Positions 1 to 64,000 of a stretch of 64,000 bases of DNA are shown piece after piece. The first letter of the stretch is position 1. Every line of letters starts with the position of its first letter. The stretch is from Candidatus Falkowbacteria bacterium (GTDB lineage: Bacteria; Patescibacteriota; Patescibacteriia; UBA11705). Location of the stretch: assembly GCA_003518055.1 (NCBI GenBank), contig DOZJ01000006.1, forward strand, positions 43,837 to 107,836, written 5' to 3'. The position numbers were made by a program, and so were the translations under genes. The notes beneath the pieces were generated by a model. That model was not told the DNA's origin, did not search any database, and was given only the letters and a program-made list of their open reading frames with translations.

Positions 1-103
1 ACTTCTTCCAGTTGTTATAGCTAATAATATTTTCATGATAATCGATTTAATATACAATATTTATATATTTATTGTCACTATTTTTTGTTAATACCAAATA
101 TTT

Positions 104-727
104 TTATCTCGTTAAGTATTTCCCCGCTTCTTTTATTTTTTTAAAAAAATCTTCTTCAGTATTAACAAAATCAAAACCATATTTTTTTGATTCTTTGAAA
201 AAATATTCACCATAAACACTAACCATCTCCGATGCCCTCACTAACGATATTAGCTTTTTAACATGCCCAGTAATCCAATCTTGTTTGTCTTTATTAAGAT
301 TTAGACCGTTTAGTATTTTTCTTCGGTTAATTTTTCCCAGATATAGCACCCTATGTTTATTGGCCGACAATTTACAATCTTTTATATATCGAGGCAACAA
401 ATGAACACCTTCAACTATATAATCGTTATCTTTTTGCAAATTATATTTCATAAAATCACAAACCTCTTTGATCAAATATCTGGCCTCTGTTTTGTCGGCT
501 TTCAAAAAATCTTCTGGTTTATATATCCTAAAGCATTCATCCACCTTATCACCATTAAACATTCGTTCAAAAGGAAACACGGAATCTATTTTATTCGCTG
601 GAGTTTCTTTTGCCCTCCGAAACCTTAATTTATCAGTAGAATAGATGGGCACATTCAACTTTCTAGAAAGCATTTTTGCCAATTTAGTTTTACCACTTCT
701 TGGCGCACCGCCAATTATATAAAGCAT
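104..727 (-). CDS. P-loop NTPase / predicted kinase (Walker A GAPRSGKT); visibly more AT-rich than surroundings
   Basis: Walker A motif GGAPRSGKTKLAK near N-terminus; no further family assignment possible by eye. Confidence 0.5.
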   Translation of the reverse strand: MLYIIGGAPRSGKTKLAKMLSRKLNVPIYSTDKLRFRRAKETPANKIDSVFPFERMFNGDKVDECFRIYKPEDFLKADKTEARYLIKEVCDFMKYNLQKDNDYIVEGVHLLPRYIKDCKLSANKHRVLYLGKINRRKILNGLNLNKDKQDWITGHVKKLISLVRASEMVSVYGEYFFKESKKYGFDFVNTEEDFFKKIKEAGKYLTR

Positions 728-983
728 AATATTTTTAAAAATAGATTTAGTATAAATAAATCATTTTCGGAGCGGAGAAAACACCATATACCCCTCTTTA
801 ATTAATGAAAAATAAATTTTAAAATTTTTTAAAACAATTGGGCGATAGCCCAAAAAAGAAAAGGAATATTTCAGATCAACTGGTTTCTATCCGAACTTTT
901 GCCGGTTTAACACGTATAATTTGCTGGTTATACGAACTTATGTTATTCTAATTATAGAATTATTATATCATTCGAGTATATTT

Positions 984-1799
984 ATGCAAAATTACCTTCA
1001 ACAGGTGGATGACGAGCTGAAATTGCGTCATTACAGTCTCAAAACCAGAGTGTCCTATTTGCGTTGTGTTCGTGATTATCTAGCTGTCTGCACTATAACA
1101 AAATCGGCTGGAGATATTGAATTAATTAGACAGTTTCTATTAACTAAATACGATAAAAATTACGCCTCTCAGACGGTTAATTTATATCTTAATGCCATAA
1201 AGTTTTTATATCGTGACGTCTTGAAATTACCATTCAAAATTGATATAAAATTCGCCAAGCGGGAGAAGCGTTTGCCGGTGGTTTTAACTCTGGCAGAAAT
1301 ACGATTGATTTTAGATAATATCGTGAATAATAAGCATCGGCTGATGATAGCGATCGCATATGGCGCCGGGCTTCGCGTGAGTGAAGTTCAGAAATTACAA
1401 ATAAAAGATGTGTTGTTTGATGAAATGCTGATCAAAGTCAATTTAGGGAAGGGTAATAAGGATCGATTTACTTTGCTGCCGGAAAAATTGATTGATGAGC
1501 TAAAATCTTTAGTCAGCGGAAAAGAATCTGGTGATTATGTTTTTGATAGTAATCGTGGAGGGAAATTATCAACCCGGTCCCTTGAAAAGGTGTTTTCCAA
1601 TGCCTTGAAGAAAGCAAACATTGCCAAAGATGCTACTTTTCATAGTTTGCGTCACAGCTTTGCCACCCATTTGCTCGAAGACGGGGTTGATATTCGGTAT
1701 GTGCAGGAATTATTGGGACATCAGAATATTCGCACGACGCAAATTTATACGCATGTGACTAATCCCAAGTTGAAAAATATTAGAAGTCCTTATGTCTAG
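984..1799 (+). CDS. tyrosine site-specific recombinase (XerC/XerD / phage-integrase family)
   Basis: C-terminal HSLRHSFATHLLEDGVDIRYVQELLGHQNIRTTQIYTHV (R..H..R..Y catalytic signature); N-terminal SAM-like domain; track ORF 921 trimmed to first ATG at 984. Confidence 0.8.
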   Translation: MQNYLQQVDDELKLRHYSLKTRVSYLRCVRDYLAVCTITKSAGDIELIRQFLLTKYDKNYASQTVNLYLNAIKFLYRDVLKLPFKIDIKFAKREKRLPVVLTLAEIRLILDNIVNNKHRLMIAIAYGAGLRVSEVQKLQIKDVLFDEMLIKVNLGKGNKDRFTLLPEKLIDELKSLVSGKESGDYVFDSNRGGKLSTRSLEKVFSNALKKANIAKDATFHSLRHSFATHLLEDGVDIRYVQELLGHQNIRTTQIYTHVTNPKLKNIRSPYV

Positions 1800-2050
1800 G
1801 GGTAACTGGAACTACCCATGCACCACGGGGGTGCAGCCTGCCTGCCGGTAGGCAGGGGCGCAGCGGAAGTTTGGCTGGTTGGGTTAGCTTTTACAAAAGT
1901 TTGGCGGGTGTAACCGGAAAAACGGAAGTTAGGCAGTCATGAGTTGGTTTTTACTCGCCAGAGGACGAGTCTTCGCCAAAGGACGCACGCCAGAGGACGT
2001 GTCTTCGCCAAAGGACGAATGCGTCCTATGGCGCACGTCCTAAGGCGGAC
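1800..2050. repeat. GC-rich composite dispersed repeat (contains 20-bp palindrome CCTGCCTGCCGGTAGGCAGG at 1837-1856 plus GGCGCAGCGGAAGTTTGGC and CGCCAAAGGACG subrepeats)
   Basis: near-identical blocks recur at 7392-7411, 35860-35879, 61878-61897, 62081-62100. Confidence 0.7.
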
Positions 2051-2076
2051 AAAAGTTTGACGGGGAATAATTTATT

Positions 2077-3243
2077 ATGAAAAAAAAGAAAGTCATCGTC
2101 GTTGTCGGGCCGACCGCTTCCGGTAAGTCAAAGCTGGCTCATGAAATAGCCAAAAAATATGGCGGGTTTTTGGTTTCGGCGGATTCGAGGCAGGTTTATA
2201 GGGGGATGGATATTGGGACGAACAAAGATAGGGGTGTTACGAAATTACCCACCTACGCTCTTCGAGCTACGGCGGGCAGGCGAAAAATTACGAAACGTTA
2301 CGAAAACAAGGTAACTTTAACTACTGAAAATAGGAATATAGAATCTCAAATAACAAATCACAAATCTGTCCTGTCTCAAATTATAAATTACTTGCTACGA
2401 TTTACGAATTACGTATTACGAATCGCGAATCTCGAATCACGAATTACGAATAAACATTTTCTAATCGTTAACGGTGTTGAAGAATACATGGTTAATGTGG
2501 TGAAGCCGAATAAAAAGTTTAATCTGGATGATTGGCTGCGCGAAAGCAAGAAGATAATCCGCAATGATGACCGGTTGGCGGTGGTGGTGGGTGGGACGAT
2601 GTTGTATACCTCAGCGCTTGTTGATGGTTATGAGCTTCAGGGTGGATTTGATAAACTGTATCGTCGTGTATTGGAAAAACAGCTTGAAGCCGATGGTTTG
2701 CCGTCTTTGGTAAAAAGATTGATTGAGATTGATCCGGACGCGGACAAAAAAATTGATTTGAATAATTCACGACGAGTGATCAGAGCGCTTGAGTGGCACA
2801 AGCATGGCGGCAAAATTAAAAATAATCAACAAATTGAACCGGAATTTGAATTTTTGGTGTTGGGGAAATCTTTGCCGCGCGAAGAATTATACTTTAAGAT
2901 CGATAATCGAGTCAGGGAAATGATTGATGAAGGTTTGGTTGATGAAGTAAAATTTTTGATTAAAAAAGGTTACGAAAAAAACTCTCCAGCCATGACGGGG
3001 ATAGGGTATAGACAAATTGTGGATTTTTTGGAGGGGAAATACGACTTGAATGAGGCGGTTAGATTGATTCAGCGCGATACGCGGCATTATGCCAAACAGC
3101 AGTTGACATGGTATCGCCGAGATGGTACGATCCGTTGGATCAGTTCATTTGATGAAGCTAGAGGGTTCATCGACGAATTTTTAACCTCAAGATCAGGAGA
3201 ACATCATGGCCAAGTCAATCACGATCGCCGGGGAAAATCGTGA
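2077..3243 (+). CDS. miaA: tRNA dimethylallyltransferase MiaA carrying a ~65-aa in-frame low-complexity insertion
   Basis: N-terminal VVVGPTASGKS...ADSRQVYRGMDIGTNK and downstream VVVGGTMLY, RRVIRALE motifs; 388 aa vs ~300 aa expected. Confidence 0.8.
   Translation: MKKKKVIVVVGPTASGKSKLAHEIAKKYGGFLVSADSRQVYRGMDIGTNKDRGVTKLPTYALRATAGRRKITKRYENKVTLTTENRNIESQITNHKSVLSQIINYLLRFTNYVLRIANLESRITNKHFLIVNGVEEYMVNVVKPNKKFNLDDWLRESKKIIRNDDRLAVVVGGTMLYTSALVDGYELQGGFDKLYRRVLEKQLEADGLPSLVKRLIEIDPDADKKIDLNNSRRVIRALEWHKHGGKIKNNQQIEPEFEFLVLGKSLPREELYFKIDNRVREMIDEGLVDEVKFLIKKGYEKNSPAMTGIGYRQIVDFLEGKYDLNEAVRLIQRDTRHYAKQQLTWYRRDGTIRWISSFDEARGFIDEFLTSRSGEHHGQVNHDRRGKS
2230..2450. repeat. in-frame insertion inside miaA composed of dispersed-repeat fragment (CCACCTACGCTCTTCGAGCTACGGCGGGCAGGCG) plus ATTACGAA direct repeats
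   Basis: sequence identity to intergenic repeat families; MiaA homology interrupted between DIGTNK and HFLIV. Confidence 0.6.
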
Positions 3244-3586
3244 AGTCGATTGTAAACCGGGCGGGAATCATTACAATCGGTATATGTTTGTGTCGACGGT
3301 TGAAGAGCTTGAAGCTGACGGCAGATTTGATCCGGATGGTTATGTTTGTTCATACGACGGATATTTGGTTCGAAAAGATGGGGATGAATTTATCGTCAGT
3401 GTCCGGCGGATGGATCAAGGTGGGGTGTGGGAAGATTTGACGTTTGACGTGTCGGTGCTGGCTGATAATCTGCGGTTTGGACGAGGAACAGATGTGATCG
3501 TGCATGTTGGCCTCAAGAATGGTCAGTGGGATGCTTACGTGGAAATGGTTTGTCCCGAACAAATGCGGGCGCCGATCGGGAGGTGA
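3206..3586 (+). CDS. hypothetical protein
   Basis: 126-aa ORF overlapping miaA 3' end; no recognisable motif. Confidence 0.35.
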   Translation: MAKSITIAGENREVDCKPGGNHYNRYMFVSTVEELEADGRFDPDGYVCSYDGYLVRKDGDEFIVSVRRMDQGGVWEDLTFDVSVLADNLRFGRGTDVIVHVGLKNGQWDAYVEMVCPEQMRAPIGR

Positions 3587-3951
3587 TGATGGACGCGCAG
3601 AAGAAGGTGGTCTTCTTGATTGAAGATGATGAATCTGTGGTTCGTTCGTTGAAGCGAAATTTGGAGGATCGCGGTTATGAAGTAATCGCGGCTTTGACTC
3701 AATTGGTGGCGATTGATTGGTTCGCTGTTCATCGTGACAGGCTTGATATTATCCTGCTCGATGCATGCGTGCCGGGGAATAGAATCAATACCATTCCATT
3801 GCTTAAACATTTTCGGACCAGTGGTTATGACGGCCGGGTAATCGCGGTTTCCAATGATCATGATTTTAATGTGGCATTGCTGCAGGCTGGGGCGACCGGT
3901 TGGTGTTATAAAAATGAAATTCTAAAACGCTGGGACTCTTTTTGGGGATGA
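3586..3951 (+). CDS. stand-alone response-regulator receiver (CheY-like) domain protein
   Basis: VVFLIEDDE...IILLDACVPG...VIAVS pattern matching receiver acidic pocket/phospho-Asp/Thr positions; RBS GGGAGGTG upstream. Confidence 0.5.
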   Translation: MMDAQKKVVFLIEDDESVVRSLKRNLEDRGYEVIAALTQLVAIDWFAVHRDRLDIILLDACVPGNRINTIPLLKHFRTSGYDGRVIAVSNDHDFNVALLQAGATGWCYKNEILKRWDSFWG

Positions 3952-3953
3952 GA

Positions 3954-3977
3954 AAAGACGCGAAAGACGTCTTTTTT
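3954..3977 (+). terminator. intrinsic terminator (7-bp stem AAAGACG/CGTCTTT + T-run)
   Basis: hand-folded hairpin followed by TTTTT. Confidence 0.6.
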
Positions 3978-4008
3978 GCTTAAAATTAGTTAAAATACGC
4001 AGTTATTT

Positions 4009-4037
4009 TTGACAGTTTTTAAATATTATGTTATAAT
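4009..4037 (+). promoter_or_regulatory. sigma70-type promoter TTGACA-17-TATAAT
   Basis: perfect consensus hexamers, 17-nt spacer. Confidence 0.65.
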
Positions 4038-4740
4038 TATTTGTCGTTCAGAAGTCAGTTCAACAACAGGGCTGGAGGTCAGCATGAGCGTTGGCTGGAT
4101 CATGACAATTGATGTGATTTTGGTGGTAGAGTTTTTGATTATGATTTTTAGCTCTTCAGCTCCACAGATTCTGAATGATTTGTGTCCCGGTCTGCCTTTG
4201 ACCAGGCCTAATCGGTTCTATTCATTTCGATGGTTGTTCCGGGTGGCATTTATTGTGTGTTTTGGACTGTTTGTTTTTTCGTCGTTGTATGTTGAGTACG
4301 ATTCGTCTTTGCAAACAGTATTGGTCAAGAATGACAACAGTGTAGTGGAAGCTGGTATTGCTTGGTGCGGTAACGACTGCGTCAACGTCTATGACGAATA
4401 TGAAATTGACAACTATGTTCAGTTTCATGATCGATGCGCTTTCCGTTTTACTGTCCAAGCGCAAATTTCTTTGAATCACTTGCAGGCTTTCGCTGGTTTG
4501 TTTGAGTTCGAGGGTAGACTAGCGCCGCAGACGAAGGCTGAATCATACTGGATTTTGCGCCCGAGCTTCTATCAGTCAATTGAAGCTACCGAGCAGATGC
4601 TAATTGGGCGGTATGGTAGTGTGCCTTGTGATCAATTGCCTATGATGGAGATTGCAGGTGCAATCTACGATCATTTGAATCGGCAGCTCCACACCTTTGG
4701 ATATAAGTTGAATGGTTTGCCAGTAATTAGCTGGGAATAA
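4009..4740 (+). CDS. hypothetical membrane protein
   Basis: hydrophobic N-terminal segments; preceded by perfect sigma70 promoter; alternative start near 4084. Confidence 0.4.
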   Translation: MTVFKYYVIIICRSEVSSTTGLEVSMSVGWIMTIDVILVVEFLIMIFSSSAPQILNDLCPGLPLTRPNRFYSFRWLFRVAFIVCFGLFVFSSLYVEYDSSLQTVLVKNDNSVVEAGIAWCGNDCVNVYDEYEIDNYVQFHDRCAFRFTVQAQISLNHLQAFAGLFEFEGRLAPQTKAESYWILRPSFYQSIEATEQMLIGRYGSVPCDQLPMMEIAGAIYDHLNRQLHTFGYKLNGLPVISWE

Positions 4741-4746
4741 AAAAAT

Positions 4747-4769
4747 AGACGTTAAAACGCGTCTTTTTT
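4747..4769. terminator. bidirectional intrinsic terminator between convergent genes (AGACG-8nt-CGTCT flanked by A6 and T6)
   Basis: hairpin with A-run upstream and T-run downstream. Confidence 0.55.
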
Positions 4770-4792
4770 GGTTGAGAATTTTGAAATTGATT

Positions 4793-6046
4793 TTATTCAT
4801 GCCGGAGAGCATCGATCGGATTCATCGCCGCAGCTTTTTTGGCCGGATACAAGCCAAAGACCAAGCCGACAATCGTACTCATGGCGGTGGCGAGAATAAT
4901 ACCGGAAACGGAAATGGAGAATTCCCAATCAAAACCCTGAGACTTGGCACCAACGGAAATCAAAGCGGATAAAAGCAAGCCGAAGATTATGCCGATGACT
5001 GCGCCGATCAGGGTAATGATTACGGCTTCGAATAAAAATTGCCAGAGAATATTACGGCTTTTGGCGCCGAGCGCTTTGCGCAGACCGATTTCAAAGGTTC
5101 TCTCGGTGACGGAAACATACATGATATTCATAATGCCCACTCCACCGACAACGAGTGAGATTGAACCGAGCATGACTAGCAGAAATTGCAATCCAACGAT
5201 AATGACGTCGATCATTTCCATGGCTTGATCCATGGTGGTGACGGCAAAATCATCACGGTCCGGATCAGTAATGTCATGCAATTCGCGCATGGTGAATTTA
5301 AAATCTTCAGCGGTTTCAGCGGCCAGAGAGTTATCAATCAGCTGGATAGTCATGAAACTGACATAATCAACACCGAGCAGCTTTTTTTGCAGGGTTCGAA
5401 CCGGGACGAAAATCATGTTATCCATATCAAAGGCGAATGAAGCACCGCGTTCTTTCATTGTCCCGATAACAATAAATTTTTCTTTGCCCACTTTAATCGA
5501 TTTGCCGATCGGATCATTGTCGCCAAAGAGGTTTGTTTTGACTTTTGACCCGAGAACCGCCACTTTGGCCAAGCCTTTGTTTTCATCCGAGTCAAAGAAT
5601 CGGCCGGCCTCAACCTGACCGGTATCAATTTTGACAAAATCAGCATTGGTACCAAAGAGAAATACTTTTTTAATTTCATTTTGATAATTAACGATTTCCT
5701 GGCCCATGATGGCGGTGTAATACGCGCTGACATTTGGGTGTTTGGCCAATTCTTCGGCGTCGCTTTCTTTCATCGTGGTGATCGTGGCGCCGCCAACCAT
5801 ACTGAAAGTGTTTTCCGTTGAGGTTTGCGAAGTTGATGGAGTTTTGACTTCAATTTGGATATAGTTTGAGCCAAACGCTTCAATTTCACCGATAATCAAT
5901 CCTTTGATCGCTTGACCGGCTGATAAAACGGTGATGACGGCGGTGATGCCGATCACGATTCCGATCACGGTCAAAAGAGTCCGCAGTTTATTGTGGAGCA
6001 GGCTTTGTTTGGCGATGCGCAGACTGGATGCAAATATGTTATTCAT
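4793..6046 (-). CDS. ABC transporter permease, MacB/FtsX family
   Basis: N-terminal TM, large periplasmic MacB-like domain, C-terminal FtsX 3-TM bundle (GLRKALGAKSRNILWQFLFEA...). Confidence 0.8.
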   Translation of the reverse strand: MNNIFASSLRIAKQSLLHNKLRTLLTVIGIVIGITAVITVLSAGQAIKGLIIGEIEAFGSNYIQIEVKTPSTSQTSTENTFSMVGGATITTMKESDAEELAKHPNVSAYYTAIMGQEIVNYQNEIKKVFLFGTNADFVKIDTGQVEAGRFFDSDENKGLAKVAVLGSKVKTNLFGDNDPIGKSIKVGKEKFIVIGTMKERGASFAFDMDNMIFVPVRTLQKKLLGVDYVSFMTIQLIDNSLAAETAEDFKFTMRELHDITDPDRDDFAVTTMDQAMEMIDVIIVGLQFLLVMLGSISLVVGGVGIMNIMYVSVTERTFEIGLRKALGAKSRNILWQFLFEAVIITLIGAVIGIIFGLLLSALISVGAKSQGFDWEFSISVSGIILATAMSTIVGLVFGLYPAKKAAAMNPIDALRHE

Positions 6047-7274
6047 ATCGAAGGGCGGTTATGGGGTCGTAGCCGGCGGCTTTGCGCGCGGGGTAAACGC
6101 CGAATGATAAGCCGATGATTAGGGCAAATAAGCTGGAGATGATAATGGAGGTCGGGGTAATGACAAAATCCCAGTCATAGTCAAAGCTGTTAACGCCAAG
6201 AGAGACAAGAAAAGCGAAAAAAATACCAATTAGCATTCCGATAATCGCGCCGAGGAAAGTGATGATGACGGTTTCAATCAGAAATTGGGTGGTGATATTA
6301 GCGCTGGTCGCGCCAACGGCTTTGCGCAGTCCGATTTCGCGGATTCTTTCGGTTACCGCCGCCAGCATGATATTCATAATACCAATACCGCCGACGATGA
6401 GAGAAATACCGGCGATCGCAACCAGAAATAAATTGAGCGCGCCTGTGACCGTGCCCAAGACTGCCAAGGCACTGTCGGTGCTGCTGACGGTAAAATCATC
6501 TTCTTTGGGGTTGCTGATGTCGTGGCGGTCTCGCAGCAATTCTTCGATGGCGCCAATTGTTTCGGCAATATTATCTTGGCTGTCAACTTTGAATCGGGCA
6601 AAACCGATATAGTCAATGCCGAGAATTCTCTTTTGAGTCGTGGTGATGGGAATAAAAACAGCATTATCCACGTTTTGGAAGCCGACCGTACCTTGGCTCT
6701 TCATGGTGCCGATAATGGTATATTGATCTTGGCGGATTTTAATTTTTTGGCCGATCGCGTTTTGGCCGTTGAATAAATCGTCGGCGGCCTGCGACCCGAG
6801 CACCGCCACTCTGGCAGCGGCGGCTTTGTCTTCGAGGGTTAGAAAATGACCGGAGTCGGTCGATGTCTCACTGATATCGGGATAGTCAGGATCAACGCCA
6901 AAAACAGACACCGTGGTTTTTTGGCTGCCGGTGGTGATGATTTCAGTTGAGGTTAAATAGGCGGAGCCGGCGGAGATGTGGGGAATTTGATCTTTGATCG
7001 CTTGAACATCCGCCTCTTTCAAAGTGGTGATAACCACACCAAAGACCGCGGCCGGCGGGCCGTCTTCTTCTGAGGCTCCGGGAAGGACGCCAATAATATT
7101 TGAGCCAATACCCTGAATTTGATTGACAATCAAACTCTCCGCTCCGGCCACCAGCGACGTAATTAAGATAACCGAAGATATCCCAATGATAATTCCCAGC
7201 ATGGTTAAAAAAGAGCGCATTTTGTTGACGCGCAGATTTTTGAGAGACATTTTTATGGTGTCGGTGATGAGCAT
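6039..7274 (-). CDS. ABC transporter permease, MacB/FtsX family (second copy)
   Basis: paralogous to 4793-6046 ([21 protein letters not shown]...). Confidence 0.8.
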
Positions 7275-7328
7275 AAGCGAAATCTTTTATTTTGTGAGCC
7301 CCGCGGATTATGGTCAAATACGAGCAGG

Positions 7329-7530
7329 TTGCTGCTGAGCTTGACGGCTTATAGAGGCTGCTTCGTCTGGCAGTTAATGGAGGCTGCCACGCCTGCCTGC
7401 CGGCAGGCAGGGAGTTACTGCGTTGAGGCGAAGATCGAAGCCGGGTGGAGGCTGCCGCGGCGTTACTGCGTTGAGGCGAAGATCGAAGCTGGGTGGAGGC
7501 TGCCGCGGCGTTACTGCGTACGCCTCGCAG
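7329..7530. repeat. GC-rich element between ABC ATPase and permease genes: 20-bp palindrome (7392-7411) followed by 2.3 tandem copies of a 48-bp unit (GTTACTGCGTTGAGGCGAAGATCGAAGCYGGGTGGAGGCTGCCGCGGC)
   Basis: direct inspection; spurious minus-strand ORF 6943-7533 is repeat-encoded. Confidence 0.75.
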
Positions 7531-7543
7531 CAAAAGAAAGAGA

Positions 7544-8266
7544 TTATTTTATCAGTTCATCGCCATCTTTTATCTCAATGTGGTTGGCGACTTGGAGATC
7601 TTCTTCGACCAAGCCATCTTTGATTTTGATAATACGGTGCGCGTGTTCGGCCGTGTATTTTTCGTGCGTGACGAGAATGATGGTTTTGCCTCGTTTGTTC
7701 AGGGTTTGGAGGATGCGCATGACTTGGCCGCCGGTTTTGGAGTCCAGGTTGCCGGTCGGTTCGTCGGCAAAAATCAAGGCCGGATCGTTCACCAAGGCGC
7801 GGGCGATTGCAACGCGCTGTTTTTCGCCGCCGGAGAGCTGGTTGGATAAATTATTTATTCGGTGGTTGAGGCCGACGGCGGCGATCGCTTGTTTGACTTT
7901 GGCGGTGATATCACCGGGGTTTTGGGCGTAGCTGAGGGGAAGTTTGACATTATCAAAGACTGAGGTTCGTGGCAGCAAATTGAAAGATTGAAAAACAAAT
8001 CCAATGTCAAAATTTCGATATTCCGCCATTTGATCATCTGATAGATTTGACGTGTCCACGCCTTTGAAAATATATTTGCCGGTGGTTAATTTATCAAGAA
8101 AACCCATAATGTGCATTAGCGTTGATTTACCGGAACCGGATGGACCCATGATGGCGACAAACTCGCCTTCGTCAATATTAAAAGAGACACCATGGAGAAC
8201 CTTGGTGACTATTTCGTCGTTTTCGTATTGTTTTTTTAGGTCGATTACTTTGAGCAATTCGGTCAT
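7544..8266 (-). CDS. ABC transporter ATP-binding protein (MacB/LolD type)
   Basis: Walker [11 protein letters not shown], signature [15 protein letters not shown], Walker [13 protein letters not shown]. Confidence 0.85.
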
Positions 8267-8268
8267 AA

Positions 8269-10113
8269 TTACTCTTCTTTTATAAAGGTGACGATGGTTT
8301 CGCCTTCTTCCAGACCGCTGATGATTTCAATCAAACCATTGTCGGCGCGGAGACCGGTTTGCACCTCTACCTCATGAATTTTTTCGCCGTCAAGAACACG
8401 GACGATTTTTTTGTCGTCTTGGTCAATGATGGCGCGTCTGGGGATAAACAAAATATTATTTTTGCTGGCTGTGCGAATGGTGACGTTGGCGGTCATGCCG
8501 GGTTTGATGTCTTGATCAAATTTATCGAATAAAATGGTGACGCGGTAATAAATTACGTCCTGAATGACGGTTTCGGCCGGTTCAATTTCAGACACCGAAC
8601 CGGTGAATAAAACATCTTCACCGTAGGCGTCGAGGGTGATGTCCACTTGGTTATCGACGTGAATTTTGGTAATGTCGGTTTCGGAAATATCAACGGTGAT
8701 TTTGTAGCCATTGTCATTGATGAGCGAGACAGCGGTTTCGGTGGCAGAGATATTTTCTCCCGGATCAAAGTTGATTTTGCTGATGAGGCCGTCAATCGGT
8801 GCTTTGAGCATGGTATCTTCGTAATTTTCAGCGGCTAAATTATAGGCGGCGGCCAGATTTTCCATCTGCGCTTGATAGGCTTTGACATCATAAGATCGGG
8901 CAGGTGCGGTTTTGAACTCAAGCTGGGCTTTGGTCAGCTCCCACGAGGCTTTGGCGCTGTTGACCTGATTCTCAGCTGCGAGAAGGGAGGAATCTCGCGT
9001 GGCGGCAGCTGAATTGTAATTGGCTTCGGCGATCGCGACGGCCTGCTCAGATGTGACAACACTGGCGTCGTAAGAATTGAGATTGCTGACCCGATCGAGT
9101 CGAGCGTCAAGGAGATTTTGTCGGGCAGTTTCAAGGGTTGAAAGATCGGCGGCAACAGTTGAAAGCTGGGTTGCCACGGCGGTTTTGTAGGCGGAAATAT
9201 CAGATGAAGTCAGATTGCTTGAGGGATAAGTGTTGACCAAAACTTGATATAAATTGCTCATTTCAGAATGAGTGGCGGAAACGGCATTAACCGCGGCGTT
9301 GATGGTCGTCAAAATGGTTTCGGCCGGAGAGTCGATGGTGGTGGTGGCCGCGGCGTTTAGTGCTTGGTTGACTAGATTTTTGGCCAAGGTGTAAGAAAGT
9401 GATTCATCGTTCAAAGCTTGAGGATCGGCCAAGCCAAAATAGCCGGAGTTGGCGTCTTCTTTGATTTCTTTGGCTTTGCCAAGTGCCACTTCGGAGTTAG
9501 CCAAAGCGATGGCGGTTTTGGCAAGAGCAATATTGGTGTAGTTTATCACCGCTTGTTCCTGATTGTTTGTGGTATCACCCAAACTTTGTCTCGCTTCATC
9601 TAGGTCGGCTTGGGCTTTGACCAATGATTCATATGAAGCGGTCAGGTCGCTCGCGGTTTTTTGTTGGACGATTAACAAATTTCTTTCCGCGTTTTGGAAT
9701 TCAATATAGGCTTGATCAACGGTTTTTTGGGATACGTTGATATCTTCAGGACTGGCGCCGGCAATAATTTTTTGAAGATTGGCTTCAGCCTGCTTCAAGC
9801 TAGCGGCCGCTTGGGACTTTTGAAAACCGTTTTTGCTGCCGTTGAGGATAGCCAAGATGTCGCCGCGTTTTACTAAGTCACCGACGCGAACTTTGTTCTC
9901 CACCAGTTGCCCGCCTGTTTGGAAGTGCAGATCGATATCAACGGCGGCTTCAACCGAGCCGGTAGCATCAACCGTTTGTTCGAGCGTGCCTTTGGCCACG
10001 ATGGCGGTTGAGTATTCAATTTTCGGCTGGCCGGACATGGACGCAAAAACGATTATAACCACGATGATTACAATTAGGATCAGCCACCAGAGTTTTTTGA
10101 GAAGAAATTTCAT
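8269..10113 (-). CDS. HlyD/MacA-family periplasmic adaptor (membrane fusion protein) with very long coiled-coil hairpin
   Basis: N-terminal TM anchor, biotin-lipoyl-like VRVGDLVKRGDILAIL, ~350 aa Ala/Gln-rich coiled coil, C-terminal beta-barrel; heads ATPase+2 permease operon. Confidence 0.7.
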   Translation of the reverse strand: MKFLLKKLWWLILIVIIVVIIVFASMSGQPKIEYSTAIVAKGTLEQTVDATGSVEAAVDIDLHFQTGGQLVENKVRVGDLVKRGDILAILNGSKNGFQKSQAAASLKQAEANLQKIIAGASPEDINVSQKTVDQAYIEFQNAERNLLIVQQKTASDLTASYESLVKAQADLDEARQSLGDTTNNQEQAVINYTNIALAKTAIALANSEVALGKAKEIKEDANSGYFGLADPQALNDESLSYTLAKNLVNQALNAAATTTIDSPAETILTTINAAVNAVSATHSEMSNLYQVLVNTYPSSNLTSSDISAYKTAVATQLSTVAADLSTLETARQNLLDARLDRVSNLNSYDASVVTSEQAVAIAEANYNSAAATRDSSLLAAENQVNSAKASWELTKAQLEFKTAPARSYDVKAYQAQMENLAAAYNLAAENYEDTMLKAPIDGLISKINFDPGENISATETAVSLINDNGYKITVDISETDITKIHVDNQVDITLDAYGEDVLFTGSVSEIEPAETVIQDVIYYRVTILFDKFDQDIKPGMTANVTIRTASKNNILFIPRRAIIDQDDKKIVRVLDGEKIHEVEVQTGLRADNGLIEIISGLEEGETIVTFIKEE

Positions 10114-10160
10114 AATTACAAATCTACGAATATTACAAATACTGCAAATACATGGAAGAA
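10114..10160 (-). promoter_or_regulatory. T(T/C)GTAAT direct-repeat array directly 5' of efflux MFP start codon (no SD)
   Basis: minus-sense reads TTTGTAATATTCGTAGATTTGTAATT-ATG. Confidence 0.5.
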
Positions 10161-10192
10161 GAGTCTGAAATCGTATCCAAAAGTTAATAATA

Positions 10193-10435
10193 TTATTTTT
10201 TCTTTTTTTTGATAGTCTTATTCAGCGTGTTGAGTTTTTCAGATAGGGTGCTGATAAAACTTTCCAAACCGGATAGCTTGACGAGGGCAATCATTTCGTC
10301 GTGGGGACCAAAAACCAAGAGTTGGTCTCCTTTGGTCAGTTTCATTTTTTTTCTGGCGGCGTTTGGAATGACTATTTGGCCTTTCTCACCGATTGTAGCC
10401 GTGCCATAAAATTTTTTTGATGAATCGTTTGTCAT
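10193..10435 (-). CDS. AbrB/MazE/SpoVT-family swapped-hairpin DNA-binding protein
   Basis: GTATIGEKGQIVIPNAARKKMKLTKGDQLLVF resembles AbrB N-domain; immediately upstream of efflux operon. Confidence 0.55.
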   Translation of the reverse strand: MTNDSSKKFYGTATIGEKGQIVIPNAARKKMKLTKGDQLLVFGPHDEMIALVKLSGLESFISTLSEKLNTLNKTIKKKKK

Positions 10436-10498
10436 ATTCTTACAAGTAGGAAAAGTATAACTTATCTAATTGTAAATGTTGAATTAAAAAATGTCAAG

Positions 10499-12019
10499 TT
10501 AATTTTTTAGGGCTTTTTTTAGAGATGCCTCGGCTTTTTGGGGGTTGACTTTGCCGCCTGATTGTTTCATGACTTGACCGACAAGAAATTTGATAATCGG
10601 CTCTTTGCCGGCGCGATAGTCAGCCACCTGTTCAGGAAAAGCTTTGATGACAGAGGTGATTACGGTCATGATTTCAGTGTCGTCGTCAATTTGTTCCAGA
10701 CCATATTCCTGCAATATTTGAGATGGATCAGCGCCTTTATCGATCATCACATTCAAAACTTTGACGGCGTTGGCGCTGCCGATTTTGTTTTGATGAAGCA
10801 GCGTGATGAATTCCGCGAAGTTTTCCGCGGTCACTTTGGTGTCATCAAAGTTGAGGTTTTTTTCCGTCAGGGAGGTAATGAAATTATTGATGAGCCAGCT
10901 GGTGGCCAGCTTGATAAGTTTCTTTTTTTCTTGATTCCAATTTAAATCAGAACTGGTGATCCAAGCTTCGAGTTCGGAAATTATTTGTTCAAAATAGTCG
11001 GCCAGCCGGCGGTTTTGAGTCAGGATTTTGGCTTCTTCGCCGGTATGAGTGTATTCTTGGCTGAAACGGCGGCGTTTGGCTTGAGGCAGTTCGGGCAAAC
11101 TTAATTTTAACAATTCAAACAGCTCGGAGGAAAAGGTCATGGGTGGAATATCCGGTTCGGGGAAGTAGCGGTAATCAGCTGAGCCTTCTTTGGTGCGTTG
11201 AGATTTTGTCTCGCCGGTGGTGTCGTCATAGCCTCTGGTTTCTTGGACCGCCGGTGCTTTGTTATCCAGCCACAAAGCGGTTTGGCGTTTGATTTCAAAA
11301 GTCAGCGCCCGTTCGAGCGATCGAAAAGAATTGATGTTTTTAACTTCGGTTTTCGGATAGAGTTTGGTTTCACCTTCCGGTCTGAGGGAAATGTTGGCGT
11401 CGCAGCGCAGGTGGCCTTTTTCCATATCCGCGTTGGAAATATTGAGGTGGCGCATGAGCAGCTGTAATTCTTGGGCAAAGGTTTTAGCTTCGAGTGGGGT
11501 GGAGAAGTCGGGGTCGGTGACAATTTCAATCAGCGGCGCGCCGCCGCGGTTGTAGTCGACCAACGTGGCGTTTTGATCTTTGTCGTGAATGGATTTGGCA
11601 GCGTCTTCTTCGATGTGAAGACGAGTGATGCCGATCCGTTTGAGTTCAGAAGCATTTTCCAGACTGCCAGTTAGACCATCAGCGGCGATAGAATTGATGA
11701 TAAATTCTCCATGTTCGGCCATTGGTTTGTCAAATTGAGAAATCTGGTAACCTTTGGGGAGATCAGGATAAAAATAATTTTTTCGGTCAAATTTGATATA
11801 TGAGTTTAAGGTGCAATTCAAAGCCAAGGCCGCGATTTGTGACATTTTAACCGCTTCTTGGTTGACCGTGGGCAAAGTGCCGGGATGACCAAGGCAGATG
11901 GGGCAGATATTGCTGTTTGGTTTGGCAAAATCAGCTTCGTTGGCGCAGGAACAAAACATTTTGCTTCTTGTTTTCATCTGGACGTGGAATTCCAGGCCGA
12001 TGAGGACTTCGTATTTCAT
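10499..12019 (-). CDS. gatB: aspartyl/glutamyl-tRNA(Asn/Gln) amidotransferase subunit B
   Basis: MKYEVLIGLEFHVQ start, CDANISLRP, C-terminal YqeY/GatB domain; track ORF trimmed to conserved Met at 12019. Confidence 0.85.
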   Translation of the reverse strand: MKYEVLIGLEFHVQMKTRSKMFCSCANEADFAKPNSNICPICLGHPGTLPTVNQEAVKMSQIAALALNCTLNSYIKFDRKNYFYPDLPKGYQISQFDKPMAEHGEFIINSIAADGLTGSLENASELKRIGITRLHIEEDAAKSIHDKDQNATLVDYNRGGAPLIEIVTDPDFSTPLEAKTFAQELQLLMRHLNISNADMEKGHLRCDANISLRPEGETKLYPKTEVKNINSFRSLERALTFEIKRQTALWLDNKAPAVQETRGYDDTTGETKSQRTKEGSADYRYFPEPDIPPMTFSSELFELLKLSLPELPQAKRRRFSQEYTHTGEEAKILTQNRRLADYFEQIISELEAWITSSDLNWNQEKKKLIKLATSWLINNFITSLTEKNLNFDDTKVTAENFAEFITLLHQNKIGSANAVKVLNVMIDKGADPSQILQEYGLEQIDDDTEIMTVITSVIKAFPEQVADYRAGKEPIIKFLVGQVMKQSGGKVNPQKAEASLKKALKN

Positions 12020-12203
12020 AGGAGAGAAATTGATCCCGCTCCTCGCGAGAAGCGGGATTGATAGAAATAAATTGAAATTGGTGGAAATTAATCGAAAAGG
12101 GGGGATTTGATTAGTCGTCGGATTACTCAAATAAGACAGTGGTATTTTAACATTAATTTAATGAAAAATAAAGTGGTATTTGAATTGGGGGATTGACAAA
12201 TTG

Positions 12204-12232
12204 TTGACTATTTTATCGCTTTGTGATAAGGT
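12204..12232 (+). promoter_or_regulatory. probable promoter TTGACT-17-TAAGGT feeding GC-rich structured leader
   Basis: good -35, acceptable -10. Confidence 0.4.
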
Positions 12233-12297
12233 GAGCTGTCAGGGCGAGAGCTCTGGCGCACCCATAAGGGCGGCCGAGAGGCCGTATAGAATCGGCT

Positions 12298-13074
12298 TTG
12301 GGAAAAGCCGGGCAATGGGAGGGCCCGATGGAAGAAGGGAAAATGGATAGAGATGGTCGAATTCTAGATAAGACATTGGAGTCATTTGTGAAATGGCTTG
12401 AGGCTCATCCAAGTTATCCCATGGGTTTTTGTTTGCGGGGGTTGTTTGAAATGAGTGAAGGGATGAAGCCCGCTTCAGGCATCGGCAAGGTTCAAGTATT
12501 GCTCACGGGGGCTGGGAGAGCTTTCTATGGGGATGAATCTTTTGATTTGGTTCAACAGTTTTTTAAAACCGCAGTTCTTATGTCTGACTCGTTTACTTCT
12601 GCGATTGATTTTGTCGTGTTTTTGAGGCAAATGATTGATCGGATTGATCAGCGGGAAGCCATTTTGCTGGGTAATAATTTTGAATGGCCGGTCAGGGAGA
12701 CGTTGTTGCTCGCTGTTTGTTCCGGAGTAATGAGAGCATGTGTGGAATTACTGAAGGAGAGAAAGAATGATTTTGATTTTTTGGTAGGTCCTTTCAACGC
12801 TTTGGTTCAACAGGTTATCGCCAGATCCACGTCGGATTCATGTCACAGATGGGTGATTGATGATCTCGGTAACGCGGTGAAAGAATTTTATCAAGTTCTA
12901 TGTCGAAGAGACAAGGCGGCGTATGTAAATATGCGGTCTCGCCTGAAGCAAATTGTTTTGGCTTGTCCTCAGCCAAATTATGGTGTCGTGGCTCAGGAAC
13001 TATTCAAGAGTGTTTTCTATACGTGGGTGACTGAGCAGAGAGGATCGGATCTGATTTTGCTAGTCAATGATTAA
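12298..13074 (+). CDS. hypothetical protein (probable true start ATG 12328) behind GC-rich structured leader
   Basis: 258-aa ORF, no recognisable motif; terminator follows. Confidence 0.4.
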   Translation: MGKAGQWEGPMEEGKMDRDGRILDKTLESFVKWLEAHPSYPMGFCLRGLFEMSEGMKPASGIGKVQVLLTGAGRAFYGDESFDLVQQFFKTAVLMSDSFTSAIDFVVFLRQMIDRIDQREAILLGNNFEWPVRETLLLAVCSGVMRACVELLKERKNDFDFLVGPFNALVQQVIARSTSDSCHRWVIDDLGNAVKEFYQVLCRRDKAAYVNMRSRLKQIVLACPQPNYGVVAQELFKSVFYTWVTEQRGSDLILLVND

Positions 13075-13081
13075 AATAAAT

Positions 13082-13106
13082 CACTGGGAATGAACCAGTG
13101 TTTTTT
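13082..13106 (+). terminator. intrinsic terminator (CACTGG-GAATGAA-CCAGTG-TTTTTT)
   Basis: hand-folded. Confidence 0.6.
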
Positions 13107-13211
13107 ATTTAGATACCCACGCACCAGAACAATGTTCAGTTCGGGGCAGGCAAATTACTAATATTTACGAATATTACAAATTAGATGTGACGGTTATTTT
13201 TGTTGGGTAAA

Positions 13212-14507
13212 CTAATCCTGCGTAGTGGTTTCATTTGTATTATTTGTAACAGATACGTAATTTGTATCTTCAACCTGATTGAAGCACTGGCGGCAAAGCG
13301 GCTCGTATTCACCGGCGCCGCCGATGCCGATTGTTTCCTGCACATCGGTTTTACGGCGGTTTCGAACCGCGTCAGTGCCGCAGCGTGAGCAAATGGCGCC
13401 GAGTTTGGTGACGGATTCCGCCAATGCCAATAGCTCCGGAATGGGGCCGAATGGACGGCTGTCAAAAGTGGTATCGAGGCCGGCCACGATAACTTTGAAC
13501 CCGGTATTGGCTAGATGGTCGCAAATCTGAGGCAGTTGATCATCAAAAAATTGAGCTTCATCGATACCGATAACATCGGTAGCGGTGTTTAAGTGTTTGA
13601 AAATATCTTCAGCGCGGTTGATAATGATTGATTCCATTTGATTTTTGTCATGACTGACGACATGAGTGGCGCTGAACCGCGTATCGAGCGACGGTTTGAA
13701 CAGTTTGACTTTTTTTTGCGCGATCAGGGAGCGTTTTAATCGGCGGATCAGTTCTTCGGTTTTGCCGGCAAACATGGAGCCACAGATGACTTCGAGGCTA
13801 CCGCCGGTTCTTGAGGCGGGAGGCAAAATGGGGGCATCAAGATGGCTAAAAGGCGTTCCGAGCTGCAACAGCGTGCCTACATGGCGCCAGATTTCAAGTG
13901 AAATATCATCGATCGGCTGAGCGGCGTTAATAATTTTCCAGGTATCATTATTTTGGGTTTGATTCAGAAATCCTTGGCGGACCTTGCGATGAAAATCCAA
14001 CTTTTCATTATCAAAGCGGTCATCGGCCAGCGCCCCGCGATCTTGGTTCTGGATAATGCGGTTCAAAGCGACTTCCGGGTCAATGTCGAATAGCAGGGTT
14101 AAATCGGGATCAAAGTCGCCGGTGGCAAAGCAGTTGATGTTTTTTACAGTTTCGAGATCAAATAAACCGCGAGCATAATGTTGGTAGGCTAGAGTTGAAG
14201 CTTGGTAGCGGTCGCAGATGACGATTTTACCCTCATTGATCGCCGGTTGAATGATTTGCCTTACGTGCTGGGCGCGGGAAGCTAGAAATAAAAATAATTC
14301 GGTTTCAGCGGTCATGGCTTTGTGCGCGGGATTTTTGAGAATGGCTCTGATTTCTTCGGCGATGGGGCAGCCGGTGCCTCCGGGTTCTCGGGTAACCAAA
14401 ATATCAAAGCCTTTTTCAGTTAGTTTTTTTTCAAGCACTTTGATTTGGGTGGTTTTGCCTGTGCCTTCGCCGCCTTCAAATACGATGAATTTGCCGTGTG
14501 AGGTCAT
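13212..14507 (-). CDS. tmk-tdk: thymidylate kinase - thymidine kinase fusion protein
   Basis: N-half FEGGEGTGKTTQ...REPGGT (Tmk P-loop/lid); C-half GSMFAGKTEELIRR...VIGIDEAQFF...CSRCG...CRQC (Tdk P-loop and zinc ribbon) in one 431-aa frame. Confidence 0.8.
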   Translation of the reverse strand: MTSHGKFIVFEGGEGTGKTTQIKVLEKKLTEKGFDILVTREPGGTGCPIAEEIRAILKNPAHKAMTAETELFLFLASRAQHVRQIIQPAINEGKIVICDRYQASTLAYQHYARGLFDLETVKNINCFATGDFDPDLTLLFDIDPEVALNRIIQNQDRGALADDRFDNEKLDFHRKVRQGFLNQTQNNDTWKIINAAQPIDDISLEIWRHVGTLLQLGTPFSHLDAPILPPASRTGGSLEVICGSMFAGKTEELIRRLKRSLIAQKKVKLFKPSLDTRFSATHVVSHDKNQMESIIINRAEDIFKHLNTATDVIGIDEAQFFDDQLPQICDHLANTGFKVIVAGLDTTFDSRPFGPIPELLALAESVTKLGAICSRCGTDAVRNRRKTDVQETIGIGGAGEYEPLCRQCFNQVEDTNYVSVTNNTNETTTQD

Positions 14508-14582
14508 AGTGGTGGTTGAACAAGTAATTACATTTTAAATAAAAAGAGAGCCTCAGCCCTCCTTGGTTGTTGCCGATGGGTC

Positions 14583-14894
14583 TTAATTCTCGATCACTTC
14601 CTCGAGAAAAATACGTTCGGAAAAACCGCCGCGTTCTTCCAGTTTGTTTTGGCGCAGGCGTTCGATATCGTTGATGGTCATTTGATGGTATTCTGACAGA
14701 GCGTGGATAACTTCGATAATATCGGCTAGTTCTTCCGGGTCGTCGTTTTCCAGGTAGTCCTCGACTTCTTCTTTGAGTTTGTCCTTTAGCGCTTCAAAAT
14801 ATTCTTCTTGTTCCAGGATTTTGGTTACGGCTTCGTCGCCGTTGTCTTCAATCATTTGGGGCACGAGATCGCGGACGAGTTTATTGGGGCGCAT
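14583..14894 (-). CDS. MazG-like nucleoside triphosphate pyrophosphohydrolase (small all-alpha type)
   Basis: KLVRD..P....E......EEY...L..KL.EE..E......EELADI.EV..AL pattern typical of MazG/PRA-PH-like proteins; trimmed to Met at 14894. Confidence 0.5.
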   Translation of the reverse strand: MRPNKLVRDLVPQMIEDNGDEAVTKILEQEEYFEALKDKLKEEVEDYLENDDPEELADIIEVIHALSEYHQMTINDIERLRQNKLEERGGFSERIFLEEVIEN

Positions 14895-15753
14895 AATTTT
14901 GTTTTGATTTTTGGAGGTTGTGATAAATCGTGGGCGTGGCGGTTTTGACCAGCGGCCACAAGTCAGCAACCACGGATGAATTTAAACCTAACAATTGATT
15001 TATATTTATAGTAAATATCACTTTGTGTTGAAATGCAAGAGGAAGAAGATAGCAGGCGTATGTGGATAAGTCTCCGGAAATTTTGGAGAAGGCGTCGAGG
15101 GAGCGTTTCATGGTCATAACATAGGTGCTGAGCAGGCCGGAATTGACGATTTTTTCGGGGGTGTGGTAGCCAAATGTTGGATTGACCGGCAGCGTGATAA
15201 AGGCTTGGAAGTTGTTGGTTTTCAATTGTTCCAGTTCGAGAAAATTGACGGCGGTTTCAAAAGTATACGATAGAAAATCAAGTTCGGGATAAGATTGATG
15301 GCCGGTAAAGTATTGATTCAAAATGTTTTCTTTTTGTTCCAAGGTCAACATTTTTTGGCGCTCAATAATTTTTTCGTATTTGAGTGGGGTGAATTTTTGA
15401 AACAGAATTCGGACCAAATCGGTTTCTTCTTCCGGGTGTTTAATTATTCGCGTTTCCGGCTTTGATGGCCGCTCAAGCGGGAAATATTGGCTCAGATAGG
15501 ATTCGTATTGCGCGTGATTGGCTGTTTCCGGGTCAATGATGAAATTCGGGTGATAGGCGTGGGGCAGCAGCAGGTCGGTTAGCGGATCGTCAGGAAGCTC
15601 ATTTGTGATCAGTTTGTGCTGCGCCAAAATAAAGTCGATTGTGTCGCGAAATAAAAATTCATATTCCGAATGTCGCAGGGCGGAGAGGTGGTCGGGGAAA
15701 TAATTATTTTTTATGGCTTCGATGGAAATCATGGGATTAGCCGGTTGAACCAA
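14881..15753 (-). CDS. hypothetical protein conserved inside dTTP cluster
   Basis: 290-aa ORF, not ThyX (no RHRxxSxxxxSxR), no P-loop; unknown function. Confidence 0.4.
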   Translation of the reverse strand: MVQPANPMISIEAIKNNYFPDHLSALRHSEYEFLFRDTIDFILAQHKLITNELPDDPLTDLLLPHAYHPNFIIDPETANHAQYESYLSQYFPLERPSKPETRIIKHPEEETDLVRILFQKFTPLKYEKIIERQKMLTLEQKENILNQYFTGHQSYPELDFLSYTFETAVNFLELEQLKTNNFQAFITLPVNPTFGYHTPEKIVNSGLLSTYVMTMKRSLDAFSKISGDLSTYACYLLPLAFQHKVIFTININQLLGLNSSVVADLWPLVKTATPTIYHNLQKSKQNYAPQ

Positions 15754-16165
15754 AGCCGCCGCGTGAGGCGGCTGATATTTGATCGGTTTCGATCAAAGCG
15801 GGTTTGGCAATTTTAACGAGTAAGGCTTGGCCGATCCGATCGCCGCGGGGAACAGTAACTGGTTCGGTAGTAAAATTATAGGCGGCGTAGCGGATTTCAT
15901 CGTCGTCGCCGCAAAAATCTTGATCAATAATTCCAATACCGTTGGCACACATGAGGCCTTTTTTGAGCGGTGTGCTGCTGCGCGAGGCGATTAGGATCAC
16001 GTAATCGTCTGGGACTTTGATAATTAAATTAACCGGAATCAAGGCAATGCTATGCGGATCGATGACGGTTTCAACCCGGGCGTAGAGATCAAAAGCAACC
16101 GAACCGGCGGTTTGATATTCGGGCAGGGGCAATGTTTGGTCGATGCGTTTGATTAGTAATTCCAT
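15737..16165 (-). CDS. dut: dUTP diphosphatase
   Basis: AGSVAFDL, GIIDQDFCGDDDE, C-terminal RGGFGSTG motifs. Confidence 0.85.
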   Translation of the reverse strand: MELLIKRIDQTLPLPEYQTAGSVAFDLYARVETVIDPHSIALIPVNLIIKVPDDYVILIASRSSTPLKKGLMCANGIGIIDQDFCGDDDEIRYAAYNFTTEPVTVPRGDRIGQALLVKIAKPALIETDQISAASRGGFGSTG

Positions 16166-16197
16166 GTAAAATCGGGGTTAACAAGGGAAGTCAAGGG

Positions 16198-16749
16198 TTA
16201 TTTTTGATATTTTTTAATTAGATTGTCCAATGCGGTTTGAAGGTCGGAAATCGTACCGTTGTTATCGAGTTGGATATCAGCTTTTTCGCTGACAACGGCA
16301 ATCAGTTTTTCGGCTTCCTTTTCATGATCAGCCAAAAATTGGTTGAAAGTTTTGTCTTTGTCATCGGTTTTTTCCGAGCGTTGAACTAATCGTTGGTAGC
16401 GGGTTTTGATATCAGCAAAAATGTGGATCAAGACAAAGCCATCAAGTGGTTGCAGCAGTTCAATGTCTTGCGGCCGCCGAATGCCGTCAACACAGATTAT
16501 GGCAGCGCGGTCGGTTTTTACATCGCTGGTCAGGACCTGCGCCAAAATGTCTTGGCCGAAAGTTTCTCTCAGCATTTGTGAGGTTTGTTGCAGGTGGTCG
16601 CGGTCAGCGGGCAGGTGGAGCCGATTAACAATATCAAAAAGTGGCGTGGAAAAACGATAGTATCCAGCCTGATATTTTTTTACGATATGATCGCAGGCGC
16701 TGCCTTTGCCGCTGGCGATCTGGCCGACAAAGCCGAGGATGAGTTTCAT
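16198..16749 (-). CDS. P-loop nucleotide/nucleoside kinase (dNMP-kinase-like, exact substrate unknown)
   Basis: Walker A GQIASGKGS at N-terminus, ~180 aa, embedded in deoxynucleotide cluster. Confidence 0.5.
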   Translation of the reverse strand: MKLILGFVGQIASGKGSACDHIVKKYQAGYYRFSTPLFDIVNRLHLPADRDHLQQTSQMLRETFGQDILAQVLTSDVKTDRAAIICVDGIRRPQDIELLQPLDGFVLIHIFADIKTRYQRLVQRSEKTDDKDKTFNQFLADHEKEAEKLIAVVSEKADIQLDNNGTISDLQTALDNLIKKYQK

Positions 16750-16800
16750 AGTAGATACAAATTACGAATATTTACAAATATTACAAATTACGAATTAATG
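16750..16800 (-). promoter_or_regulatory. T(T/C)GTAAT x4 array directly 5' of P-loop kinase start (no SD)
   Basis: minus-sense TTCGTAATTTGTAATATTTGTAAATATTCGTAATTTGTATCTACT-ATG. Confidence 0.5.
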
Positions 16801-16806
16801 GTAGGT

Positions 16807-17379
16807 TTATATAATCCATTTTATATCTTGTGGTCGGACGTTTTCTTGTTTGGCTAGTCGGAGTTCAATTTCTTTCATCAAGGCGATACGTTTTTCGCGG
16901 GTGAAAATCTGATCGGCGTTTTCTACCAGAAAGACACGTTTAAGGCCGAATTTAATTATATGATTCCAGCAGTTTTCACACGCCCACCAGTGGCCGAATA
17001 AATACAAGTCAGCGCCGGCCGGATCAGCGCCGAGCGCGATGGCGTCATCAATGGCCGCCACTTCGGCATGAGATGTCTGCTGGCATTCGTTCAGGCAAAG
17101 TTCATAGCCGGTGCCGGTCGGGCAGTTGTTTTTGTAGCGGGGGCATAATGGTACGAAGCGGCCGGCATTGGAACCGCGGCCAATGATTTTTTCTTCTTTG
17201 ACCAAAACCGCGCCGGTCGGCCACCATGAGCAGGCGACTTTGTCTTCGGCTGCTTGTTTGGCGGCAATCATAAAGGGATCGTCGAGCGGCACAAAGTGGA
17301 AAATTCGGCCGGTTGGTAAATATGGATATTCTACTGTTGCGGTGAACTTGGAGGGGGAATTTTGGTCAATAATTGCCAT
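16807..17379 (-). CDS. dCMP deaminase (cytidine/deoxycytidylate deaminase zinc-binding family)
   Basis: HAEVAAI ... WACENCW zinc-ligand motifs. Confidence 0.8.
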   Translation of the reverse strand: MAIIDQNSPSKFTATVEYPYLPTGRIFHFVPLDDPFMIAAKQAAEDKVACSWWPTGAVLVKEEKIIGRGSNAGRFVPLCPRYKNNCPTGTGYELCLNECQQTSHAEVAAIDDAIALGADPAGADLYLFGHWWACENCWNHIIKFGLKRVFLVENADQIFTREKRIALMKEIELRLAKQENVRPQDIKWII

Positions 17380-17414
17380 TGAGGTTGGAGAGGCTGTTAT
17401 TAGGGAGGTTGGAG

Positions 17415-18062
17415 TTAGGTTTTTTTTTTGAGTTGATCAAGATTACCGGATCGGAGAATATCAAGTTCAGCGTGCGAGTCCAGCTTGCTGGTTAGCCCGT
17501 ACGGCGTGGCGCTGTCATATTTTGAGGCGTCGAGTCCATGCATTTGGGCGTCTTCCGTGGACATATCGGTTTGCAGTTCGTGTAGAACCATTTGACACAG
17601 CCGTTCTCCGGGATAAATTTTCAAGACATGGTGAGATTGATTGGTAATCGGGATGGTCAGGTGGCCGGAGTAGTGGGGATTGACAACCCCGCTTTCAATC
17701 GCCAAGCCTCGGCGAGAGGCTGAACTTCTGGCGTGCAGGACGCCGCAGAGTTTGCCGCTCAGAGTGACCTTTTCCAAGCTGGAGGCGAGGATCATTTCGC
17801 CGGGGAGAATTTCAAAATATTGTTCGGGTTTTAATTTTACCAACTGGAAATTTTCGTGCGTAGTGGAATAATCCATATAATCGGCCACTACGGCGACGCG
17901 GCCTTTGTCGGTGAATTTCCAGATATAGGGAATGTAAAAACTCCAGCCGATGCGAAGATCGATGGACGCCGGCTGTAATTGATATTCATCCAATTCCGGT
18001 TCGATTTTCAGCTCTTGGGCGGTAATTTTTTGGAGAATGGCCGGCCGGGTTAAAATTGACAT
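17415..18062 (-). CDS. dcd: dCTP deaminase
   Basis: SIDLRIG, LHARSSASRRGL, GVVNPHYSGHLT motifs. Confidence 0.8.
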   Translation of the reverse strand: MSILTRPAILQKITAQELKIEPELDEYQLQPASIDLRIGWSFYIPYIWKFTDKGRVAVVADYMDYSTTHENFQLVKLKPEQYFEILPGEMILASSLEKVTLSGKLCGVLHARSSASRRGLAIESGVVNPHYSGHLTIPITNQSHHVLKIYPGERLCQMVLHELQTDMSTEDAQMHGLDASKYDSATPYGLTSKLDSHAELDILRSGNLDQLKKKT

Positions 18063-18141
18063 AATGGTTGGGGTTAATGTTTATAAAAAGTATACAGTAT
18101 ATGTGGGTGAACGGTAAAGGCGAAATTAGAGAGTGTAGTAT

Positions 18142-18170
18142 TTGACAATGTTTTTATTTCGTGTTATAAT
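18142..18170 (+). promoter_or_regulatory. sigma70-type promoter TTGACA-17-TATAAT
   Basis: perfect consensus. Confidence 0.65.
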
Positions 18171-18205
18171 TTTGGGGTTAATGTCCAAACAACAGGAGGG
18201 TGGCG

Positions 18206-18670
18206 GTGGCAAAGAAAGAGGTTGTTTTCGGTCCATGGCGAGGGGTTCTTTATCCGGATGAAGGGAAAAATTTGTCATCTGGGCGAGTTCAGGGGAATTT
18301 GCGCAAGGGATATGATTTTGTAGCTTTGACTTATTCGGAGAAATTGGATTTGACCAAAGGCTGGTCGCGCCGGATGTCATATCATAAGGGCTATGTCGGC
18401 CGGGTGACTTATGGCACAGTCTTCTATACCCGAAATCAAGATCTGAAGCGATTGCTGGCTCAGGTACGTTACCGTCATTACGGCGGATGTCCGGGACCGG
18501 AGACGGAGAATTTTTTCCGGCAGGACGGTCAGTACGGCGTTTCGACCTTCTGTTCATTTTCGAGAGATTATCAAGATTTGGTTCGCCAGATCATTCAGAT
18601 GTTTCCGGAGCTTCAGACTCCGGCTGCTGGCCAGACGGAACAAGCGTCGACGGCGACAACGGAAGCTTAA
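18206..18670 (+). CDS. hypothetical protein (GTG start)
   Basis: ORF behind perfect promoter 18142-18170 and AGGAGG RBS. Confidence 0.4.
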   Translation: MAKKEVVFGPWRGVLYPDEGKNLSSGRVQGNLRKGYDFVALTYSEKLDLTKGWSRRMSYHKGYVGRVTYGTVFYTRNQDLKRLLAQVRYRHYGGCPGPETENFFRQDGQYGVSTFCSFSRDYQDLVRQIIQMFPELQTPAAGQTEQASTATTEA

Positions 18671-18863
18671 TGAGCTTCTTTTTTATTTTTACTCGCCAAA
18701 GGACGAGTCTGTCCTATGGCAGACAAAATTAAGGGATTATTTTTTACAAAAATTCAACATCTGGTTTGTTTTTTTTGTAAATACTGATTATTGATAATAT
18801 TGATTTTACTGTTATACAGCTGGACAATAAATGGGAGATGTTGTTTATTGCTGGTCAGCTTAT

Positions 18864-19373
18864 TTATTTTTTTATGCGGTAAAGGACATTGATCGTGTGG
18901 TCGTTTAATTTTTCGCACGAAATTAATTCCAAAGCAAGATCCAAATTCAGTTGGTCAACAAAACGCAGTCCGGAGCCAAAAATTTTCGGTTCGATGGTGA
19001 TTTGGATTTCATCAACCAGACCCGCTTCCAGAAATTTTGAATTGACAAAAGTCCCGCCGCCGATGATGACGAATTCAAATCCGCGGTGTTCCAGGTCTTG
19101 GAGGATGGTTTTCAAGTCGCCGCGTTTGTATTCGAGTATTCCCGGTTGATCTTGGTGTGTTTCATCTCGGGTTAATACAATGTTCAGCCGGCCGGGTAAT
19201 GGCCGGCCGATGGCTTCGTACGTGCTTTGGCCAAAAATCATCACGCCGGCTTCGGTGGTGATTTTTTTGTATAATGCCTGATCTTCTTTTGAGGTCCATT
19301 CCACCGGATTGTGATTGGAGTTTTTGGCGATCACGCCGTCGAGGGACATGACCATGATAATTCTAGTTTTCAT
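18864..19373 (-). CDS. dihydrofolate reductase family protein (RibD C-terminal-like fold)
   Basis: MSLDGVIA...IFG..TYE...PLPGR..IVLTR...F..IIGGG pattern; adjacent to thyA. Confidence 0.6.
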   Translation of the reverse strand: MKTRIIMVMSLDGVIAKNSNHNPVEWTSKEDQALYKKITTEAGVMIFGQSTYEAIGRPLPGRLNIVLTRDETHQDQPGILEYKRGDLKTILQDLEHRGFEFVIIGGGTFVNSKFLEAGLVDEIQITIEPKIFGSGLRFVDQLNLDLALELISCEKLNDHTINVLYRIKK

Positions 19374-19420
19374 ATTGCGAATATACTAATGTTATGAATA
19401 CTACGAAAACAAAATAAAAC
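19374..19420 (-). promoter_or_regulatory. TTCGTA-type repeat leader 5' of DHFR-like gene (no SD)
   Basis: minus-sense TTTTCGTAGTATTCATAACATTAGTATATTCGCAAT-ATG. Confidence 0.4.
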
Positions 19421-19466
19421 GGGACGGGTTGTTTTTGTAAAATTAGTAATCATTCGTTAATTTGTA

Positions 19467-20297
19467 TCACAGAACGATTTTCATGCCTTTGATGGGCGGC
19501 ATGGGGGCGTATTGTTTTTCCAGTTTATCAACGATTTCATAGACCAGACTTTCATCACCTTGTTCCGCTCGGGCAAAATATTCCGGCTGGGCTTCGAAGT
19601 AAATCGGCGAGTGAGTGTTGTTCCGCTCAACCAATTCCCAAGCGTGTTCATAATGGATGTCGTAGATGTGCGCGTTGCTGATTGAGTGGGTTAATTTGCC
19701 GGGCTGGACGCCAAGCCGAGCGGCCAGAATACATTGGAGGAGAGCAAAGCCGGCCACATCATGAGGGCAGCCGAGCATCATATCATTGCTGCGAACAATG
19801 CTGTGTATATGGAGTTTGTTGCCGATAATGTTGGCGGTCCAGGTGTACGGGCAGGGGACATTTTTTTTGGTTTCCGGATTACCGAGTCCATCCTCGCGCG
19901 GATCCCAAGTAATTACAACTCCGTGGCGAGAGCCCGGGCTGTCTTCAAGATGTTTGATCAATAATCCCAGTTGATCGCGGCCAAAGGCGCTGCGCCACCG
20001 ATGGCCATAAGCGGCCGGAATGGTGCCGTCTTGTTCCGTAAAAGCATCCCAGATTTTGGTGAATTTGCCGACAAACTCATCGGGTTTTTGGCTGCCCATA
20101 ATATACCAAATTTGTTCAGCGACAAAAATTTTAATCGGAATTTTTCGCAGGGTTAACAATGGAAAACCTTGATCCAATTCAAAAGTCAATCCGGGAATGA
20201 TTTTGGTGCTATGGCCGGTTCTCTCATTATACTCCTCAAATCCCTGATTCATAATCCGGAGGATGGCGTCTTTGAATTGTTGGTCGAATTGAGTCAT
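19467..20297 (-). CDS. thyA: thymidylate synthase
   Basis: PLLT.RK, VPCPYTW (active-site Cys), HIHSIVRSNDMMLG.PHDV, ISNAHIY motifs. Confidence 0.85.
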   Translation of the reverse strand: MTQFDQQFKDAILRIMNQGFEEYNERTGHSTKIIPGLTFELDQGFPLLTLRKIPIKIFVAEQIWYIMGSQKPDEFVGKFTKIWDAFTEQDGTIPAAYGHRWRSAFGRDQLGLLIKHLEDSPGSRHGVVITWDPREDGLGNPETKKNVPCPYTWTANIIGNKLHIHSIVRSNDMMLGCPHDVAGFALLQCILAARLGVQPGKLTHSISNAHIYDIHYEHAWELVERNNTHSPIYFEAQPEYFARAEQGDESLVYEIVDKLEKQYAPMPPIKGMKIVL

Positions 20298-20303
20298 GAG
20301 GGG

Positions 20304-20342
20304 GAGAGATTGAGAGAATTAAGAGATTGAGAGAATTAAGAA
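20304..20342. repeat. microsatellite (GAGAGATTGAGAGAATTAA)x2 immediately upstream of thyA start
   Basis: direct inspection; related array at 61733-61787. Confidence 0.6.
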
Positions 20343-20520
20343 TAATCACTTAATCTCTAAATCAGCTTAATTTCTTTATTTCTTGTTTCTTCATTTTAGC
20401 AGATACAACCCAGCTGGCAAAATCGGGCTTGTGGATTGGAATTCTTTATAAATAAGACAAATTGACAACCATGTTTCTATGTGTTATTGTTTGCTGTTGC
20501 CACCAAAGGAGGGGAAGGAA

Positions 20521-20811
20521 ATGAAACAGGCATTGAAAGCTATTTTCCCATATATGTATAGTATGGGATATCAGGTAAATAATGGTGAGCCGTTTGAAGT
20601 TGAAGAACCGGTTTTGATTTTACAGTATGACGATGGTCTTCGATTGATGCTTAGAAAAAGCCAAAAAGGTGGTATGACGGTGGAAAAAATCGGCCGAGTG
20701 AAATTTGGCAAGCTGCGACGGAAGATTGAAGTTGAAGCGCCGGAATCCTTGTGGTTAATGGTTCGAGGATGGTTTGACGGTTCCTTTGAAATGTTTTTTC
20801 TTAGCGATTGA
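20521..20811 (+). CDS. hypothetical protein
   Basis: ORF with AAGGAGGGGAAGGAA RBS; no motif. Confidence 0.4.
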   Translation: MKQALKAIFPYMYSMGYQVNNGEPFEVEEPVLILQYDDGLRLMLRKSQKGGMTVEKIGRVKFGKLRRKIEVEAPESLWLMVRGWFDGSFEMFFLSD

Positions 20812-20867
20812 TTTTGGTGTCAAAAAATATCAGGGAAAGAGAGGCCACATGAAAGCCGTAACCGCGA

Positions 20868-21089
20868 GTGCTCATTTTACATCCAATACATGATCTTGGC
20901 AGAAAAGGAGAGTGGATTCAAGAAGAAGGGTTCAATGTGAGGTTTGAGGTCAAGAAACTGAAGCTCGTGGATTTTAAACAGTTTGAGGATATTCGTGAGG
21001 TGAATGTTCCTGCGTGGCTGTTTGAGATGGCCAAAGCCGCGGCAGAAGGATTCTTCGGAAGCATTGAGAAACAGTTGAAATTGGAATAA
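20868..21089 (+). CDS. hypothetical small protein
   Basis: 73-aa ORF followed by strong terminator. Confidence 0.3.
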   Translation: MLILHPIHDLGRKGEWIQEEGFNVRFEVKKLKLVDFKQFEDIREVNVPAWLFEMAKAAAEGFFGSIEKQLKLE

Positions 21090-21098
21090 TAAATCATA

Positions 21099-21123
21099 CC
21101 CAGTGAAATTCACTGGTTTTTTT
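21099..21123 (+). terminator. intrinsic terminator (CCAGTGA-AAT-TCACTGG-T8)
   Basis: hand-folded. Confidence 0.65.
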
Positions 21124-21170
21124 GTATAAAAAACACCAGCGAAACCGCCGGTATTTTTTATTGGTGAAAT

Positions 21171-21863
21171 TTAGATGTTTTTGAGATCAATTCTCAAGCC
21201 AGGTCCCATCGTTGTCGTTAGACTAATCGATTTGATGAATACTCCTTTTGACGTATCTGGTTTGGCTTTTTCAAGCGCTTCCATGAAAGCGCGGAAATTA
21301 TCAGCGATTTGAGCCGCGTCAAAAGAGACTTTGCCAATCACTTGATGAACATTGGCGGTATCATCGTTTTTGAAAGCGATTTTACCTTTTTTCAATTCTT
21401 CAACTGTTTTTTTCACGTTTGTAGTGATGGTTTCGTTTTTCGGTGACGGCATCAAGCCTTTTGGTCCGAGAATGCGGGCGATCACGGCCATTGGTTTCAT
21501 CATGTCCGGAGTGGCGACGGCGACATCGAAGTCGCACTTGCCGCTTTTTTTGATTTCTTCAATCAGGTCAACTTCGCCGACCAAATCAGCACCCGCTTCT
21601 TTGGCTTCTTTGGCTTTGTCGCCGGCCGCGAATACGGCTACGCGGACTTTTTTGCCGATACCATGAGGCAGAATGACGGTTGAGCGAATTTGCTGTTCAC
21701 CTTTTTTCGGGTCAATACCGATGCGGAAGTGAGCTTCAAAAGATTCATCGAATTTGGCGGTCGCGGTTTGCTTTAATATTTCCACCGCTTCGACCAGAGA
21801 ATAAACTTTGTTCTTGTCGACTTGAGTGGCAGCGGCTAGAAATCGCTTGGAATGTTTTGGCAT
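21171..21863 (-). CDS. rplA: 50S ribosomal protein L1
   Basis: MPKHSKRF...full-length L1 similarity; trimmed to Met 21863. Confidence 0.9.
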   Translation of the reverse strand: MPKHSKRFLAAATQVDKNKVYSLVEAVEILKQTATAKFDESFEAHFRIGIDPKKGEQQIRSTVILPHGIGKKVRVAVFAAGDKAKEAKEAGADLVGEVDLIEEIKKSGKCDFDVAVATPDMMKPMAVIARILGPKGLMPSPKNETITTNVKKTVEELKKGKIAFKNDDTANVHQVIGKVSFDAAQIADNFRAFMEALEKAKPDTSKGVFIKSISLTTTMGPGLRIDLKNI

Positions 21864-21881
21864 AGATTTTGGCTGAGTCAA

Positions 21882-22060
21882 CGGTAAAAATAAAGTGAAA
21901 CTAATTGAAATTGATGGAAACGGAGAAATTTATAGTTGCAAATTATTTTTTTGACTTAGCTTGTGGTGCGAGCGTTAGCCGGATCGCGGAACGCGAAGGC
22001 TGACTCCCACAGTTTAATTAAATTCAAAATTATAAATACTAAATAACAAATAACAAATCA
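21882..22060 (-). promoter_or_regulatory. candidate ribosomal protein L1 autoregulatory leader (structured GC-rich RNA between rplK and rplA)
   Basis: unusually long (179 nt) rplK-rplA spacer with GC-rich core GCTTGTGGTGCGAGCGTTAGCCGGATCGCGGAACGCGAAGGCTGACTCCCACAG. Confidence 0.35.
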
Positions 22061-22489
22061 TTAAACTTCTTCGGATTCGACGCCCATTTGACGCGCGGTG
22101 CCGGCAATGATTTTCATTGCTTGTTCGACATCCTTGGTGTTGAGATCAACCAATTTGGCTTCAGCAATACGGCGTAATTGGTCTCTGGTCAATTTTCCTA
22201 CTTTGTCGGTTAATGGTTTTTTTGATCCTTTTTTAAGACCGAGTTCCTTCATGATCAGAGATGAGGCCGGCGGAGTTTTGGTGATGAAGTCAAAAGTACG
22301 ATCTTCATAAACCGTGATGACGGTAGGAACCACGTCGCCAGCGCGATCTTTGGTGGCTTCATTGAATTTGGTGCAAAATTCTTGGATATTCAAGCCGTGT
22401 TGACCCAAAGCCGGTCCAACTGGAGGCGCCGGATTGGCGGCGGCGGCGTTGATTTGCAGTTTGATCTGCGTTAATATTTTTTTGGCCAT
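22061..22489 (-). CDS. rplK: 50S ribosomal protein L11
   Basis: MAKKI...[24 protein letters not shown] hallmark. Confidence 0.9.
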
Positions 22490-22560
22490 ATTATGTTACA
22501 AAATTACGAAAGGTTACCAAACATTACGAAAACTTTAAATCACTTGTAACGAATCGGAAT
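22490..22560 (-). promoter_or_regulatory. TTCGTAAT / TTTGTAAC repeat array 5' of rplK (no SD)
   Basis: minus-sense TTCGTTACAAGTGA...TTTCGTAATGTTTGGTAACCTTTCGTAATTTTGTAACATAAT-ATG. Confidence 0.5.
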
Positions 22561-22716
22561 TTTGAGTTAAAAAGTGTGTTAATTATATTTGAATGGTCTG
22601 ACTAGAAGCCACGACTGGGTCGTGAATCAGATTGTTTCATTTATATTAATAAATTAAAACTAATTAGAATAATGATTCTAACGTCTTGACAGCATGGTAA
22701 AAGACGTTCGAACTGA

Positions 22717-23262
22717 TTAGATCTGTCTGACTTGCAGGGGGTCCAGTTCAATCGGTGTTTCTCGTCCGAACATAGTCACCGCCACTTTGACTTTGCCTCT
22801 GGTCTGATCAACCTCGTCGATGCGGCCTTCATAATCTTTGAATGGGCCATCGGTAATTTTGACCGGAGTGCCGGGAGTCAGTTCAATCGCGACGGTCGGC
22901 TCTTGGACACCCATACGTTTTTGCAGGGCTTGAATTTCTTGGTCGGAAATCGGAGTCGGGATGGTGCCGGTGCCAATGAAACCGGTGACATTTGGCGTGT
23001 TGCGAACCACATACCAAGAATCATCGGTGACAATCATTTCAACAAAAACATAACCGGGGAAGATTTTTTCCGTGACGGTTTTGCGTTTGCCGTTTTTGAT
23101 GCGGATTTTTTTCTCGGTGGGGATCATGATACCAAAAATTTTGGTTTCCATGTCCATGGATTCAATTCGTTGTTTGAGGTTTTCCGCCACACTTTCTTCG
23201 TGGCCGGTTTGCGTATGAATCACATACCACAGTTTGCCGCGTTCAGAACTTTGTTTTGGCAT
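22717..23262 (-). CDS. nusG: transcription termination/antitermination factor NusG
   Basis: KLWYVIHTQTGHEE NGN domain and C-terminal KOW (KITDGPFKDYEGRI). Confidence 0.9.
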   Translation of the reverse strand: MPKQSSERGKLWYVIHTQTGHEESVAENLKQRIESMDMETKIFGIMIPTEKKIRIKNGKRKTVTEKIFPGYVFVEMIVTDDSWYVVRNTPNVTGFIGTGTIPTPISDQEIQALQKRMGVQEPTVAIELTPGTPVKITDGPFKDYEGRIDEVDQTRGKVKVAVTMFGRETPIELDPLQVRQI

Positions 23263-23287
23263 ATATAATTAGTGAATAGTATAAAAA

Positions 23288-23479
23288 TTAAACGACCAAG
23301 CTGAGCAGGTATTGGAACAGCAAGTCGAGGCCACCGAGAAAAACGGCGACGCCCACGGATACGCTGATGACAATCAAGGTGTACTTGGTGGTTTCCTTTT
23401 TGGTCGGCCAAGTAACTTTGGTCATTTCAACTTTTGCTTCTCGAAGATAATTGAACAAACGGTTGTTTAGTACATTCAT
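23288..23479 (-). CDS. secE: preprotein translocase subunit SecE
   Basis: 63 aa, REAKVEMTKVTWPTKKET then single TM; classic position upstream of nusG. Confidence 0.8.
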   Translation of the reverse strand: MNVLNNRLFNYLREAKVEMTKVTWPTKKETTKYTLIVISVSVGVAVFLGGLDLLFQYLLSLVV

Positions 23480-23683
23480 ATTAAATAGTATCCGCGTGAA
23501 CTAAATGTTCAGCGGAGAAGCAAAAATAACGAAAACCAATGGTTTTGTAATGTTATTTTTTGCTTAAAATTAGGGATAAAATTATCTTAAAAAGCCCCAA
23601 AGGGCTAGTTTCAATATAATTATAGCATAAAATTATTTTCCCGCAAGAGTAATGGATAAAAATTGGGGATTGACAATGTCGGA

Positions 23684-23754
23684 TAATTTTGGCATGCTAT
23701 AGGGTTCAGCTGATCAGGCGGGACAGACCCATGCAATACCAAGGAGGAAGCAAG
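23684..23754 (+). promoter_or_regulatory. conserved ~70-nt leader element, copy A (TTTTGGCATGCTATAGGGTTCAGCTGATCAGGCGGGACAGACCCATGCAA...AAGGAGGAAG)
   Basis: ~85% identical to copy B at 24981-25050 although downstream proteins are unrelated; contains palindrome CTGATCAG. Confidence 0.55.
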
Positions 23755-24426
23755 ATGAGCGAGAAAAAGGTGGCATTAATCATTGGCGGAACCAGTGATA
23801 TCGGACAAGCGATTATAAAAGTTTTGGAGGTTGAGTATCAGATTTATTTTACTTATTTCAGTAATGATGAATTGGCGAAGAGGACCTCGGGCGTGGGTAT
23901 GCATTGCGATATCCAGAACATCCGGTCGATTCGGATGGTGTTTCGACAGTTCCCTAAGCTGGATCTGATGGTTACTTGCGCTTTTCCCTTTATTGAAAAT
24001 GATGTTTTGGAGTTTTCGAGTTATTTGGAAACTGAGCCATATCTTCGTGGTCATGTGGTGGCGGTTTGCGAAGCCGCCAAGAAAATGAACAGCGGCGGCA
24101 AGGTAATCAATCTTCTCGGGCAATGTGTTGATCGAGGGTTGGCCGGTGCTCCGTATTATGCGGCCGCGTATGCATATCTGCGGAATTTGGCCATGAGTAT
24201 TAACGCGAGTCATGGGCGAGCGGGTAGACTGTCGGTTCACGATATTCTTCTCGGACCGGTAAATACAAAACTGTGGCGAGGCGTGAGTAAGGAAGTTATG
24301 ACTCGCTATCGCAATCTGGTGGCGCGATTTATCGAGCCAAGGGAAGTGGCAGAAGCGGTGCTTTATATTGCTCGGTCAGAAATCGGTCCGACAACATTTA
24401 AACTTGATGCTTTTTACAGTTTATAA
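23755..24426 (+). CDS. short-chain dehydrogenase/reductase family protein (atypical, YxxxR instead of YxxxK)
   Basis: ALIIGGTSDIGQAI Rossmann motif; ATG 23755 behind AAGGAGGAAG RBS. Confidence 0.6.
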   Translation: MSEKKVALIIGGTSDIGQAIIKVLEVEYQIYFTYFSNDELAKRTSGVGMHCDIQNIRSIRMVFRQFPKLDLMVTCAFPFIENDVLEFSSYLETEPYLRGHVVAVCEAAKKMNSGGKVINLLGQCVDRGLAGAPYYAAAYAYLRNLAMSINASHGRAGRLSVHDILLGPVNTKLWRGVSKEVMTRYRNLVARFIEPREVAEAVLYIARSEIGPTTFKLDAFYSL

Positions 24427-24452
24427 CACTACCAGAAACAGGGGGGAACAAA

Positions 24453-24944
24453 ATGAAAAAGAGAGTGGATTATACTAATGGCAAAGAGGTCGGGGCGGTT
24501 TTGGACAAAGATTCGGGTAAGCTCGGAGCAATTGAAAATTTGACGAGATTAAATGAAAAAGTTGTGGTCATGCTTGGGTGGTATGCAAAATTTCTTTGCT
24601 TTTGTTCGTATACGGTAGTGCAGAAAATGGTTGAATTTGCTCATGATGCAGAAAAGGATATCCCGTATATTCAGCTAGACTTGTTATTTGCATTTGAAGA
24701 ATTCCGCAGTCAAGAACCCATTTTAGCCTCATATACTCGTAGCGAATTATGTGATTGGGCAGGAGAGGAAAAGTTCGTTAATGATTTGACACAGGTATTA
24801 AACGAGAATTATTTGGCCGATACCAGATTTCGAGTGCGGGTAATCTCGTGGATTAATAATACTGGTGGTTTGCTGAGGGTAAGTATTACAAAATGGAACG
24901 CTGAATCGCCGCTGGATTATTTGTCGATTGGCAATGTTTTTTGA
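24453..24944 (+). CDS. hypothetical protein
   Basis: 163-aa ORF, GGGGAACAAA RBS-like, no motif. Confidence 0.4.
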   Translation: MKKRVDYTNGKEVGAVLDKDSGKLGAIENLTRLNEKVVVMLGWYAKFLCFCSYTVVQKMVEFAHDAEKDIPYIQLDLLFAFEEFRSQEPILASYTRSELCDWAGEEKFVNDLTQVLNENYLADTRFRVRVISWINNTGGLLRVSITKWNAESPLDYLSIGNVF

Positions 24945-24980
24945 AAATAGATAATGGATAAAAGTTGGAAATAAACAAGG

Positions 24981-25050
24981 CTGAATAATTTTGGCATAGT
25001 AAAGGGTTCAGCTGATCAGGCGGGGCAGACCCATACAACAACAGGGAGGA
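24981..25050 (+). promoter_or_regulatory. conserved ~70-nt leader element, copy B
   Basis: TTTTGGCATAGTAAAGGGTTCAGCTGATCAGGCGGGGCAGACCCATACAA...AGGGAGGA. Confidence 0.55.
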
Positions 25051-25425
25051 ATGATCGTGACTGAAAAGCGGTCAGAGGTGTTGAATGTGGCGGTAAAGAC
25101 TAAAGACGCGGATGGACGAGTTAGGTCGTCGAAAATTTTGGGTTTGATTATTTATGATGATCGGACGGTGCAAGTTTGTGCTCCGATGGCAAATGATTGG
25201 CGCGTCATTTTGGGATTGGTTGGTTTGGCTAGACGGTTGGAGGGGCGATTGTCAGAGTATTATCTTGAAAAAGGTGAAACACTGAATACCCGGATCGTGT
25301 TGGAGGAAATGAAGCTGGTTGTTCGATCGGTGATGGCTTTGAGTCTGTTTAGTCTGTACCGTTTACCTGATGATGGTACGGCTGAGTTGGTTTTTGGGTT
25401 AGCTGATTGGCCAAATTTGTTTTAG
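25051..25425 (+). CDS. hypothetical protein behind duplicated conserved leader
   Basis: 124-aa ORF, GGGAGGA RBS; C-terminal ADWPNLF. Confidence 0.4.
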   Translation: MIVTEKRSEVLNVAVKTKDADGRVRSSKILGLIIYDDRTVQVCAPMANDWRVILGLVGLARRLEGRLSEYYLEKGETLNTRIVLEEMKLVVRSVMALSLFSLYRLPDDGTAELVFGLADWPNLF

Positions 25426-25533
25426 GTTTGAATCAAGAAATCTAAACTGAGTGAACCAACTCAGTTTTTTGATCCTTGCGTCTTTGGTAAAAATAATTTA
25501 AGATAAATAATTCCCACCAAGGCGGAGGAATCA

Positions 25534-25914
25534 ATGTCTTATCGAGATGATAGTCAGCTGGTGACCATTGAAAATCAAAATAGAGTCTTGTTTGCCATAT
25601 ATGCGAAAAAGAATAAACGAAATCAGGCTGAAATCACTCATATTGAAATGGCGGAATTTGAATCGGTTGATTGGTTGACTTGGACATCTCTTACAGAATT
25701 TATTAATCGAGTGAAGTCGGCTTTGGAGACGCAGGTGGCGAGCGCAGATCTTAATTTGGCGCTTGTGGTTGATGATGTCCTTCGACGTGCAGGGTTGCAG
25801 TTTCGCGTGAAGCGAGAAAGTAACGGATACAATTCATTTAATTGCCGCAATGGTTCTTGGTGGAAGGTTTTTTATCCCAAAACAGGATCGGAGGATGCCA
25901 ATGAAAATGTTTGA
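25534..25914 (+). CDS. hypothetical protein (C-terminal NGSWWK)
   Basis: 126-aa ORF; GGCGGAGGAATCA RBS. Confidence 0.35.
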   Translation: MSYRDDSQLVTIENQNRVLFAIYAKKNKRNQAEITHIEMAEFESVDWLTWTSLTEFINRVKSALETQVASADLNLALVVDDVLRRAGLQFRVKRESNGYNSFNCRNGSWWKVFYPKTGSEDANENV

Positions 25915-26323
25915 TCATGAACGTGGCATTTATATTCACTATGGCCGGCCATATTGCGGCGCGTCCGGGGTATCGAAAATTGAAATCGCGGTTGATCTTG
26001 TGGCAAAAAAATTGAAAATCGTTAAGATTAATATGGAAGCTTGTAGTGATGAATGTCGATCGAGGGTGGATGCTTGGTTGGAAGAATTGGCGGTGGGGGT
26101 GGTTGATTGGAGATTTTCCGTGGTGGTTGAATCGCTTGTTCGGCGGTTGAAAGCGATTGAGGTGTATTTCAGCCATCAGTTTTGTACCTTGGGTAGTGTT
26201 TTGTATGTTAATGCGACAGACCGGACAGCTGAACCTGATGATGAACACGAATGTGTGATTATCCTCAATGATATGTTGAACGATCCCTGGTGGAAACGGC
26301 TGCCGGAAGGGGGTGATCAATGA
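25895..26323 (+). CDS. hypothetical Cys-rich protein with C-terminal HECVIILNDMLNDPWWKR motif
   Basis: start after GGAGG RBS; tandem paralog of next gene by shared C-terminus. Confidence 0.45.
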   Translation: MPMKMFDHERGIYIHYGRPYCGASGVSKIEIAVDLVAKKLKIVKINMEACSDECRSRVDAWLEELAVGVVDWRFSVVVESLVRRLKAIEVYFSHQFCTLGSVLYVNATDRTAEPDDEHECVIILNDMLNDPWWKRLPEGGDQ

Positions 26324-26751
26324 CACGGTGTGAAATTGTGATTTCATTTGGCGCTCAGGGCAAGCGGTTGGGGCAGGAGTTGTCGGTATTTGACTTTATC
26401 GTTACGCGCAGTGCGAAATTTTTCGTTGATGGAAATGGCTGGACATTTGTTGAACTTGACGCGAATACCGGCAGTCAAGATAGCCGCAAAGAGAATCAAC
26501 GGGCATTGGAAATTCTGGTGAGAAAGCTGAATGAAAAATTCGGAGTAAATCCCGATGTTGGATTTGAAAATTTGGTGAAGCAGATCTGTGAGGAGATTGA
26601 TGAACGGTTTAATCCGCGGGCGGTCTTCATGCCGAATGCGTGTCCGCCTTTGTTTTCGTCTCGCGTCACGCCGCCTGATAGATGTACGCATTGCCTGATC
26701 ATGCTTAGCGATACACTGGCTGACCCATGGTGGCGTCCGTGGGCTGAGTAA
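26320..26751 (+). CDS. hypothetical Cys-rich protein with C-terminal THCLIMLSDTLADPWWRPW motif
   Basis: start overlaps previous stop (ATGA); shared 15-aa C-terminal motif. Confidence 0.45.
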   Translation: MTRCEIVISFGAQGKRLGQELSVFDFIVTRSAKFFVDGNGWTFVELDANTGSQDSRKENQRALEILVRKLNEKFGVNPDVGFENLVKQICEEIDERFNPRAVFMPNACPPLFSSRVTPPDRCTHCLIMLSDTLADPWWRPWAE

Positions 26752-26755
26752 AATA

Positions 26756-26780
26756 AACTGCTTAAAAGAGCAGTTTTTTT
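26756..26780 (+). terminator. intrinsic terminator (AACTGCT-TAAAAG-AGCAGTT-T7)
   Basis: hand-folded. Confidence 0.65.
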
Positions 26781-26787
26781 GTTATAA

Positions 26788-26816
26788 TTGACAAAATTGG
26801 ATATTGCTGGTATTAT
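26788..26816 (+). promoter_or_regulatory. sigma70-type promoter TTGACA-17-TATTAT
   Basis: near-perfect consensus, downstream AGGAGG RBS. Confidence 0.6.
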
Positions 26817-26850
26817 TTGAAGTCAAAACCTCAAACAACTAGGAGGCGGC

Positions 26851-27417
26851 ATGAAACCGAATCGAGGTGAAAGAGTCTTGGCACTGGCGTATGAGCTTTG
26901 GAAGTTGATGAGTCGAGAGACGGATGTTTGGGCTGAGGCTATTTTTGATTGTGAGGAGCAGCTAGCTGTTTATTTGTCAGAGTGTCTGCATTTTCAAGAG
27001 TTTGGACCAAACGTGATTACGGCGGGCTGGAAGAAGGTGGCTCAGGATGCGGGCTCGAATTATCAAATCCCCGATGAGATTTATTGTGATCCTCGGTTGC
27101 AGAGCGCGCTGGATAGTGAGGCTTCGAATGATTTTTACAATATTACGGTGGTTGATATTGATGGCATCAAACGGATGTTCAACGGTGATATTCCTTTTTT
27201 GGCTATTCTTCCGCTTGATGATGAAATCATGACCAGCCTGTGGGGGCTTTATTCCGGGGCTGAAATGCATGATTGTCTATTGGCGGCTTTGACTGAGTTC
27301 AATAAAAAGAATTCGTGTCTCCGAATTGAATTTGCTGTTTTTCACGGAGAAATGGATGACCAAGGTTGTTTGATTCTGGCGTTCAATGATCAGGCTCGGT
27401 GGTTTTATAAGATTTGA
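26851..27417 (+). CDS. hypothetical protein
   Basis: 188 aa behind perfect promoter 26788-26816 and AGGAGG RBS; ends ARWFYKI. Confidence 0.45.
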   Translation: MKPNRGERVLALAYELWKLMSRETDVWAEAIFDCEEQLAVYLSECLHFQEFGPNVITAGWKKVAQDAGSNYQIPDEIYCDPRLQSALDSEASNDFYNITVVDIDGIKRMFNGDIPFLAILPLDDEIMTSLWGLYSGAEMHDCLLAALTEFNKKNSCLRIEFAVFHGEMDDQGCLILAFNDQARWFYKI

Positions 27418-27442
27418 GAAGACAAAAAGTCTTCTTTTTTTT
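27418..27442 (+). terminator. intrinsic terminator (GAAGAC-AAAAA-GTCTTC-T8)
   Basis: hand-folded. Confidence 0.65.
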
Positions 27443-27446
27443 ATAA

Positions 27447-27474
27447 CAAAACAGCAGGTTAAAACCTGCTGTTT
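27447..27474 (-). terminator. gyrB terminator (9-bp stem ACAGCAGGT/ACCTGCTGT, loop TAAA)
   Basis: hand-folded; T-run on minus strand. Confidence 0.55.
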
Positions 27475-27485
27475 GGATGTTTGGT

Positions 27486-29573
27486 TTAGATGTCGAGATT
27501 TTTCACAGTTTTGGCGTGCGTTTGGATAAAGCGTTTGCGGGGCGCAACTTCCGAGCCCATCAGGATGTCGAAAATTTGATCGGCTTTTTCGCCGTCTTCG
27601 ACGGTGACTTTTTTGAGCACGCGATTGGCCGGATCCATGGTGGTGTTCCAGAGCTGATCCGGATTCATTTCGCCGAGACCTTTGTAGCGCTGGATGTTGA
27701 CGCCTTTGAGCGCTTCATCATGAATTTCAATGTGTTCAACCACGGAGTCATCAGAAGTTTCGGTTTCCGGCTCAGTCTCGTCGGTTTCAACCGGTTTTTT
27801 GGCTGGTGTTTCGTCTTTGATTTTTTTGAATTTTTCCAGCACCTGCTCCAATTCTTCGTCAGAGTAAACATACTCGGCCACTTTGCCTTTTTTGACTTGG
27901 TAGAGAGGCGGTTGAGCAATGTATAGATTGCCATGGTAAATCAGTGGGCTGAAATATCGGAAGAATAAAGTTAATAGTAGGGTTCGAATGTGAGCGCCGT
28001 CAACGTCGGCATCAGTCATAATAATGACCTTGCCGTAGCGGAGGTTTTCAATGTTCATCTGCTCGCCAAAATTGGTGCCAAGAGCAATAATGAGCGATTT
28101 AACTTCATTGTTGGCCAACATTTTGTCGATGCGGGCTTTTTCAATGTTGATGATTTTACCTCGAAGCGGAAGGATGGCTTGAAATTCTCGGTTGCGGCCT
28201 TGTTTGGCTGAGCCGCCGGCCGAGTCGCCCTCGACGATATACAATTCACACTTGTCAGGTTCTCGTGATGAGCAGTCAGCCAGTTTACCGGGGAGAGATA
28301 AACTTTCGAGTACGCCTTTGCGCAGAACCGTATCACGGGCCGCTCGGGACGCTTTGCGGGCTTGGGCGGCGAGGAGCGATTTCCCGATGATGGCTTCGGC
28401 GTCTTTGGGGTGTTCTTCCAAAAATATTTCCAGCGATTCGGTTACCAGCTGGTCAACGACGGGTTTTACTTCGGCGTTGCCGAGTTTGGCTTTGGTTTGG
28501 CCTTCGAATTGAGGATCTTTGACTTTGATCGAGATGATTGACGTCAAACCCTCACGGACGTCGTCGCCGGAGAGATTTTCATCTTTTTCTTTGAGTAGAT
28601 TGTGTTTGCGTGCGTAGGAATTGAGCGTTCGGGTCAAGGCGGTGCGGAAACCGGCCACGTGCGTGCCGCCTTCGGGGTTGATGATATTGTTGGTGAAGGC
28701 GATGACGGTTTCAGTGAATTCTTGAATATAGCGAATGGCCACTTCGACTTGAATATCGTCGGCGGTTTTGTCAACATAAAAAATATTGTCATGGGCCGGT
28801 TTGTCTTGGCGGTTCAAATGACGAACATATGATCCAATACCGCCTTCGAAGAAGAACGAGAATTGTTTTCTGTTTTGGGGATCTCTCAGATCAAAAGCCA
28901 TAATCCGTATACCCTTGGTAAGATAGGCTTGCTGGCGCAAATAAGTTAAAACTTTGTCCCAGCTGAATTCAGTAACAGTGAAAATAGTTTTGTCAGGTAA
29001 AAATGATACCGAAGTTCCGTTGGTAAAAGATTCTTCCGGCGCCCATGGGTCGATTTTTTTCGGTTTAGTTACCGGTCCGACAAGTTTGACTTTTTTTTGC
29101 GGGATGCCGATGTGAAATTCCTGCTCATAAATATTGCCGTCGCGGCGGATGACGGCTCTGGTCCAAGTGGATAAAGCATTGACCACGGATACGCCGACAC
29201 CATGGAGGCCGCCGGAAACTTTGTAGCCGCCTTGACCGAATTTACCGCCGGCGTGAAGTTTGGTCATAACCGTTTCCAAGGCTGAAACGCCGGTCGCTTT
29301 GTGTTTTTCGACCGGAATGCCGCGGCCATTGTCAATGACCGTGACTGAATTGTCCGAATTGATTTTGACCACGATGTCAGTACAAAAACCGGCCATGGCT
29401 TCATCGATGGAATTGTTGACAACTTCCCAAATTAAATGGTGCAGACCTTCGCTTGCCGTATTGCCGATATACATACCGGGCCGTTTGCGCACCGGATCCA
29501 AACCTTCAAGTACGGTAATTTGTTCAGCGCCGTATTCGTCGGCGCCTTTTTGGACGGATTTTTTTGGTGACAT
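27486..29573 (-). CDS. gyrB: DNA gyrase subunit B (type IIA topoisomerase ATPase subunit)
   Basis: GHKL ATPase, EGDSAGG, PLRGKILN, acidic C-terminal insert then TOPRIM/tail. Confidence 0.8.
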   Translation of the reverse strand: MSPKKSVQKGADEYGAEQITVLEGLDPVRKRPGMYIGNTASEGLHHLIWEVVNNSIDEAMAGFCTDIVVKINSDNSVTVIDNGRGIPVEKHKATGVSALETVMTKLHAGGKFGQGGYKVSGGLHGVGVSVVNALSTWTRAVIRRDGNIYEQEFHIGIPQKKVKLVGPVTKPKKIDPWAPEESFTNGTSVSFLPDKTIFTVTEFSWDKVLTYLRQQAYLTKGIRIMAFDLRDPQNRKQFSFFFEGGIGSYVRHLNRQDKPAHDNIFYVDKTADDIQVEVAIRYIQEFTETVIAFTNNIINPEGGTHVAGFRTALTRTLNSYARKHNLLKEKDENLSGDDVREGLTSIISIKVKDPQFEGQTKAKLGNAEVKPVVDQLVTESLEIFLEEHPKDAEAIIGKSLLAAQARKASRAARDTVLRKGVLESLSLPGKLADCSSREPDKCELYIVEGDSAGGSAKQGRNREFQAILPLRGKIINIEKARIDKMLANNEVKSLIIALGTNFGEQMNIENLRYGKVIIMTDADVDGAHIRTLLLTLFFRYFSPLIYHGNLYIAQPPLYQVKKGKVAEYVYSDEELEQVLEKFKKIKDETPAKKPVETDETEPETETSDDSVVEHIEIHDEALKGVNIQRYKGLGEMNPDQLWNTTMDPANRVLKKVTVEDGEKADQIFDILMGSEVAPRKRFIQTHAKTVKNLDI

Positions 29574-29728
29574 ATTAAAAATAGCTTTTAGCCATTAGCT
29601 TGTAGCTTTTAGGGTAAATGATTGTTAAATATATAGCTATAATAGCAGAGAGAGTAAAATTTGTTAAGTAAAATTAGAAATAATATGTTCATAACATTTT
29701 GGCTGAATGGGAATAAAGTGGTATAATT

Positions 29729-30733
29729 TTGATAATTGGAATGGGTAAAATTAAGACAAGAAACGACCGAGTAGAGAGAGAGCCGTCATCAGCTGGGCGG
29801 CGCGCAGAAAAATTAAGCGGCTATATTGACATGTTTGGTCAAAACAAAACAACAACTCCGCCGAAAACCGAATATACGCCGACCGGGACTCAGTTGTCGG
29901 CGGACAAATTAAAGTTCGGTTATTGGTTTGTGAAACATCGATTAATGATTCGACGGATTTTTATTTTGACTCTCGTAGGGGTGGATGCAATTTTGGTCAT
30001 TGCGGTTTTATATGGTTTCTTGAATTTGTTTTTGTTGTCTCGAGCGACAGAGCAAAGGATGGAGCTCGAGTTGTCAGCGCCCAAACTGAGTTATGACACG
30101 TTGTGGCAAATCAACCAGCCAATAGCGTTAGTTGTATCCGGCTCCGGGGCGTTTGTGAATGGGGCGGGCAAGTATGATTTTTGGGCGGAAGTGGAAAATA
30201 CCAATGCCAACTGGTATGCCAAAGAAGTTAAATATCATTTTGAAGCCGGGGAGACGGTGACCGCCACTAAAATTGATTATATTTTACCGGCCTCGGTTCA
30301 TTATATTCTTGATTTGGGTGCTGAGACGCAGGCGGCTCCAAATGCGGTTTTGGTGCTTGAAGACGTGAAGTGGGAGAAGGTGGCGGATTATGAAAAATTA
30401 CGAGATAAAATTTTAAATATAGAAGTACTGGAACCGAGGTTTATTCCAAGCGGTCAAAGCACATTGTCCGGCAATACCGGCGTCAGTCGAGTGGAGTTCA
30501 AAGCGAAAAACAGCAGCGCATATAATTTTTGGCAAATAGATTTTGTGGTGATGTTGATTCGAGGTAATTCCGCTGTCTTTATCAACAAAGTTCCGGTACG
30601 GGATTTTCGATCAGGGCAGGAAAAGAATATTTCATTTAATATTTATCAAAATTTGTCCGGCACCGGCGAGGTCAGAGTGCTGCCGGCCGTGGACATATTA
30701 AATCCGGAGAGTTTTCGCGGGTTTGATTTGTGA
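29729..30733 (+). CDS. hypothetical membrane-anchored protein
   Basis: single TM (ILTLVGVDAILVIAVLYGFLNLFLL) then ~230-aa extracytoplasmic region. Confidence 0.45.
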   Translation: MIIGMGKIKTRNDRVEREPSSAGRRAEKLSGYIDMFGQNKTTTPPKTEYTPTGTQLSADKLKFGYWFVKHRLMIRRIFILTLVGVDAILVIAVLYGFLNLFLLSRATEQRMELELSAPKLSYDTLWQINQPIALVVSGSGAFVNGAGKYDFWAEVENTNANWYAKEVKYHFEAGETVTATKIDYILPASVHYILDLGAETQAAPNAVLVLEDVKWEKVADYEKLRDKILNIEVLEPRFIPSGQSTLSGNTGVSRVEFKAKNSSAYNFWQIDFVVMLIRGNSAVFINKVPVRDFRSGQEKNISFNIYQNLSGTGEVRVLPAVDILNPESFRGFDL

Positions 30734-30947
30734 CTTGATCAAAGTTTAAAGCCTTCGATCTTGTTTGTGTTTCCGGTTTGGCAAAGGGGAATGTTCATAT
30801 AAATTCGGCGAATTGAGTTTATACTGTGACTGCGGAGATTCCGCATTTTTTGTTAAATTGAATTTTGGGGATAAATGGGCTACAATTGGGGTACTTGTGA
30901 GGGAAGAAAAATAAATGGGTTATAGGTTATAACCAGAAAAATTATTT

Positions 30948-32045
30948 ATGGTGATTGGTTCGCTGTCGGAAAAACTAAGAAAATTTGATTGGGTGCTTTT
31001 TGGCGCTGTTTTTTTGATGTTGGTGATCGGTTTTACGGCGCTGTATTCGGTCAGTCTGGGACAAGAACCGTTGGATTTTTCCAATGTTAAAAAACAAATT
31101 ATTTTTGCTGTTGTGGGGATGTTGTTTTTGTTTGTCGCCAGTTTATTCAATTATTCCGCATTCAGATTATATAGCCGATATTTGTTCTTGCTCAGTTTGA
31201 TTCTATTAGTTGCGGTTTTATTGTTCGGGTCAACAATTCGCGGGACGACGGGCTGGCTGTCTATATTTGGCTGGCGGTTTCAACCGGTGGAATTGGTGAA
31301 AATCGCGTTGATATTATTTTTGGCCAGATTTTTCGCTCATCGATACCAGCAATTTCAGGAGCCTCGGCATCTTGTGGTCAGTTTTGTCGGTACAATTATT
31401 ATGGTTGGATTGGTTTTGCTTCAGCCGGATGTTGGATCGGCGGCGGTGTTGTTTGGCATCTGGTTGATTATGTTGATTCTTTCCGGCGTGCGGGTTCGGT
31501 ATTTATTGATGATGGGACTCATAATGCTGGTCGCAATTACATCCATGTGGGGTTTTGGGTTGAAGGATTATCAAAAGGATCGAGTTTTGACTTTTATTGA
31601 TCCCACGCTTGATCCCCTTGGCAGCGGTTATAATGTAACTCAAGCTATTATCGCGGTCGGTTCGGGCGGATTTTGGGGCCGGGGATTGGGTTTTGGCTCC
31701 CAGAGTCAGCTCAAATTTATTCCGGAAAGCCAGACTGACTTTGTGTTCGCGGTGGTGGCGGAGGAATTGGGATTTTTTGGCGTAACTTTGTTGCTCGGAT
31801 TGTGGGTGTTGATTTTTTACCGGTTAATCCGAATCGCCAAACGAGCCAGAGATGATTTCGGGATGTATATGGTGCTCGGGATCAGCGCGATGTTTTTTAT
31901 TCATTTAATGGTTAATGTGGGCATGAATATGGGCTTGCTGCCGGTTACCGGTATTTCTTTGCCGTTTGTCAGTCTCGGGGGCAGTTTTTTGCTGACCAGT
32001 CTGTTCACGATTGGGATGGCTCAGAGCGTGGCGGTGAATACGTGA
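30948..32045 (+). CDS. SEDS-family peptidoglycan glycosyltransferase FtsW/RodA
   Basis: 10 TM profile; GSGGFWGRGLGFGSQSQLKFIPESQTDFVFAVVAEELGFFG hallmark. Confidence 0.85.
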   Translation: MVIGSLSEKLRKFDWVLFGAVFLMLVIGFTALYSVSLGQEPLDFSNVKKQIIFAVVGMLFLFVASLFNYSAFRLYSRYLFLLSLILLVAVLLFGSTIRGTTGWLSIFGWRFQPVELVKIALILFLARFFAHRYQQFQEPRHLVVSFVGTIIMVGLVLLQPDVGSAAVLFGIWLIMLILSGVRVRYLLMMGLIMLVAITSMWGFGLKDYQKDRVLTFIDPTLDPLGSGYNVTQAIIAVGSGGFWGRGLGFGSQSQLKFIPESQTDFVFAVVAEELGFFGVTLLLGLWVLIFYRLIRIAKRARDDFGMYMVLGISAMFFIHLMVNVGMNMGLLPVTGISLPFVSLGGSFLLTSLFTIGMAQSVAVNT

Positions 32046-32087
32046 GTTAGGCGAAAGGCTAATTTGACCAAATAACCAACAACCGAT

Positions 32088-32600
32088 ATGAAACTGAAAG
32101 ATAAAAGCAACTTACTTCTGTTTATATTACCAATCTTATTCGTTGCACTTCATTATTTTGTTTACTTAGGAAATTATCAGTCACCTTTTGATGGTAACGA
32201 AGCATTTCCAGATTGGTTTATTCTAGTCAGTAATGATCCAGAGCCGCTGAATATAGAAAAAATAGTCCGATCAAAATCTGTCTATCCAAACTATTTTCAT
32301 CCATTCCAAAATTTTGAATATCACTATACAGAAAAATCAGGCAATGAAACTGTTATTATAGAACAAGGATCGATGTTTTCGACCGACATGAAAACTATCG
32401 CTGGTGATCCAGCTACTTACGACGAAGAAAATGTTGACGGAATGTTTTATCGGGGATTTGGAGTCGGAGATTATCCAAACGAACTATTTTTTCTAGTTCA
32501 GTACTTAATAATCGTTGTTTTTGTCTTAATTAATGTTAAGAAAATCATCAAATTTAAGAATCAAATTCGCCACCAAACTTCAGTTATTCATGGACGTTAA
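32088..32600 (+). CDS. hypothetical membrane protein (AT-rich gene)
   Basis: N- and C-terminal TM helices; no motif. Confidence 0.35.
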   Translation: MKLKDKSNLLLFILPILFVALHYFVYLGNYQSPFDGNEAFPDWFILVSNDPEPLNIEKIVRSKSVYPNYFHPFQNFEYHYTEKSGNETVIIEQGSMFSTDMKTIAGDPATYDEENVDGMFYRGFGVGDYPNELFFLVQYLIIVVFVLINVKKIIKFKNQIRHQTSVIHGR

Positions 32601-32707
32601 ATAAAAGTGGAAGTGGTGAAGTGGCAGAATTGACGCGTTTGAGTCGGTTTTTGACTTTGCCGCCGATAATAGCTATACTTAAATTATAAGCAGAAACGAG
32701 ATATAAT

Positions 32708-33028
32708 ATGATGAATAATCAAGATCAGCTGAAAATAATTTCCAATTGTCCGGTTTGCGACAGCCGAAACTTTCCGTCGCAGATCAAAATATTACAAGAA
32801 AGAGAAAATTCTCATTTGCTCTATGTCCAATGCCGCCGCTGCAAAAGCCGCGTGCTGGTGTTGATTACAGCGCATCCAAACGGGATCAGTTCAATCGGAC
32901 TGCTGACGGATTTGAGCAGCGACGAGGTGATCAAATTTTCAACTCAAGAGCCGATAAACCACGATGACGTTTTGGAGTTTTATGAGCAATTATATGCGGC
33001 CAAGAAGGATTTTTTTGAGGTAATTTAG
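32708..33028 (+). CDS. hypothetical small protein with CPVC...CRRC zinc-ribbon-like pairs
   Basis: two CxxC pairs 30 aa apart; terminator follows. Confidence 0.4.
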   Translation: MMNNQDQLKIISNCPVCDSRNFPSQIKILQERENSHLLYVQCRRCKSRVLVLITAHPNGISSIGLLTDLSSDEVIKFSTQEPINHDDVLEFYEQLYAAKKDFFEVI

Positions 33029-33047
33029 ATAAAAAATATTTAATTTG

Positions 33048-33076
33048 ATCTCTGCTTGGGGCAGAGATTTTTTTTC
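33048..33076 (+). terminator. intrinsic terminator (ATCTCTGC-TTGGG-GCAGAGAT-T8)
   Basis: hand-folded. Confidence 0.65.
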
Positions 33077-33081
33077 AAGAA

Positions 33082-33110
33082 TTGACAAAGACTGGAGATT
33101 GGTTTATAAT
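33082..33110 (+). promoter_or_regulatory. sigma70-type promoter TTGACA-17-TATAAT for rplY
   Basis: perfect consensus. Confidence 0.65.
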
Positions 33111-33140
33111 CGGGGATGTTTAATCAATAAATATTACTTT

Positions 33141-33827
33141 ATGCAAGTATTCAATGTGGCTGCGGCCAAACGATTGGAGATGGGCAAAAAAGTCAAAACG
33201 CTGCGAGCTGAAGGCCAGTGTCCGGCGGTGATTTACGGTCCGGAGTTAAAGGAAAATGTGTATATCAAGATGCGTGAAGCGGATATGCGCAAATTGTACA
33301 ATGAGGCCGGTGAGAGCAGCATTATCAACTTGACGGTTGAGGGTGCGAAAGAACCGATGGAGGTTTTGATCAAGGATGTTGAGTATGATCCGATTACACA
33401 GTTTGTGACCCATGTTGATTTTTATAAAATCAAGCGCGGTCAGAAAATTGAAGCTTCGGTTGAACTCAAATTCATTGGTGAAGCTCCGGCGGTTAAAATT
33501 TTGGGCGGTGTCTTGGTGGTGTCTATCGATGAAGTGACCATCAAGTGTTTGCCAAAAGATTTGATGTCGGAAATTCAAGTAGATTTGAGCGGATTGAAGA
33601 CGTTTGAAGATTCAATTCACATCAAGGATTTGAATTTGACTGAGGGCGTGGAAATCATGGCTGATGCCAATGAGACCGTAGCCGCCGTGTCTGAGATCAA
33701 GGAAGAAGTGATTGAAGATAAAGCGCCGGTGGTGGATATGCCAAAGCCTGAAGAAGGTAAAGAAGGAAAAGAGGGTGATGACAAAGCTAAAACCGAGGAA
33801 AAGCCAGCTGGAAATCAGAAAAAGTAA
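33141..33827 (+). CDS. rplY: 50S ribosomal protein L25 / general stress protein Ctc (long form)
   Basis: L25 beta-barrel (RAEGQCPAVIYG...) plus C-terminal extension and acidic/Lys tail; behind perfect promoter. Confidence 0.8.
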   Translation: MQVFNVAAAKRLEMGKKVKTLRAEGQCPAVIYGPELKENVYIKMREADMRKLYNEAGESSIINLTVEGAKEPMEVLIKDVEYDPITQFVTHVDFYKIKRGQKIEASVELKFIGEAPAVKILGGVLVVSIDEVTIKCLPKDLMSEIQVDLSGLKTFEDSIHIKDLNLTEGVEIMADANETVAAVSEIKEEVIEDKAPVVDMPKPEEGKEGKEGDDKAKTEEKPAGNQKK

Positions 33828-33948
33828 GAATTTAACGTTAAGTTGTTTCAGATAAAAGAATGCCGTATAATTGAGATGCGGCGTTCTTTGTTTTAAATTG
33901 ATGATTGGTGAATAGTTTGAAAACAAGATATATATAGTAAAATATTAA

Positions 33949-35049
33949 TTGATAATATCCATGACGAAAAAAAATGACCAGCAGAAATTTATGATTCCGG
34001 TTAAGTATATTTGGGCGGCGGGGATTGGTGTCGGGGGGGTGATAATAATCGCGGCCGTTTTTTGGTTTTGGCCGAGAAATCAGAATATTCAGCCGACAAA
34101 TAATAATGAATCAAACGAACAGGTTGCTGTGGAGTGTGATTTCCGCGGTAATTTGGATGGGTTGTGTCGGGAATTTGAGGACAAAGCCATACCGATAGCG
34201 GTGATGATTGATAATCACGCGGAGGCGCGGCCGCCGGTTGGAATTGATAAAGCGTCGGTGGTGTTTGAAGCGATTGCCGAGGGTACAATTACTCGGCTGG
34301 TAGCGGTGTTTGATTCAAATACCGTGCCAACCGATATTGGTCCGGTCAGATCGGCTCGGCCGTATTTTGTTGATTACGCGACCGAGTTTGGCGCGGTTTA
34401 TGTCCATGTCGGCGGCAGCGATGACGCCTTGGCGTTGCTCAGGAGTCGAGCATCGGTTTATGATTTGAATGAATTTTCGAATGGTCAATATTTTTGGCGT
34501 GATAATTCTCGGTACGCGCCGCACAACGTAATGACATCGAGTGAATTGGTGAAAAGAGCGATGACGGCCAAATCGTGGCCGACTGAGGGTGCGTTTGGGG
34601 TCTGGGTTTTCCGGCCGGAAGCGGAGTTGGATAATCGAGGCCGGATGACAAGCGCGTATATTGATTATCGCAGCCCAGCGCATAATGTGTTGTGGGAATA
34701 CAACCGAGACTTAAATGTTTATGAGCGCAGTCAAGGCGGACGTAAGCATAAAACTGCCGACGGTAGCCAACTCATGGCCAAAAATATCGCGGTGATTTAC
34801 TCGGAAAGTGCGCCAATTGATGATTACGGCCGGCGTGAAACCCAAACAATCGGTTCGGGCCGCGCCGTGGTGCTGCAAGAGGGGCTGGTGATCGAGGCTG
34901 AGTGGAGACGGGATAATTTGAATCAGCGAACTCGATTTTATCACAAACAAACACAGGCCGAGATCAGTTTTGTGCCGGGGCAGACGTGGATTGAAATTTT
35001 GCCGGATCATTTTCCGGATTTAACTATTGAATATCCTGATGAAGAATAA
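33949..35049 (+). CDS. DUF3048-like (YerB-like) membrane-anchored protein
   Basis: N-terminal TM then EARPPVGIDKASVVFEAIAEGTITRLVAVF, which I recall as DUF3048-type. Confidence 0.5.
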   Translation: MIISMTKKNDQQKFMIPVKYIWAAGIGVGGVIIIAAVFWFWPRNQNIQPTNNNESNEQVAVECDFRGNLDGLCREFEDKAIPIAVMIDNHAEARPPVGIDKASVVFEAIAEGTITRLVAVFDSNTVPTDIGPVRSARPYFVDYATEFGAVYVHVGGSDDALALLRSRASVYDLNEFSNGQYFWRDNSRYAPHNVMTSSELVKRAMTAKSWPTEGAFGVWVFRPEAELDNRGRMTSAYIDYRSPAHNVLWEYNRDLNVYERSQGGRKHKTADGSQLMAKNIAVIYSESAPIDDYGRRETQTIGSGRAVVLQEGLVIEAEWRRDNLNQRTRFYHKQTQAEISFVPGQTWIEILPDHFPDLTIEYPDEE

Positions 35050-35761
35050 TTTAAACAATTTGTGGTGGCTGATTTTGGTGGTAATATTCGGGTCGGCAGC
35101 CTTGATTTGGGTTTATAATTTGGTTCAAGGCCGAAATCTAGCCAAACCGCCGGTGTTTGATTTGTCGATATACTCTGAAATGAGGCTGCCGTCTCCGGAT
35201 GAGGTGTTCAAAGGCGCGTGGATTGAAGAGGATCAGCTGATTGAAAAACAACTTGAAACGGAGAGTGTGGTGCCGAATGATAAGGCGGATGATTTTGTGT
35301 ATCAGTTCAACAGCCTTTATTTTACTCGATATTTCACAGGTAAAACGCCGGACGAGACAAATAAAAATATCAAAAATTTTGTTAATGATTTTCCGTGGCT
35401 GGCATCATTTGAAATTAGAGATTTGGCGGCGCGGAAATGTTTCGTGGTGGTTCTAACTTTGGCGCCGGAGAAGCGAGGCGCGACGTTGTCATGGCTCAAA
35501 TCAGAGCCGTCGGTGGCGTCGGTTGAACCAAGTTCTAATGGAGCGCCGGAGTTTGATTTGTGTTTCAAGGCGGATCAGTATAGATTGATGGTGGAAGAAT
35601 TTTTGATTGACAATAACGTGACTTTGGTTGAACCGGAAAAGCCGATGGAGTATGCGGCTGTGATTAATCTCGGGGATGGGTTTGTAAAATATAAAACTGA
35701 GCTTGATCTATTGCAGAAAGAGTATTCGGATGTGGTGAAGGTGGTGGGGGGTGAACTGTAA
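35027..35761 (+). CDS. hypothetical membrane-anchored protein
   Basis: N-terminal TM (WWLILVVIFGSAALIWVY); 4-nt overlap with upstream gene (operon). Confidence 0.4.
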   Translation: MNILMKNNLNNLWWLILVVIFGSAALIWVYNLVQGRNLAKPPVFDLSIYSEMRLPSPDEVFKGAWIEEDQLIEKQLETESVVPNDKADDFVYQFNSLYFTRYFTGKTPDETNKNIKNFVNDFPWLASFEIRDLAARKCFVVVLTLAPEKRGATLSWLKSEPSVASVEPSSNGAPEFDLCFKADQYRLMVEEFLIDNNVTLVEPEKPMEYAAVINLGDGFVKYKTELDLLQKEYSDVVKVVGGEL

Positions 35762-35905
35762 CTACCCGCCTACGCTCTTACTTCCACCTACGCATAACGC
35801 TTATGCCTTCGCTAAAGCTATGGCATACAGGTCGGTGGACAGGGCGTAGAGCTACGGCGCCTGCCTGCCGGTAGGCAGGGGCGCGGCGGAAGTTTGGCGG
35901 GGTAA
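35762..35905. repeat. GC-rich dispersed repeat copy (CTACGCTCTTAC...GTAGAGCTACGGCGCCTGCCTGCCGGTAGGCAGGGGCGCGGCGGAAGTTTGGCGGGG)
   Basis: shares >40 nt with 1831-1880. Confidence 0.7.
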
Positions 35906-36005
35906 TGGCAAGTTTTAGTTAGGGTTATAGCAAGCAATCTTGACGAGGTTGTTTTTTGTTCATATGATTTGGTGGTGACAGTCACCATCAAGAGGAGGGC
36001 GGATA

Positions 36006-36332
36006 ATGACCAAAGCCAATGAGATGAGTTTTTGTGAGCTGGTTAATGATCAATTAAGTACTGATTTGGAAGTATGGTGGGAGTTTAGCCGTCGATTTAT
36101 GTGTTGTTATGTCGATTCACGTCTGCCGGAAGAAAAAAAATCCGGTTCGAGAGAAATGATTGAAATGATGAAGAATACGCGGCCGGTGTTGTATCACATG
36201 GCGATAGCTGTCAGTCAGCATTTTCATGTTGAATTGACCATGGCAGAAATTTTGGATGGGCAAAGAAGAGCTCAGGCTGAGAATGAAGACAGATATGCCC
36301 GAGGGCATATGGTGAGCGATCCGAGAGATTGA
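36006..36332 (+). CDS. hypothetical protein (Cys/Trp-rich, EVWWEF)
   Basis: strong RBS AAGAGGAGGG; no motif. Confidence 0.4.
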   Translation: MTKANEMSFCELVNDQLSTDLEVWWEFSRRFMCCYVDSRLPEEKKSGSREMIEMMKNTRPVLYHMAIAVSQHFHVELTMAEILDGQRRAQAENEDRYARGHMVSDPRD

Positions 36333-36396
36333 GTTAATTGAATTTGAATAAAAAAATCACGAAAAATCGTGATTTGTTTTTATATTATATTTCAGC

Positions 36397-37095
36397 TTAT
36401 TCTGTTAAAACCATGAGTGAGTAGCCGCCAAGCAGCCGGACGGTAAAATCAGGGTTAAGTTTGAATAATATTCGGCGGGGGAGGCGGAGTAGGCGGGAAC
36501 TCAGAGATTTGGCGGGCAGATCAATGGATCCGGCGGTATAAAAATAGTCAATGATTTTGTAGCCGGTCTCGGTCAAAGACGCGAGAGCCGTGTCTTTGGT
36601 GAAGTAGTGGAGATGACCAACATCGCGGCGCTGGTCGATTATCGGACGGCCGCGCAGGACTGATTGAGCTGATAGATCAAGCGGCAGATGAAAGATTTTA
36701 TATTTACCTTTGGTCCGAAGCTGCCGCAGGAAGGACAGATAGTCTTCAACATGTTCGACCACATCAATCGCTAGGACAAGATCGTAGCTGATATTCGGTT
36801 CGGTTAGAAGGTCTTTTAGGTGAAATTTCAGCCGGTCGTTTTGTTTTGGCCGGCACAACTCGATCGCTTGAGGCGATAGTTCATAACCGGTAAAGATGGT
36901 GGTGTCCGGCAGTTGTTGATAAAGCTGATTGAGAATTTCACCCGCGCCGCAGCCTATTTCCGCGATTGATAGGGAAGTTAGGTTGTTTTGGCGCATCATT
37001 TTGAGAATTTGGCCGGCTTTCCACGGAGAATCCTCGACATGCCAAGTGGGATTTTTTTCCAGGTATTCATTTGAGGTATACATCTGATCGCTCAT
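36397..37095 (-). CDS. class I SAM-dependent methyltransferase
   Basis: motif I IAEIGCGAGEIL, post-I acidic, LAIDVVEHVED motif. Confidence 0.7.
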   Translation of the reverse strand: MSDQMYTSNEYLEKNPTWHVEDSPWKAGQILKMMRQNNLTSLSIAEIGCGAGEILNQLYQQLPDTTIFTGYELSPQAIELCRPKQNDRLKFHLKDLLTEPNISYDLVLAIDVVEHVEDYLSFLRQLRTKGKYKIFHLPLDLSAQSVLRGRPIIDQRRDVGHLHYFTKDTALASLTETGYKIIDYFYTAGSIDLPAKSLSSRLLRLPRRILFKLNPDFTVRLLGGYSLMVLTE

Positions 37096-37113
37096 AAAAT
37101 TTAGGTTAGATGA

Positions 37114-37413
37114 TTAGCCCGCGATATTATCAGGATCAAGTTGTTTTAGGGGTTTGAGAGTTCTTTTAGTTATCAGTTTAAGCAGCAACAGAGATAGACT
37201 AAGGCTGGCTTCAACCGAGGTGAAAATCATAATCGGTTTGCTGCCGATGCCAAAACCATAAATGACAAAAACCACCAAGCCGACAAACAGCAGGGAATTC
37301 CAGACTAATGAAATATCGTCGGTGGATTTGGTTTTCCATGATTTAATTACTTGAGGCGCAAGGGCTGACGCGATGATAGCGGTACCGATGTGGCCGATAA
37401 TTTCGATCTCCAT
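37114..37413 (-). CDS. SemiSWEET / PQ-loop family small sugar transporter
   Basis: 99 aa, 3 predicted TM, APQVIKSWKTKSTDDISL PQ-loop motif, pattern matches bacterial SemiSWEETs. Confidence 0.65.
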   Translation of the reverse strand: MEIEIIGHIGTAIIASALAPQVIKSWKTKSTDDISLVWNSLLFVGLVVFVIYGFGIGSKPIMIFTSVEASLSLSLLLLKLITKRTLKPLKQLDPDNIAG

Positions 37414-37575
37414 GATAGTTTGATGTTTGATGACAAACGATTAAAAATAAATTGTAATTTTGATTATAGCAAATAGAGGTTGTTATGCAATACTAAGAGA
37501 GGATAACAATTGACAATTTTTGCGGCTTGTGATATTGTGTGTTGTTGTGGATTTGTTCACAAAGTGGAGGCGAAG

Positions 37576-37812
37576 ATGCGGACGATACGAGAGTTCAAGA
37601 CACAGGTGCAGGCATTGGCCGGAGTTAAAAGCACAGGTCAATTTTGCGGCCTGTCGGAGGCGCATCGAACTTTTTGGAAGGTATTGAATACCCTCGGGTG
37701 GCGGTTGAGAACTCAGGAGCCGGAGCAGACAACTGACGTGGATGCGACGGCGTTTCTGTCTGACACGGAGTGGCGTGAACTCGAGACCGAATTCTGGGCG
37801 CTCGGGAGGTGA
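37576..37812 (+). CDS. hypothetical small protein
   Basis: ATG after AAGTGGAGG RBS; GC-rich segment. Confidence 0.35.
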   Translation: MRTIREFKTQVQALAGVKSTGQFCGLSEAHRTFWKVLNTLGWRLRTQEPEQTTDVDATAFLSDTEWRELETEFWALGR

Positions 37813-37815
37813 AGG

Positions 37816-38091
37816 ATGAAGAAGTTTGTCATCGGCGGGGTCTTGATCATCGCGGCCGCGATTCTGTGTGTGGTATTGCGGTCGATGGGAGACTCGGTTG
37901 AATCAGCTTGGTTCGCGGTTCCGATTGCTCTCGGTGTGGCCGGGATTTGGTTAAAGGTTAGTTGGTTTGTCGAGGCGTATCGCGAGCGTAAGATGATGGT
38001 TCGGCAGTTCGACTCCAAGATGAAAGAGAATCGGTCATTTCAGTTGGCGTTGGCCATGCGTCGCCGTGATCATGAGACTCCGGAACAGTAA
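37816..38091 (+). CDS. small two-TM membrane protein
   Basis: RBS GGGAGGTGAAGG; two hydrophobic helices then basic tail. Confidence 0.4.
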   Translation: MKKFVIGGVLIIAAAILCVVLRSMGDSVESAWFAVPIALGVAGIWLKVSWFVEAYRERKMMVRQFDSKMKENRSFQLALAMRRRDHETPEQ

Positions 38092-38103
38092 TTGGAGGAG
38101 AGC

Positions 38104-38316
38104 ATGAAGAAGAAGCTGATTGCTGGTGGTGTGCTTTTGAGTCTGGCTGCCATTTTGTCTTTTATCTTTGATTTGGTTGATGTTGGGATCGATCGAATTT
38201 GGTATCTGGTTCCGATCGTGATGCTGGTGGTTTCGGGCGTACTGTTGATTGATGTCTCGGTGAATACGTGGTCTAGATTTTCAGCTAAAAAGAAACAGGG
38301 TAGGGGCAAGACATGA
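38104..38316 (+). CDS. small two-TM membrane protein (paralog-like of 37816-38091)
   Basis: same architecture (MKKK..IAGGVLL.LAAIL ... second TM ... basic tail); RBS GGAGGAG. Confidence 0.4.
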   Translation: MKKKLIAGGVLLSLAAILSFIFDLVDVGIDRIWYLVPIVMLVVSGVLLIDVSVNTWSRFSAKKKQGRGKT

Positions 38317-38640
38317 AAGGGTGAAACGTCAATAATAATTGGCGTTTTTTCTATTACAGAATGAAGTTATCAATAAAAGTAAGAATGATTTATAGATGTT
38401 TTAGGCAGCCAATTAAGAGAGGGACGATCTAATTTCAGCTAGCCGGCGCTGATCTGATTTGGCGGAGGCTTTGCCCTGCAATGTCTGCATTCTTTGTTTT
38501 AATAATTTTATTTCCCTTTGGATTTGTTCAATTTCAGCGGCTACATCAGCTGATTTTGGTTTAATTTGCATAATTATTTGAATGATTTATAATATTTGTA
38601 TCAATTATATAATATTGTATTTATTATAACATATAACTTT

Positions 38641-39579
38641 ATGGCTACAGAACTTGAAAATTATTTTTCTCAGGTAAATAAAAGAAGAGAAGAGTCAGGC
38701 GAAGCAGCCGCGGAAGCGGCTAGGGCAGCTGAAAATCCTTGGCAAAATTATCTAAAATCTCAGCAGGATTTAAGTGCCGCTAAGGTTCAGGCAGAGGCTT
38801 TGGCCGCTAAACTTGAACAATCTGACCCTGAAGGTGAAATGGCGGAAGAAATGGAATTGATCCAAACTGATTTGACGGCGCTTGAAACCAGATTAAGTCA
38901 GGTTGAGGGAGCTCAGACAGTTCGCGGGCCGCTTCATGACACTATGGCCGCTGACCTTAAAACTCTGACTGAAAAAATTGCTGATAATAAGGCTGAAGTG
39001 GATAAATTAACCAGTTTAATGACTGCGAATCCAGAAAATAGAGTCAAAGCCATCAATGAACTAACTGATAATCAGGTTGATCAGAGTCAGGAGTTTGATG
39101 GCCGTGTTCAGGCGGAGATTCTCAAGGCGCTTGATGTGGTGCTGCCGGACTGGAAACAAAAGCTGCTGGGTGAGCAAAGTGGTGATGATCAGGCTGCCGG
39201 TAAGAAGGCTATGGAATTGTTACCCGAGTTTATCGGTGCGTCCGGTTTTGAATATCAAGTCATGACTTTGAAACAAGGCAAGTTTGAATTACCCCGTATC
39301 AATGAATTGTCTCCCGAGCAGCGAGAAACAATGAGGCAGGCGGTGGCTCAAATTCTTGATGAAGCAATGAATGAGGCTGAGCGATTGGGTGAAATAAAGG
39401 TTAAGCAGGAAGCAGTGGATTATACGAGTCCGTTTATGGATCGGATTAGTAATAAAAAATCGGGTTTGAGTGCTGATGCTAGGGGCAAGCTGGACCAGAA
39501 TCTGCATTCAATGTTGTATTCATTTGGGGCCGGCGCGCTTGAGCGGATTAAGCAGCTTGAGGCCATGGAAAAAAAATAA
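38641..39579 (+). CDS. hypothetical coiled-coil protein
   Basis: Ala/Glu/Gln/Lys-rich heptad-like sequence; terminator follows. Confidence 0.45.
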   Translation: MATELENYFSQVNKRREESGEAAAEAARAAENPWQNYLKSQQDLSAAKVQAEALAAKLEQSDPEGEMAEEMELIQTDLTALETRLSQVEGAQTVRGPLHDTMAADLKTLTEKIADNKAEVDKLTSLMTANPENRVKAINELTDNQVDQSQEFDGRVQAEILKALDVVLPDWKQKLLGEQSGDDQAAGKKAMELLPEFIGASGFEYQVMTLKQGKFELPRINELSPEQRETMRQAVAQILDEAMNEAERLGEIKVKQEAVDYTSPFMDRISNKKSGLSADARGKLDQNLHSMLYSFGAGALERIKQLEAMEKK

Positions 39580-39595
39580 TTAAAGACAAAAATAG

Positions 39596-39620
39596 GAGCT
39601 CGATATGAGCTCTTTTTTTT
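39596..39620 (+). terminator. intrinsic terminator (GAGCTC-GATAT-GAGCTC-T8)
   Basis: hand-folded. Confidence 0.6.
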
Positions 39621-39687
39621 GAGCAAATTTTTGTGATCTGATATAAGTCGTTAGCTGATCTGCAGGCTTGAGTGGCTCAGAATGGAT

Positions 39688-40341
39688 TTAATTTTTGCCT
39701 TTCCATTCTTGAAAGAATTCAGCTAAAAAATTTTCCATTACTTTATGTCTTTTTCTCGCCATTCTTTTTGCTGTTTTGGTATTCATTAAATCTTTTAGGA
39801 GCAGCAGTTTTTCATAAAAATGGTTAATCGTGTGGCTTTGATTTTTTTTATATTGTTCAAACGACGCATGTTTTTCAGGTTTAATTTCCGGATTGTACAT
39901 TTCACGCCCCTTGGCACCGCCGTAGGCAAAAGTTCTGCCGATTCCAATGGCACCGATTGCGTCTAATCGATCAGCATCTTGGACCACCATACCTTCGATG
40001 GTTTTCATTTTGGTTGAGACGCCTGCGCCTTTGAACGAAGCGTCTTTGATGATTTGGCAAACATGGGAAATCACCTTTTCATCAACCGCTGATTTTTCGA
40101 GCCATTCTCTTGCCTTTCGTGGACCGACATTATCGTCACCATGATTAAATTTCCAGTCAGCAATATCATGAAGCAGGGCGGCAAGTTCAACTACGAACAA
40201 ATCAACACTCTCATGTTTGCCAATGTGGAGCGCATTTTTCCAGACGCGATAAACATGCCACCAGTCATGGCCGGAACCTTCGCCGGTGAGTTTAGATTTG
40301 ATGTGTTTAGCGGTTTTTTTGATGATTTGTTTCTTGGTCAT
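39688..40341 (-). CDS. HD-domain metal-dependent phosphohydrolase (YpgQ/YedJ-like)
   Basis: H...HD (SGHDWWHVYRV), LLHDIADWKF, DADRLDAIG motifs. Confidence 0.7.
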   Translation of the reverse strand: MTKKQIIKKTAKHIKSKLTGEGSGHDWWHVYRVWKNALHIGKHESVDLFVVELAALLHDIADWKFNHGDDNVGPRKAREWLEKSAVDEKVISHVCQIIKDASFKGAGVSTKMKTIEGMVVQDADRLDAIGAIGIGRTFAYGGAKGREMYNPEIKPEKHASFEQYKKNQSHTINHFYEKLLLLKDLMNTKTAKRMARKRHKVMENFLAEFFQEWKGKN

Positions 40342-40362
40342 TTTATAAAAAGTTATAATAGT

Positions 40363-40704
40363 TTATAAAGAGTTTATGGTGCAGTGATTGTTTTTACAGG
40401 CGCATGGCTGCTGCACGTTGAGCGGCGGTTCGCATTGATGGACAAAGCCCTCGGTAAAATCCGGTTCGTCCCGGACGCTATCGAGATAGCTGCTGTTCAT
40501 ACAGCCGCATTGGCCATATGTATCTGAAATCGGAGACACCCACTCACAATCAGCATCAACCGTGCAAGCATATTTATCATAGTTAACTTTTTCAATATCG
40601 TCGGGTTGATTGGTGATTTGCGGCCTGTCATTGGTTAATTCGCAGCCGACTAGGGTGAGTGAGAAGATGAAGATGATGATAAAATGAATTTTATTGGTGT
40701 GCAT
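40363..40704 (-). CDS. Cys-rich lipoprotein
   Basis: signal peptide with lipobox LTLVGC; 8 Cys in mature 90 aa; AT-rich gene. Confidence 0.5.
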   Translation of the reverse strand: MHTNKIHFIIIFIFSLTLVGCELTNDRPQITNQPDDIEKVNYDKYACTVDADCEWVSPISDTYGQCGCMNSSYLDSVRDEPDFTEGFVHQCEPPLNVQQPCACKNNHCTINSL

Positions 40705-40765
40705 AGGTTGGAGTTTATGGTTTTGGATAATGGATTGATGGTGGGGGTCTCAGAAGCCAAGACGC

Positions 40766-41347
40766 CTATTCTATTTTGTCTGATTTAGATAAATTGCATT
40801 TAGCACAAAGTAACCTTATATTTTTTGTTATCAAACTGGTGCCACCTCTAGAAAAAGGTAAATCATGGTCAAAATGTAAATTCTTTATTGAGCCACATAA
40901 TACACATTTACCACCATCTCTTTTCCAAACTTCTTTTTTTACTTCGCTTGGTATAAGCCGCGTATGTGCAAGATCAATGTGCTCATTTGTGATTAAATTT
41001 TGTTCATTTGATAATTTTAAGATGAATACAAATACCTGTCTTTTCCCATCGTTTTTTACTTTGTAATCAATCAAATCAAATAAGCCTTTTAGCGACCAAA
41101 CGCCTGATAAAATCTTCTCATATACTTTAACGACTTCGGATTTGGACGTTTTATTTTTAAATTTTTCTACCGCTTCAATAAATTTTCCATTTTGGGTTAA
41201 GGTGCCATTTCTTGTTTGTTGCGGTTGATCATGTTGTTTGGGATTCATTTCATATGATGTTTTTGGCTCATCGTGCCCCTGATATTCAATAGTAATTCCA
41301 TCATTGGAAATACTATCGGAATATGGCGCATTTGATCTGCGTGACAT
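40766..41347 (-). CDS. HNH endonuclease with N-terminal domain of unknown function
   Basis: C-terminal CVLCGS...HFDHDLPFSRGG...NIRLLCAKCNLSK (HNH/McrA-like) motif. Confidence 0.7.
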   Translation of the reverse strand: MSRRSNAPYSDSISNDGITIEYQGHDEPKTSYEMNPKQHDQPQQTRNGTLTQNGKFIEAVEKFKNKTSKSEVVKVYEKILSGVWSLKGLFDLIDYKVKNDGKRQVFVFILKLSNEQNLITNEHIDLAHTRLIPSEVKKEVWKRDGGKCVLCGSIKNLHFDHDLPFSRGGTSLITKNIRLLCAKCNLSKSDKIE

Positions 41348-41627
41348 TAAATAACGGAATATTTTGGGTTCATTCGAAAATTCATACCTCGCTGTAAGGT
41401 TTGGACGTTCTCAATGTCACACATTTCTCGGTATGAATATATCTGATCAATCATAGATAGTCTTCAATAAAATAAAGTGTATCAATTCTTTTGATTTCAT
41501 CGTTTGTAACTTTAGTATTATAGATCAAATTATTATATTTTAGCAATTTCTGCCAGGTGTTGATTGGGTCGTATTTTGAGTATATTTAAATCAACAAAAA
41601 AGAGGTAATGATTTACCTCAGAATAAA

Positions 41628-42005
41628 TTATGTTGTTTCGATTTCAACCAGATACGGGTCAATATCAGTTCCGTGTGATACGGTCTCGCCATAGAATTGC
41701 CATGACCGCGTGATTCTCGCCGAGATCTCGGCGATCAGCAGATGACGGTTGATCAGCTCGATGAGCTCTCTATCATTGTCTCTCAGCCGCAGGAGGAATG
41801 CCCGCTGGACAGCTTCAGGGACTTCAGCCAGAATTTCAGGCCGCCCGCAGATGACTGAGTGATGTCTGGGGACAGCCAAATCGTAGCCGAGTTGAATTTG
41901 TCTTACCTGGCTGGGCATAACCGGCGATCTTGAATTTTTGAGATTGAAACGAATGGCATTGACAAAGGAGGCAAGAATCAGAGAGAGGTGTTCAGCGGTC
42001 TTCAT
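41628..42005 (-). CDS. hypothetical protein (GC-rich gene in AT-rich context)
   Basis: 125-aa ORF, no motif recognised. Confidence 0.35.
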   Translation of the reverse strand: MKTAEHLSLILASFVNAIRFNLKNSRSPVMPSQVRQIQLGYDLAVPRHHSVICGRPEILAEVPEAVQRAFLLRLRDNDRELIELINRHLLIAEISARITRSWQFYGETVSHGTDIDPYLVEIETT

Positions 42006-42103
42006 CTGGAGCTCCTTTTCCCGTTGATGAATGCGGTGTGGGATTAAAAAGGCAACTTGGGATTATACCTTGTTTTGATTTTTTTGTCAATGGGTGGTGC
42101 TTA

Positions 42104-42859
42104 TTATATTTCTAATTTTACGATTACTGGAACATGGTCAGAGATTTTATTTATATCAATGGTAGGTGTTTCGTGTTTGATCTTTTCTGAAATAAATATG
42201 TAGTCTATTTTGAAATTGAGACCAGCTGGCACTTTCCAATCATGATATTTAAAATCATACATCGTCCATGTTTTGAGAGTATTTTTCTCATCCACATCCT
42301 TAAGGTATTGTTTGATTTTTTTGACTCCCTGGTTTTCAGGAGTTGAATTAAAATCACCCGTTAAAATAATGGGCAAGTCATTATTATTTTTTATCACCTC
42401 AATAACTTTTTCAATCTGCCGAAGCTTAATTTCGGTCGGTTGAAATTGTTTTGAATATCCTAAGTGCAGGGTCATAAAGCAGACAATTTTGTCATCAACG
42501 TTAATTTTTGTTTCCAAGAGAGTCCGTGGCTCAGTTATCGCAGTTCCATCCCATTCTTCTGGAAGACTGAGAAAATGTCTTTTATTATCGACGATTGGAA
42601 ATTTTGAAATAATACAATTCCCAAACTGACCTTCAGCAAAACTGCCTGTTTTTTGATTCTCAATACTCGGGCTATATGCAAAATTATAACCTAGTGACTG
42701 GGCGATTTTTTCTGTAATATTTATGAATTCTGTTTCTTCAAGATTATTATCTACTTCTTGAAAACCCATTAATTCAATTTTATTATCTTTCACAAAATTA
42801 ATAATTTGTTTCCAGTTTTTCCCTGACCAAATGTTCCAGCTCATCACTTTTATTTCCAT
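42104..42859 (-). CDS. endonuclease/exonuclease/phosphatase (EEP) family protein
   Basis: MSWNIWSG...GFQEV N-terminus, GDFNS, C-terminal SDHVPV motifs. Confidence 0.7.
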   Translation of the reverse strand: MEIKVMSWNIWSGKNWKQIINFVKDNKIELMGFQEVDNNLEETEFINITEKIAQSLGYNFAYSPSIENQKTGSFAEGQFGNCIISKFPIVDNKRHFLSLPEEWDGTAITEPRTLLETKINVDDKIVCFMTLHLGYSKQFQPTEIKLRQIEKVIEVIKNNNDLPIILTGDFNSTPENQGVKKIKQYLKDVDEKNTLKTWTMYDFKYHDWKVPAGLNFKIDYIFISEKIKHETPTIDINKISDHVPVIVKLEI

Positions 42860-43034
42860 AATAAAATTAGAATTAGTGTATCTTAATAAAGATTGCGGTG
42901 TGACATTGATTATTTGCTTAATGTTTGTCAGCCATACTAAGCTGCGGATTGGTGGCGGAGTCGTGCATTGCGGGACGAGAGTGCTTTTGCGGAGCTGGTA
43001 TCTAGCTATACTTTTACCATTTTAATTATACATC

Positions 43035-43062
43035 AAAAAAATGTAAAACCGCAATTTTACAC
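43035..43062 (-). terminator. prmC terminator (AU-rich 7-bp stem TGTAAAA/TTTTACA + T7 on minus strand)
   Basis: hand-folded. Confidence 0.45.
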
Positions 43063-43971
43063 AATTTTGACGATCATCACGCGGTCTAAGCCGCATAAAT
43101 CTTTTTTAACTTGAATTTTGGAAGTGGGGAAAATTGTTTTGATGATTTTTTTCAGGGTAGGTGTTTGCCGCGGGTCAAATTCGATCAGGATAAATTTTGG
43201 TTGATGTTTCAGCTTGGCGGCTTGATGAAAGAATTCGCGGTAAGCGTTTAGTCCATCGGGGCCGGAGTAGAGGGCGGTGTGGGGTTCGAATTTTAGGCCG
43301 ATGGTGTCGAATGACTTTTGTCGCCCTTCGACTGAGCTCAGGGTGACAAGTCCTTTAATGTTCGAGGTCGGCAGGTAGGGAAGATTGGCGATGAGAATAT
43401 CGATTTTTTGGTTTTTTAGAGGCTCCAATAAATTGCCATGCAGGAATTTTATTTTGGCGTGATGAAGGCGGGCGTTTTTTTGGGCGACGGTTAATGCTTT
43501 GGCGGATATGTCCGTAGCGAAGATGTTGGCGGCCGGCAGGGGTCGGGTATGCCCGACACTTACGGTTATTGCCACCGCGATGGCGCCCGATCCGGTGCCG
43601 ATCTCGGCGATATTGATATTTGTGGGTTGCCGGTCGCGACCGGCAGTTACCAGTTTTATGGTTTCGCTGACAAGGAGTTCAGTATCCGGTCGAGGGATAA
43701 GCACGGAGCGATTAACATAAAAGTCCAAACCGTAAAATTCTTTGTGGTGGGTAAGGTAGGCGATTGGGCGGCCGGCGGTTCTTTGTTTGATCAGGGTTTT
43801 AAATCGCGCGGCTTGATTTTTGGTCAAAGTTTTTTCCGGATAAGTAAAAAGATATTCTTTGGTTTTTTTTAACACAAAGGCCAGTAAAATTTGCGCGTCC
43901 AAAAGAGCAGAGTCTAGAGTCTGCTTTTTAAATATGGCTAAGGCTGATTTTAGCGCTTGGTTGATTGTCAT
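43057..43971 (-). CDS. prmC: release-factor glutamine N5-methyltransferase PrmC/HemK
   Basis: SAM motif AEIGTGSGAIAVA, NLPYLP (NPPY-like); trimmed so N-terminus does not read through tandem repeat. Confidence 0.8.
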   Translation of the reverse strand: MTINQALKSALAIFKKQTLDSALLDAQILLAFVLKKTKEYLFTYPEKTLTKNQAARFKTLIKQRTAGRPIAYLTHHKEFYGLDFYVNRSVLIPRPDTELLVSETIKLVTAGRDRQPTNINIAEIGTGSGAIAVAITVSVGHTRPLPAANIFATDISAKALTVAQKNARLHHAKIKFLHGNLLEPLKNQKIDILIANLPYLPTSNIKGLVTLSSVEGRQKSFDTIGLKFEPHTALYSGPDGLNAYREFFHQAAKLKHQPKFILIEFDPRQTPTLKKIIKTIFPTSKIQVKKDLCGLDRVMIVKIV

Positions 43972-43974
43972 ATG

Positions 43975-44337
43975 AATTATTTCCTGTCCTTTAGGGCGGG
44001 GAGTCGAGCTCAGCACCCGGGCTACTGCCTGCGCTGAAGCTTCGGCAGTCAAGAAAGCCGCGGGGAAGGGTGAATTTTCCCTGTCCTTTAGGGCGGGAAG
44101 CCGAGTTCAGTACCCGGGCTGAAGCCACGGGGAAGGGTGAATTTTCCCTGTCCTTTAGGGCGGGGAGTCGAGTTCAGCACCCGGGCTACTGCCTGCGCTG
44201 AAGCTTCGGCAGTCAAGAAAGCCGCGGGGAAGGGTGAATTTTCCCTGTCCTTTAGGGCGGGAAGTCGAGCTCAGTACCCGGGCTACTGCCTGCGCTGAAG
44301 CTTTGTCAGTCAAGAAAGCCGCGGGGAAGAGATTATT
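43975..44337. repeat. tandem array, 4 copies of ~100-bp GC-rich unit (one copy with ~33-bp internal deletion) in prfA-prmC intergenic region
   Basis: unit GAATTTTCCCTGTCCTTTAGGGCGGGGAGTCGAGCTCAGCACCCGGGCTACTGCCTGCGCTGAAGCTTCGGCAGTCAAGAAAGCCGCGGGGAAGGGT repeated head-to-tail. Confidence 0.85.
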
Positions 44338-44349
44338 ACCGGTTGATAT

Positions 44350-45411
44350 TTATTTTTCTTGCAGGCTAGTTTTCTCGGCGGCGGTTTTGAGGGCGGTGAT
44401 GATCGGTTCAATCTGGCCGTCCAGAATTATCGGGATGTTGTTCCAGCTTTCTTTGATGCGGTGGTCGGTGATGCGATCCTGAGGGAAATTATAGGTGCGG
44501 ATTTTTTCGCTGCGATCACCGGTGCCGATTTGAGATTTGCGGGCGGCGCCTAATTCTTTTTGGCGTTTTTCTTCCTGCAATTCAAATAGCCGCGTGCGCA
44601 GAACTTTCATGGCTTTGTCTTTGTTTTGAAGTTGAGAGCGTTCATCTTGGCATTGCACCACGAGACCGGAGGGTTCATGCGTAATGCGTACGGCGGATTT
44701 GGTGGTGTTTACGCTCTGGCCACCGTGGCCGCCGGCGCAAAAGGTGTCGATGCGCAGATCCTGAGGATCGATTTTGACATCGACGTCTTCGGCTTCAGGC
44801 AGTACCGCGACAGTCACGGTTGACGTGTGGACTCGGCCTTGTTTTTCCGTTTCCGGCACGCGTTGGACTCGATGGACGCCGCTCTCATATTTTAAATGGC
44901 TAAAAACTTTGTGACCGTTGATTTCAAAGATAATTTCCTTGAACCCGCCGATGCCGATTTGGTTTGAAGACAAGATAACCAATTTCCAGCCTTGGATTTC
45001 GGCGTAGCGGGAATACATTCGAAACAATTCAGCGGCAAACAACGCTGATTCATCGCCACCAGCGCCGGCGCGGATTTCCACGATGACATTTTTGGCGTCG
45101 CGGGGATCTTTGGGCAGGAGGGCGGATTTGATTTCGGCTTGGAGGGATTCGATTTTCGGCGTTAACTCATTGATTTCTTGTTCGGCTAATTCGATTAAAT
45201 CAGGGTCATCAGCTTCGAGGGTTTTTTCAGCGTCAACTAGGGCCGCTTGATATTTTTCAAGCAGAACAATTTGATCATAAGTGGGTTTGAGCTCAGCATG
45301 TTCGGTGGATACGGTGCGTAGTTTGGCTGGATCAGAAAGAACTTCGGTGGATTGAAGCTGAGTTTCCAGATTGAGAAATTTTTCTTTGAGTTGTTGGGTT
45401 TGGTTGGTCAT
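44350..45411 (-). CDS. prfA: peptide chain release factor 1
   Basis: [19 protein letters not shown] tripeptide (PxT), RF1-type. Confidence 0.9.
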
Positions 45412-45490
45412 GTAATACTAATTTACGAATAATACGAATATTACGAAAACATCACGGGATTGTTACGAATTTACGAATTACGAAAACATG
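45412..45490 (-). promoter_or_regulatory. TTCGTAA x6 array 5' of prfA (no SD)
   Basis: minus-sense TTCGTAATTCGTAAATTCGTAACAATCCCGTGATGTTTTCGTAATATTCGTATTATTCGTAAATTAGTATTAC-ATG. Confidence 0.55.
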
Positions 45491-45523
45491 AAAGCGAGAA
45501 AGTGATGTCGTCTAAAGCATAAC

Positions 45524-45560
45524 AAAAAACCAGCTGAAAAGATAGACGGGAATCAGCTGG
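45524..45560 (-). terminator. rpmE terminator (CCAGCTGA/TCAGCTGG stem, long loop, T-run on minus strand)
   Basis: hand-folded. Confidence 0.45.
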
Positions 45561-45572
45561 CTATATGAGTAG

Positions 45573-45857
45573 TTATTTGTCAGCAGTCGCTTTTTTGACT
45601 TTGCCTTTGGCTTGAAGTTTGGTGCGTTTGCTGCGATTTTTGTCCTTTTTTTCCGCGGATTTGGCCATGCGGGCTTTGAAGCGGTCAACCACACCGGCGG
45701 TATCTACCAATTTTTGTTGGCCGGTATAGAAAGGATGACACATATGACAAAGTTCGATATCGATTTTTTCTTTTGATGAGCCAACGACAAATTCATTACC
45801 GCAGGCGCAGGTAATTTTTGCTTGGTGGTGATATTTCGGGTGAAGATCGGTTTTCAT
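45573..45857 (-). CDS. rpmE: 50S ribosomal protein L31 (with Lys-rich C-terminal extension)
   Basis: MKTDLHPKYH...CxCG...CHMCHPFYTG zinc-ribbon L31. Confidence 0.85.
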   Translation of the reverse strand: MKTDLHPKYHHQAKITCACGNEFVVGSSKEKIDIELCHMCHPFYTGQQKLVDTAGVVDRFKARMAKSAEKKDKNRSKRTKLQAKGKVKKATADK

Positions 45858-46113
45858 AAAGATAAAATGAATGACACGGAACTAAAAGATGGAAACATTT
45901 TAGTCCGATAAATCAATAAGATTAAGTAAATTAACTGAAATAAAGTGTAGCACGAGACAAGAAATTTTGCAAGCGTGCGGTGGGTGATTTGGGGGTATTT
46001 TTCTTAATTTAGCCCAAAAATATGGGGGTGTGTGGATTCTTGGTTGGAGCTGGGGGATAAAGATTGTATAATATAAGGAAGAGACAACTAACAAATAAAC
46101 ATAGGAGAACATT

Positions 46114-46473
46114 ATGAAAGGAAAATTATTGCTCAAAGGAGCGGTTTGGGGAATCATTCTTGGGACCATCGGCGGTTATTTGTTTAACGCGAAAACCGGC
46201 AAGCAAAATCGGGGCAAATTGAAAACCGCGGCGGCGAAATTGGGAAAGCGATTGACTTCGGAATTGGATCAAGTGTCTGATGTAACGAAAAAGCATTATG
46301 ATGCCATGGTGAATAAAGTGGTTGATGATTTGAAAAAAGACAAGACGATGAGCCGTGAAGCGTGGGATGAAATTTCTAAAGAATTGAAAAGCCGATGGGC
46401 GATGGTGAATTCGGAAGTAAAAAGCGCGGTCGCGACCAAGGTTAAGAAATCAACGACAAAAAAGAAAAAATAA
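46114..46473 (+). CDS. YtxH-like small membrane-associated protein
   Basis: N-terminal GAVWGIILGTIGGYLFNAKTG helix then Lys-rich coiled region. Confidence 0.45.
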   Translation: MKGKLLLKGAVWGIILGTIGGYLFNAKTGKQNRGKLKTAAAKLGKRLTSELDQVSDVTKKHYDAMVNKVVDDLKKDKTMSREAWDEISKELKSRWAMVNSEVKSAVATKVKKSTTKKKK

Positions 46474-46537
46474 ATCCAATGACATTCCTTGGCTTTTGGC
46501 CGAGGATTTTGTTTGTTAGTGTTTTTTGAGAGCAAGT

Positions 46538-47341
46538 ATGAATTTTTTGCATAAATATATTCCGGAGCCAATAATATTTTCACTCGGTCCGATTGAAATC
46601 CATTGGTATGGATTGTTGATGGTGCTTGGCGGTTTGGCCGGGTTGTTTTTCGTTCGCAAATTATTTCAATTGTATCGGCTCAAGGAAAAAGATCTGACTG
46701 ATTTGGTTTTGGTCTGGGTACTGTTTGCTTTGATCGGAGCGAGGATCTATTACGTGATTTACGCTTGGGATTATTACCGAGAAAATTTGATTGACATAAT
46801 TAAGGTTTGGGAGGGCGGGCTGGCGGTTCACGGAGTGATGCTCGGTGTTTTTGGGGCGACTTATTGGTTTTGCCGGTGGAGAAAAATAAATTTTTGGCTG
46901 ATGGCTGATATTGCAGCGGTTGGTTTGGCCGGCGCCCAGATCATTGGCCGCTGGGGTAATTATTTTAATCAAGAAATTTTTGGTAAACCAACAGATTTGT
47001 CGTGGGGCATACCGATTGAAATGAAATTCCGCCCCAGCCAGTTTCGAGAACAAAATTATTTTCATCCAACGGTGTTGTATGAAAGTTTACTTAGTGCGGT
47101 GAATTTTATAATTTTGTGGGCGGCTCATCAATGGCGGGTGAAACGAAATAAATATTTGCCTGAGGGAGTAATTTTTGCGGTGTATATATTCATTTATTCA
47201 GTGATTCGGTTCGGGCTGGAATATTACCGCGTTGATTATAGTCCGATGGTGTTTGGACTGCGCTGGGCTCAACTATTGAGTATTTGGCTCGCAATGGCGG
47301 CGATTATTTTTGTGATGTATTTGTATAAAAAGAAAAAGTAA
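46538..47341 (+). CDS. lgt: prolipoprotein diacylglyceryl transferase
   Basis: IHWYGLLMVLG, GARIYYVIY, GRWGNYFNQE(I)FG signature. Confidence 0.85.
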   Translation: MNFLHKYIPEPIIFSLGPIEIHWYGLLMVLGGLAGLFFVRKLFQLYRLKEKDLTDLVLVWVLFALIGARIYYVIYAWDYYRENLIDIIKVWEGGLAVHGVMLGVFGATYWFCRWRKINFWLMADIAAVGLAGAQIIGRWGNYFNQEIFGKPTDLSWGIPIEMKFRPSQFREQNYFHPTVLYESLLSAVNFIILWAAHQWRVKRNKYLPEGVIFAVYIFIYSVIRFGLEYYRVDYSPMVFGLRWAQLLSIWLAMAAIIFVMYLYKKKK

Positions 47342-47443
47342 AAAAATGTTGACCAAATTGGGGATAAGCGGTTCGGTTTTGTAGCAAAATTTGGTATAAT
47401 AAGTGCAACTTAGTTTGATCAAAAGTTTACAGCCAAAGATATT

Positions 47444-50400
47444 ATGGTGAAGATGAAAAAAAGGTTGGTGATATTAACCGGAATATTATTTATTTTTGTT
47501 TTTGGCGTAAGCTTTTTTTTAATTGATCGGACGGAGGCGTTGGTAACAAATGGCGCGAACGCGGTCAATCTGGTTGGACAGTATAGTGACGCGGGTGCGG
47601 TTGATTATACAAAGTCGGGAATCAATAATGGTCCGAATAATGAGGGGGTGAACACGCCGAATTTTTCGATTTTGGATGAACAAAATGATATATTTTTTGT
47701 TATTGATCAGGCGAATAATCGAGTGCTCGGTTATCAAGTGGATGCGGGGAATAATTTTGTTGATTATCAAGCCGATTATGTTCTCGGTCAGACGGATTTT
47801 AGCTCGGCGGATGAAGCAGATTCAGCCACGCAAGCAAATTTTTCCAATCCGAGCGGCTTGGCGATCGATCAGGGTGGCAGTAGGTTATTCGTGGCTGACG
47901 CCGGATTTAATCGAATTTTGATTTTTAATACTGACAGCATCGCGACCAACATGAATGCCAGTTTTGTTTTGGGGCAGGCTAATTTTACCGCGTCTGAGGC
48001 GGCTACGACGCAGGCCGGTTTGAGTTCACCGGAAGGGATTCATTTTGATGAAACTGATAACTTGTTGTATGTCGCGGATAAGAGCAATAACCGCGTTTTG
48101 ATTTACAGCGTGGCGGTCGGGACGGTTTCTAATGGTATGACTGCGTCGTATGTTTTGGGGCAGGCTAATTTTGTAAGTTCAGGGGCAGCGACTACTGCGG
48201 TGGGCTTGTCTGGTCCGACTGATGTTGATTACGCGAGTGATAATGATCATTTGTTTATCGCTGATGAAGGTAATAACCGAGTGATTATTCATAGTATTAC
48301 TCTGGAAGCTCCAATTGCTGACGGCCGGACGGCTGACAAGGTGTTTGGCCAGAGCAATTTTACATCTGGTGGCACTGGTAATGGGGCGGATCAGTTCAGT
48401 TCGCCATTTAGTGTGGCGGTTGATATTGCGAATGATCGGTTGTTTGTGACTGATCATGGTAACACGAGAATTCAATCTTTTGAGATTGCCACGATTGACA
48501 ACACGGAGAACGCGGCTGCTTCTTTGACTAGCATGACATCAAAAGCTCTGTTTTACATGGGTGTCAATGAATCGTTGGTGGTTGGTGAGCTTGAAGAACA
48601 TCGGGTGGCGAGGTATGACGCGGTGGTTTTGACACCGGGAGAATCGCCGGTAGAGGTTATTGGTCGAGTTGATGGCAGCGGCGATGATATTATTTCGGCT
48701 GATAATAACGCTAACAACGGCGCGAATAAATTGGGTTTGAGTGTTATTGGTGGAAGCGCGATTGATACCACCAATCATAGATTATTTGTCAGCGACACCA
48801 GTCATGATCGAGTTTTGGTTTATAATTTGACCGCTGGTGATATTTTGGCTGATTATACGCCGGATAATATTTTGGGCAAGACGGATTTTTATGACGCCAG
48901 CCAGACTGTTGTGACAGGATTGAATCCAGAGCAAAAAATTACTCAGCCCGGAGCTTTGGTTTATGAACAAGATACAAATTATTTATATGTGGCTGATAAT
49001 CGGCGGATTTTAGTCTTTAACGCGGCCAGTATTACTGACGGCGAGGCGGCGATAAATGTTTTGTGTCAAACCGCGTTCGCGAATATGGTTGACTCAACGG
49101 GGCAGGCTGAATGTTCGTCAGTCTCGGGTTTGGCCATAGATGAAACCAATAATCGATTGTTTGCTTCAGACGCCAGTGTCAGCCGCGTGATGGTTTTTGA
49201 CGTGGCGGAAATCGTTGATGGTGAAAACGCCACATATGTTTTGGGTCAGGGGCATTTCGGTGGTAGCGGAGTGGCTACGACTCAAGCAGGTTTGTCGGCG
49301 CCGAAAGGGTTGGCGTATGATTCAACGCAGGAGTATTTATTTGCCGCTGACAGCGGCAATAACCGAGTTGTTGTATATGATGTGGATACGATTTCCAATG
49401 GCGAAGACGCAGCCGCGGTTTTGGGGCAGGTTAACTATACTTCGTCCGGGGCTGATACGGATCGTAATTCTTTGAGTAATCCTTCGGCCGTTAGTGTCGA
49501 TACTAGCAATGGGCTGCTTCATGTGGCTGATACCACTAATAATCGGGTATTGTTTTTTGATGTTAATACTATTGCCAATGGTGAGTCGGCTCAATATGTT
49601 TTGGGCCAAAGTGGTTTTACAACCGCTACGGCCGCGACCACCCGGGCCGGTTTGAATACGCCGACAACGATTACTTTTAACTCTGGTTCGGATCGGATTT
49701 TGGTTGGAGATTCAGTCAATTATCGGATTATGGCGTTTGACGCGTCAATGACGACGAATAATGATCCAGCAACTCCGACTTTGAGCTCTCCGGCTGATTC
49801 AGCTGCCAGTGTGGCGATCAGACCGACGTGGCAGTTCTCGGCCACCGACGCTGATTCTGACGCCTTGTATTATGAATTGGAATTATCGGATACTACGACA
49901 TTTTATAATGTATTGTATCGGTTTGATTTGCGTGAAGATTATAAAGGATGGTCTCAGGTGTCAGCGTATGATTCTGGGGCTAGCGCGTCATTTATTCTGC
50001 CGGTCGGGGCAGCGCTTTCAACCAACACGACTTATTACTGGCGAGTGAGGGTGATTGACGTTCAGGGCGGCGTGTCGAGCTACAGCTCAGTGCGCAGTTT
50101 TACCACGGTGGATAATAGTACCACGGTTGATTACGCGGACACATTTGACAGCTCGGCTTATTTGGATACAACGAATACTACCGCGAAATATTATGATAAG
50201 GAAAATATTTCTATCCCCGCCACCTTTACTATAGGTTCGGCCGCAGCTATGTTCGGGGCGGGGGAAACAGTCGCGATGGTGGCTTTTGACGCGGATAATG
50301 ACGGTGATATCGATGTGGCGGTAAAAAATGAAGCTGGCACTACTAGTACCGTTTATATGAATAACGGCTCCGGAGTTTTTAGCGGCGGTGATACGCTCAA

Positions 50401-53400
50401 CGATTCAGTGGAGTCGGACAGGGCTTATATGGAATTTTTGTTCGCGGCCGATGTGGAGCTTGATGGTGATTTGGATATATTGGATCGTGACGGTTATATA
50501 TATACAAATGACGGCAGCGGTAATTTTACGGCGACAGACGGTCCTGATACTGGCGCGATTGGTGATTTTAATAATGATGGCTATATTGACGTGGTGGAGC
50601 CGAAGGCTGGTGGTGAGACAAAATTCATTTATATTAATGACGGCGAGGGTAATTTTACGGCGCTGAGTCCCAATCCCTTCGCGGATATTTCGGCGGACGT
50701 GATAAGTGATGCGTATGTTTTTGATATTGATCGCGACGGTTGGCTTGATATTGTCACGAATAATCAGAGCGGAACCAGCCGATTGTTTTTGAATGATGGG
50801 GATTTGACTTTTACTCAGAGTACACCGTGGGCAGCGGCAAATCTTACAAGGGTGGAGTTTGCGGATTTTGACGGCGACGGAGACATTGATTTGTTTGGAT
50901 TGCATCAGGGAATTGGTAAGGGTGTGTGGTTTAATGATGGCACAGGGTTGTTTTCGTCAAGAAATGCGGTTTCGACTGATTGTTATTTCCAAAATTTACA
51001 TTCGGTGGACTTGGAGGGTGACGGTGATCAAGATGTTTTGTGCGCGAGCGGAACCGCTACGAATTATTATTTGAGAAACAAAGGAAATGGAACATTTGAA
51101 ACTCAGGTGGCGGCTTTTGGGTCCAGCGGCACCTCAACTATCATTACCGCAGACGTTGATGGCGACGGAGATCAGGATGTTTTGGTTGGTAATGGTGATG
51201 GTGGTGAGAACCCGGTGGTCAATATTCAAAATTATTTATACAAAACAAGCGCGAATAGAATAATCTCGGCGACAGCTTTGGATGCGGATACAAATGTCAG
51301 GGCGGCTTTTGATTCAGATAATGACGGTGATGTTGATTTGTTTGCGACCGAGACGGAAAATGATTCAGGGCGTTTGTGGATCAATGATGGCGACCAGTCG
51401 TATACCGAACAAACGGGGTTTTCGGATTATGTATCCACGTTAGAGGCCGCGGATGTGGATGGTGATGGAGATCTGGATATGGTAGAGGGGCTTAATGGTT
51501 TTAGTGATAAATTGTGGCTTAATAACGGCTCCAATTCATTTACCAATATGGGGACGTTGTTTGGCGCCAATGATTATAACGCCACAGTAATCAAATCCGG
51601 AGATGTGGATAATGATGATGATATTGATTTCCTCTTTGTGTATGAATCTCAAATTCCAGAGATTTGTTTAAATGATGGCACCGGGTTGGTTTATACTTGT
51701 TCTAACGTGGATACATCAAGTTCGGATACCCGGACAGGGGCGGATTTTGGCGATGTGAATAAAGACGGTGTATTGGATTTGGTTATTAATTATGAATCAA
51801 ATGTAGTTAAGGTCTATACCGGTGATGGTGATGGCACATTCACCAGTTCGGCGACAATTTCATCGGATAATGGTCGTCTGGATTTGGGTGATTTGGATAA
51901 TGACGGGGATTTGGATTTTTTGGTTGGCACCGGCACGCCCGGAATGACAGCGTATTTGAACAACGGCAGCGGTAGTTTTGAATCCGGAGTTTCGATCACA
52001 ACGTGCGGCAACCGCGGATATTCTTTGGTTGATATGAATCGTGATGGCAAATTGGACATCTTGATCGCGTGCAATTCGGGGAATTCTCAACTGTGGGAGA
52101 ACCACGGCTATATGAGTTTTGTGAAACAGGCGTCATTGCTGGCTGACGGCGGCACAGTTAAATATTTTGTCTCAGCTGATTATGATCTTGATGGGGATAT
52201 GGATGTTTGGTCGGTTCGAGATGAGGCGGGCGCGGAAAACGGCTATCGTTTTGATCAAAAACAAACATATACGGCCAGTACGGAGTATTTGGTTTATTCG
52301 GGGACGATTGACACGGCGGTGGCGGCGAATACGTTCAAATCTGCAATTTTGTCTTCTGATGATTATACTCCCAGCGGAGCGAGCATTTTGTATTATATGG
52401 CCACTCAAGGGGCTGATTATCAATGGCTTGTAAGAAACGTAGGGACGACAGCTAATTTGTACGCCACGGCAGTCTATGGCTCCGTTGATGAGGCGGCTTA
52501 TGGCGATGTGGTCGGATCATCAGGGGTTTATTACAGTACGGCGGATACCGGAGCGACTTGGTCGAATACGAATTTTGGGATTACTGAGACGATTTTTGAT
52601 ATTATTGCGGTAGTTGAGGATGCGCCTTTATTTGTCGGGGCGAGTGGTTTGGTTTATGACGCCGGTTCAGTCACGGAAACTTGTTTGTCTGGAGAAGTTC
52701 GGATTACTGGTAATAATTTAAATGATTTATCAAATTATGTGTCGGGTGAAACGACCAAGGCGTACGCGGTTGGATCCGCTGGCACGGCTATTGGAATCGA
52801 TTTGTCCGGTTATCCAACGATTGCGTGTTCGGCCCTGACTACCGGCGTGGCAACCAATTTGAACGGAGTCGATATTATTGCGGGTGATCAGACAGATATT
52901 GTGACTGTTGGTGATCGGGTTGATGGCGGCAATGGTTTGATTCTGACGTCGACTGATAATGGTGCCAATTGGACGGTCCGAGCCAGTGGAGTGGCTCAAA
53001 ATTTGAATGCAGTTACGGCCGATACGGCGTCCGGTTTGATGATTGCTGTTGGCGATGGTGGTACAATAATCCGATCCACCGATTCCGGAGTGAACTGGAC
53101 AGGCGTGACTTCTGGTACGGCAGAAAATATCAATGATGTTATATTTAAATTTGAAGATTCAACAGAAGTTTGGGCGGCCGCTGATAACGATAAAGTTTTA
53201 TTGAGTACTGATTCAGGCGTAACTTGGACTGTAATCAGCACCTTATCCGGCGTCGATTGGTATGCCGTGGCTGAAAAAGACGGAGCGGTGTTTGTGGCCG
53301 GAGAGGCCGGCAAGATGATTGTCTATGATGATTACGCTATTTCATGGGAGGGACCGATTGTGAACGGTAATAATTTGAATTTTGGCGATGCTGGAACCAT

Positions 53401-56400
53401 CTTGCAGTGGAAGGCGGTCATGACAACAACCAATGTGAATAATCCGCCGTTAATCAGGGCGATGACCATAGATTACAATACAACAGTGGTGGGCGGTTCA
53501 AGCCAGCCAGCCACACCGGATGAGGAACCGGTCCAAACAGCCCCGACCGCTCCGGCGGTTGGCAGCGCGGTGGTTCTGTCGGCTGATTCGATTCGATGGA
53601 CATTTACCGATACGTCAAATAATGAAACCGGGTTTCGACTCTATGATGAAAACGGAGTTTTGATCAATCAGGTGGCGACAGCGAATTTGAGTTTTATTTT
53701 GGAAGAAACTTTGACACCGAATACCAGATATAATCGGTTTGTCACTTCATATAATGATAGTGGGGAGAGCGAAAGGGTTGATTTGGGCGTGTTTTATACT
53801 CTATCAGCTCAACCGGTGATAAATAATATATACGTGACATCTGACACTTCGGTAGCGATGGAGCTCGGTGAAAACGGCAATTCGGCTGATACTTTATATG
53901 CGATTTATGAAACCGTTACCAATCAATGGGTGCAAATAAACGGCAAGTTAGGAACTGGACGATTTGATCGAACATATGCTTCTTGGGTGGATAATGGGGT
54001 TGTGCCGATTGTTGATCTGATGAATGGTCAGGAATATGTTTTTTCGGTGGTGGCCAAAAATAGCGCCAATCAAGATTCTCAATATTCAAATTCATTTACG
54101 ATAAAAGTGACCAGACCCATCGGGGCTAATGTGGTAGCAACGAAAAAGGTGGGTATAAACTCGGCGGACGGCGATAATTTTGCTCAGGGAATTTTCTTTG
54201 GTACGCCGGTATACGCTTACGGCGGCCGAGCGCAATTGATCAAGACGTTGCCGTTCTTTTCCGAGGTAGCCAATGGTTATTTGGTTGGGGCAATTATCTT
54301 TTTGATAATCTTTATTATCGGTTTGATTTTTAACTCAGCTGATAAATGTGCTTGGTCTGAACGGCTTAGCCGGTTTAGACATACGCCAAAAATTATTTTT
54401 AGCGATTGGCGGTCAAAGCGCGGCGATGATGTTTATGAAATATTAAACGGTCAGAGTGAACCAAAGCTTGGAGACAAATACAAGAAACATCATCGATTGT
54501 ATCGATATACTGGCTTGACGATGACCTGTCTTGTGGTGGGAGTGATTTTGAAAGTGGTGATTGCCGGTTTGATTTTGGTTTTGCTTTATACTAATTTCGG
54601 TGTTCAAGCTTTTACCAATCAAAGTGGAGAGCCGGTGTTTTCAGGTGATGAATTGGTGTATCACATTGAATATGTTAATAACGGTCAGGCGGCAGCGGAA
54701 AATTTGGTGATTACGGATAACCTGCCTCAAGGAACTTCATATATAGTTGGAAGCGTAAATCTTAACGGCCTAGGTCAAACTGATACTGTCGGTGATGATA
54801 GCTGTTCGGCGGTGGCGGGGCATATTGAGTGCCGGGTCGTTTCTCTCGGAGCCAGTGGATCCGGATATATGGAATTCAAGGCCTTGGTGACGGGTGCGAT
54901 TGATGAGGCGGTGATTAATTTCGCTTCAGTTAATTATACTGGATTAGCTTCGCCTCGATCGTCAAATTCAGTCACCAATGTAATTGCCGAGATGCCGATT
55001 GCCGAATGCGCGGATGGAGTTGATAATGACGGTGATAACTTGGTGGATTATCCCCTTGATTATGGTTGCGTGGATGAGAGTGACACCAGTGAGAATTCGG
55101 ATATATTTATTGATCAGGGTCAGGTGGTTGATGTCAGCCTTACCGGAGATTGGAGATATTTCAATATGATGGAAACGGCGACCGCCAGATTTATTCATCG
55201 AAGCGCTTCACACCAAGTAACTCTCATGAATGCCGATAAGGTTGGCAATAAAGTCACATTAATGGTTCAAAGTGCTCCGATAACTGTGAATGTGGCGACT
55301 GGAGGCAATGTTCAGGTCGATACCGATGCTAATGGGGTAAATGATCTTGGTTTGACAGTCTTGGCAGTGATTAGCGAGGATCAAGCGGTGGTTGGATTAC
55401 AAACCATTACCGAACAAGTGTATCAATGCAACGATGGATTGGATAATGATAGTGATGGATTGATTGATTTTGGTGCTGATCTCGGCTGCTCGTCCGCAAC
55501 AGATAATGTTGAATATACCGCCCCTGTGATTCCAGAAGATGTGCCGGAAGAAATACCGGAAGAAATTCCGGAAGAAATACCAGAGGAAACTCCGGATGAA
55601 ACCACGGATAGTACGACTGAGTCCAGCGGTGGTGTTTCTGAATGTAATGATTTGGTCGATAACGATGGTGATGGATTGATCGATTATCCGACTGACGGCG
55701 GCTGTTCAAACGCGTCTGATACCAGCGAGGTTGATGAATTAATTCCAGATAACGTAATTGATACAATTGAAGATTCCCTTGATGATATTAACACGCAGAT
55801 TGATGATTTGAATCGGAGACTTGAGGAGTCAGATTCAGTAACTGAAACAGTTGCTTTGAGTATTGAGAAAACGACAAAACAAATACAAATGATTTCGGTT
55901 GAGACAGCTCAAACCGTGGTGCAGTCAGTGCAGTTTGTCAATGAAAAAGTCTTGAATAATCCGGCGGTAGAATCCGCGACGGCCAAAGCGGCGGCGCCGA
56001 CCATGATAACTTTTACGGCTTTAGGTATAGCTAATGTGGCCACGGCGACTGCCACAGCCGGAGCTGGAGCAGCCAGCGGGTTTGGCGTTCTGACTTATTT
56101 GCAGTATTTTGCAGTTCAGCCGCTGCTCCTCTTCACGCGGAAAAAACGCGAGCGTTGGGGGGTCGTGTATGACGCGATTACCAAACGGCCGGTGCCTTTG
56201 GCGATTGTTAGAATATATGACAAGAATACAGGACGGATTATCGGTACCAAGGTGTCGGATCAGAGTGGTCGTTATCAGTTTATAGTTGATTCGGGTGAGT
56301 ATTATATTGAAATATCCAAAGATCAATATCGATTCCCGTCAGAAATTTTGTACGGGCAGGAGCAGGATGAGAAATATTACGGCTTGTATCACGGTCAAAC

Positions 56401-57064
56401 AATTGTGGCGGATGAAAAATTGGTGTTGAATTATAATGTTCCGATTGATCCGAATAAAAAAGCGCAGGCGCCGGCCAAGGAAATCAGATCAAAAGTATTC
56501 AAACAGACGCAATACGTCTTTTCAATGATTGGGCCGCTTGGGGCATTGTTCTCGTTATTTGTGGCGCCGACTTGGTGGGTGGCTGCTCTATTGGTTGTTC
56601 AATTGTTCTTGATATTCTCTTTCCGAAAGGCGGCGATTCCGGCCAAATTGAAGAATTGGGGCTTGGTTGTTGACAGCGACTCCGGCCAGCCGATAAATCG
56701 TGCGATCGTGAGAATCTTTGACTCCAAGTACAATAAATTATTGGAAAGTCAGGTTACAGGGAGAAAGGGGCGTTATGGCTTCCTTGTAACAAAGAATGAA
56801 TACTATTTGACTACGATCAAGGATGGTTACACTGGATACCGATCAGAAAATATTCCGGTAGTTGATGAAGATGGCGGTTTGATTACCAAGACGGTGGAAT
56901 TAAAGAAAGAATCAAATAGTGTGAAAGGGGATCGGTTGGGTACAGGGTCGTTAGAACAAATAAGATCAGTTGACACCGATCAAACCGAAAAGTTTTCGCA
57001 CGAAAATACTGGCGCAAAACCAAATGGTTTGGACTCGGAGAGTAAAACTGATTCGCAGGCTTAA
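47444..57064 (+). CDS. giant (3206 aa) multidomain cell-surface protein, with NHL, FG-GAP, BNR, FN3, DUF11, TSP3-like Ca-binding and CarbopepD_reg-like modules and internal TM helices
   Basis: single uninterrupted frame; N-terminal signal anchor; repeats NNRVL/NNRVI (NHL), DxDGDGDxD (14x FG-GAP), STD(N/S)G(A/V)NWT (BNR), C.DG.DNDGDGLIDYP.D.GC (3x), PEEI x4 linker. Confidence 0.8.
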   Translation: MVKMKKRLVILTGILFIFVFGVSFFLIDRTEALVTNGANAVNLVGQYSDAGAVDYTKSGINNGPNNEGVNTPNFSILDEQNDIFFVIDQANNRVLGYQVDAGNNFVDYQADYVLGQTDFSSADEADSATQANFSNPSGLAIDQGGSRLFVADAGFNRILIFNTDSIATNMNASFVLGQANFTASEAATTQAGLSSPEGIHFDETDNLLYVADKSNNRVLIYSVAVGTVSNGMTASYVLGQANFVSSGAATTAVGLSGPTDVDYASDNDHLFIADEGNNRVIIHSITLEAPIADGRTADKVFGQSNFTSGGTGNGADQFSSPFSVAVDIANDRLFVTDHGNTRIQSFEIATIDNTENAAASLTSMTSKALFYMGVNESLVVGELEEHRVARYDAVVLTPGESPVEVIGRVDGSGDDIISADNNANNGANKLGLSVIGGSAIDTTNHRLFVSDTSHDRVLVYNLTAGDILADYTPDNILGKTDFYDASQTVVTGLNPEQKITQPGALVYEQDTNYLYVADNRRILVFNAASITDGEAAINVLCQTAFANMVDSTGQAECSSVSGLAIDETNNRLFASDASVSRVMVFDVAEIVDGENATYVLGQGHFGGSGVATTQAGLSAPKGLAYDSTQEYLFAADSGNNRVVVYDVDTISNGEDAAAVLGQVNYTSSGADTDRNSLSNPSAVSVDTSNGLLHVADTTNNRVLFFDVNTIANGESAQYVLGQSGFTTATAATTRAGLNTPTTITFNSGSDRILVGDSVNYRIMAFDASMTTNNDPATPTLSSPADSAASVAIRPTWQFSATDADSDALYYELELSDTTTFYNVLYRFDLREDYKGWSQVSAYDSGASASFILPVGAALSTNTTYYWRVRVIDVQGGVSSYSSVRSFTTVDNSTTVDYADTFDSSAYLDTTNTTAKYYDKENISIPATFTIGSAAAMFGAGETVAMVAFDADNDGDIDVAVKNEAGTTSTVYMNNGSGVFSGGDTLNDSVESDRAYMEFLFAADVELDGDLDILDRDGYIYTNDGSGNFTATDGPDTGAIGDFNNDGYIDVVEPKAGGETKFIYINDGEGNFTALSPNPFADISADVISDAYVFDIDRDGWLDIVTNNQSGTSRLFLNDGDLTFTQSTPWAAANLTRVEFADFDGDGDIDLFGLHQGIGKGVWFNDGTGLFSSRNAVSTDCYFQNLHSVDLEGDGDQDVLCASGTATNYYLRNKGNGTFETQVAAFGSSGTSTIITADVDGDGDQDVLVGNGDGGENPVVNIQNYLYKTSANRIISATALDADTNVRAAFDSDNDGDVDLFATETENDSGRLWINDGDQSYTEQTGFSDYVSTLEAADVDGDGDLDMVEGLNGFSDKLWLNNGSNSFTNMGTLFGANDYNATVIKSGDVDNDDDIDFLFVYESQIPEICLNDGTGLVYTCSNVDTSSSDTRTGADFGDVNKDGVLDLVINYESNVVKVYTGDGDGTFTSSATISSDNGRLDLGDLDNDGDLDFLVGTGTPGMTAYLNNGSGSFESGVSITTCGNRGYSLVDMNRDGKLDILIACNSGNSQLWENHGYMSFVKQASLLADGGTVKYFVSADYDLDGDMDVWSVRDEAGAENGYRFDQKQTYTASTEYLVYSGTIDTAVAANTFKSAILSSDDYTPSGASILYYMATQGADYQWLVRNVGTTANLYATAVYGSVDEAAYGDVVGSSGVYYSTADTGATWSNTNFGITETIFDIIAVVEDAPLFVGASGLVYDAGSVTETCLSGEVRITGNNLNDLSNYVSGETTKAYAVGSAGTAIGIDLSGYPTIACSALTTGVATNLNGVDIIAGDQTDIVTVGDRVDGGNGLILTSTDNGANWTVRASGVAQNLNAVTADTASGLMIAVGDGGTIIRSTDSGVNWTGVTSGTAENINDVIFKFEDSTEVWAAADNDKVLLSTDSGVTWTVISTLSGVDWYAVAEKDGAVFVAGEAGKMIVYDDYAISWEGPIVNGNNLNFGDAGTILQWKAVMTTTNVNNPPLIRAMTIDYNTTVVGGSSQPATPDEEPVQTAPTAPAVGSAVVLSADSIRWTFTDTSNNETGFRLYDENGVLINQVATANLSFILEETLTPNTRYNRFVTSYNDSGESERVDLGVFYTLSAQPVINNIYVTSDTSVAMELGENGNSADTLYAIYETVTNQWVQINGKLGTGRFDRTYASWVDNGVVPIVDLMNGQEYVFSVVAKNSANQDSQYSNSFTIKVTRPIGANVVATKKVGINSADGDNFAQGIFFGTPVYAYGGRAQLIKTLPFFSEVANGYLVGAIIFLIIFIIGLIFNSADKCAWSERLSRFRHTPKIIFSDWRSKRGDDVYEILNGQSEPKLGDKYKKHHRLYRYTGLTMTCLVVGVILKVVIAGLILVLLYTNFGVQAFTNQSGEPVFSGDELVYHIEYVNNGQAAAENLVITDNLPQGTSYIVGSVNLNGLGQTDTVGDDSCSAVAGHIECRVVSLGASGSGYMEFKALVTGAIDEAVINFASVNYTGLASPRSSNSVTNVIAEMPIAECADGVDNDGDNLVDYPLDYGCVDESDTSENSDIFIDQGQVVDVSLTGDWRYFNMMETATARFIHRSASHQVTLMNADKVGNKVTLMVQSAPITVNVATGGNVQVDTDANGVNDLGLTVLAVISEDQAVVGLQTITEQVYQCNDGLDNDSDGLIDFGADLGCSSATDNVEYTAPVIPEDVPEEIPEEIPEEIPEETPDETTDSTTESSGGVSECNDLVDNDGDGLIDYPTDGGCSNASDTSEVDELIPDNVIDTIEDSLDDINTQIDDLNRRLEESDSVTETVALSIEKTTKQIQMISVETAQTVVQSVQFVNEKVLNNPAVESATAKAAAPTMITFTALGIANVATATATAGAGAASGFGVLTYLQYFAVQPLLLFTRKKRERWGVVYDAITKRPVPLAIVRIYDKNTGRIIGTKVSDQSGRYQFIVDSGEYYIEISKDQYRFPSEILYGQEQDEKYYGLYHGQTIVADEKLVLNYNVPIDPNKKAQAPAKEIRSKVFKQTQYVFSMIGPLGALFSLFVAPTWWVAALLVVQLFLIFSFRKAAIPAKLKNWGLVVDSDSGQPINRAIVRIFDSKYNKLLESQVTGRKGRYGFLVTKNEYYLTTIKDGYTGYRSENIPVVDEDGGLITKTVELKKESNSVKGDRLGTGSLEQIRSVDTDQTEKFSHENTGAKPNGLDSESKTDSQA

Positions 57065-57084
57065 CCATTATCAGGTAAAGATAA

Positions 57085-57111
57085 AATCACCGGCTATAAC
57101 CGGTGATTTTT
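57085..57111 (+). terminator. terminator of giant-protein gene (AATCACCGG-CTATAA-CCGGTGATT-TTTT)
   Basis: hand-folded. Confidence 0.65.
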
Positions 57112-57399
57112 GCATTATCTGAAAACACGTGAAGCAATGGGTCTAAGTGATGTTAAAGCAGATTGAGTTTTGGTGTAAGGCCATGGTTGACAGGGGTTTT
57201 TTTTCAAAGTAAGATATTTGATATACGAAAAATTATGATATTTTTCTCAAACAATCAATCTTTCATGATGGGTATGATGATGAACATGCCGGGTTTTTGT
57301 TTGGGAATTGAGATGTGAAATCTAAGGGTGTTTTAACTGATGGATTCACATCAACTTCCCAGACGTCTGGGATGTTTTTTTATAAATAATATAAAGAAT

Positions 57400-58155
57400 A
57401 TGAAATCGATTATTGCGATAGTGTCTGATTTTGGTGATGATTTTGCCGTGGCTCAGCTTGTTGGTGTGATTAAAAAAATAAATCATGAAGCAGAAGTAGT
57501 AATTTTAGCTAATGATATTTCGCCCTTTAATATCGGAGAGGGGGCTTTTGTTTTGGCTGAAGGGAGTAAATATTTCCCACAGGGGACTATCTTTGTCGGG
57601 GTGATTGACCCCGGGGTCGGAACGAGTCGTCGGAGTCTTGTTTTGGAAACAGATAGTGGGTGGTATGTGGGGCCTGATAACGGATTGTTTACCCTGATAA
57701 TCAAGGATCAAAGAATTAAGCGGGTGACCGTGATTCACGAAGACAAAATAAATGAAACTCGAACTGCGACATTTCATGGCAGGGATGTTTTTGCCCATGT
57801 AGCGGCCAAGTTATCTTTGGGGCAGAATCAAAATGATTGGGGGGCAAGTATTCAGATAGGTGAACTGAATCAATTAAAGTTTCGAGACAATGAAATTATA
57901 TATTTTGATTGTTATGGAAATGCTAAGATCAATCAAAATTGTGATCGGTTTAGCTTTGGTGATAAATTGAAAATATCGTGTAAGTCAAAATCGATTGAGG
58001 TTATTTTTGGTAAAACTTTTGGTGACGTGACGGTCGGGGATTTTGTGGCTTATAAAGGGTCAAACAATTGTTTGGAGTTGGCAATTAATCAGGATTCAGT
58101 GCGAGAAAAATTGGGTTTGCGGCTGGGACAGATTTTACAGATTGATAAAGAGTAA
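57400..58155 (+). CDS. SAM hydroxide adenosyltransferase (DUF62 / SalL-FlA chlorinase-fluorinase fold)
   Basis: IIAIVSDFGDDFAVAQ, VGVIDPGVGTSRRS, GPDNGLFT, TFHGRDVFAHVAA motifs matching DUF62. Confidence 0.75.
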   Translation: MKSIIAIVSDFGDDFAVAQLVGVIKKINHEAEVVILANDISPFNIGEGAFVLAEGSKYFPQGTIFVGVIDPGVGTSRRSLVLETDSGWYVGPDNGLFTLIIKDQRIKRVTVIHEDKINETRTATFHGRDVFAHVAAKLSLGQNQNDWGASIQIGELNQLKFRDNEIIYFDCYGNAKINQNCDRFSFGDKLKISCKSKSIEVIFGKTFGDVTVGDFVAYKGSNNCLELAINQDSVREKLGLRLGQILQIDKE

Positions 58156-58160
58156 TTTTA

Positions 58161-58193
58161 AAAAATGAAAAAAGACTGTAGGTTTACAGTCTT
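58161..58193 (-). terminator. terminator between convergent DUF62 and helicase genes (AAGACTGTA-GGTT-TACAGTCTT; strong T-run on minus strand)
   Basis: hand-folded. Confidence 0.6.
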
Positions 58194-58225
58194 CGGTTTG
58201 GGCCCTGAGGCGGGCGTTGAGGTCG

Positions 58226-61200
58226 CTAATAATTCATTACCGCTAGGAATGGTGTCGCGTGGACGTATTTCGTACCCTGATGGGACGCGAATGGACCGCG
58301 CGCGGTTTCACAGAAAAATTCAGGTTGATTATCGGACGGGATCAATTCCGAGTCGGGTTTGACGACATAAATAGTATTGCTGCCATTGCGGCACTGCCAC
58401 TCGAGGCCGCGCGGTGTATTGACCGGTCTGAATTGAAGTTTTTTGGCCGTGCCTTTGTCGACGCGGCGTTCAGCTTGGGTTTTGTCTTTCAAATAGGCCG
58501 CGATTTCCGCCGCGTGTTCATAGCGATACAGCTCTTCGGCGGTTGGTGGTGCGAACTCTTCAATTTCGATGTCATCCAATTGATTACTGTCAGTAAGCGT
58601 GGCCGTTCCGGGAGTGTGTAATTGGATTTTGATGGTTGAACCGGTGCAGTCGGCTACGAGTTCAGCCACCATGTGACCATTGAGCGTAGAATACAGAATT
58701 ACCACATGGTCCTGCTGCTTGGCGCGGTACTGGGCCGTGAATTTTTCGTCTTCGCAAGCGCAGGGTGTGAGTCCATTCTGGGCTTTGGTCAAATCGATTT
58801 CATGATTACAAACCGGACAGAGCGTGTACCAGTCGTGAAGGTGTCGAGCCAGCAGTTGACGATGAGTTTCTTCGCGTTTCTTAGCGGTTTTTTTCGCTTC
58901 GGCGATTCGTCTCAGACGATTGATGGTGGCTGCGGCCGAATCAAGTTCACGAAGAACAAACCAACGGGAGGCGGCATCCAGAAATTCGTCCAGTGGTCTA
59001 AAGGCGTATTGTTCCAGGCGGCGAAAATCGTCCTGATCTTTGAATTGGTCGAGATAAGCACCCAGAAGCGTGATAATTTCCGGCGTCAACATTTCTTTGA
59101 GCCGCCGCTGCTTATTTTCAATCTCGGCGCGTTCTCGGGCATATTCTTCGGCGCGGCGCACGCGGTCAGCTTCCTGCCGCGCTTGCACAACTTCAAGCGC
59201 CGGTCCGAGTTGACGCTGAGTTTCCGCTGCACAACCCAAGATCAGTCGCTGGTTGTGGTCGGTCTTGAGAGGGGAATAGATTTTATCACCGAACAATTGA
59301 TTATAGACAGTCTGGTAAATTATGTCAGCTCTTCGTTCATTGGTCCAGTTAAAACGATCCACGCTATCCAACTGAGATGTGATCCAAGCGATGAGCGCTC
59401 GACGGCAAACTGTATTGAGCATCAAGCGTTCTTCGAGTGACAAATATGAAGCAGCGTCTGCAAGAGACAGCGTGTCATCTTCAAGACCGATGGAGATCAC
59501 GCCATTGAAACGGTATTTGACCATAATCGCAAAGTCATGAGTACTGAGATTGACCTCGAGATTAGCCAGATTAATTTGCGGCCGAATCAGATGCGGTGCG
59601 ACTTCTTCGATCCATTCGAGCTTGAATGGCGCCACATGGTCCATGTAGGTTCGCTGTTCGCCATAGACTTCTTTGCCTTTTTTACCGATTCCGGCAGCGA
59701 TCACATATTGGGTGTTGGTTCGGTACATGACCGATCCGCGGTGGATGTGAACGGTACCGGCGGCCGGATGAAGATATTCGCTTCGACCGGTGCTTTTCAT
59801 GGCGTTGTGGGCGAAGGCGGCCAACACGCACTTGTGGATGGCTGTAGCGTCCGGATTGGAGATCACGCTGTCGCTATCAGCCGGCGGTTCAACTTCAATG
59901 CCAATGTCGCGCAGCAAGTCACAGATTTGGTCGGAAATCATATCCACTTCAACCAGCGCGCGATGAAGCAGGAAATGGTTGAAACACCAATTCTTTTGGC
60001 TGACTTCGTCAGGTTCGAGGTCCCACAACCGAAAGATTTTGAGATACGACATGTAGTCAGATTGGCGATCCCGAACCAAATCCCAGGCTCGTTCCGCTTC
60101 TTCCCGATTTTCGTCTTTAGCGTAGATATAGACACTACGATTGGTCGAGAGAAAGGCCGCGAGAATGGTGGCTTCCATCAAACAATTGTACTTTTGAGCT
60201 GTCAGGACCAGTTTGGCAATGCGCGGATCAAGCGGCAAAGCCGCCATTTGAGCGCCGAGTGGCGTCAGATGGCGTTCCTTGTCGATGGCGCCAAGCTCAA
60301 ATAGTAGTTCGAGGGTGTCGCGCACGCGGTTAAAGTCCGGCGGATCCAAGAAGGGGAAATGTTCGATATCGCCTTCACCGATGGCGATCAGATGCAGTAG
60401 GGTGTTTTCAATCGGCGTCCGGTGGATTTCCGGTTCAGTGTATTTGGGCCGAGATTTGAAACTGCTTTCAGTGAATAGCCGATAGCACTCACCCGGGGCG
60501 GTTCGTCCGGCCCGGCCGGCTCGCTGATCGCACCCGGCCTGCGAGTGTTCGACCACTTTGAGGGCGGCAACCTGATGACCGTTCCAGGTGTTTTCCAACT
60601 CTTCTTGTTTGACTAAGCCGGAATCGATGATCACCGTCAAGCCATCGGGCGTGACCGAGGTCTCGGCTACGTTGGTGGCGATAATGATTTTTCGGGCTGA
60701 GCATGGTTCGAGCGCTTCGTTCTGCTTCTCAACCGGGAGGTTGCCATGCATGTGAAAAATACGAATGTTTGGAATTCTTAGCTCGGTAATGCCGGCCTCT
60801 ACCCAATTGATTTCTTTGACTCCGGGAACAAAGATGAGAATATCACCTTCCCGGCTGCTGTCGCAGACATACTGAACACGGCGGACAATGACATCGATGT
60901 ATTCGGGTGGTCTGGATTCCCAGCGTCCGTCTACTCGGTGTTCGACCGGTTCGGTATTATAGTTGGTCGGACTGTAATGAATTTTGACCGGGAAATTGAA
61001 GCCTTCGACTTCGACGATGGGCGCGCCACCGAAAAAGGTTGAAAACTTGTTGGCGTCGATTGTCGCCGAAGCCACAACCACCTTCAAAGTCGGATCTTGA
61101 TCGAGTACTTTTTTTAAACAACCAAGCAACAGGTCGGAATCGAGCGAGCGCTCGTGAGCTTCGTCCACAAAGATGATTTGATAACGGCGCAGCTGAGGGT

Positions 61201-61549
61201 CTTCGAGCATCTCACGCAGCATGATGCCCGTGGTCATATAAACGATATTATCATCGTCGCGGCGATCGACAACATGGCGAATCTGAAAACCGAAGTTGGT
61301 TGAGTGGCCGAATTGCTGGCGAACGAATTTAGTTGCGCTAGTCACGGCCACGCGGCGCGGTTCGGTGACTGCGATTTGACCACGAGGCGCGAGACCGGCT
61401 TCATGCAGCATTTTGGGGCCGAGGATGGTTTTGCCGGATCCGGTTTTGCCGACGAGAATGGTTACTTGATTATTTCGGACGGTGGATACAAAGCGTTCTC
61501 GGGCCGCAACCATAGGTAGCGTGTTGAGATTCATGAGAACTCCTTCCAT
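58226..61549 (-). CDS. DEAH-box ATP-dependent helicase, HrpA/HrpB-like, with C-terminal Cys4 zinc-ribbon region
   Basis: GKTGSGKT, DEAHERS, TNVAETSVT, QRAGRAGR, HA2/OB region, then CPVCNHE...CACEDE. Confidence 0.75.
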   Translation of the reverse strand: MEGVLMNLNTLPMVAARERFVSTVRNNQVTILVGKTGSGKTILGPKMLHEAGLAPRGQIAVTEPRRVAVTSATKFVRQQFGHSTNFGFQIRHVVDRRDDDNIVYMTTGIMLREMLEDPQLRRYQIIFVDEAHERSLDSDLLLGCLKKVLDQDPTLKVVVASATIDANKFSTFFGGAPIVEVEGFNFPVKIHYSPTNYNTEPVEHRVDGRWESRPPEYIDVIVRRVQYVCDSSREGDILIFVPGVKEINWVEAGITELRIPNIRIFHMHGNLPVEKQNEALEPCSARKIIIATNVAETSVTPDGLTVIIDSGLVKQEELENTWNGHQVAALKVVEHSQAGCDQRAGRAGRTAPGECYRLFTESSFKSRPKYTEPEIHRTPIENTLLHLIAIGEGDIEHFPFLDPPDFNRVRDTLELLFELGAIDKERHLTPLGAQMAALPLDPRIAKLVLTAQKYNCLMEATILAAFLSTNRSVYIYAKDENREEAERAWDLVRDRQSDYMSYLKIFRLWDLEPDEVSQKNWCFNHFLLHRALVEVDMISDQICDLLRDIGIEVEPPADSDSVISNPDATAIHKCVLAAFAHNAMKSTGRSEYLHPAAGTVHIHRGSVMYRTNTQYVIAAGIGKKGKEVYGEQRTYMDHVAPFKLEWIEEVAPHLIRPQINLANLEVNLSTHDFAIMVKYRFNGVISIGLEDDTLSLADAASYLSLEERLMLNTVCRRALIAWITSQLDSVDRFNWTNERRADIIYQTVYNQLFGDKIYSPLKTDHNQRLILGCAAETQRQLGPALEVVQARQEADRVRRAEEYARERAEIENKQRRLKEMLTPEIITLLGAYLDQFKDQDDFRRLEQYAFRPLDEFLDAASRWFVLRELDSAAATINRLRRIAEAKKTAKKREETHRQLLARHLHDWYTLCPVCNHEIDLTKAQNGLTPCACEDEKFTAQYRAKQQDHVVILYSTLNGHMVAELVADCTGSTIKIQLHTPGTATLTDSNQLDDIEIEEFAPPTAEELYRYEHAAEIAAYLKDKTQAERRVDKGTAKKLQFRPVNTPRGLEWQCRNGSNTIYVVKPDSELIPSDNQPEFFCETARGPFASHQGTKYVHATPFLAVMNY

Positions 61550-61677
61550 TTTTTGTATGTCAAAGGGCTGATGCCCGGTTTGGGTATGCTATGGGCAACG
61601 TACAATTATAGCACGGAAAGATAAAATTGTCAATATTTGTTCTAGTTTTACTTAAATTTTACTATTAACAGGTTTTA

Positions 61678-61706
61678 TTGACTTATTTTACGAAGTTAAG
61701 TATAAT
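61678..61706 (+). promoter_or_regulatory. sigma70-type promoter TTGACT-17-TATAAT ~220 nt upstream of tRNA-Asp
   Basis: near-perfect consensus. Confidence 0.55.
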
Positions 61707-61732
61707 CTGGGCAGGCGTTTTGAAAAAGATAG

Positions 61733-61787
61733 TGAGAGAGAATTGAGAGATTGAGAGAATTGAGAGATTGAGAGAAGTAAGAGAATT
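61733..61787. repeat. microsatellite ATTGAGAGA x ~6 in the long leader between promoter 61678-61706 and tRNA-Asp
   Basis: direct inspection. Confidence 0.6.
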
Positions 61788-61849
61788 GATACGGCTGTTC
61801 GTGAACGGCGGGATGGATTCTAGCGTTTCTCATGACTCAAATTTCGAGT

Positions 61850-62110
61850 TTTGGATTTATGCGCCATAGGACGCATCCCTGCCTACCGGCAGGCAGGTGT
61901 CCTTTGGCAGAGAATTTAAAATTTAATGTGGATCGGTGGTGTAGTTGGTTAACACACCTCCCTGTCACGGAGGAGATCACGGGTTCGAGTCCCGTCCGGT
62001 CCGCCAGCCTACGCTCTTACTGCGTAGAGCTTCGGCTGGCGAGCCAAAGTTAGCGATTCATTTTACTTTGTAGAGCTTCGTCTGCCTGCCGGCAGGCAGG
62101 GTTGGAAAGT
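61850..62110. repeat. GC-rich dispersed repeat copies flanking tRNA-Asp (palindromes at 61878-61897 and 62081-62100; CTACGCTCTTACTGCGTAGAGCTTCGG at 62010-62036)
   Basis: same family as 1800-2050, 35762-35905. Confidence 0.65.
61930..62006 (+). tRNA. tRNA-Asp (anticodon GTC), CCA encoded
   Basis: hand-folded cloverleaf: acceptor GGATCGG/CCGGTCC, anticodon arm CCTCC-CTGTCAC-GGAGG, T-arm ACGGGTTCGAGTCCCGT, discriminator G + CCA. Confidence 0.85.
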
Positions 62111-62224
62111 CACCTAGAGATGGGTGTTTTTTTGTTTTAAGTAAAAATTAATTTACATTTTTTGTGATTGGTCATTGTTTATTTGTTATTAGTTATCTTA
62201 TGCACAAAGGGACTAAAATTAGTT

Positions 62225-62253
62225 TTGCGCCAAGCGGATAAAAATGTTATAAT
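62225..62253 (+). promoter_or_regulatory. promoter TTGCGC-17-TATAAT for open-ended ORF 62305
   Basis: good -10, fair -35. Confidence 0.45.
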
Positions 62254-62304
62254 TTAGAAGAATAAAATTACATATATTAAATCAAAGAATAAATTCCTAA
62301 TATT

Positions 62305-64000
62305 ATGGCGTTAGCAGAACAATTTTCACAACCAACTCCAATCAAAAAAGATCGGCCCAAGCTTGAAGCGGTGCCGGTTGGAGAAAAATCAGCAAAAAAG
62401 ATTGAATTGTTTCAGGAAGAACCGGGCATGGCGCGTAAATTTAAGGAATTATTGGAGCGGAAAAAACAGGCAATCCAAAATATTATTGATCAATATTTGA
62501 AAAAATTGGATACTGGCGCCAAGGCGACAGAATTTTCTGATTTGATCAATTCATTACCAGTGTCGGTCAGACGACAGATGAAAGTAGATGGGATGCTTGA
62601 ACTGATGCTCAATCCCAAGAAGAATACGGCTGAAGTCAAAGAGCATTTGGAGCTGCATGGCGCAGATATGATTAGAAGATTTGACAAGCAAGCAGGGGAT
62701 CAGAGGACGATGCTTCATCGGGAGTTGGTGGATGAAGCTCGTAAAACTTCTCGAGAAGATCGTGAATCGAAAATCAATAAATACCGCGACGATTTGGCTC
62801 GAGTGCGAGAAAAAATCACGGCCCTCAGAGAAGCGGCGGATCAAAAGAAAACGGTTGTTAAGGAACAAGCAGGTCGAGAAGAAGACGCAGCGCTTGCAGC
62901 GGTGAGTGAAAGTGCGGATGAATATCGGCGAAAAAAAGATCAAGCTGATTCTGCGGAAGCAGACCAGCTGATAGAACAAGTTGGAGCAACAACCGATCGG
63001 CAGCGAGAACGGGCGGCGGCGTTTGAGAAAAAGCTGGACAAAGTCAAAGATTTTTCCGGTTTGTACAAGATGATCGCGAAGGAATTCAAGGCGATGACTC
63101 GAACTGAAATTGTTGACGGCAAGAAAAAGAAAATCAAAGAAATCGTGGTCGGTACCAATAAATATGATTTGGGCGAAATTAAACAGATTTTAGACGCGTT
63201 TTCCAAGCATAAGGATTTTACCCCCAAGACACCGCTTTTGGCATTTTTGCCGTATGAAGGGGGAATTGCCAATAAAGCTAAGGAATTATTGCTCGATAGA
63301 CAATTAAAAGGCATTTCGCGCACCGAATTGGAAGATATCCGCTATCGAATGGAAGGCAAGGGTGAAGCTTTTGATAAGGCGTATGACAAGCGCGGGGAAT
63401 TAGCGGCCGATAAAACAAAAGCAGAAATCGAGGCGGCGGGACTGGACGACGCGGGCGAAGGTAATATTGAGGCGGAAAAGCAGGAAAGGGTCTATAAAAC
63501 GCAAAAGAAAGCGGAACAAGTTGAAACCAAAAAAATGAAAAAATTGGCTAACACAGACATGCCAGATTATGAAAATGATATTTACGAGTTGATGAAGGTG
63601 GAAGGATCGTCGGAGCAGGAAGCCATGCAGCGGGTAGCTGGACTACATGGACTGAAATACAAGGAGTTGAAAAAAATAATGAAAGGCAAAGATTTTTCTT
63701 CAATGGAAAGAAAAGGGACGAAAGCCATAGAATCCAGAGCAGAACAACGTCAGCAGTATGAACAGCGGGTTGAGGCGTTGGAAAAAATGGAAAATCGGAT
63801 TGTCAGTGGCCAAGGATTTTTGACGGAAAAAGAACAAACTGTGCTTGAAGACAAGGGTTTTGAGGCTTTTGCCGGAATGCATAAAAACAAGATCAGCCGC
63901 TGGCCACTTAATCGTGAGCGCCGTGTGTTTATGGAGCAAGTCAAACAATGGCAGAAATTAAAACGCGAAGTGGATACGTTGTGGAATCCTGATTTTGAAG
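62305..64000 (+). CDS. hypothetical charged/coiled-coil protein, 3'-truncated by window end (not in supplied ORF track)
   Basis: ATG 62305 opens a frame with no stop through position 64000 (>560 codons); promoter TTGCGC-17-TATAAT at 62225-62253. Confidence 0.5.
   Translation, partial: MALAEQFSQPTPIKKDRPKLEAVPVGEKSAKKIELFQEEPGMARKFKELLERKKQAIQNIIDQYLKKLDTGAKATEFSDLINSLPVSVRRQMKVDGMLELMLNPKKNTAEVKEHLELHGADMIRRFDKQAGDQRTMLHRELVDEARKTSREDRESKINKYRDDLARVREKITALREAADQKKTVVKEQAGREEDAALAAVSESADEYRRKKDQADSAEADQLIEQVGATTDRQRERAAAFEKKLDKVKDFSGLYKMIAKEFKAMTRTEIVDGKKKKIKEIVVGTNKYDLGEIKQILDAFSKHKDFTPKTPLLAFLPYEGGIANKAKELLLDRQLKGISRTELEDIRYRMEGKGEAFDKAYDKRGELAADKTKAEIEAAGLDDAGEGNIEAEKQERVYKTQKKAEQVETKKMKKLANTDMPDYENDIYELMKVEGSSEQEAMQRVAGLHGLKYKELKKIMKGKDFSSMERKGTKAIESRAEQRQQYEQRVEALEKMENRIVSGQGFLTEKEQTVLEDKGFEAFAGMHKNKISRWPLNRERRVFMEQVKQWQKLKREVDTLWNPDFE

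What the first reader, a model, noticed from the sequence alone, without database searches (positions are those of the whole stretch)
25534..26751. Tandem small Cys-rich proteins sharing a C-terminal H-C-[VL]-I-[IM]-L-[NS]-D-[MT]-L-[NA]-D-P-W-W motif
A shared C-terminal signature across an otherwise unrelated gene run, which may be a targeting or docking motif.

Genes 25895-26323 and 26320-26751 have unrelated N-terminal regions but an almost identical 15-residue C-terminus ending in DPWW(K/R). Their coding sequences overlap by 4 nt.

The preceding gene ends NGSWWK. Other island members end in aromatic tails: ADWPNLF, ARWFYKI and IGNVF.

A shared C-terminal Trp-rich tail on otherwise unrelated small cytosolic proteins is reminiscent of either:
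- a secretion or targeting signal;
- a docking motif for a common partner, as in modular toxin or effector families.

I do not recognise this motif as a described family.
Basis: seen in the sequence. Interest (0 to 1): 0.55.

Follow-up and report, generated by a model that had tools for sequence, protein, structure and literature searches.

The report
Fast-evolving paralog pair sharing a Trp-Trp end
The shared "…DPWW" ending is real, but it is the best-conserved strand-and-turn of one small, undescribed protein domain that was duplicated in tandem in a few Candidatus Falkowbacteria genomes; nothing here shows it to be a portable targeting tag on unrelated proteins.

Summary
**Observation.** Confirmed. 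Genes B (25901-26323) and C (26320-26751) overlap by 4 nt (ATGA). Both carry C-x-I-x-L-x-D-x-L-x-D-P-W-W-[KR] near the C-terminus.

**Interpretation.** "Otherwise unrelated" does not hold.
- B and C are ancient tandem paralogs: BLASTP E 1e-7 over 60 aa, profile-profile probability 94.8% over 88 columns, and the same predicted topology (three strands, two helices, two strands).
- The motif is the last strand, a turn and a short WW helix inside the fold.

**Distribution.** Searches of billions of proteins found six members (three B-type, three C-type) in three Falkowbacteria lineages.
- They always lie as an adjacent B-then-C pair in a variable island between secE-nusG and gyrB.
- One B ortholog carries about 110 extra residues after the motif, so the motif need not be terminal.
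- Family-wide it reduces to [CS]-x-I-x-h-x-D-x5-W-W-[KRQ].

**Rate of change.** The pair is 22-41% identical between genomes, against 80-93% for NusG and GyrB.

**Known families.** No significant match in Pfam, NCBIfam, PHROGs, PADLOC, PDB sequences, or Foldseek against PDB and BFVD.

**Gene A.** Its "SWWK" lies 15 residues from the end. Homology to B/C is undetectable, but "WWK" recurs in another genome's first gene, which leaves a weak docking-motif reading open.

**Most likely.** A structural or interface element of a translationally coupled B-C hetero-oligomer of unknown cellular role. Interest is low to moderate.

The parts
25534..25914 (+). Gene A, 126 aa, acidic and soluble. It is the first gene of the A-B-C operon. 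WWK lies at aa 109-111 (nt 25858-25866) and is followed by 15 residues.
   Evidence: No detectable homology to B/C or to the genes in the same position in L007 and L010.
25901..26323 (+). Gene B (P0002), 140 aa, with an alternative ATG at 25895. It is the B-type member of the family and overlaps A by 14 nt.
   Evidence: Orthologs are P0006 and P0005. AF2 model: pLDDT 76.3, pTM 0.77, three strands, two helices, two strands.
26252..26296 (+). Motif in B, CVIILNDMLNDPWWK (aa 118-132). It forms predicted strand b5 (117-125), a turn and a short helix at WWKR (130-133).
26320..26751 (+). Gene C (P0001), 143 aa, the C-type member. Its ATG overlaps B's TGA (ATGA), which implies translational coupling.
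   Evidence: Orthologs are P0003 (41% identity) and P0004 (31%). AF2 model: pLDDT 61.8, pTM 0.59, same topology as B.
26692..26736 (+). Motif in C, CLIMLSDTLADPWWR (aa 125-139). It is preceded by the C-type-specific CxxC (C122, C125).
25444..25511 (+). Hairpin plus T-run that closes gene g3 (25444-25467), followed by promoter-like hexamers (25469-25511) upstream of A.
   Evidence: (consensus scan only).
26755..26776 (+). Terminator-like hairpin plus T-run that ends the A-B-C operon.

Best explanation
B and C are two members of a small, previously undescribed protein family of about 140 aa, seen so far only in three lineages of Candidatus Falkowbacteria (Candidate Phyla Radiation).

**Origin.** An ancestral gene was duplicated in tandem before these lineages split. 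Both copies have since been kept as an adjacent B-then-C pair, translationally coupled in two of the three genomes, in a gene-content-variable island between secE-nusG-rplKA and gyrB.

**What the motif is.** The "C-terminal signature" is the domain's slowest-evolving piece. It comprises the last beta strand ([CS]-x-I-x-h-x-D), a five-residue turn, and a Trp-Trp-[K/R/Q] element that starts a short helix.

**Inferred mechanism.** The two Trp residues act as a hydrophobic staple that closes the strand/helix sandwich, forms the subunit interface of a B-C hetero-oligomer, or does both. The rest of the protein diverges very quickly.
- The C-type copy adds a conserved CxxC directly before the strand and a PPLFS loop. 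This hints at a metal or redox site that B lacks.
- The cellular role is not shown. Rapid divergence, acidity, lineage restriction and the variable island point to an accessory, possibly conflict-related function rather than housekeeping.

**Shown:** paralogy, synteny, motif conservation at protein level, and absence from known families.
**Inferred:** hetero-oligomer, structural role of WW, and any cellular role.
For: **Paralogy**
- BLASTP B versus C: E 1e-7.
- B versus P0003: 132 aa aligned, E 3e-7.
- hhalign of C-type against B-type profiles: probability 94.8%, E 5e-8, 88 columns.
- Same predicted secondary-structure order in both AF2 models.

**Family size**
- The exhaustive HMMER search of 1.84 billion representatives gave 4 proteins.
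- The word-index searches of 5.8 billion gave P0001-P0006 and nothing else.
- Genome and metagenome scans found only the same three lineages.

**Synteny and gene order**
- The arrangement secE-nusG | island | gyrB, with B-type directly before C-type, holds in all three genomes.
- The overlap is 4 nt in the window and 8 nt in L010.

**Motif as the conserved core**
- Four of the five invariant non-Met columns of the six-sequence alignment lie in it: I, D, W and W.
- Codons differ where residues agree.

**Motif lies inside the fold**
- It corresponds to strand b5 plus a short helix. Block pLDDT is 83/77 in B and 72/68 in C, at or above each model's mean.
- It is internal in P0005, where WW is at aa 139 of 253.

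**Fast evolution**
- C is 41%/31% and B 25%/22% identical between genomes. NusG is 93%/84% and GyrB 84%/80%.

**Other properties**
- The proteins are soluble and acidic, with no hydrophobic segment.
- The residue after WW is K/R in both B and C of two genomes and Q in both of the third. With only three genomes this is a hint of a shared contact, no more.
Against: - The AF2 models rest on only six sequences. The C model has low confidence (pLDDT 61.8), and I could not inspect coordinates, so burial of the Trp pair is not shown.
- No B-C complex prediction or co-variation analysis was possible.
- In L007 the B and C genes are 148 nt apart, so coupling is not universal.
- The window's B motif (DMLNDPWW) resembles the C-type consensus more than its own orthologs do (DSEQNIWW, DNKEKTWW). 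A purely vertical history does not predict this.
- WWK also occurs near or at the end of two non-homologous upstream genes: window A, and L007 6729-7061, which ends ADWWK. This fits a short linear motif better than a fold element.
Confidence: 0.6

Rival explanations
1. Short linear docking or targeting motif. WW[KRQ] after a short strand would be a portable signal that brings A, B and C to a common partner, an export route or an assembly site.
For: - WW[KRQ] is the only element invariant in all six family members.
- It also appears in window gene A (SWWK) and at the extreme end of the unrelated first gene of the L007 operon (ADWWK).
- Neither of those genes shows detectable homology to B/C or to the other.
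- WW is rare in this genome. By my own rough, post hoc estimate from the rate, about 0.13 of the ten non-B/C island proteins should carry WW in the last 30 residues; two do, and both are followed by K.
Against: - The full motif occurs only on homologous proteins.
- It is predicted to be ordered.
- It is internal in P0005.
- The third genome's upstream gene has MWPDK, not WW.
- Back-translated motif scans of genome, metagenome and viral collections found no unrelated carrier.
- No signal peptide or hydrophobic segment is present.
- No secretion or partner gene lies in the island.
Confidence: 0.15
2. Concerted evolution. The near-identity of the 15 residues in this genome's B and C would reflect an old partial gene conversion between the tandem paralogs, rather than, or in addition to, functional constraint.
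For: The window's B motif matches the C-type consensus (D-x-L-x-D-P-W-W), whereas B orthologs have DSEQNIWW and DNKEKTWW.
Against: - Six of seven degenerate codons encoding identical residues differ between B and C.
- No DNA repeat is detected between the two genes.
- Any conversion would therefore be old, and selection would still be needed to hold the residues.
- The core I, D and WW positions are invariant in all six proteins regardless.
Confidence: 0.15
3. The motif is part of a known metal-binding module (zinc ribbon or CxxC knuckle) or another described domain.
For: CxxC lies immediately before the strand in all three C-type proteins.
Against: - There is only one CxxC. P0003 has just two Cys in total.
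- B-types have one or no Cys at these positions.
- No Pfam, NCBIfam or PDB match was found.
- Foldseek gave nothing with E below 0.06 and no TM-score above 0.35.
Confidence: 0.04
4. The ORFs are not genes: chance ORFs, or the long antisense ORF 25838-26347 is the real gene.
For: A 169-aa ORF lies antisense to B.
Against: - Orthologs with conserved length, order and motif exist in two other genomes, with in-frame indels.
- Those loci have no long antisense ORF.
- Shine-Dalgarno sequences precede A, B and C.
Confidence: 0.01

Closest known systems
Lineage-specific, fast-evolving tandem paralog families of unknown function (DUF-type orphan families common in Candidate Phyla Radiation genomes; own knowledge)
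   Same: - Restricted to a narrow clade.
- No match to curated families.
- Tandem duplication.
- Only a short core is conserved.
- Located in a gene-content-variable spot between conserved operons.
   Different: This pair has been retained in fixed order in all three genomes, is translationally coupled in two of them, and has an unusually sharp Trp-Trp core. That suggests a defined two-subunit unit rather than a loose gene-family expansion.
EsxA/EsxB-type WXG100 pairs (type VII secretion substrates; own knowledge; analogy only)
   Same: Two small paralogous proteins encoded side by side and co-translated. They are thought of as a heterodimer and have a conserved Trp-containing motif near a turn and a C-terminal recognition element.
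   Different: - WXG100 proteins are helical hairpins of about 100 aa with a central W-x-G, and they need an EssC/EccC ATPase.
- B and C are predicted to mix strands and helices, have no W-x-G, and no secretion gene is nearby.
RNase H-like / ASKHA three-strand-plus-helix folds (top but non-significant Foldseek hits)
   Same: They begin with a three-stranded meander followed by a helix. Hsp70 nucleotide-binding domains lead both PDB searches; RuvC, integrase and RNase H chains appear lower in the B-model list, and a phage terminase and a Holliday-junction resolvase in the BFVD list.
   Different: - E is at least 0.06, probability at most 0.25 and TM-score at most 0.22 for these hits.
- Both helices precede strand 4.
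- The strand-1 acidic residue is not conserved: D/N/H in B-types and F/S in C-types.
C-terminal aromatic beta-signal of outer-membrane proteins, and C-terminal sorting signals (LPXTG, PEP-CTERM, T9SS CTD; own knowledge)
   Same: A terminal strand that ends in aromatic residues.
   Different: - Those signals need an N-terminal signal peptide, and for sorting signals a hydrophobic C-terminal segment. None is present.
- The aromatic tails of g7 are not conserved in its homologs.

Membership tests
Zinc ribbon / four-ligand CxxC metal site | Two CxxC/CxxH pairs conserved across members | tested here: not met
   C-types have one CxxC only, and P0003 has 2 Cys in total. B-types have one or no Cys at these positions.
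Zinc ribbon / four-ligand CxxC metal site | Match to a curated profile | tested here: not met
   No Pfam or NCBIfam hit reached its curated cut-off, and no Zn-binding family appears even at E up to 1, for any of the six members.
RNase H-like / ASKHA fold | Significant structural superposition with b1-b2-b3-a1-b4-a2-b5 order | tested here: not met
RNase H-like / ASKHA fold | Conserved acidic residue or DxG on strand 1 | tested here: not met
   The position is D/N/H in B-types and F/S in C-types.
WXG100 / type VII substrates | Helical hairpin of about 100 aa with a central WxG | tested here: not met
   The predicted fold has five strands and two helices, and there is no WxG.
WXG100 / type VII substrates | FtsK/SpoIIIE-type ATPase (EssC) encoded nearby | tested here: not met
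   No such Pfam family is among the genes within about 10 kb in any of the three genomes.
Known anti-phage defence or phage protein families | Profile match in PADLOC or PHROGs | tested here: not met
   PADLOC gave 0 hits. PHROGs gave only E of 0.06 or more. tblastn against phage genomes gave no match, and the IMG/VR scan found none.
C-terminal sorting or secretion signals (LPXTG, PEP-CTERM, T9SS CTD, OMP beta-signal) | N-terminal signal peptide and/or hydrophobic C-terminal segment | tested here: not met
   The maximum 19-residue Kyte-Doolittle mean is 1.25 or less in B and C and in their 144-aa orthologs (1.74 in the 253-aa L007 B-type, which includes its extra C-terminal half). No member has a hydrophobic N- or C-terminus.
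Short linear docking motif shared by unrelated proteins | Same motif on non-homologous scaffolds, in a disordered region | tested here: inconclusive
   The full motif occurs only on homologs and is predicted to be ordered. The minimal WWK recurs in two non-homologous upstream genes.
Hetero-oligomer of tandem paralogs | Physical B-C interaction | not testable with these tools
   Only indirect evidence: conserved adjacency and order, and 4-nt and 8-nt overlaps. No multimer prediction was available.

The most novel reading that the evidence does not exclude
WW[K/R/Q] after a short strand is a genuine assembly or docking signal used by all three products of the A-B-C operon, including non-homologous first-gene products. 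It would bring them into a Falkowbacteria-specific, rapidly evolving complex, for example one involved in the interaction of these presumed episymbionts with hosts or phages. On this reading the motif, not the fold, is the unit under selection.
Probability: 0.12. Interest if true: 0.6.

Novelty: new member of a known kind. Interest (0 to 1): 0.25.

Why it matters
If the main reading holds, this is an ordinary case: an uncharacterised, clade-restricted domain family whose conserved core was mistaken for a portable tail. Its value is mostly as annotation.

- It defines a new small family of six proteins (B-type and C-type), with a clear signature and a fixed genomic address between secE-nusG and gyrB.
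- It shows that a gene pair next to core genes evolves several-fold faster than its neighbours while holding a Trp-Trp element fixed.
- It would become more interesting only if WW[KRQ] proved to be a recognition signal shared with non-homologous operon partners, or if the pair turned out to act in the host or phage interactions of Candidate Phyla Radiation bacteria, where almost nothing is known experimentally.

Tried and rejected
**Curated libraries**
- Rfam on the whole window and on 23400-27500: only a distant tRNA and noise.
- Pfam, NCBIfam, PHROGs and PADLOC on all island proteins and all six family members: only the SDR gene matches.

**Structure**
- PDB sequence profile search: best E 0.029, to designed proteins.
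- Foldseek of both models against PDB, and of the C model against BFVD: nothing significant.

**Homology of A, g2, g3, g7 and the L007/L010 extra genes to B/C**
- Rejected by BLASTP, hmmsearch with full and C-terminal profiles, hhalign and Smith-Waterman shuffles.
- My by-eye grouping of "A-type" proteins is not statistically supported. The best pair is A against the C-terminal half of P0005 (z 2.9, 6 of 300 shuffles).

**More family members**
- Two genome scans, one metagenome scan and one viral scan returned only the same three lineages. One attempt failed for lack of conserved columns.

**Other**
- Population variation for pN/pS: all copies of each lineage are 100% identical or differ by 1 nt.
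- Literature search for "DPWW": nothing relevant. A search on Falkowbacteria protein families was not informative.
- Structured-RNA reading of the duplicated 100-nt leaders: the folds are no better than shuffles.

Full report
**What is in the sequence**

The interval 25534-26751 holds three + strand ORFs:

| Gene | Coordinates | Length |
|---|---|---|
| A | 25534-25914 | 126 aa |
| B | 25895/25901-26323 | 142/140 aa |
| C | 26320-26751 | 143 aa |

- B's best start is the ATG at 25901. GGAGG lies 6 nt upstream, and the deposited protein is 140 aa.
- A and B overlap by 14 nt. B and C overlap by 4 nt (ATGA).
- The unit is bracketed by terminator-like hairpins at 25444-25467 and 26755-26776. Promoter-like hexamers lie at 25469-25511, so A-B-C reads as one operon.
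- Database names place the window in a Candidatus Falkowbacteria genome (Candidate Phyla Radiation), locus tags DF272_05415 and DF272_05420.

**The motif**

- B reads ...DDEHE-CVIILNDMLNDPWWK-RLPEGGDQ. C reads ...DRCTH-CLIMLSDTLADPWWR-PWAE.
- The similarity is not chance: BLASTP E 1e-7 over 60 residues and Smith-Waterman z 10.8, with 0 of 300 shuffles reaching the score.
- It is conserved as protein, not as DNA. Six of the seven identical residues with degenerate codons use different codons, and no DNA repeat links the two genes.
  - The motif is followed by 8 residues in B and 4 in C.
  - Gene A has SWWK at residues 108-111 of 126, not at its end.
  - Each protein has five Cys, which is not conserved in relatives.

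**B and C are paralogs, not unrelated proteins**

- A profile of B plus C, scored against 1.84 billion representative proteins, found only two further proteins, P0003 and P0004, both 144 aa.
- Word-index searches of 5.8 billion proteins added only P0005 and P0006.
- P0003 and P0004 align with C end to end, at 41% and 31% identity.
- P0006 and the first 148 residues or so of P0005 align with B end to end.
- B also aligns with the C-type P0003 over 132 residues (E 3e-7).
- The C-type and B-type profiles match with 94.8% probability over 88 columns.
- AlphaFold2 models give the same order of elements for both: three strands, two helices, two strands, then a short helix at WW.
  - The models rest on the six-sequence alignment.
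  - B scores pLDDT 76.3 and pTM 0.77; C scores pLDDT 61.8 and pTM 0.59.
- The motif is strand 5, a turn and the WW helix. Its block confidence is at or above each model's mean.

**Genomic setting in the three lineages**

The island sits in the same place in all three: divergent from secE-nusG-rplK-rplA and convergent with gyrB. Its content varies.

| Genome | Island content |
|---|---|
| Window | SDR-like, g2, g3, A, B, C, g7 |
| L007 / L016 (RIFOXYC2_FULL_36_12; L016 is 100% identical to L007 over the island) | 110-aa gene, B-type of 253-267 aa, C-type |
| L010 | 145-aa gene, B-type, C-type, 588-aa gene, two g7 homologs |

- The constant feature is a B-type gene directly before a C-type gene. 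The overlap is 4 nt in the window and 8 nt in L010; L007 has a 148-nt gap.
- In L007 the B-type protein continues for about 110 residues after the motif (WW at residue 139 of 253). The motif therefore does not need a free C-terminus.
- Across all six proteins the signature shrinks to [CS]-x-I-x-h-x-D-x5-W-W-[KRQ]. I, D, W and W are four of the five invariant non-Met columns.
- C-types add a conserved CxxC and a PPLFS loop that B-types lack.

**Rate of change**

Percent identity of the window protein to its counterpart:

| Protein | vs L010 | vs L007 |
|---|---|---|
| NusG | 93% | 84% |
| GyrB | 84% | 80% |
| L11 | 85% | 81% |
| C | 41% | 31% |
| B | 25% | 22% |

- The first-gene products cannot be aligned at all.
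- All island proteins of 110-267 aa except the L007 110-aa first-gene product (pI 9.2) and the SDR-like protein (pI 8.8) are acidic to near-neutral. None of them has a membrane-like segment.
- No population variation exists in the assemblies at hand, so selection cannot be measured directly.

**Comparison with known families**

- No significant match came from Pfam, NCBIfam, PHROGs, PADLOC, PDB sequences, phage genomes or IMG/VR.
- Foldseek against PDB and BFVD gave nothing below E 0.06, with TM-scores of 0.35 or less.
  - The top PDB hits are Hsp70 domains, with RuvC, integrase and RNase H chains lower in the B-model list; a terminase and a resolvase appear in the BFVD list.
  - These share only the initial strand meander, and the strand-1 acidic residue is not conserved.
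- A zinc ribbon is excluded because there is a single CxxC, absent from B-types.
- Sorting and secretion signals are excluded because hydrophobic segments are absent.
- The WXG100 comparison is an analogy only.

**What remains of the docking idea**

- Back-translated motif scans found the motif on no unrelated protein. Apart from A, B and C, no WW in the crude gene set of this window lies within 60 residues of a C-terminus.
- Two observations keep a weak version alive.
  - Window A carries SWWK, and the non-homologous first gene of the L007 operon ends in ADWWK. My own rough, post hoc estimate from the rate expects about 0.13 such WW tails among the ten non-B/C island proteins.
  - The residue after WW is K/R in both B and C of two genomes and Q in both of the third.
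- The window's B motif is also closer to the C-type consensus than its orthologs are. This could be an old gene conversion or ancestral retention.
- The aromatic tail of g7 is not conserved in its homologs. The tails of g2 and g3 have no orthologs to test against.

**Verdict**

- It is best read as the conserved last strand and Trp-Trp staple of a clade-restricted domain duplicated in tandem. It probably serves folding, B-C assembly or both (confidence about 0.6).
- It is less likely a portable targeting or docking tag (about 0.15).
- Cellular function remains unknown. An accessory, possibly conflict-related role is a low-confidence inference from the rate of change and the setting.

Noticed in passing
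window 23650-23749 and 24952-25051: A 100-nt direct repeat, 83% identical, lies immediately upstream of the SDR-like gene and of g3 and runs through the GGAGGAA ribosome-binding site. Both copies hold an identical 21-mer, GGGTTCAGCTGATCAGGCGGG, with overlapping palindromes TCAGCTGA and CTGATCAG, found nowhere else in the window. There is no Rfam match, and the folds are no better than shuffles. It looks like a duplicated promoter/operator leader rather than a structured RNA, and it is absent from L007 and L010.
   Followed up: partly
window 23755-24426: The SDR-like protein (223 aa) has weak Pfam adh_short hits. The usual YxxxK appears to read YAAAY and the catalytic Ser position is not obvious. 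This comparison with FabG is from memory and was not tested. It may be a non-catalytic or atypical SDR. It is present only in the window's version of the island.
   Followed up: no
window 25838-26347 (- strand): A 169-aa ORF lies antisense to gene B and is longer than B itself. The orthologous loci L007 and L010 have no comparable antisense ORF, so it is a chance ORF that could mislead gene callers.
   Followed up: yes
window 26851-27417; L010 10381-10938 and 11055-11591: g7 (188 aa, pI 4.4) belongs to a second orphan family. L010 has two tandem copies, about 31% identical to g7 and to each other. L007 has none; it has a 395-nt gap with no ORF of 60 aa or more before gyrB.
   Followed up: partly
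L007 7049/7091-7852: The B-type protein carries an extra C-terminal half of about 105 residues that ends ...SIDGSLWCDE. This half shows marginal similarity to window gene A (Smith-Waterman z 2.9, 6 of 300 shuffles). It may be a fusion of an A-like gene onto B.
   Followed up: partly
L010 8517-10283: A 588-aa basic (pI 8.95), Cys-rich (15 Cys) orphan protein is inserted after the C-type gene in this lineage only. It has no match in Pfam, NCBIfam, PADLOC or PHROGs.
   Followed up: partly
L010 347-1555 versus window 16807-18062: In L010, dCTP deaminase (DCD/dUTPase-like) and dCMP deaminase are called as one 402-aa protein. In the window and in L007 they are two adjacent genes of 215 and 190 aa. 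This is either a gene fusion or a gene-calling or frameshift difference.
   Followed up: no
window 29729-30733 and counterparts after gyrB: The roughly 330-aa protein downstream of gyrB is also fast-evolving: 67% and 37% identity between lineages, against 80-84% for GyrB. It has no Pfam hit on record.
   Followed up: no
window 47444-57064: A single ORF of 3206 aa on the + strand. Not examined.
   Followed up: no

What the first reader, a model, noticed from the sequence alone, without database searches (positions are those of the whole stretch)
47444..57064. 3206-aa mosaic surface protein with propeller, lectin-like, Ca-binding and CarbopepD-like modules plus internal TM helices
Domain order and an operon context for a candidate host-attachment protein.

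A single 9.6-kb frame carries, in order:
- a signal anchor;
- about 10 NHL-type repeats (..NNRV(L/I)..);
- about 14 FG-GAP/VCBS-like DxDGDGDxD repeats;
- at least 3 BNR/Asp-box repeats (STDxGxNWT);
- FN3-like stretches;
- two hydrophobic helices, a DUF11/CARDB-like module, then three Cys-flanked DNDGDG(L)IDYP units (TSP3/dockerin-like Ca sites);
- a (PEEI)4 acidic linker and a coiled coil;
- a C-terminal block of TM helices alternating with two carboxypeptidase-regulatory-like beta-sandwiches.

A secreted adhesin-like ectodomain combined with multiple late TM segments is an unusual topology. Giant surface proteins are thought to mediate host attachment in episymbiotic small-genome bacteria. 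The gene sits in an apparent operon, lgt then the giant gene then DUF62 SAM hydrolase.
Basis: partly seen in the sequence, partly recalled or inferred. Interest (0 to 1): 0.7.

Follow-up and report, generated by a model that had tools for sequence, protein, structure and literature searches.

The report
Giant multi-pass surface protein of Falkowbacteria
This is a real, intact 3206-residue gene of a groundwater Patescibacteria (Falkowbacteria-like) bacterium that encodes a giant cell-surface protein, probably an adhesin; it is held in the membrane by a conserved internal helix pair and by a C-terminal anchor module that thousands of other Patescibacteria surface proteins share and that has no family model or mention in the libraries I searched.

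Summary
**Observation: confirmed.** The ORF 47444-57064 is intact and encodes 3206 aa. The identical protein is encoded on independently assembled contigs from three metagenome samples.
- NHL: 12 blade motifs.
- FG-GAP: 14 Ca loops.
- Three Asp-boxes.
- DUF11/CLIPPER.
- Three Cys-flanked DNDGDG loops.
- A PEEI linker.
- Two CarboxypepD_reg sandwiches between hydrophobic segments.

**Not supported:**
- No TSP3 or dockerin family match.
- No lgt-giant-DUF62 operon. The gene has its own extended -10 element and a strong terminator. There is no lipobox. The SAM hydrolase neighbour is absent from three other Falkowbacteria loci.

**New here:**
- The odd topology is conserved. At least 9 collinear orthologues (30-49% identity, 2504-3602 aa) keep the internal TM-loop-TM element and the C-terminal module.
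- The ~330-aa module is always C-terminal. It occurs in more than 3000 protein clusters, and every named one is from Patescibacteria.
- Charge distribution predicts that both β-sandwiches lie in the cytoplasm.

**Best reading:** a membrane-riveted giant adhesin. The function is inferred from domain content only.

**Novelty and interest:** a new variant of a known kind (giant CPR surface proteins). Interest is moderate.

The parts
47392..47400 (+). Extended -10 promoter-like element, TGGTATAAT, in the 102-nt gap between the lgt stop codon and the giant gene start.
   Evidence: Read directly from the sequence. The consensus scan did not list it because there is no good -35 hexamer.
47444..57064 (+). 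Giant gene: 3206 codons plus TAA.
   Evidence: The identical protein is encoded on independently assembled contigs from three samples.
47444..47539 (+). Signal peptide, aa 1-32. It has a KMKKR n-region, a 20-aa h-region and a TEA|LV site. It is probably cleaved rather than acting as an anchor.
   Evidence: Kyte-Doolittle peak 2.83. Ala at -1 is conserved in 10 of 10 orthologues. Cleavage itself is inferred.
47540..49768 (+). NHL region, aa about 33-775. Twelve blade-like motifs suggest two six-bladed β-propellers.
   Evidence: Pfam NHL E 2e-30, plus Arylesterase, Lactonase and SGL propeller models. NHLRC2 in the PDB matches at E 8e-13. The blade count and the split into two propellers are inferred from motif spacing.
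49817..50107 (+). Ig-like domain, aa 792-888.
   Evidence: PF25788 Ig_Rha78A_N scores 32.5 bits against a cut-off of 27.4.
50231..52363 (+). FG-GAP/VCBS region, aa about 930-1640. Fourteen DxDxDG Ca loops spaced about 48 aa apart suggest two seven-bladed, integrin-α-like propellers.
   Evidence: FG-GAP_3 E 8e-64 with 10 stretches. Fourteen loops at aa 949-1579. The split into two propellers is inferred.
52511..53578 (+). Asp-box (BNR) propeller-like region, aa about 1690-2045. It has three exact SxDxGxxW boxes and one loose one.
   Evidence: Motifs. Sortilin-Vps10 6e-7, PSII_BNR 4e-4 and BNR 0.025 are all below their cut-offs. Ycf48 in the PDB matches at E 4e-4. No FRIP or RIP sialidase motif is present.
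53621..54238 (+). FN3-like stretch, aa about 2060-2265.
   Evidence: Only weak here: fn3 E 1e-3, below cut-off. Several collinear orthologues carry fn3 (PF00041) in the precomputed domain lists, and P0149 carries it as an unmarked, strong hit; where in those proteins the hit lies is not given.
54275..54586 (+). Conserved internal TM-loop-TM element. TM2 is aa 2278-2296. The loop is aa 2297-2362, 66 aa long and basic (14 K/R against 8 D/E), so presumably cytoplasmic. TM3 is aa 2363-2381.
   Evidence: Kyte-Doolittle peaks 2.88 and 3.08. The loop alignment has conserved His, Tyr, Asp and Gly positions. A ~145-aa HMM of the element finds it in about 20 proteins at E 1e-22 to 1e-64.
54608..54976 (+). 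DUF11/CLIPPER domain (CnaA-like stalk domain), aa about 2389-2511.
55007..55705 (+). Membrane-proximal Ca-loop region. It contains three C-x19-C units with DNDxDG (aa 2522-2542, 2662-2682, 2734-2754), a ~100-aa β-sandwich (aa 2554-2654) and the acidic PE(E/D)(I/V) x5 linker (aa 2697-2716).
   Evidence: Regex matches. The 12-nt tandem repeat is at 55544-55601. The β-domain has pLDDT 80-88, but the Cys units are below 50. The unit plus β-domain recurs as a repeat in many Myxococcota, Xanthomonadales and archaeal proteins. This region varies between orthologues.
55748..55954 (+). Helical stalk, aa 2769-2837. Two long helices lie just before the anchor.
   Evidence: The model shows H515-541 and H545-583 with pLDDT 80-93. 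Weak coiled-coil family hits appear.
55958..56902 (+). C-terminal anchor module, aa about 2839-3153. In order: an NPxVE motif; a weakly hydrophobic 46-aa segment; a polybasic RKKRER-WG stretch; CarboxypepD_reg sandwich 1 (aa 2906-3003); a TM hairpin (aa 3025-3065); and CarboxypepD_reg sandwich 2 (aa 3073-3153).
57083..57110 (+). Intrinsic-terminator-like hairpin beginning 19 nt after the stop codon.
   Evidence: An 11-bp stem, -16.8 kcal/mol, z -6.2, with 0 of 200 shuffles folding as well. Sequence.

Best explanation
The gene encodes a giant, membrane-riveted cell-surface protein of a Falkowbacteria-like Patescibacterium. It most likely acts as an adhesin or receptor for the surface of a host cell or substrate.

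**Proposed layout**
1. A Sec signal peptide is cleaved (inferred).
2. A free N-terminal arm of about 2250 aa is displayed outside the cell. It carries, in order, two NHL propellers, an Ig-like domain, two integrin-like Ca-binding FG-GAP propellers, an Asp-box propeller and FN3-like domains.
3. The chain crosses the membrane at TM2, forms a conserved 66-aa basic cytoplasmic loop, and returns at TM3.
4. A second external loop of about 470 aa follows: CLIPPER stalk domain, disulfide-closed Ca loops, a β-sandwich, an acidic linker and a helical stalk.
5. The chain re-enters at the C-terminal module. Charge distribution predicts that this module places two transthyretin-like β-sandwiches on the cytoplasmic face, joined by a helical hairpin that dips into the membrane.

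**Proposed mechanism (inferred)**
- Folded cytoplasmic domains and several membrane passes would stop the huge ectodomain being pulled out under load.
- They could also couple it to cytoplasmic partners.
- The same C-terminal module is the common anchor of thousands of other Patescibacteria surface proteins.

**Shown:** ORF integrity, domain content, conservation of the architecture, and the spread of the module.

**Inferred:** signal-peptide cleavage, topology, Ca binding, adhesion and any ligand.
For: - **Intact ORF.** It is recovered in independent assemblies.
- **Ectodomain families.** They are typical of binding and adhesion proteins, with good statistics: NHL 2e-30, FG-GAP_3 8e-64, and DUF11 and TIGR01451 above their cut-offs.
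- **Conserved architecture.** End-to-end collinear orthologues at 30-49% identity keep every membrane segment. The internal loop has conserved residues, and its HMM recovers about 20 proteins.
- **The C-terminal module.**
  - 10,875 hits at E <= 1e-3 and 3001 at E <= 1e-30 among 1.84 billion cluster representatives.
  - In 175 full-module proteins of 369-4040 aa, the module is always at the C-terminus (median tail 11 aa). Of these, 128 have an N-terminal hydrophobic signal.
  - Every named carrier is from Patescibacteria.
- **Topology.** Across 176 modules:
  - the flank before the first hydrophobic segment has net charge -1.3;
  - the 8 residues after it carry 4.8 K/R on average;
  - both flanks of the hairpin are basic.
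  - The TM2-TM3 loop is net +6.
- **Literature.** Giant CPR membrane proteins with DUF11, integrin and fibronectin domains have been proposed as host-attachment factors (PMC8080830). Tn-seq in Saccharibacteria found that epibiotic growth requires multiple adhesins (PMC10633639). CLIPPER domains form stalks of fibrillar adhesins (bioRxiv 10.1101/2025.04.25.650565).
Against: - No functional, expression or localisation data exist for any family member.
- The adhesin role rests on domain analogy alone. No ligand-binding site was identified.
- The topology rests only on hydropathy and the positive-inside rule.
  - The first hydrophobic segment of the module is weak (Kyte-Doolittle below 1.6 here) and 35-46 aa long.
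  - AF2 models it as two low-confidence helices. A hairpin there would put the β-sandwiches outside the cell, which is where transthyretin/CnaB-like domains usually sit.
- Falkowbacteria have no cultured representative and no known host.
- The Ca-loop units could not be modelled (pLDDT below 50).
Confidence: 0.55

Rival explanations
1. Envelope-architecture protein rather than a host adhesin. The giant protein, and the wider family that shares its C-terminal module, would build or space the cell envelope. It would act as an S-layer-like or wall-associated scaffold tethered to the membrane, with no specific host ligand.
For: - The anchor module is carried by thousands of proteins with very varied and often small ectodomains. 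This suggests a general envelope-display system.
- The locus is syntenic and the orthologues are conserved over 30-49% identity. That is more like a housekeeping envelope component than a fast-evolving host-range factor.
Against: - The SlaB match is a generic β-sandwich similarity (rmsd 12 Å).
- Propeller arrays of the NHL, FG-GAP and Asp-box types are typical ligand-binding modules.
- There is no SLH or other S-layer family hit.
- A single-copy 3206-aa protein is an unlikely lattice subunit, and only one module copy occurs in the 64-kb window.
Confidence: 0.2
2. Surface-tethered enzyme for scavenging. The propellers would be catalytic: the NHL/SGL/arylesterase-type propellers as lactonases or lyases, and the Asp-box propeller as a glycosidase. 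The protein would then degrade host or environmental polymers rather than merely bind them.
For: - The NHL region also matches Arylesterase (1e-17), Lactonase (3e-11) and SGL (3e-10).
- The Asp-box region weakly matches NF045728 'F510_1955 family glycosylhydrolase' (2e-10) and a BNR glycosyl hydrolase in the PDB (E 0.06).
Against: - All of these are shared-fold matches. The NCBIfam hit scores 40 bits against a cut-off of 175.
- No FRIP or RIP sialidase motif is present.
- The best PDB relatives of the Asp-box region are the non-enzymatic Ycf48 assembly factors.
- The NHL hits in the PDB are binding proteins: NHLRC2, TRIM71 and LRP.
Confidence: 0.1
3. Integrin-like transmembrane signalling receptor. 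Ligand binding by the FG-GAP or NHL head would be transmitted through the TM2/TM3 pair to the conserved cytoplasmic loop and the cytoplasmic β-sandwiches. These would recruit or regulate cytoplasmic machinery, so adhesion would be secondary to signalling.
For: - The 66-aa loop between TM2 and TM3 keeps conserved His, Tyr, Asp and Gly positions across 30%-identity orthologues. It is a recognisable ~145-aa element in about 20 proteins.
- Charge statistics put two folded domains in the cytoplasm.
Against: - No kinase, GGDEF, HAMP or other signalling domain occurs in the protein or in conserved neighbours.
- The loop is modelled with low confidence.
- The cytoplasmic placement is inferred only.
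- This reading overlaps with the main explanation and is not exclusive of it.
Confidence: 0.12
4. Artefact. The 9.6-kb frame would be two or three adjacent genes joined by an assembly or sequencing error: a ~2300-aa protein with a C-terminal anchor, followed by an ordinary ~870-aa family member with its own N-terminal anchor.
For: - Most carriers of the C-terminal module are 400-1300 aa, with an N-terminal signal and no internal TM pair.
- The region from aa ~2340 onward therefore resembles a complete family member.
Against: - The identical uninterrupted protein is found in independent assemblies from different samples.
- Nine or more distant orthologues are collinear across the junction. The junction itself is a conserved ~145-aa element.
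- An ancient fusion is possible, but it is now a fixed single gene.
Confidence: 0.02

Closest known systems
Giant membrane proteins of CPR bacteria proposed as host-attachment factors (Vampirococcus lugosii, Moreira et al. 2021, PMC8080830)
   Same: - Reduced-genome Patescibacteria.
- Proteins of 1392-4163 aa predicted to be membrane-localised.
- The same kinds of domain (DUF11, integrin/FG-GAP, fibronectin).
- The same proposed role, also inferred from domains only.
   Different: - A different CPR lineage (Absconditabacteria, not Falkowbacteria).
- That paper does not describe an internal TM-loop-TM element or a C-terminal TM/CarboxypepD_reg module.
- I did not test sequence homology to those specific proteins.
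Orthologous hypothetical proteins: A2223_00310 of Ca. Falkowbacteria RIFOXYA2_FULL_35_8 (P0121, 3148 aa) and UT32_C0003G0015 of Parcubacteria GW2011_GWC2_39_14 (P0149, 3386 aa)
   Same: - Collinear over the whole length (49% and 31% identity).
- The same five hydrophobic regions and the same domain order.
- P0121 sits in the same PrmC-RF1-L31-YtxH-lgt context.
- P0149 sits next to the same L20-L35-IF3-SmpB block.
   Different: - The membrane-proximal Cys-rich region differs. Other orthologues carry 3-5 'CGDxxCNGxETCxxCxxDCGxC' repeats, or TSP3-like 'DxDxDGVGDxCD' stretches, in place of two of the three DNDGDG units.
- All are annotated only as hypothetical proteins.
Gram-positive fibrillar adhesins and pilins with CnaA/CnaB-type stalk domains (SdrD, RrgB, BcpA; CLIPPER adhesin B9T28_05395, PDB 9IFR)
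   Same: - An N-terminal binding head, a stalk, then an anchor.
   Different: - Those proteins are anchored by LPXTG/sortase or by OmpA-like domains. Here there is no LPXTG-like motif, and anchoring is by multiple TM segments.
- Isopeptide-forming residues could not be assigned here.
- The CnaB-like sandwiches are predicted to be cytoplasmic rather than part of the external stalk.
Integrin α subunits and bacterial FG-GAP/VCBS proteins
   Same: - Seven-bladed-type FG-GAP repeats with DxDxDG Ca loops: 14 of them, at about 48-aa spacing.
- A membrane-anchored ectodomain with short cytoplasmic elements.
   Different: - No β-subunit partner, no I-domain, and no GFFKR-type motif examined.
- The similarity is at repeat level only. 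The best PDB hit is CRTAC1 at E 1.5e-4.
Giant surface proteins of wall-less, reduced-genome Mycoplasma: Gli349 and Gli521 of M. mobile, and the P1 adhesin (from my own knowledge, not tested here)
   Same: - Proteins of thousands of residues in tiny genomes.
- Anchored directly by TM segments.
- They mediate attachment to host surfaces, and their cytoplasmic portions contact internal structures.
   Different: - No sequence relationship was tested or is expected.
- Different domain content.
- Patescibacteria have a cell wall.

Membership tests
NHL repeat β-propeller (PF01436) | Repeated ~28-aa NHL units scoring above the Pfam gathering cut-off. | tested here: met
   103.6 bits against a cut-off of 20, E 2e-30, with 4 separately scored stretches. 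Twelve blade-like NxR(V/I) motifs. PDB NHLRC2 matches at E 8e-13.
FG-GAP / VCBS repeat (PF13517, PF01839) | Tandem FG-GAP units with a DxDxDG Ca-binding loop, scoring above cut-off. | tested here: met
   FG-GAP_3 scores 212.6 bits against 26.9, with 10 stretches. FG-GAP scores 39.5 against 22.1. Fourteen loops at 38-54 aa spacing. Ca binding itself was not tested.
BNR/Asp-box propeller (PF02012, Sortilin-Vps10, Ycf48) | SxDxGxxW boxes repeated within a propeller, with HMM scores above cut-off. | tested here: inconclusive
   Three exact boxes and one loose box. All models score below cut-off: Sortilin 29 against 33, PSII_BNR 20.3 against 27, BNR 14.9 against 27. Ycf48 in the PDB matches at E 4e-4. 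No structure model was made.
Fibronectin type III (PF00041) | HMM score above cut-off. | tested here: inconclusive
   19.4 bits against a cut-off of 25. Several orthologues carry fn3 in precomputed lists.
DUF11 / CLIPPER (PF01345, TIGR01451) | HMM score above cut-off and a CnaA-like β-sandwich fold. | tested here: met
   [not shown]
DUF11 / CLIPPER (PF01345) | Intramolecular Lys-Asn isopeptide bond with a catalytic Asp. It is present in only some members. | tested here: inconclusive
   No significant sequence alignment to 9IFR, so the triad could not be assigned. A conserved SNSVTN motif is present, but no conserved Lys lies at the domain start in orthologues. The source paper says some DUF11 domains lack the bond.
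CarboxypepD_reg / transthyretin-like domain (PF13620) | HMM score above cut-off and a seven-stranded transthyretin-like sandwich. | tested here: met
   [not shown]
Thrombospondin type 3 repeat / dockerin | A match to the TSP_3 or dockerin HMMs. | tested here: not met
   No hit at E <= 0.1 in the whole protein or in the segments that contain the units. The PDB sequence search found nothing relevant. Only the generic DxDxDG motif is shared.
Acidic double-disulfide repeat (NF033662) | Score above the NCBIfam cut-off, and two disulfides per unit. | tested here: not met
   28.6 bits against a cut-off of 41. Each unit here has only two Cys, which means one disulfide.
Bacterial lipoprotein (Lgt substrate) | A lipobox, L-[ASTVI]-[GAS]-C, at the end of the signal peptide. 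| tested here: not met
   There is no Cys in the first 540 residues.
Sortase-anchored (LPXTG-type) surface protein | An LPXTG-like motif, followed by a hydrophobic segment and a basic tail at the extreme C-terminus. | tested here: not met
   No [LIVN]P.[TSA][GANS] motif occurs anywhere. A hydrophobic segment followed by RKKRER exists, but about 300 further residues follow it. The conserved NPxVE motif upstream remains unexplained.
Operon lgt - giant gene - SAM hydroxide adenosyltransferase (DUF62) | Co-transcription signals and conserved gene adjacency. | tested here: not met
   There is a promoter-like element upstream and a strong terminator at the gene's end. SAM_HAT is absent downstream in L004, L007 and L009. 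lgt is absent upstream in L005 and L006.
Patescibacteria C-terminal TM/β-sandwich anchor module (unnamed; defined here by profile A1) | A full-length match to the ~333-position profile at the C-terminus. The order is: hydrophobic segment, polybasic-WG, sandwich, TM hairpin, sandwich. | tested here: met
   The window protein matches profile positions 2-325 at E 1.6e-136, but it was the first row of the alignment from which the profile was built, so this score is not independent. Independent support is the single-sequence search: 45 of 240 collected proteins match aa 2840-3170, 33 of them over most of its length. The family is described.

The most novel reading that the evidence does not exclude
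The ~330-aa C-terminal module would be a previously undescribed, Patescibacteria-wide system for displaying surface proteins. A stop-transfer helix and a membrane-dipping hairpin would place two transthyretin-like β-sandwiches inside the cell. There they would act as a mechanical rivet, or as a docking or clustering site, for thousands of different ectodomains. In this reading the giant family adds a second conserved cytoplasmic element, the TM-loop-TM insert. The protein would then be a true transmembrane coupler between the host-contact surface and the symbiont's cytoplasm. The fixed-position NPxVE motif might be a processing or recognition site.
Probability: 0.25. Interest if true: 0.75.

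Novelty: new variant of a known kind. Interest (0 to 1): 0.45.

Why it matters
Patescibacteria make up a large share of bacterial diversity and are thought to live attached to other cells. Outside Saccharibacteria type IV pili, almost nothing is known about how they attach.

This analysis turns one 'hypothetical protein' into three testable objects:
1. A conserved orthologous family of ~3100-3600-aa multi-pass surface proteins in Falkowbacteria and Parcubacteria. Their domain map shows which modules could be expressed for binding assays.
2. A very abundant, lineage-restricted C-terminal anchor module (more than 3000 clusters). It could serve as a sequence tag to list the displayed surface proteome of any Patescibacteria genome.
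3. A specific topological prediction, that the β-sandwich domains are cytoplasmic. This would be an unusual way to anchor adhesins if confirmed.

It also removes a misleading lead, the lgt/DUF62 operon.

Tried and rejected
**Tool failures and empty results**
- The search for related loci with alignment A1 failed because no stretch was conserved enough. The single-sequence scan of genome contigs found only 4 loci. It named the closest genomes but gave no taxonomic survey.
- The listing of cluster members reported the exact sequences as absent, even though look-up of encoding contigs found them. I did not pursue this.
- PDB sequence searches with the Cys-loop region and with the DUF11 domain gave nothing significant. 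The TSP3/dockerin claim and the isopeptide triad could therefore not be settled by alignment.
- The AF2 model of aa 2255-2845 used only 9 sequences and was poor overall (mean pLDDT 61). It says nothing reliable about the Cys loops or the cytoplasmic loop.

**Ideas considered and rejected**
- A recent gene fusion or assembly artefact.
- Lipoprotein status (no Cys near the N-terminus).
- Sortase substrate (no LPXTG-like motif, and no sortase among the ORFs of at least 150 aa in the window that I scanned against Pfam).
- Sialidase (no FRIP motif).

**Literature**
- Searches for the anchor module or this protein family found no description.


Full report

Yes. The frame 47444..57064 (+) is the only long ORF in that span. 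It runs 3206 codons from ATG to TAA without a stop. From the base composition of the region, the chance of that is about 1e-87. The identical 3206-aa product is called on contigs from independent assemblies: a 354-kb ENA contig, a 144-kb JGI contig and a 34-kb groundwater contig.

**2. Domain content**

I ran Pfam on the whole protein and on eight segments and NCBIfam on six segments.

- *NHL.* E 2e-30 over aa 1-780, with the overlapping propeller models Arylesterase, Lactonase and SGL. Motif counting gives 12 NxR(V/I)-type blades, probably two six-bladed propellers.
- *Ig-like domain.* Ig_Rha78A_N at aa 792-888, above its cut-off.
- *FG-GAP.* FG-GAP_3 at E 8e-64. There are 14 DxDxDG loops from aa 949 to 1579 at about 48-aa spacing, probably two seven-bladed propellers.
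- *Asp-box region.* Three exact SxDxGxxW boxes lie at aa 1836, 1878 and 1921. The BNR, Sortilin and Ycf48 models all score below their cut-offs. The best solved relative is Ycf48 at E 4e-4.
- *FN3.* Weak only, about 1e-3.
- *DUF11.* Above cut-off, and TIGR01451 scores 44.9 bits against 24. Pfam has since renamed DUF11 'CLIPPER', a CnaA-like stalk domain of fibrillar adhesins that in many members carries an isopeptide bond (bioRxiv 10.1101/2025.04.25.650565).
- *CarboxypepD_reg.* Two stretches, 43.7 bits against a cut-off of 32.3.
The linker is encoded by a 12-nt tandem repeat.

The 'TSP3/dockerin' label is not supported:
- There is no hit to those models at E <= 0.1.
- The only hit is sub-threshold, to NF033662 'acidic double-disulfide repeat'.
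- Nothing in the PDB matches by sequence.
- The AF2 model of these units is below pLDDT 50.
- What is shown is a disulfide-closable loop carrying the generic DxDxDG calcium-loop motif.

**3. Hydrophobic segments**

Kyte-Doolittle scans give strong segments at aa 9-27, 2278-2296 and 2363-2381, and a ~41-aa hairpin at aa 3025-3065. A weaker 46-aa segment lies at aa 2852-2897.

The N-terminal segment is followed by TEA|LV. All ten orthologues have Ala at -1 and a small or aliphatic residue at -3, followed by a conserved (T/S)(D/N)GxxAVN(L/M)xGQ start. I therefore read it as a cleavable signal peptide rather than a signal anchor. This is inference.

**4. Relatives**

*Search with aa 2270-3206.* The last ~330 residues recur at the C-terminus of many 600-1270-aa Patescibacteria proteins. 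These have an N-terminal signal and varied ectodomains. The Cys-unit plus β-domain recurs as a repeat in Myxococcota, Xanthomonadales and archaeal proteins.

*Search with aa 1-2340.* This found full-length orthologues:
- P0121 (3148 aa, Ca. Falkowbacteria RIFOXYA2_FULL_35_8, 49% identity, one HSP covering aa 1-3158).
- P0149 (3386 aa, Parcubacteria GW2011_GWC2_39_14).
- P0157, P0168, P0150, P0147, P0152, P0182 and P0186.

All are collinear and all have the same five hydrophobic regions.

*The internal element.* The region around the internal helix pair aligns well. Conserved His, Tyr, Asp and Gly positions lie in the 66-aa loop, which is net +6. An HMM of this ~145-aa element recovers about 20 proteins at E 1e-22 to 1e-64.

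The internal 'two hydrophobic helices' are therefore a conserved element of a protein family. They are not a junction artefact. An ancient fusion of a C-terminally anchored protein with an ordinary family member is a plausible origin. That follows because most module carriers lack the element.

*Closest named genomes.* Over the module these are Ca. Falkowbacteria CG10_big_fil_rev_8_21_14_0_10_39_11 (82%) and RIFOXYC2_FULL_36_12 (64%). The window is from a Falkowbacteria-like organism.

**5. The C-terminal module**

- *Abundance.* A 28-sequence alignment (A1) was searched as a profile against 1.84 billion cluster representatives. It gave 10,875 hits at E <= 1e-3, 5190 at <= 1e-10 and 3001 at <= 1e-30. 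Nearly all of the top 150 cover profile positions ~2-325.
- *Position.* Among 175 proteins with a full module, lengths range from 369 to 4040 aa. The module is always terminal (median 11 residues after it), never duplicated, and 128 proteins show an N-terminal hydrophobic signal.
- *Taxonomy.* Every named hit is from Patescibacteria: Nomurabacteria, Pacebacteria/Paceibacterota, Taylorbacteria, Parcubacteria and Falkowbacteria. NCBI calls them only 'carboxypeptidase regulatory-like domain-containing protein'.
- *Existing models.* Pfam and NCBIfam cover only the two β-sandwiches and have no model for the whole unit.
- *Conserved sequence features.* WGxVYD...TKxPxDxAxV...TDxxGRY in sandwich 1. 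A polybasic-WG junction is present in 155 of 176 modules. An NPxVE motif is present in 103 of 176, at a fixed 47-60 residues upstream of the polybasic site.

**6. Topology (inferred)**

Across 176 modules:
- The 16 residues before the first hydrophobic segment have net charge -1.3.
- The 8 residues after it carry 4.8 K/R on average.
- The flanks of the hairpin are both basic: +3.6 before, and about 4.7 K/R after if the terminal FRK/FRR is counted.

By the positive-inside rule, the first segment crosses once from outside to inside. The hairpin starts and ends in the cytoplasm, so both β-sandwiches are cytoplasmic. With the basic TM2-TM3 loop this gives a self-consistent map:

(signal peptide) - outside arm I - TM - inside loop - TM - outside loop II - TM - inside sandwich - hairpin - inside sandwich.

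The caveat is real. The first segment is weakly hydrophobic and 35-46 aa long, and AF2 draws two helices there. If it is a hairpin, the sandwiches are outside the cell, where such folds usually occur. No topology predictor was available to me.

**7. Genomic context**

RF1, PrmC and L31 lie further upstream.
- *Transcription signals.* The giant gene looks like its own transcription unit.
  - TGGTATAAT sits in the 102-nt upstream gap.
  - An 11-bp hairpin (-16.8 kcal/mol, z -6.2) begins 19 nt after the stop codon.
  - TTGACA-17-TAAGAT lies ahead of SAM_HAT.
- *Conservation of adjacency.*
  - The closest orthologue's locus keeps PrmC-RF1-L31-YtxH-lgt-giant, but is followed directly by the helicase.
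  - Two other Falkowbacteria loci also lack SAM_HAT downstream.
  - Distant orthologues lack lgt upstream.
- *No functional link.* The protein has no Cys before aa 541, so it is not an Lgt substrate. The adjacency is lineage synteny, not a functional operon.

**8. What it most likely is and does**

The best reading (confidence about 0.55) is a giant surface adhesin or receptor.
- The outer arm is an array of ligand-binding propellers.
- The membrane-proximal part is a mechanically robust stalk: CLIPPER domain, Ca loops and helices.
- The membrane part is a multi-pass rivet shared with thousands of other Patescibacteria surface proteins.

This agrees with published views. CPR membrane proteomes are enriched in giant proteins carrying DUF11, integrin and fibronectin domains that probably mediate host recognition (PMC8080830). 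Epibiotic growth needs several adhesins (PMC10633639). None of this is demonstrated for this family.

The rivals are:
- an envelope scaffold;
- a tethered enzyme;
- a signalling receptor, which overlaps with the main reading;
- an artefact, which is refuted.

**9. Novelty and score**

- Giant CPR adhesin-like proteins are a known kind. This gene already sits in public databases as a hypothetical protein with orthologues.
- I did not find three things described in the libraries or papers searched:
  - the conserved internal TM-loop-TM element;
  - the recognition of the ~330-aa C-terminal unit as one very abundant, lineage-restricted anchor module;
  - the prediction that its β-sandwiches are cytoplasmic.
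- I rate it a new variant of a known kind, with interest 0.45.
- The most novel reading still open is a Patescibacteria-wide display and rivet system with cytoplasmic coupling. I give it about 0.25 probability, and it would merit about 0.75 interest if true.

Noticed in passing
window 13212-14507 (-), with 16198-20297 (-): A single 431-aa ORF fuses thymidylate kinase (aa 10-206) to thymidine kinase (aa 236-409). It sits in a cluster of pyrimidine deoxynucleotide genes: an AAA_17 kinase, dCMP deaminase, dCTP deaminase, DHFR and ThyA.
   Followed up: no
window 4793-10113 (-): A MacB-type exporter set: two MacB_PCD/FtsX permeases, an ABC ATPase and a 614-aa HlyD-like membrane-fusion protein. A tripartite-pump adaptor is odd in a presumably single-membrane Patescibacterium.
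   Followed up: no
window 921-1799 (+), with 1-2000: A tyrosine recombinase (phage-integrase family) lies in the only low-GC stretch of the window, 0.35 against about 0.44-0.50 elsewhere. This may be the edge of a mobile element.
   Followed up: no
window 62305-64000 (+), continuing off the window; L001 24862-26883: A 673-aa ORF with no Pfam match. In L001 and L002 it lies between the helicase and the L20-IF3-SmpB block. A tRNA lies just upstream at 61930-62003.
   Followed up: partly
window 55958-55972 (aa 2839-2843), and modules of P-series proteins: An NPxVE motif occurs in 103 of 176 C-terminal modules, at a fixed 47-60 residues before the polybasic-WG junction. Motif, hydrophobic segment, then basic cluster recalls a sortase-type sorting signal. 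About 300 residues follow it here, though, and its role is unexplained.
   Followed up: partly
P0382 and P0387: Some short carriers of the C-terminal module have a PF07963 (N_methyl, prepilin-type) N-terminus in the precomputed Pfam lists. This hints that a few family members may be processed like type IV pilins.
   Followed up: no
Orthologues P0149, P0150, P0147, P0152, P0182, P0186, P0168 (alignment A2): The membrane-proximal region is swapped between orthologues. They carry 3-5 tandem 'CGDxxCNGxETCxxCxxDCGxC' cysteine-rich repeats, or TSP3-like 'DxDxDGVGDxCD' and (GDDTT)n stretches, in place of two of the DNDGDG units. This is the fastest-changing part of an otherwise collinear protein.
   Followed up: partly
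L008 and L010: Module-like matches (41% and 38% identity) lie on contigs of MAGs labelled Gammaproteobacteria and Saprospiraceae. These are either mis-binned Patescibacteria contigs or rare occurrences outside the phylum.
   Followed up: no
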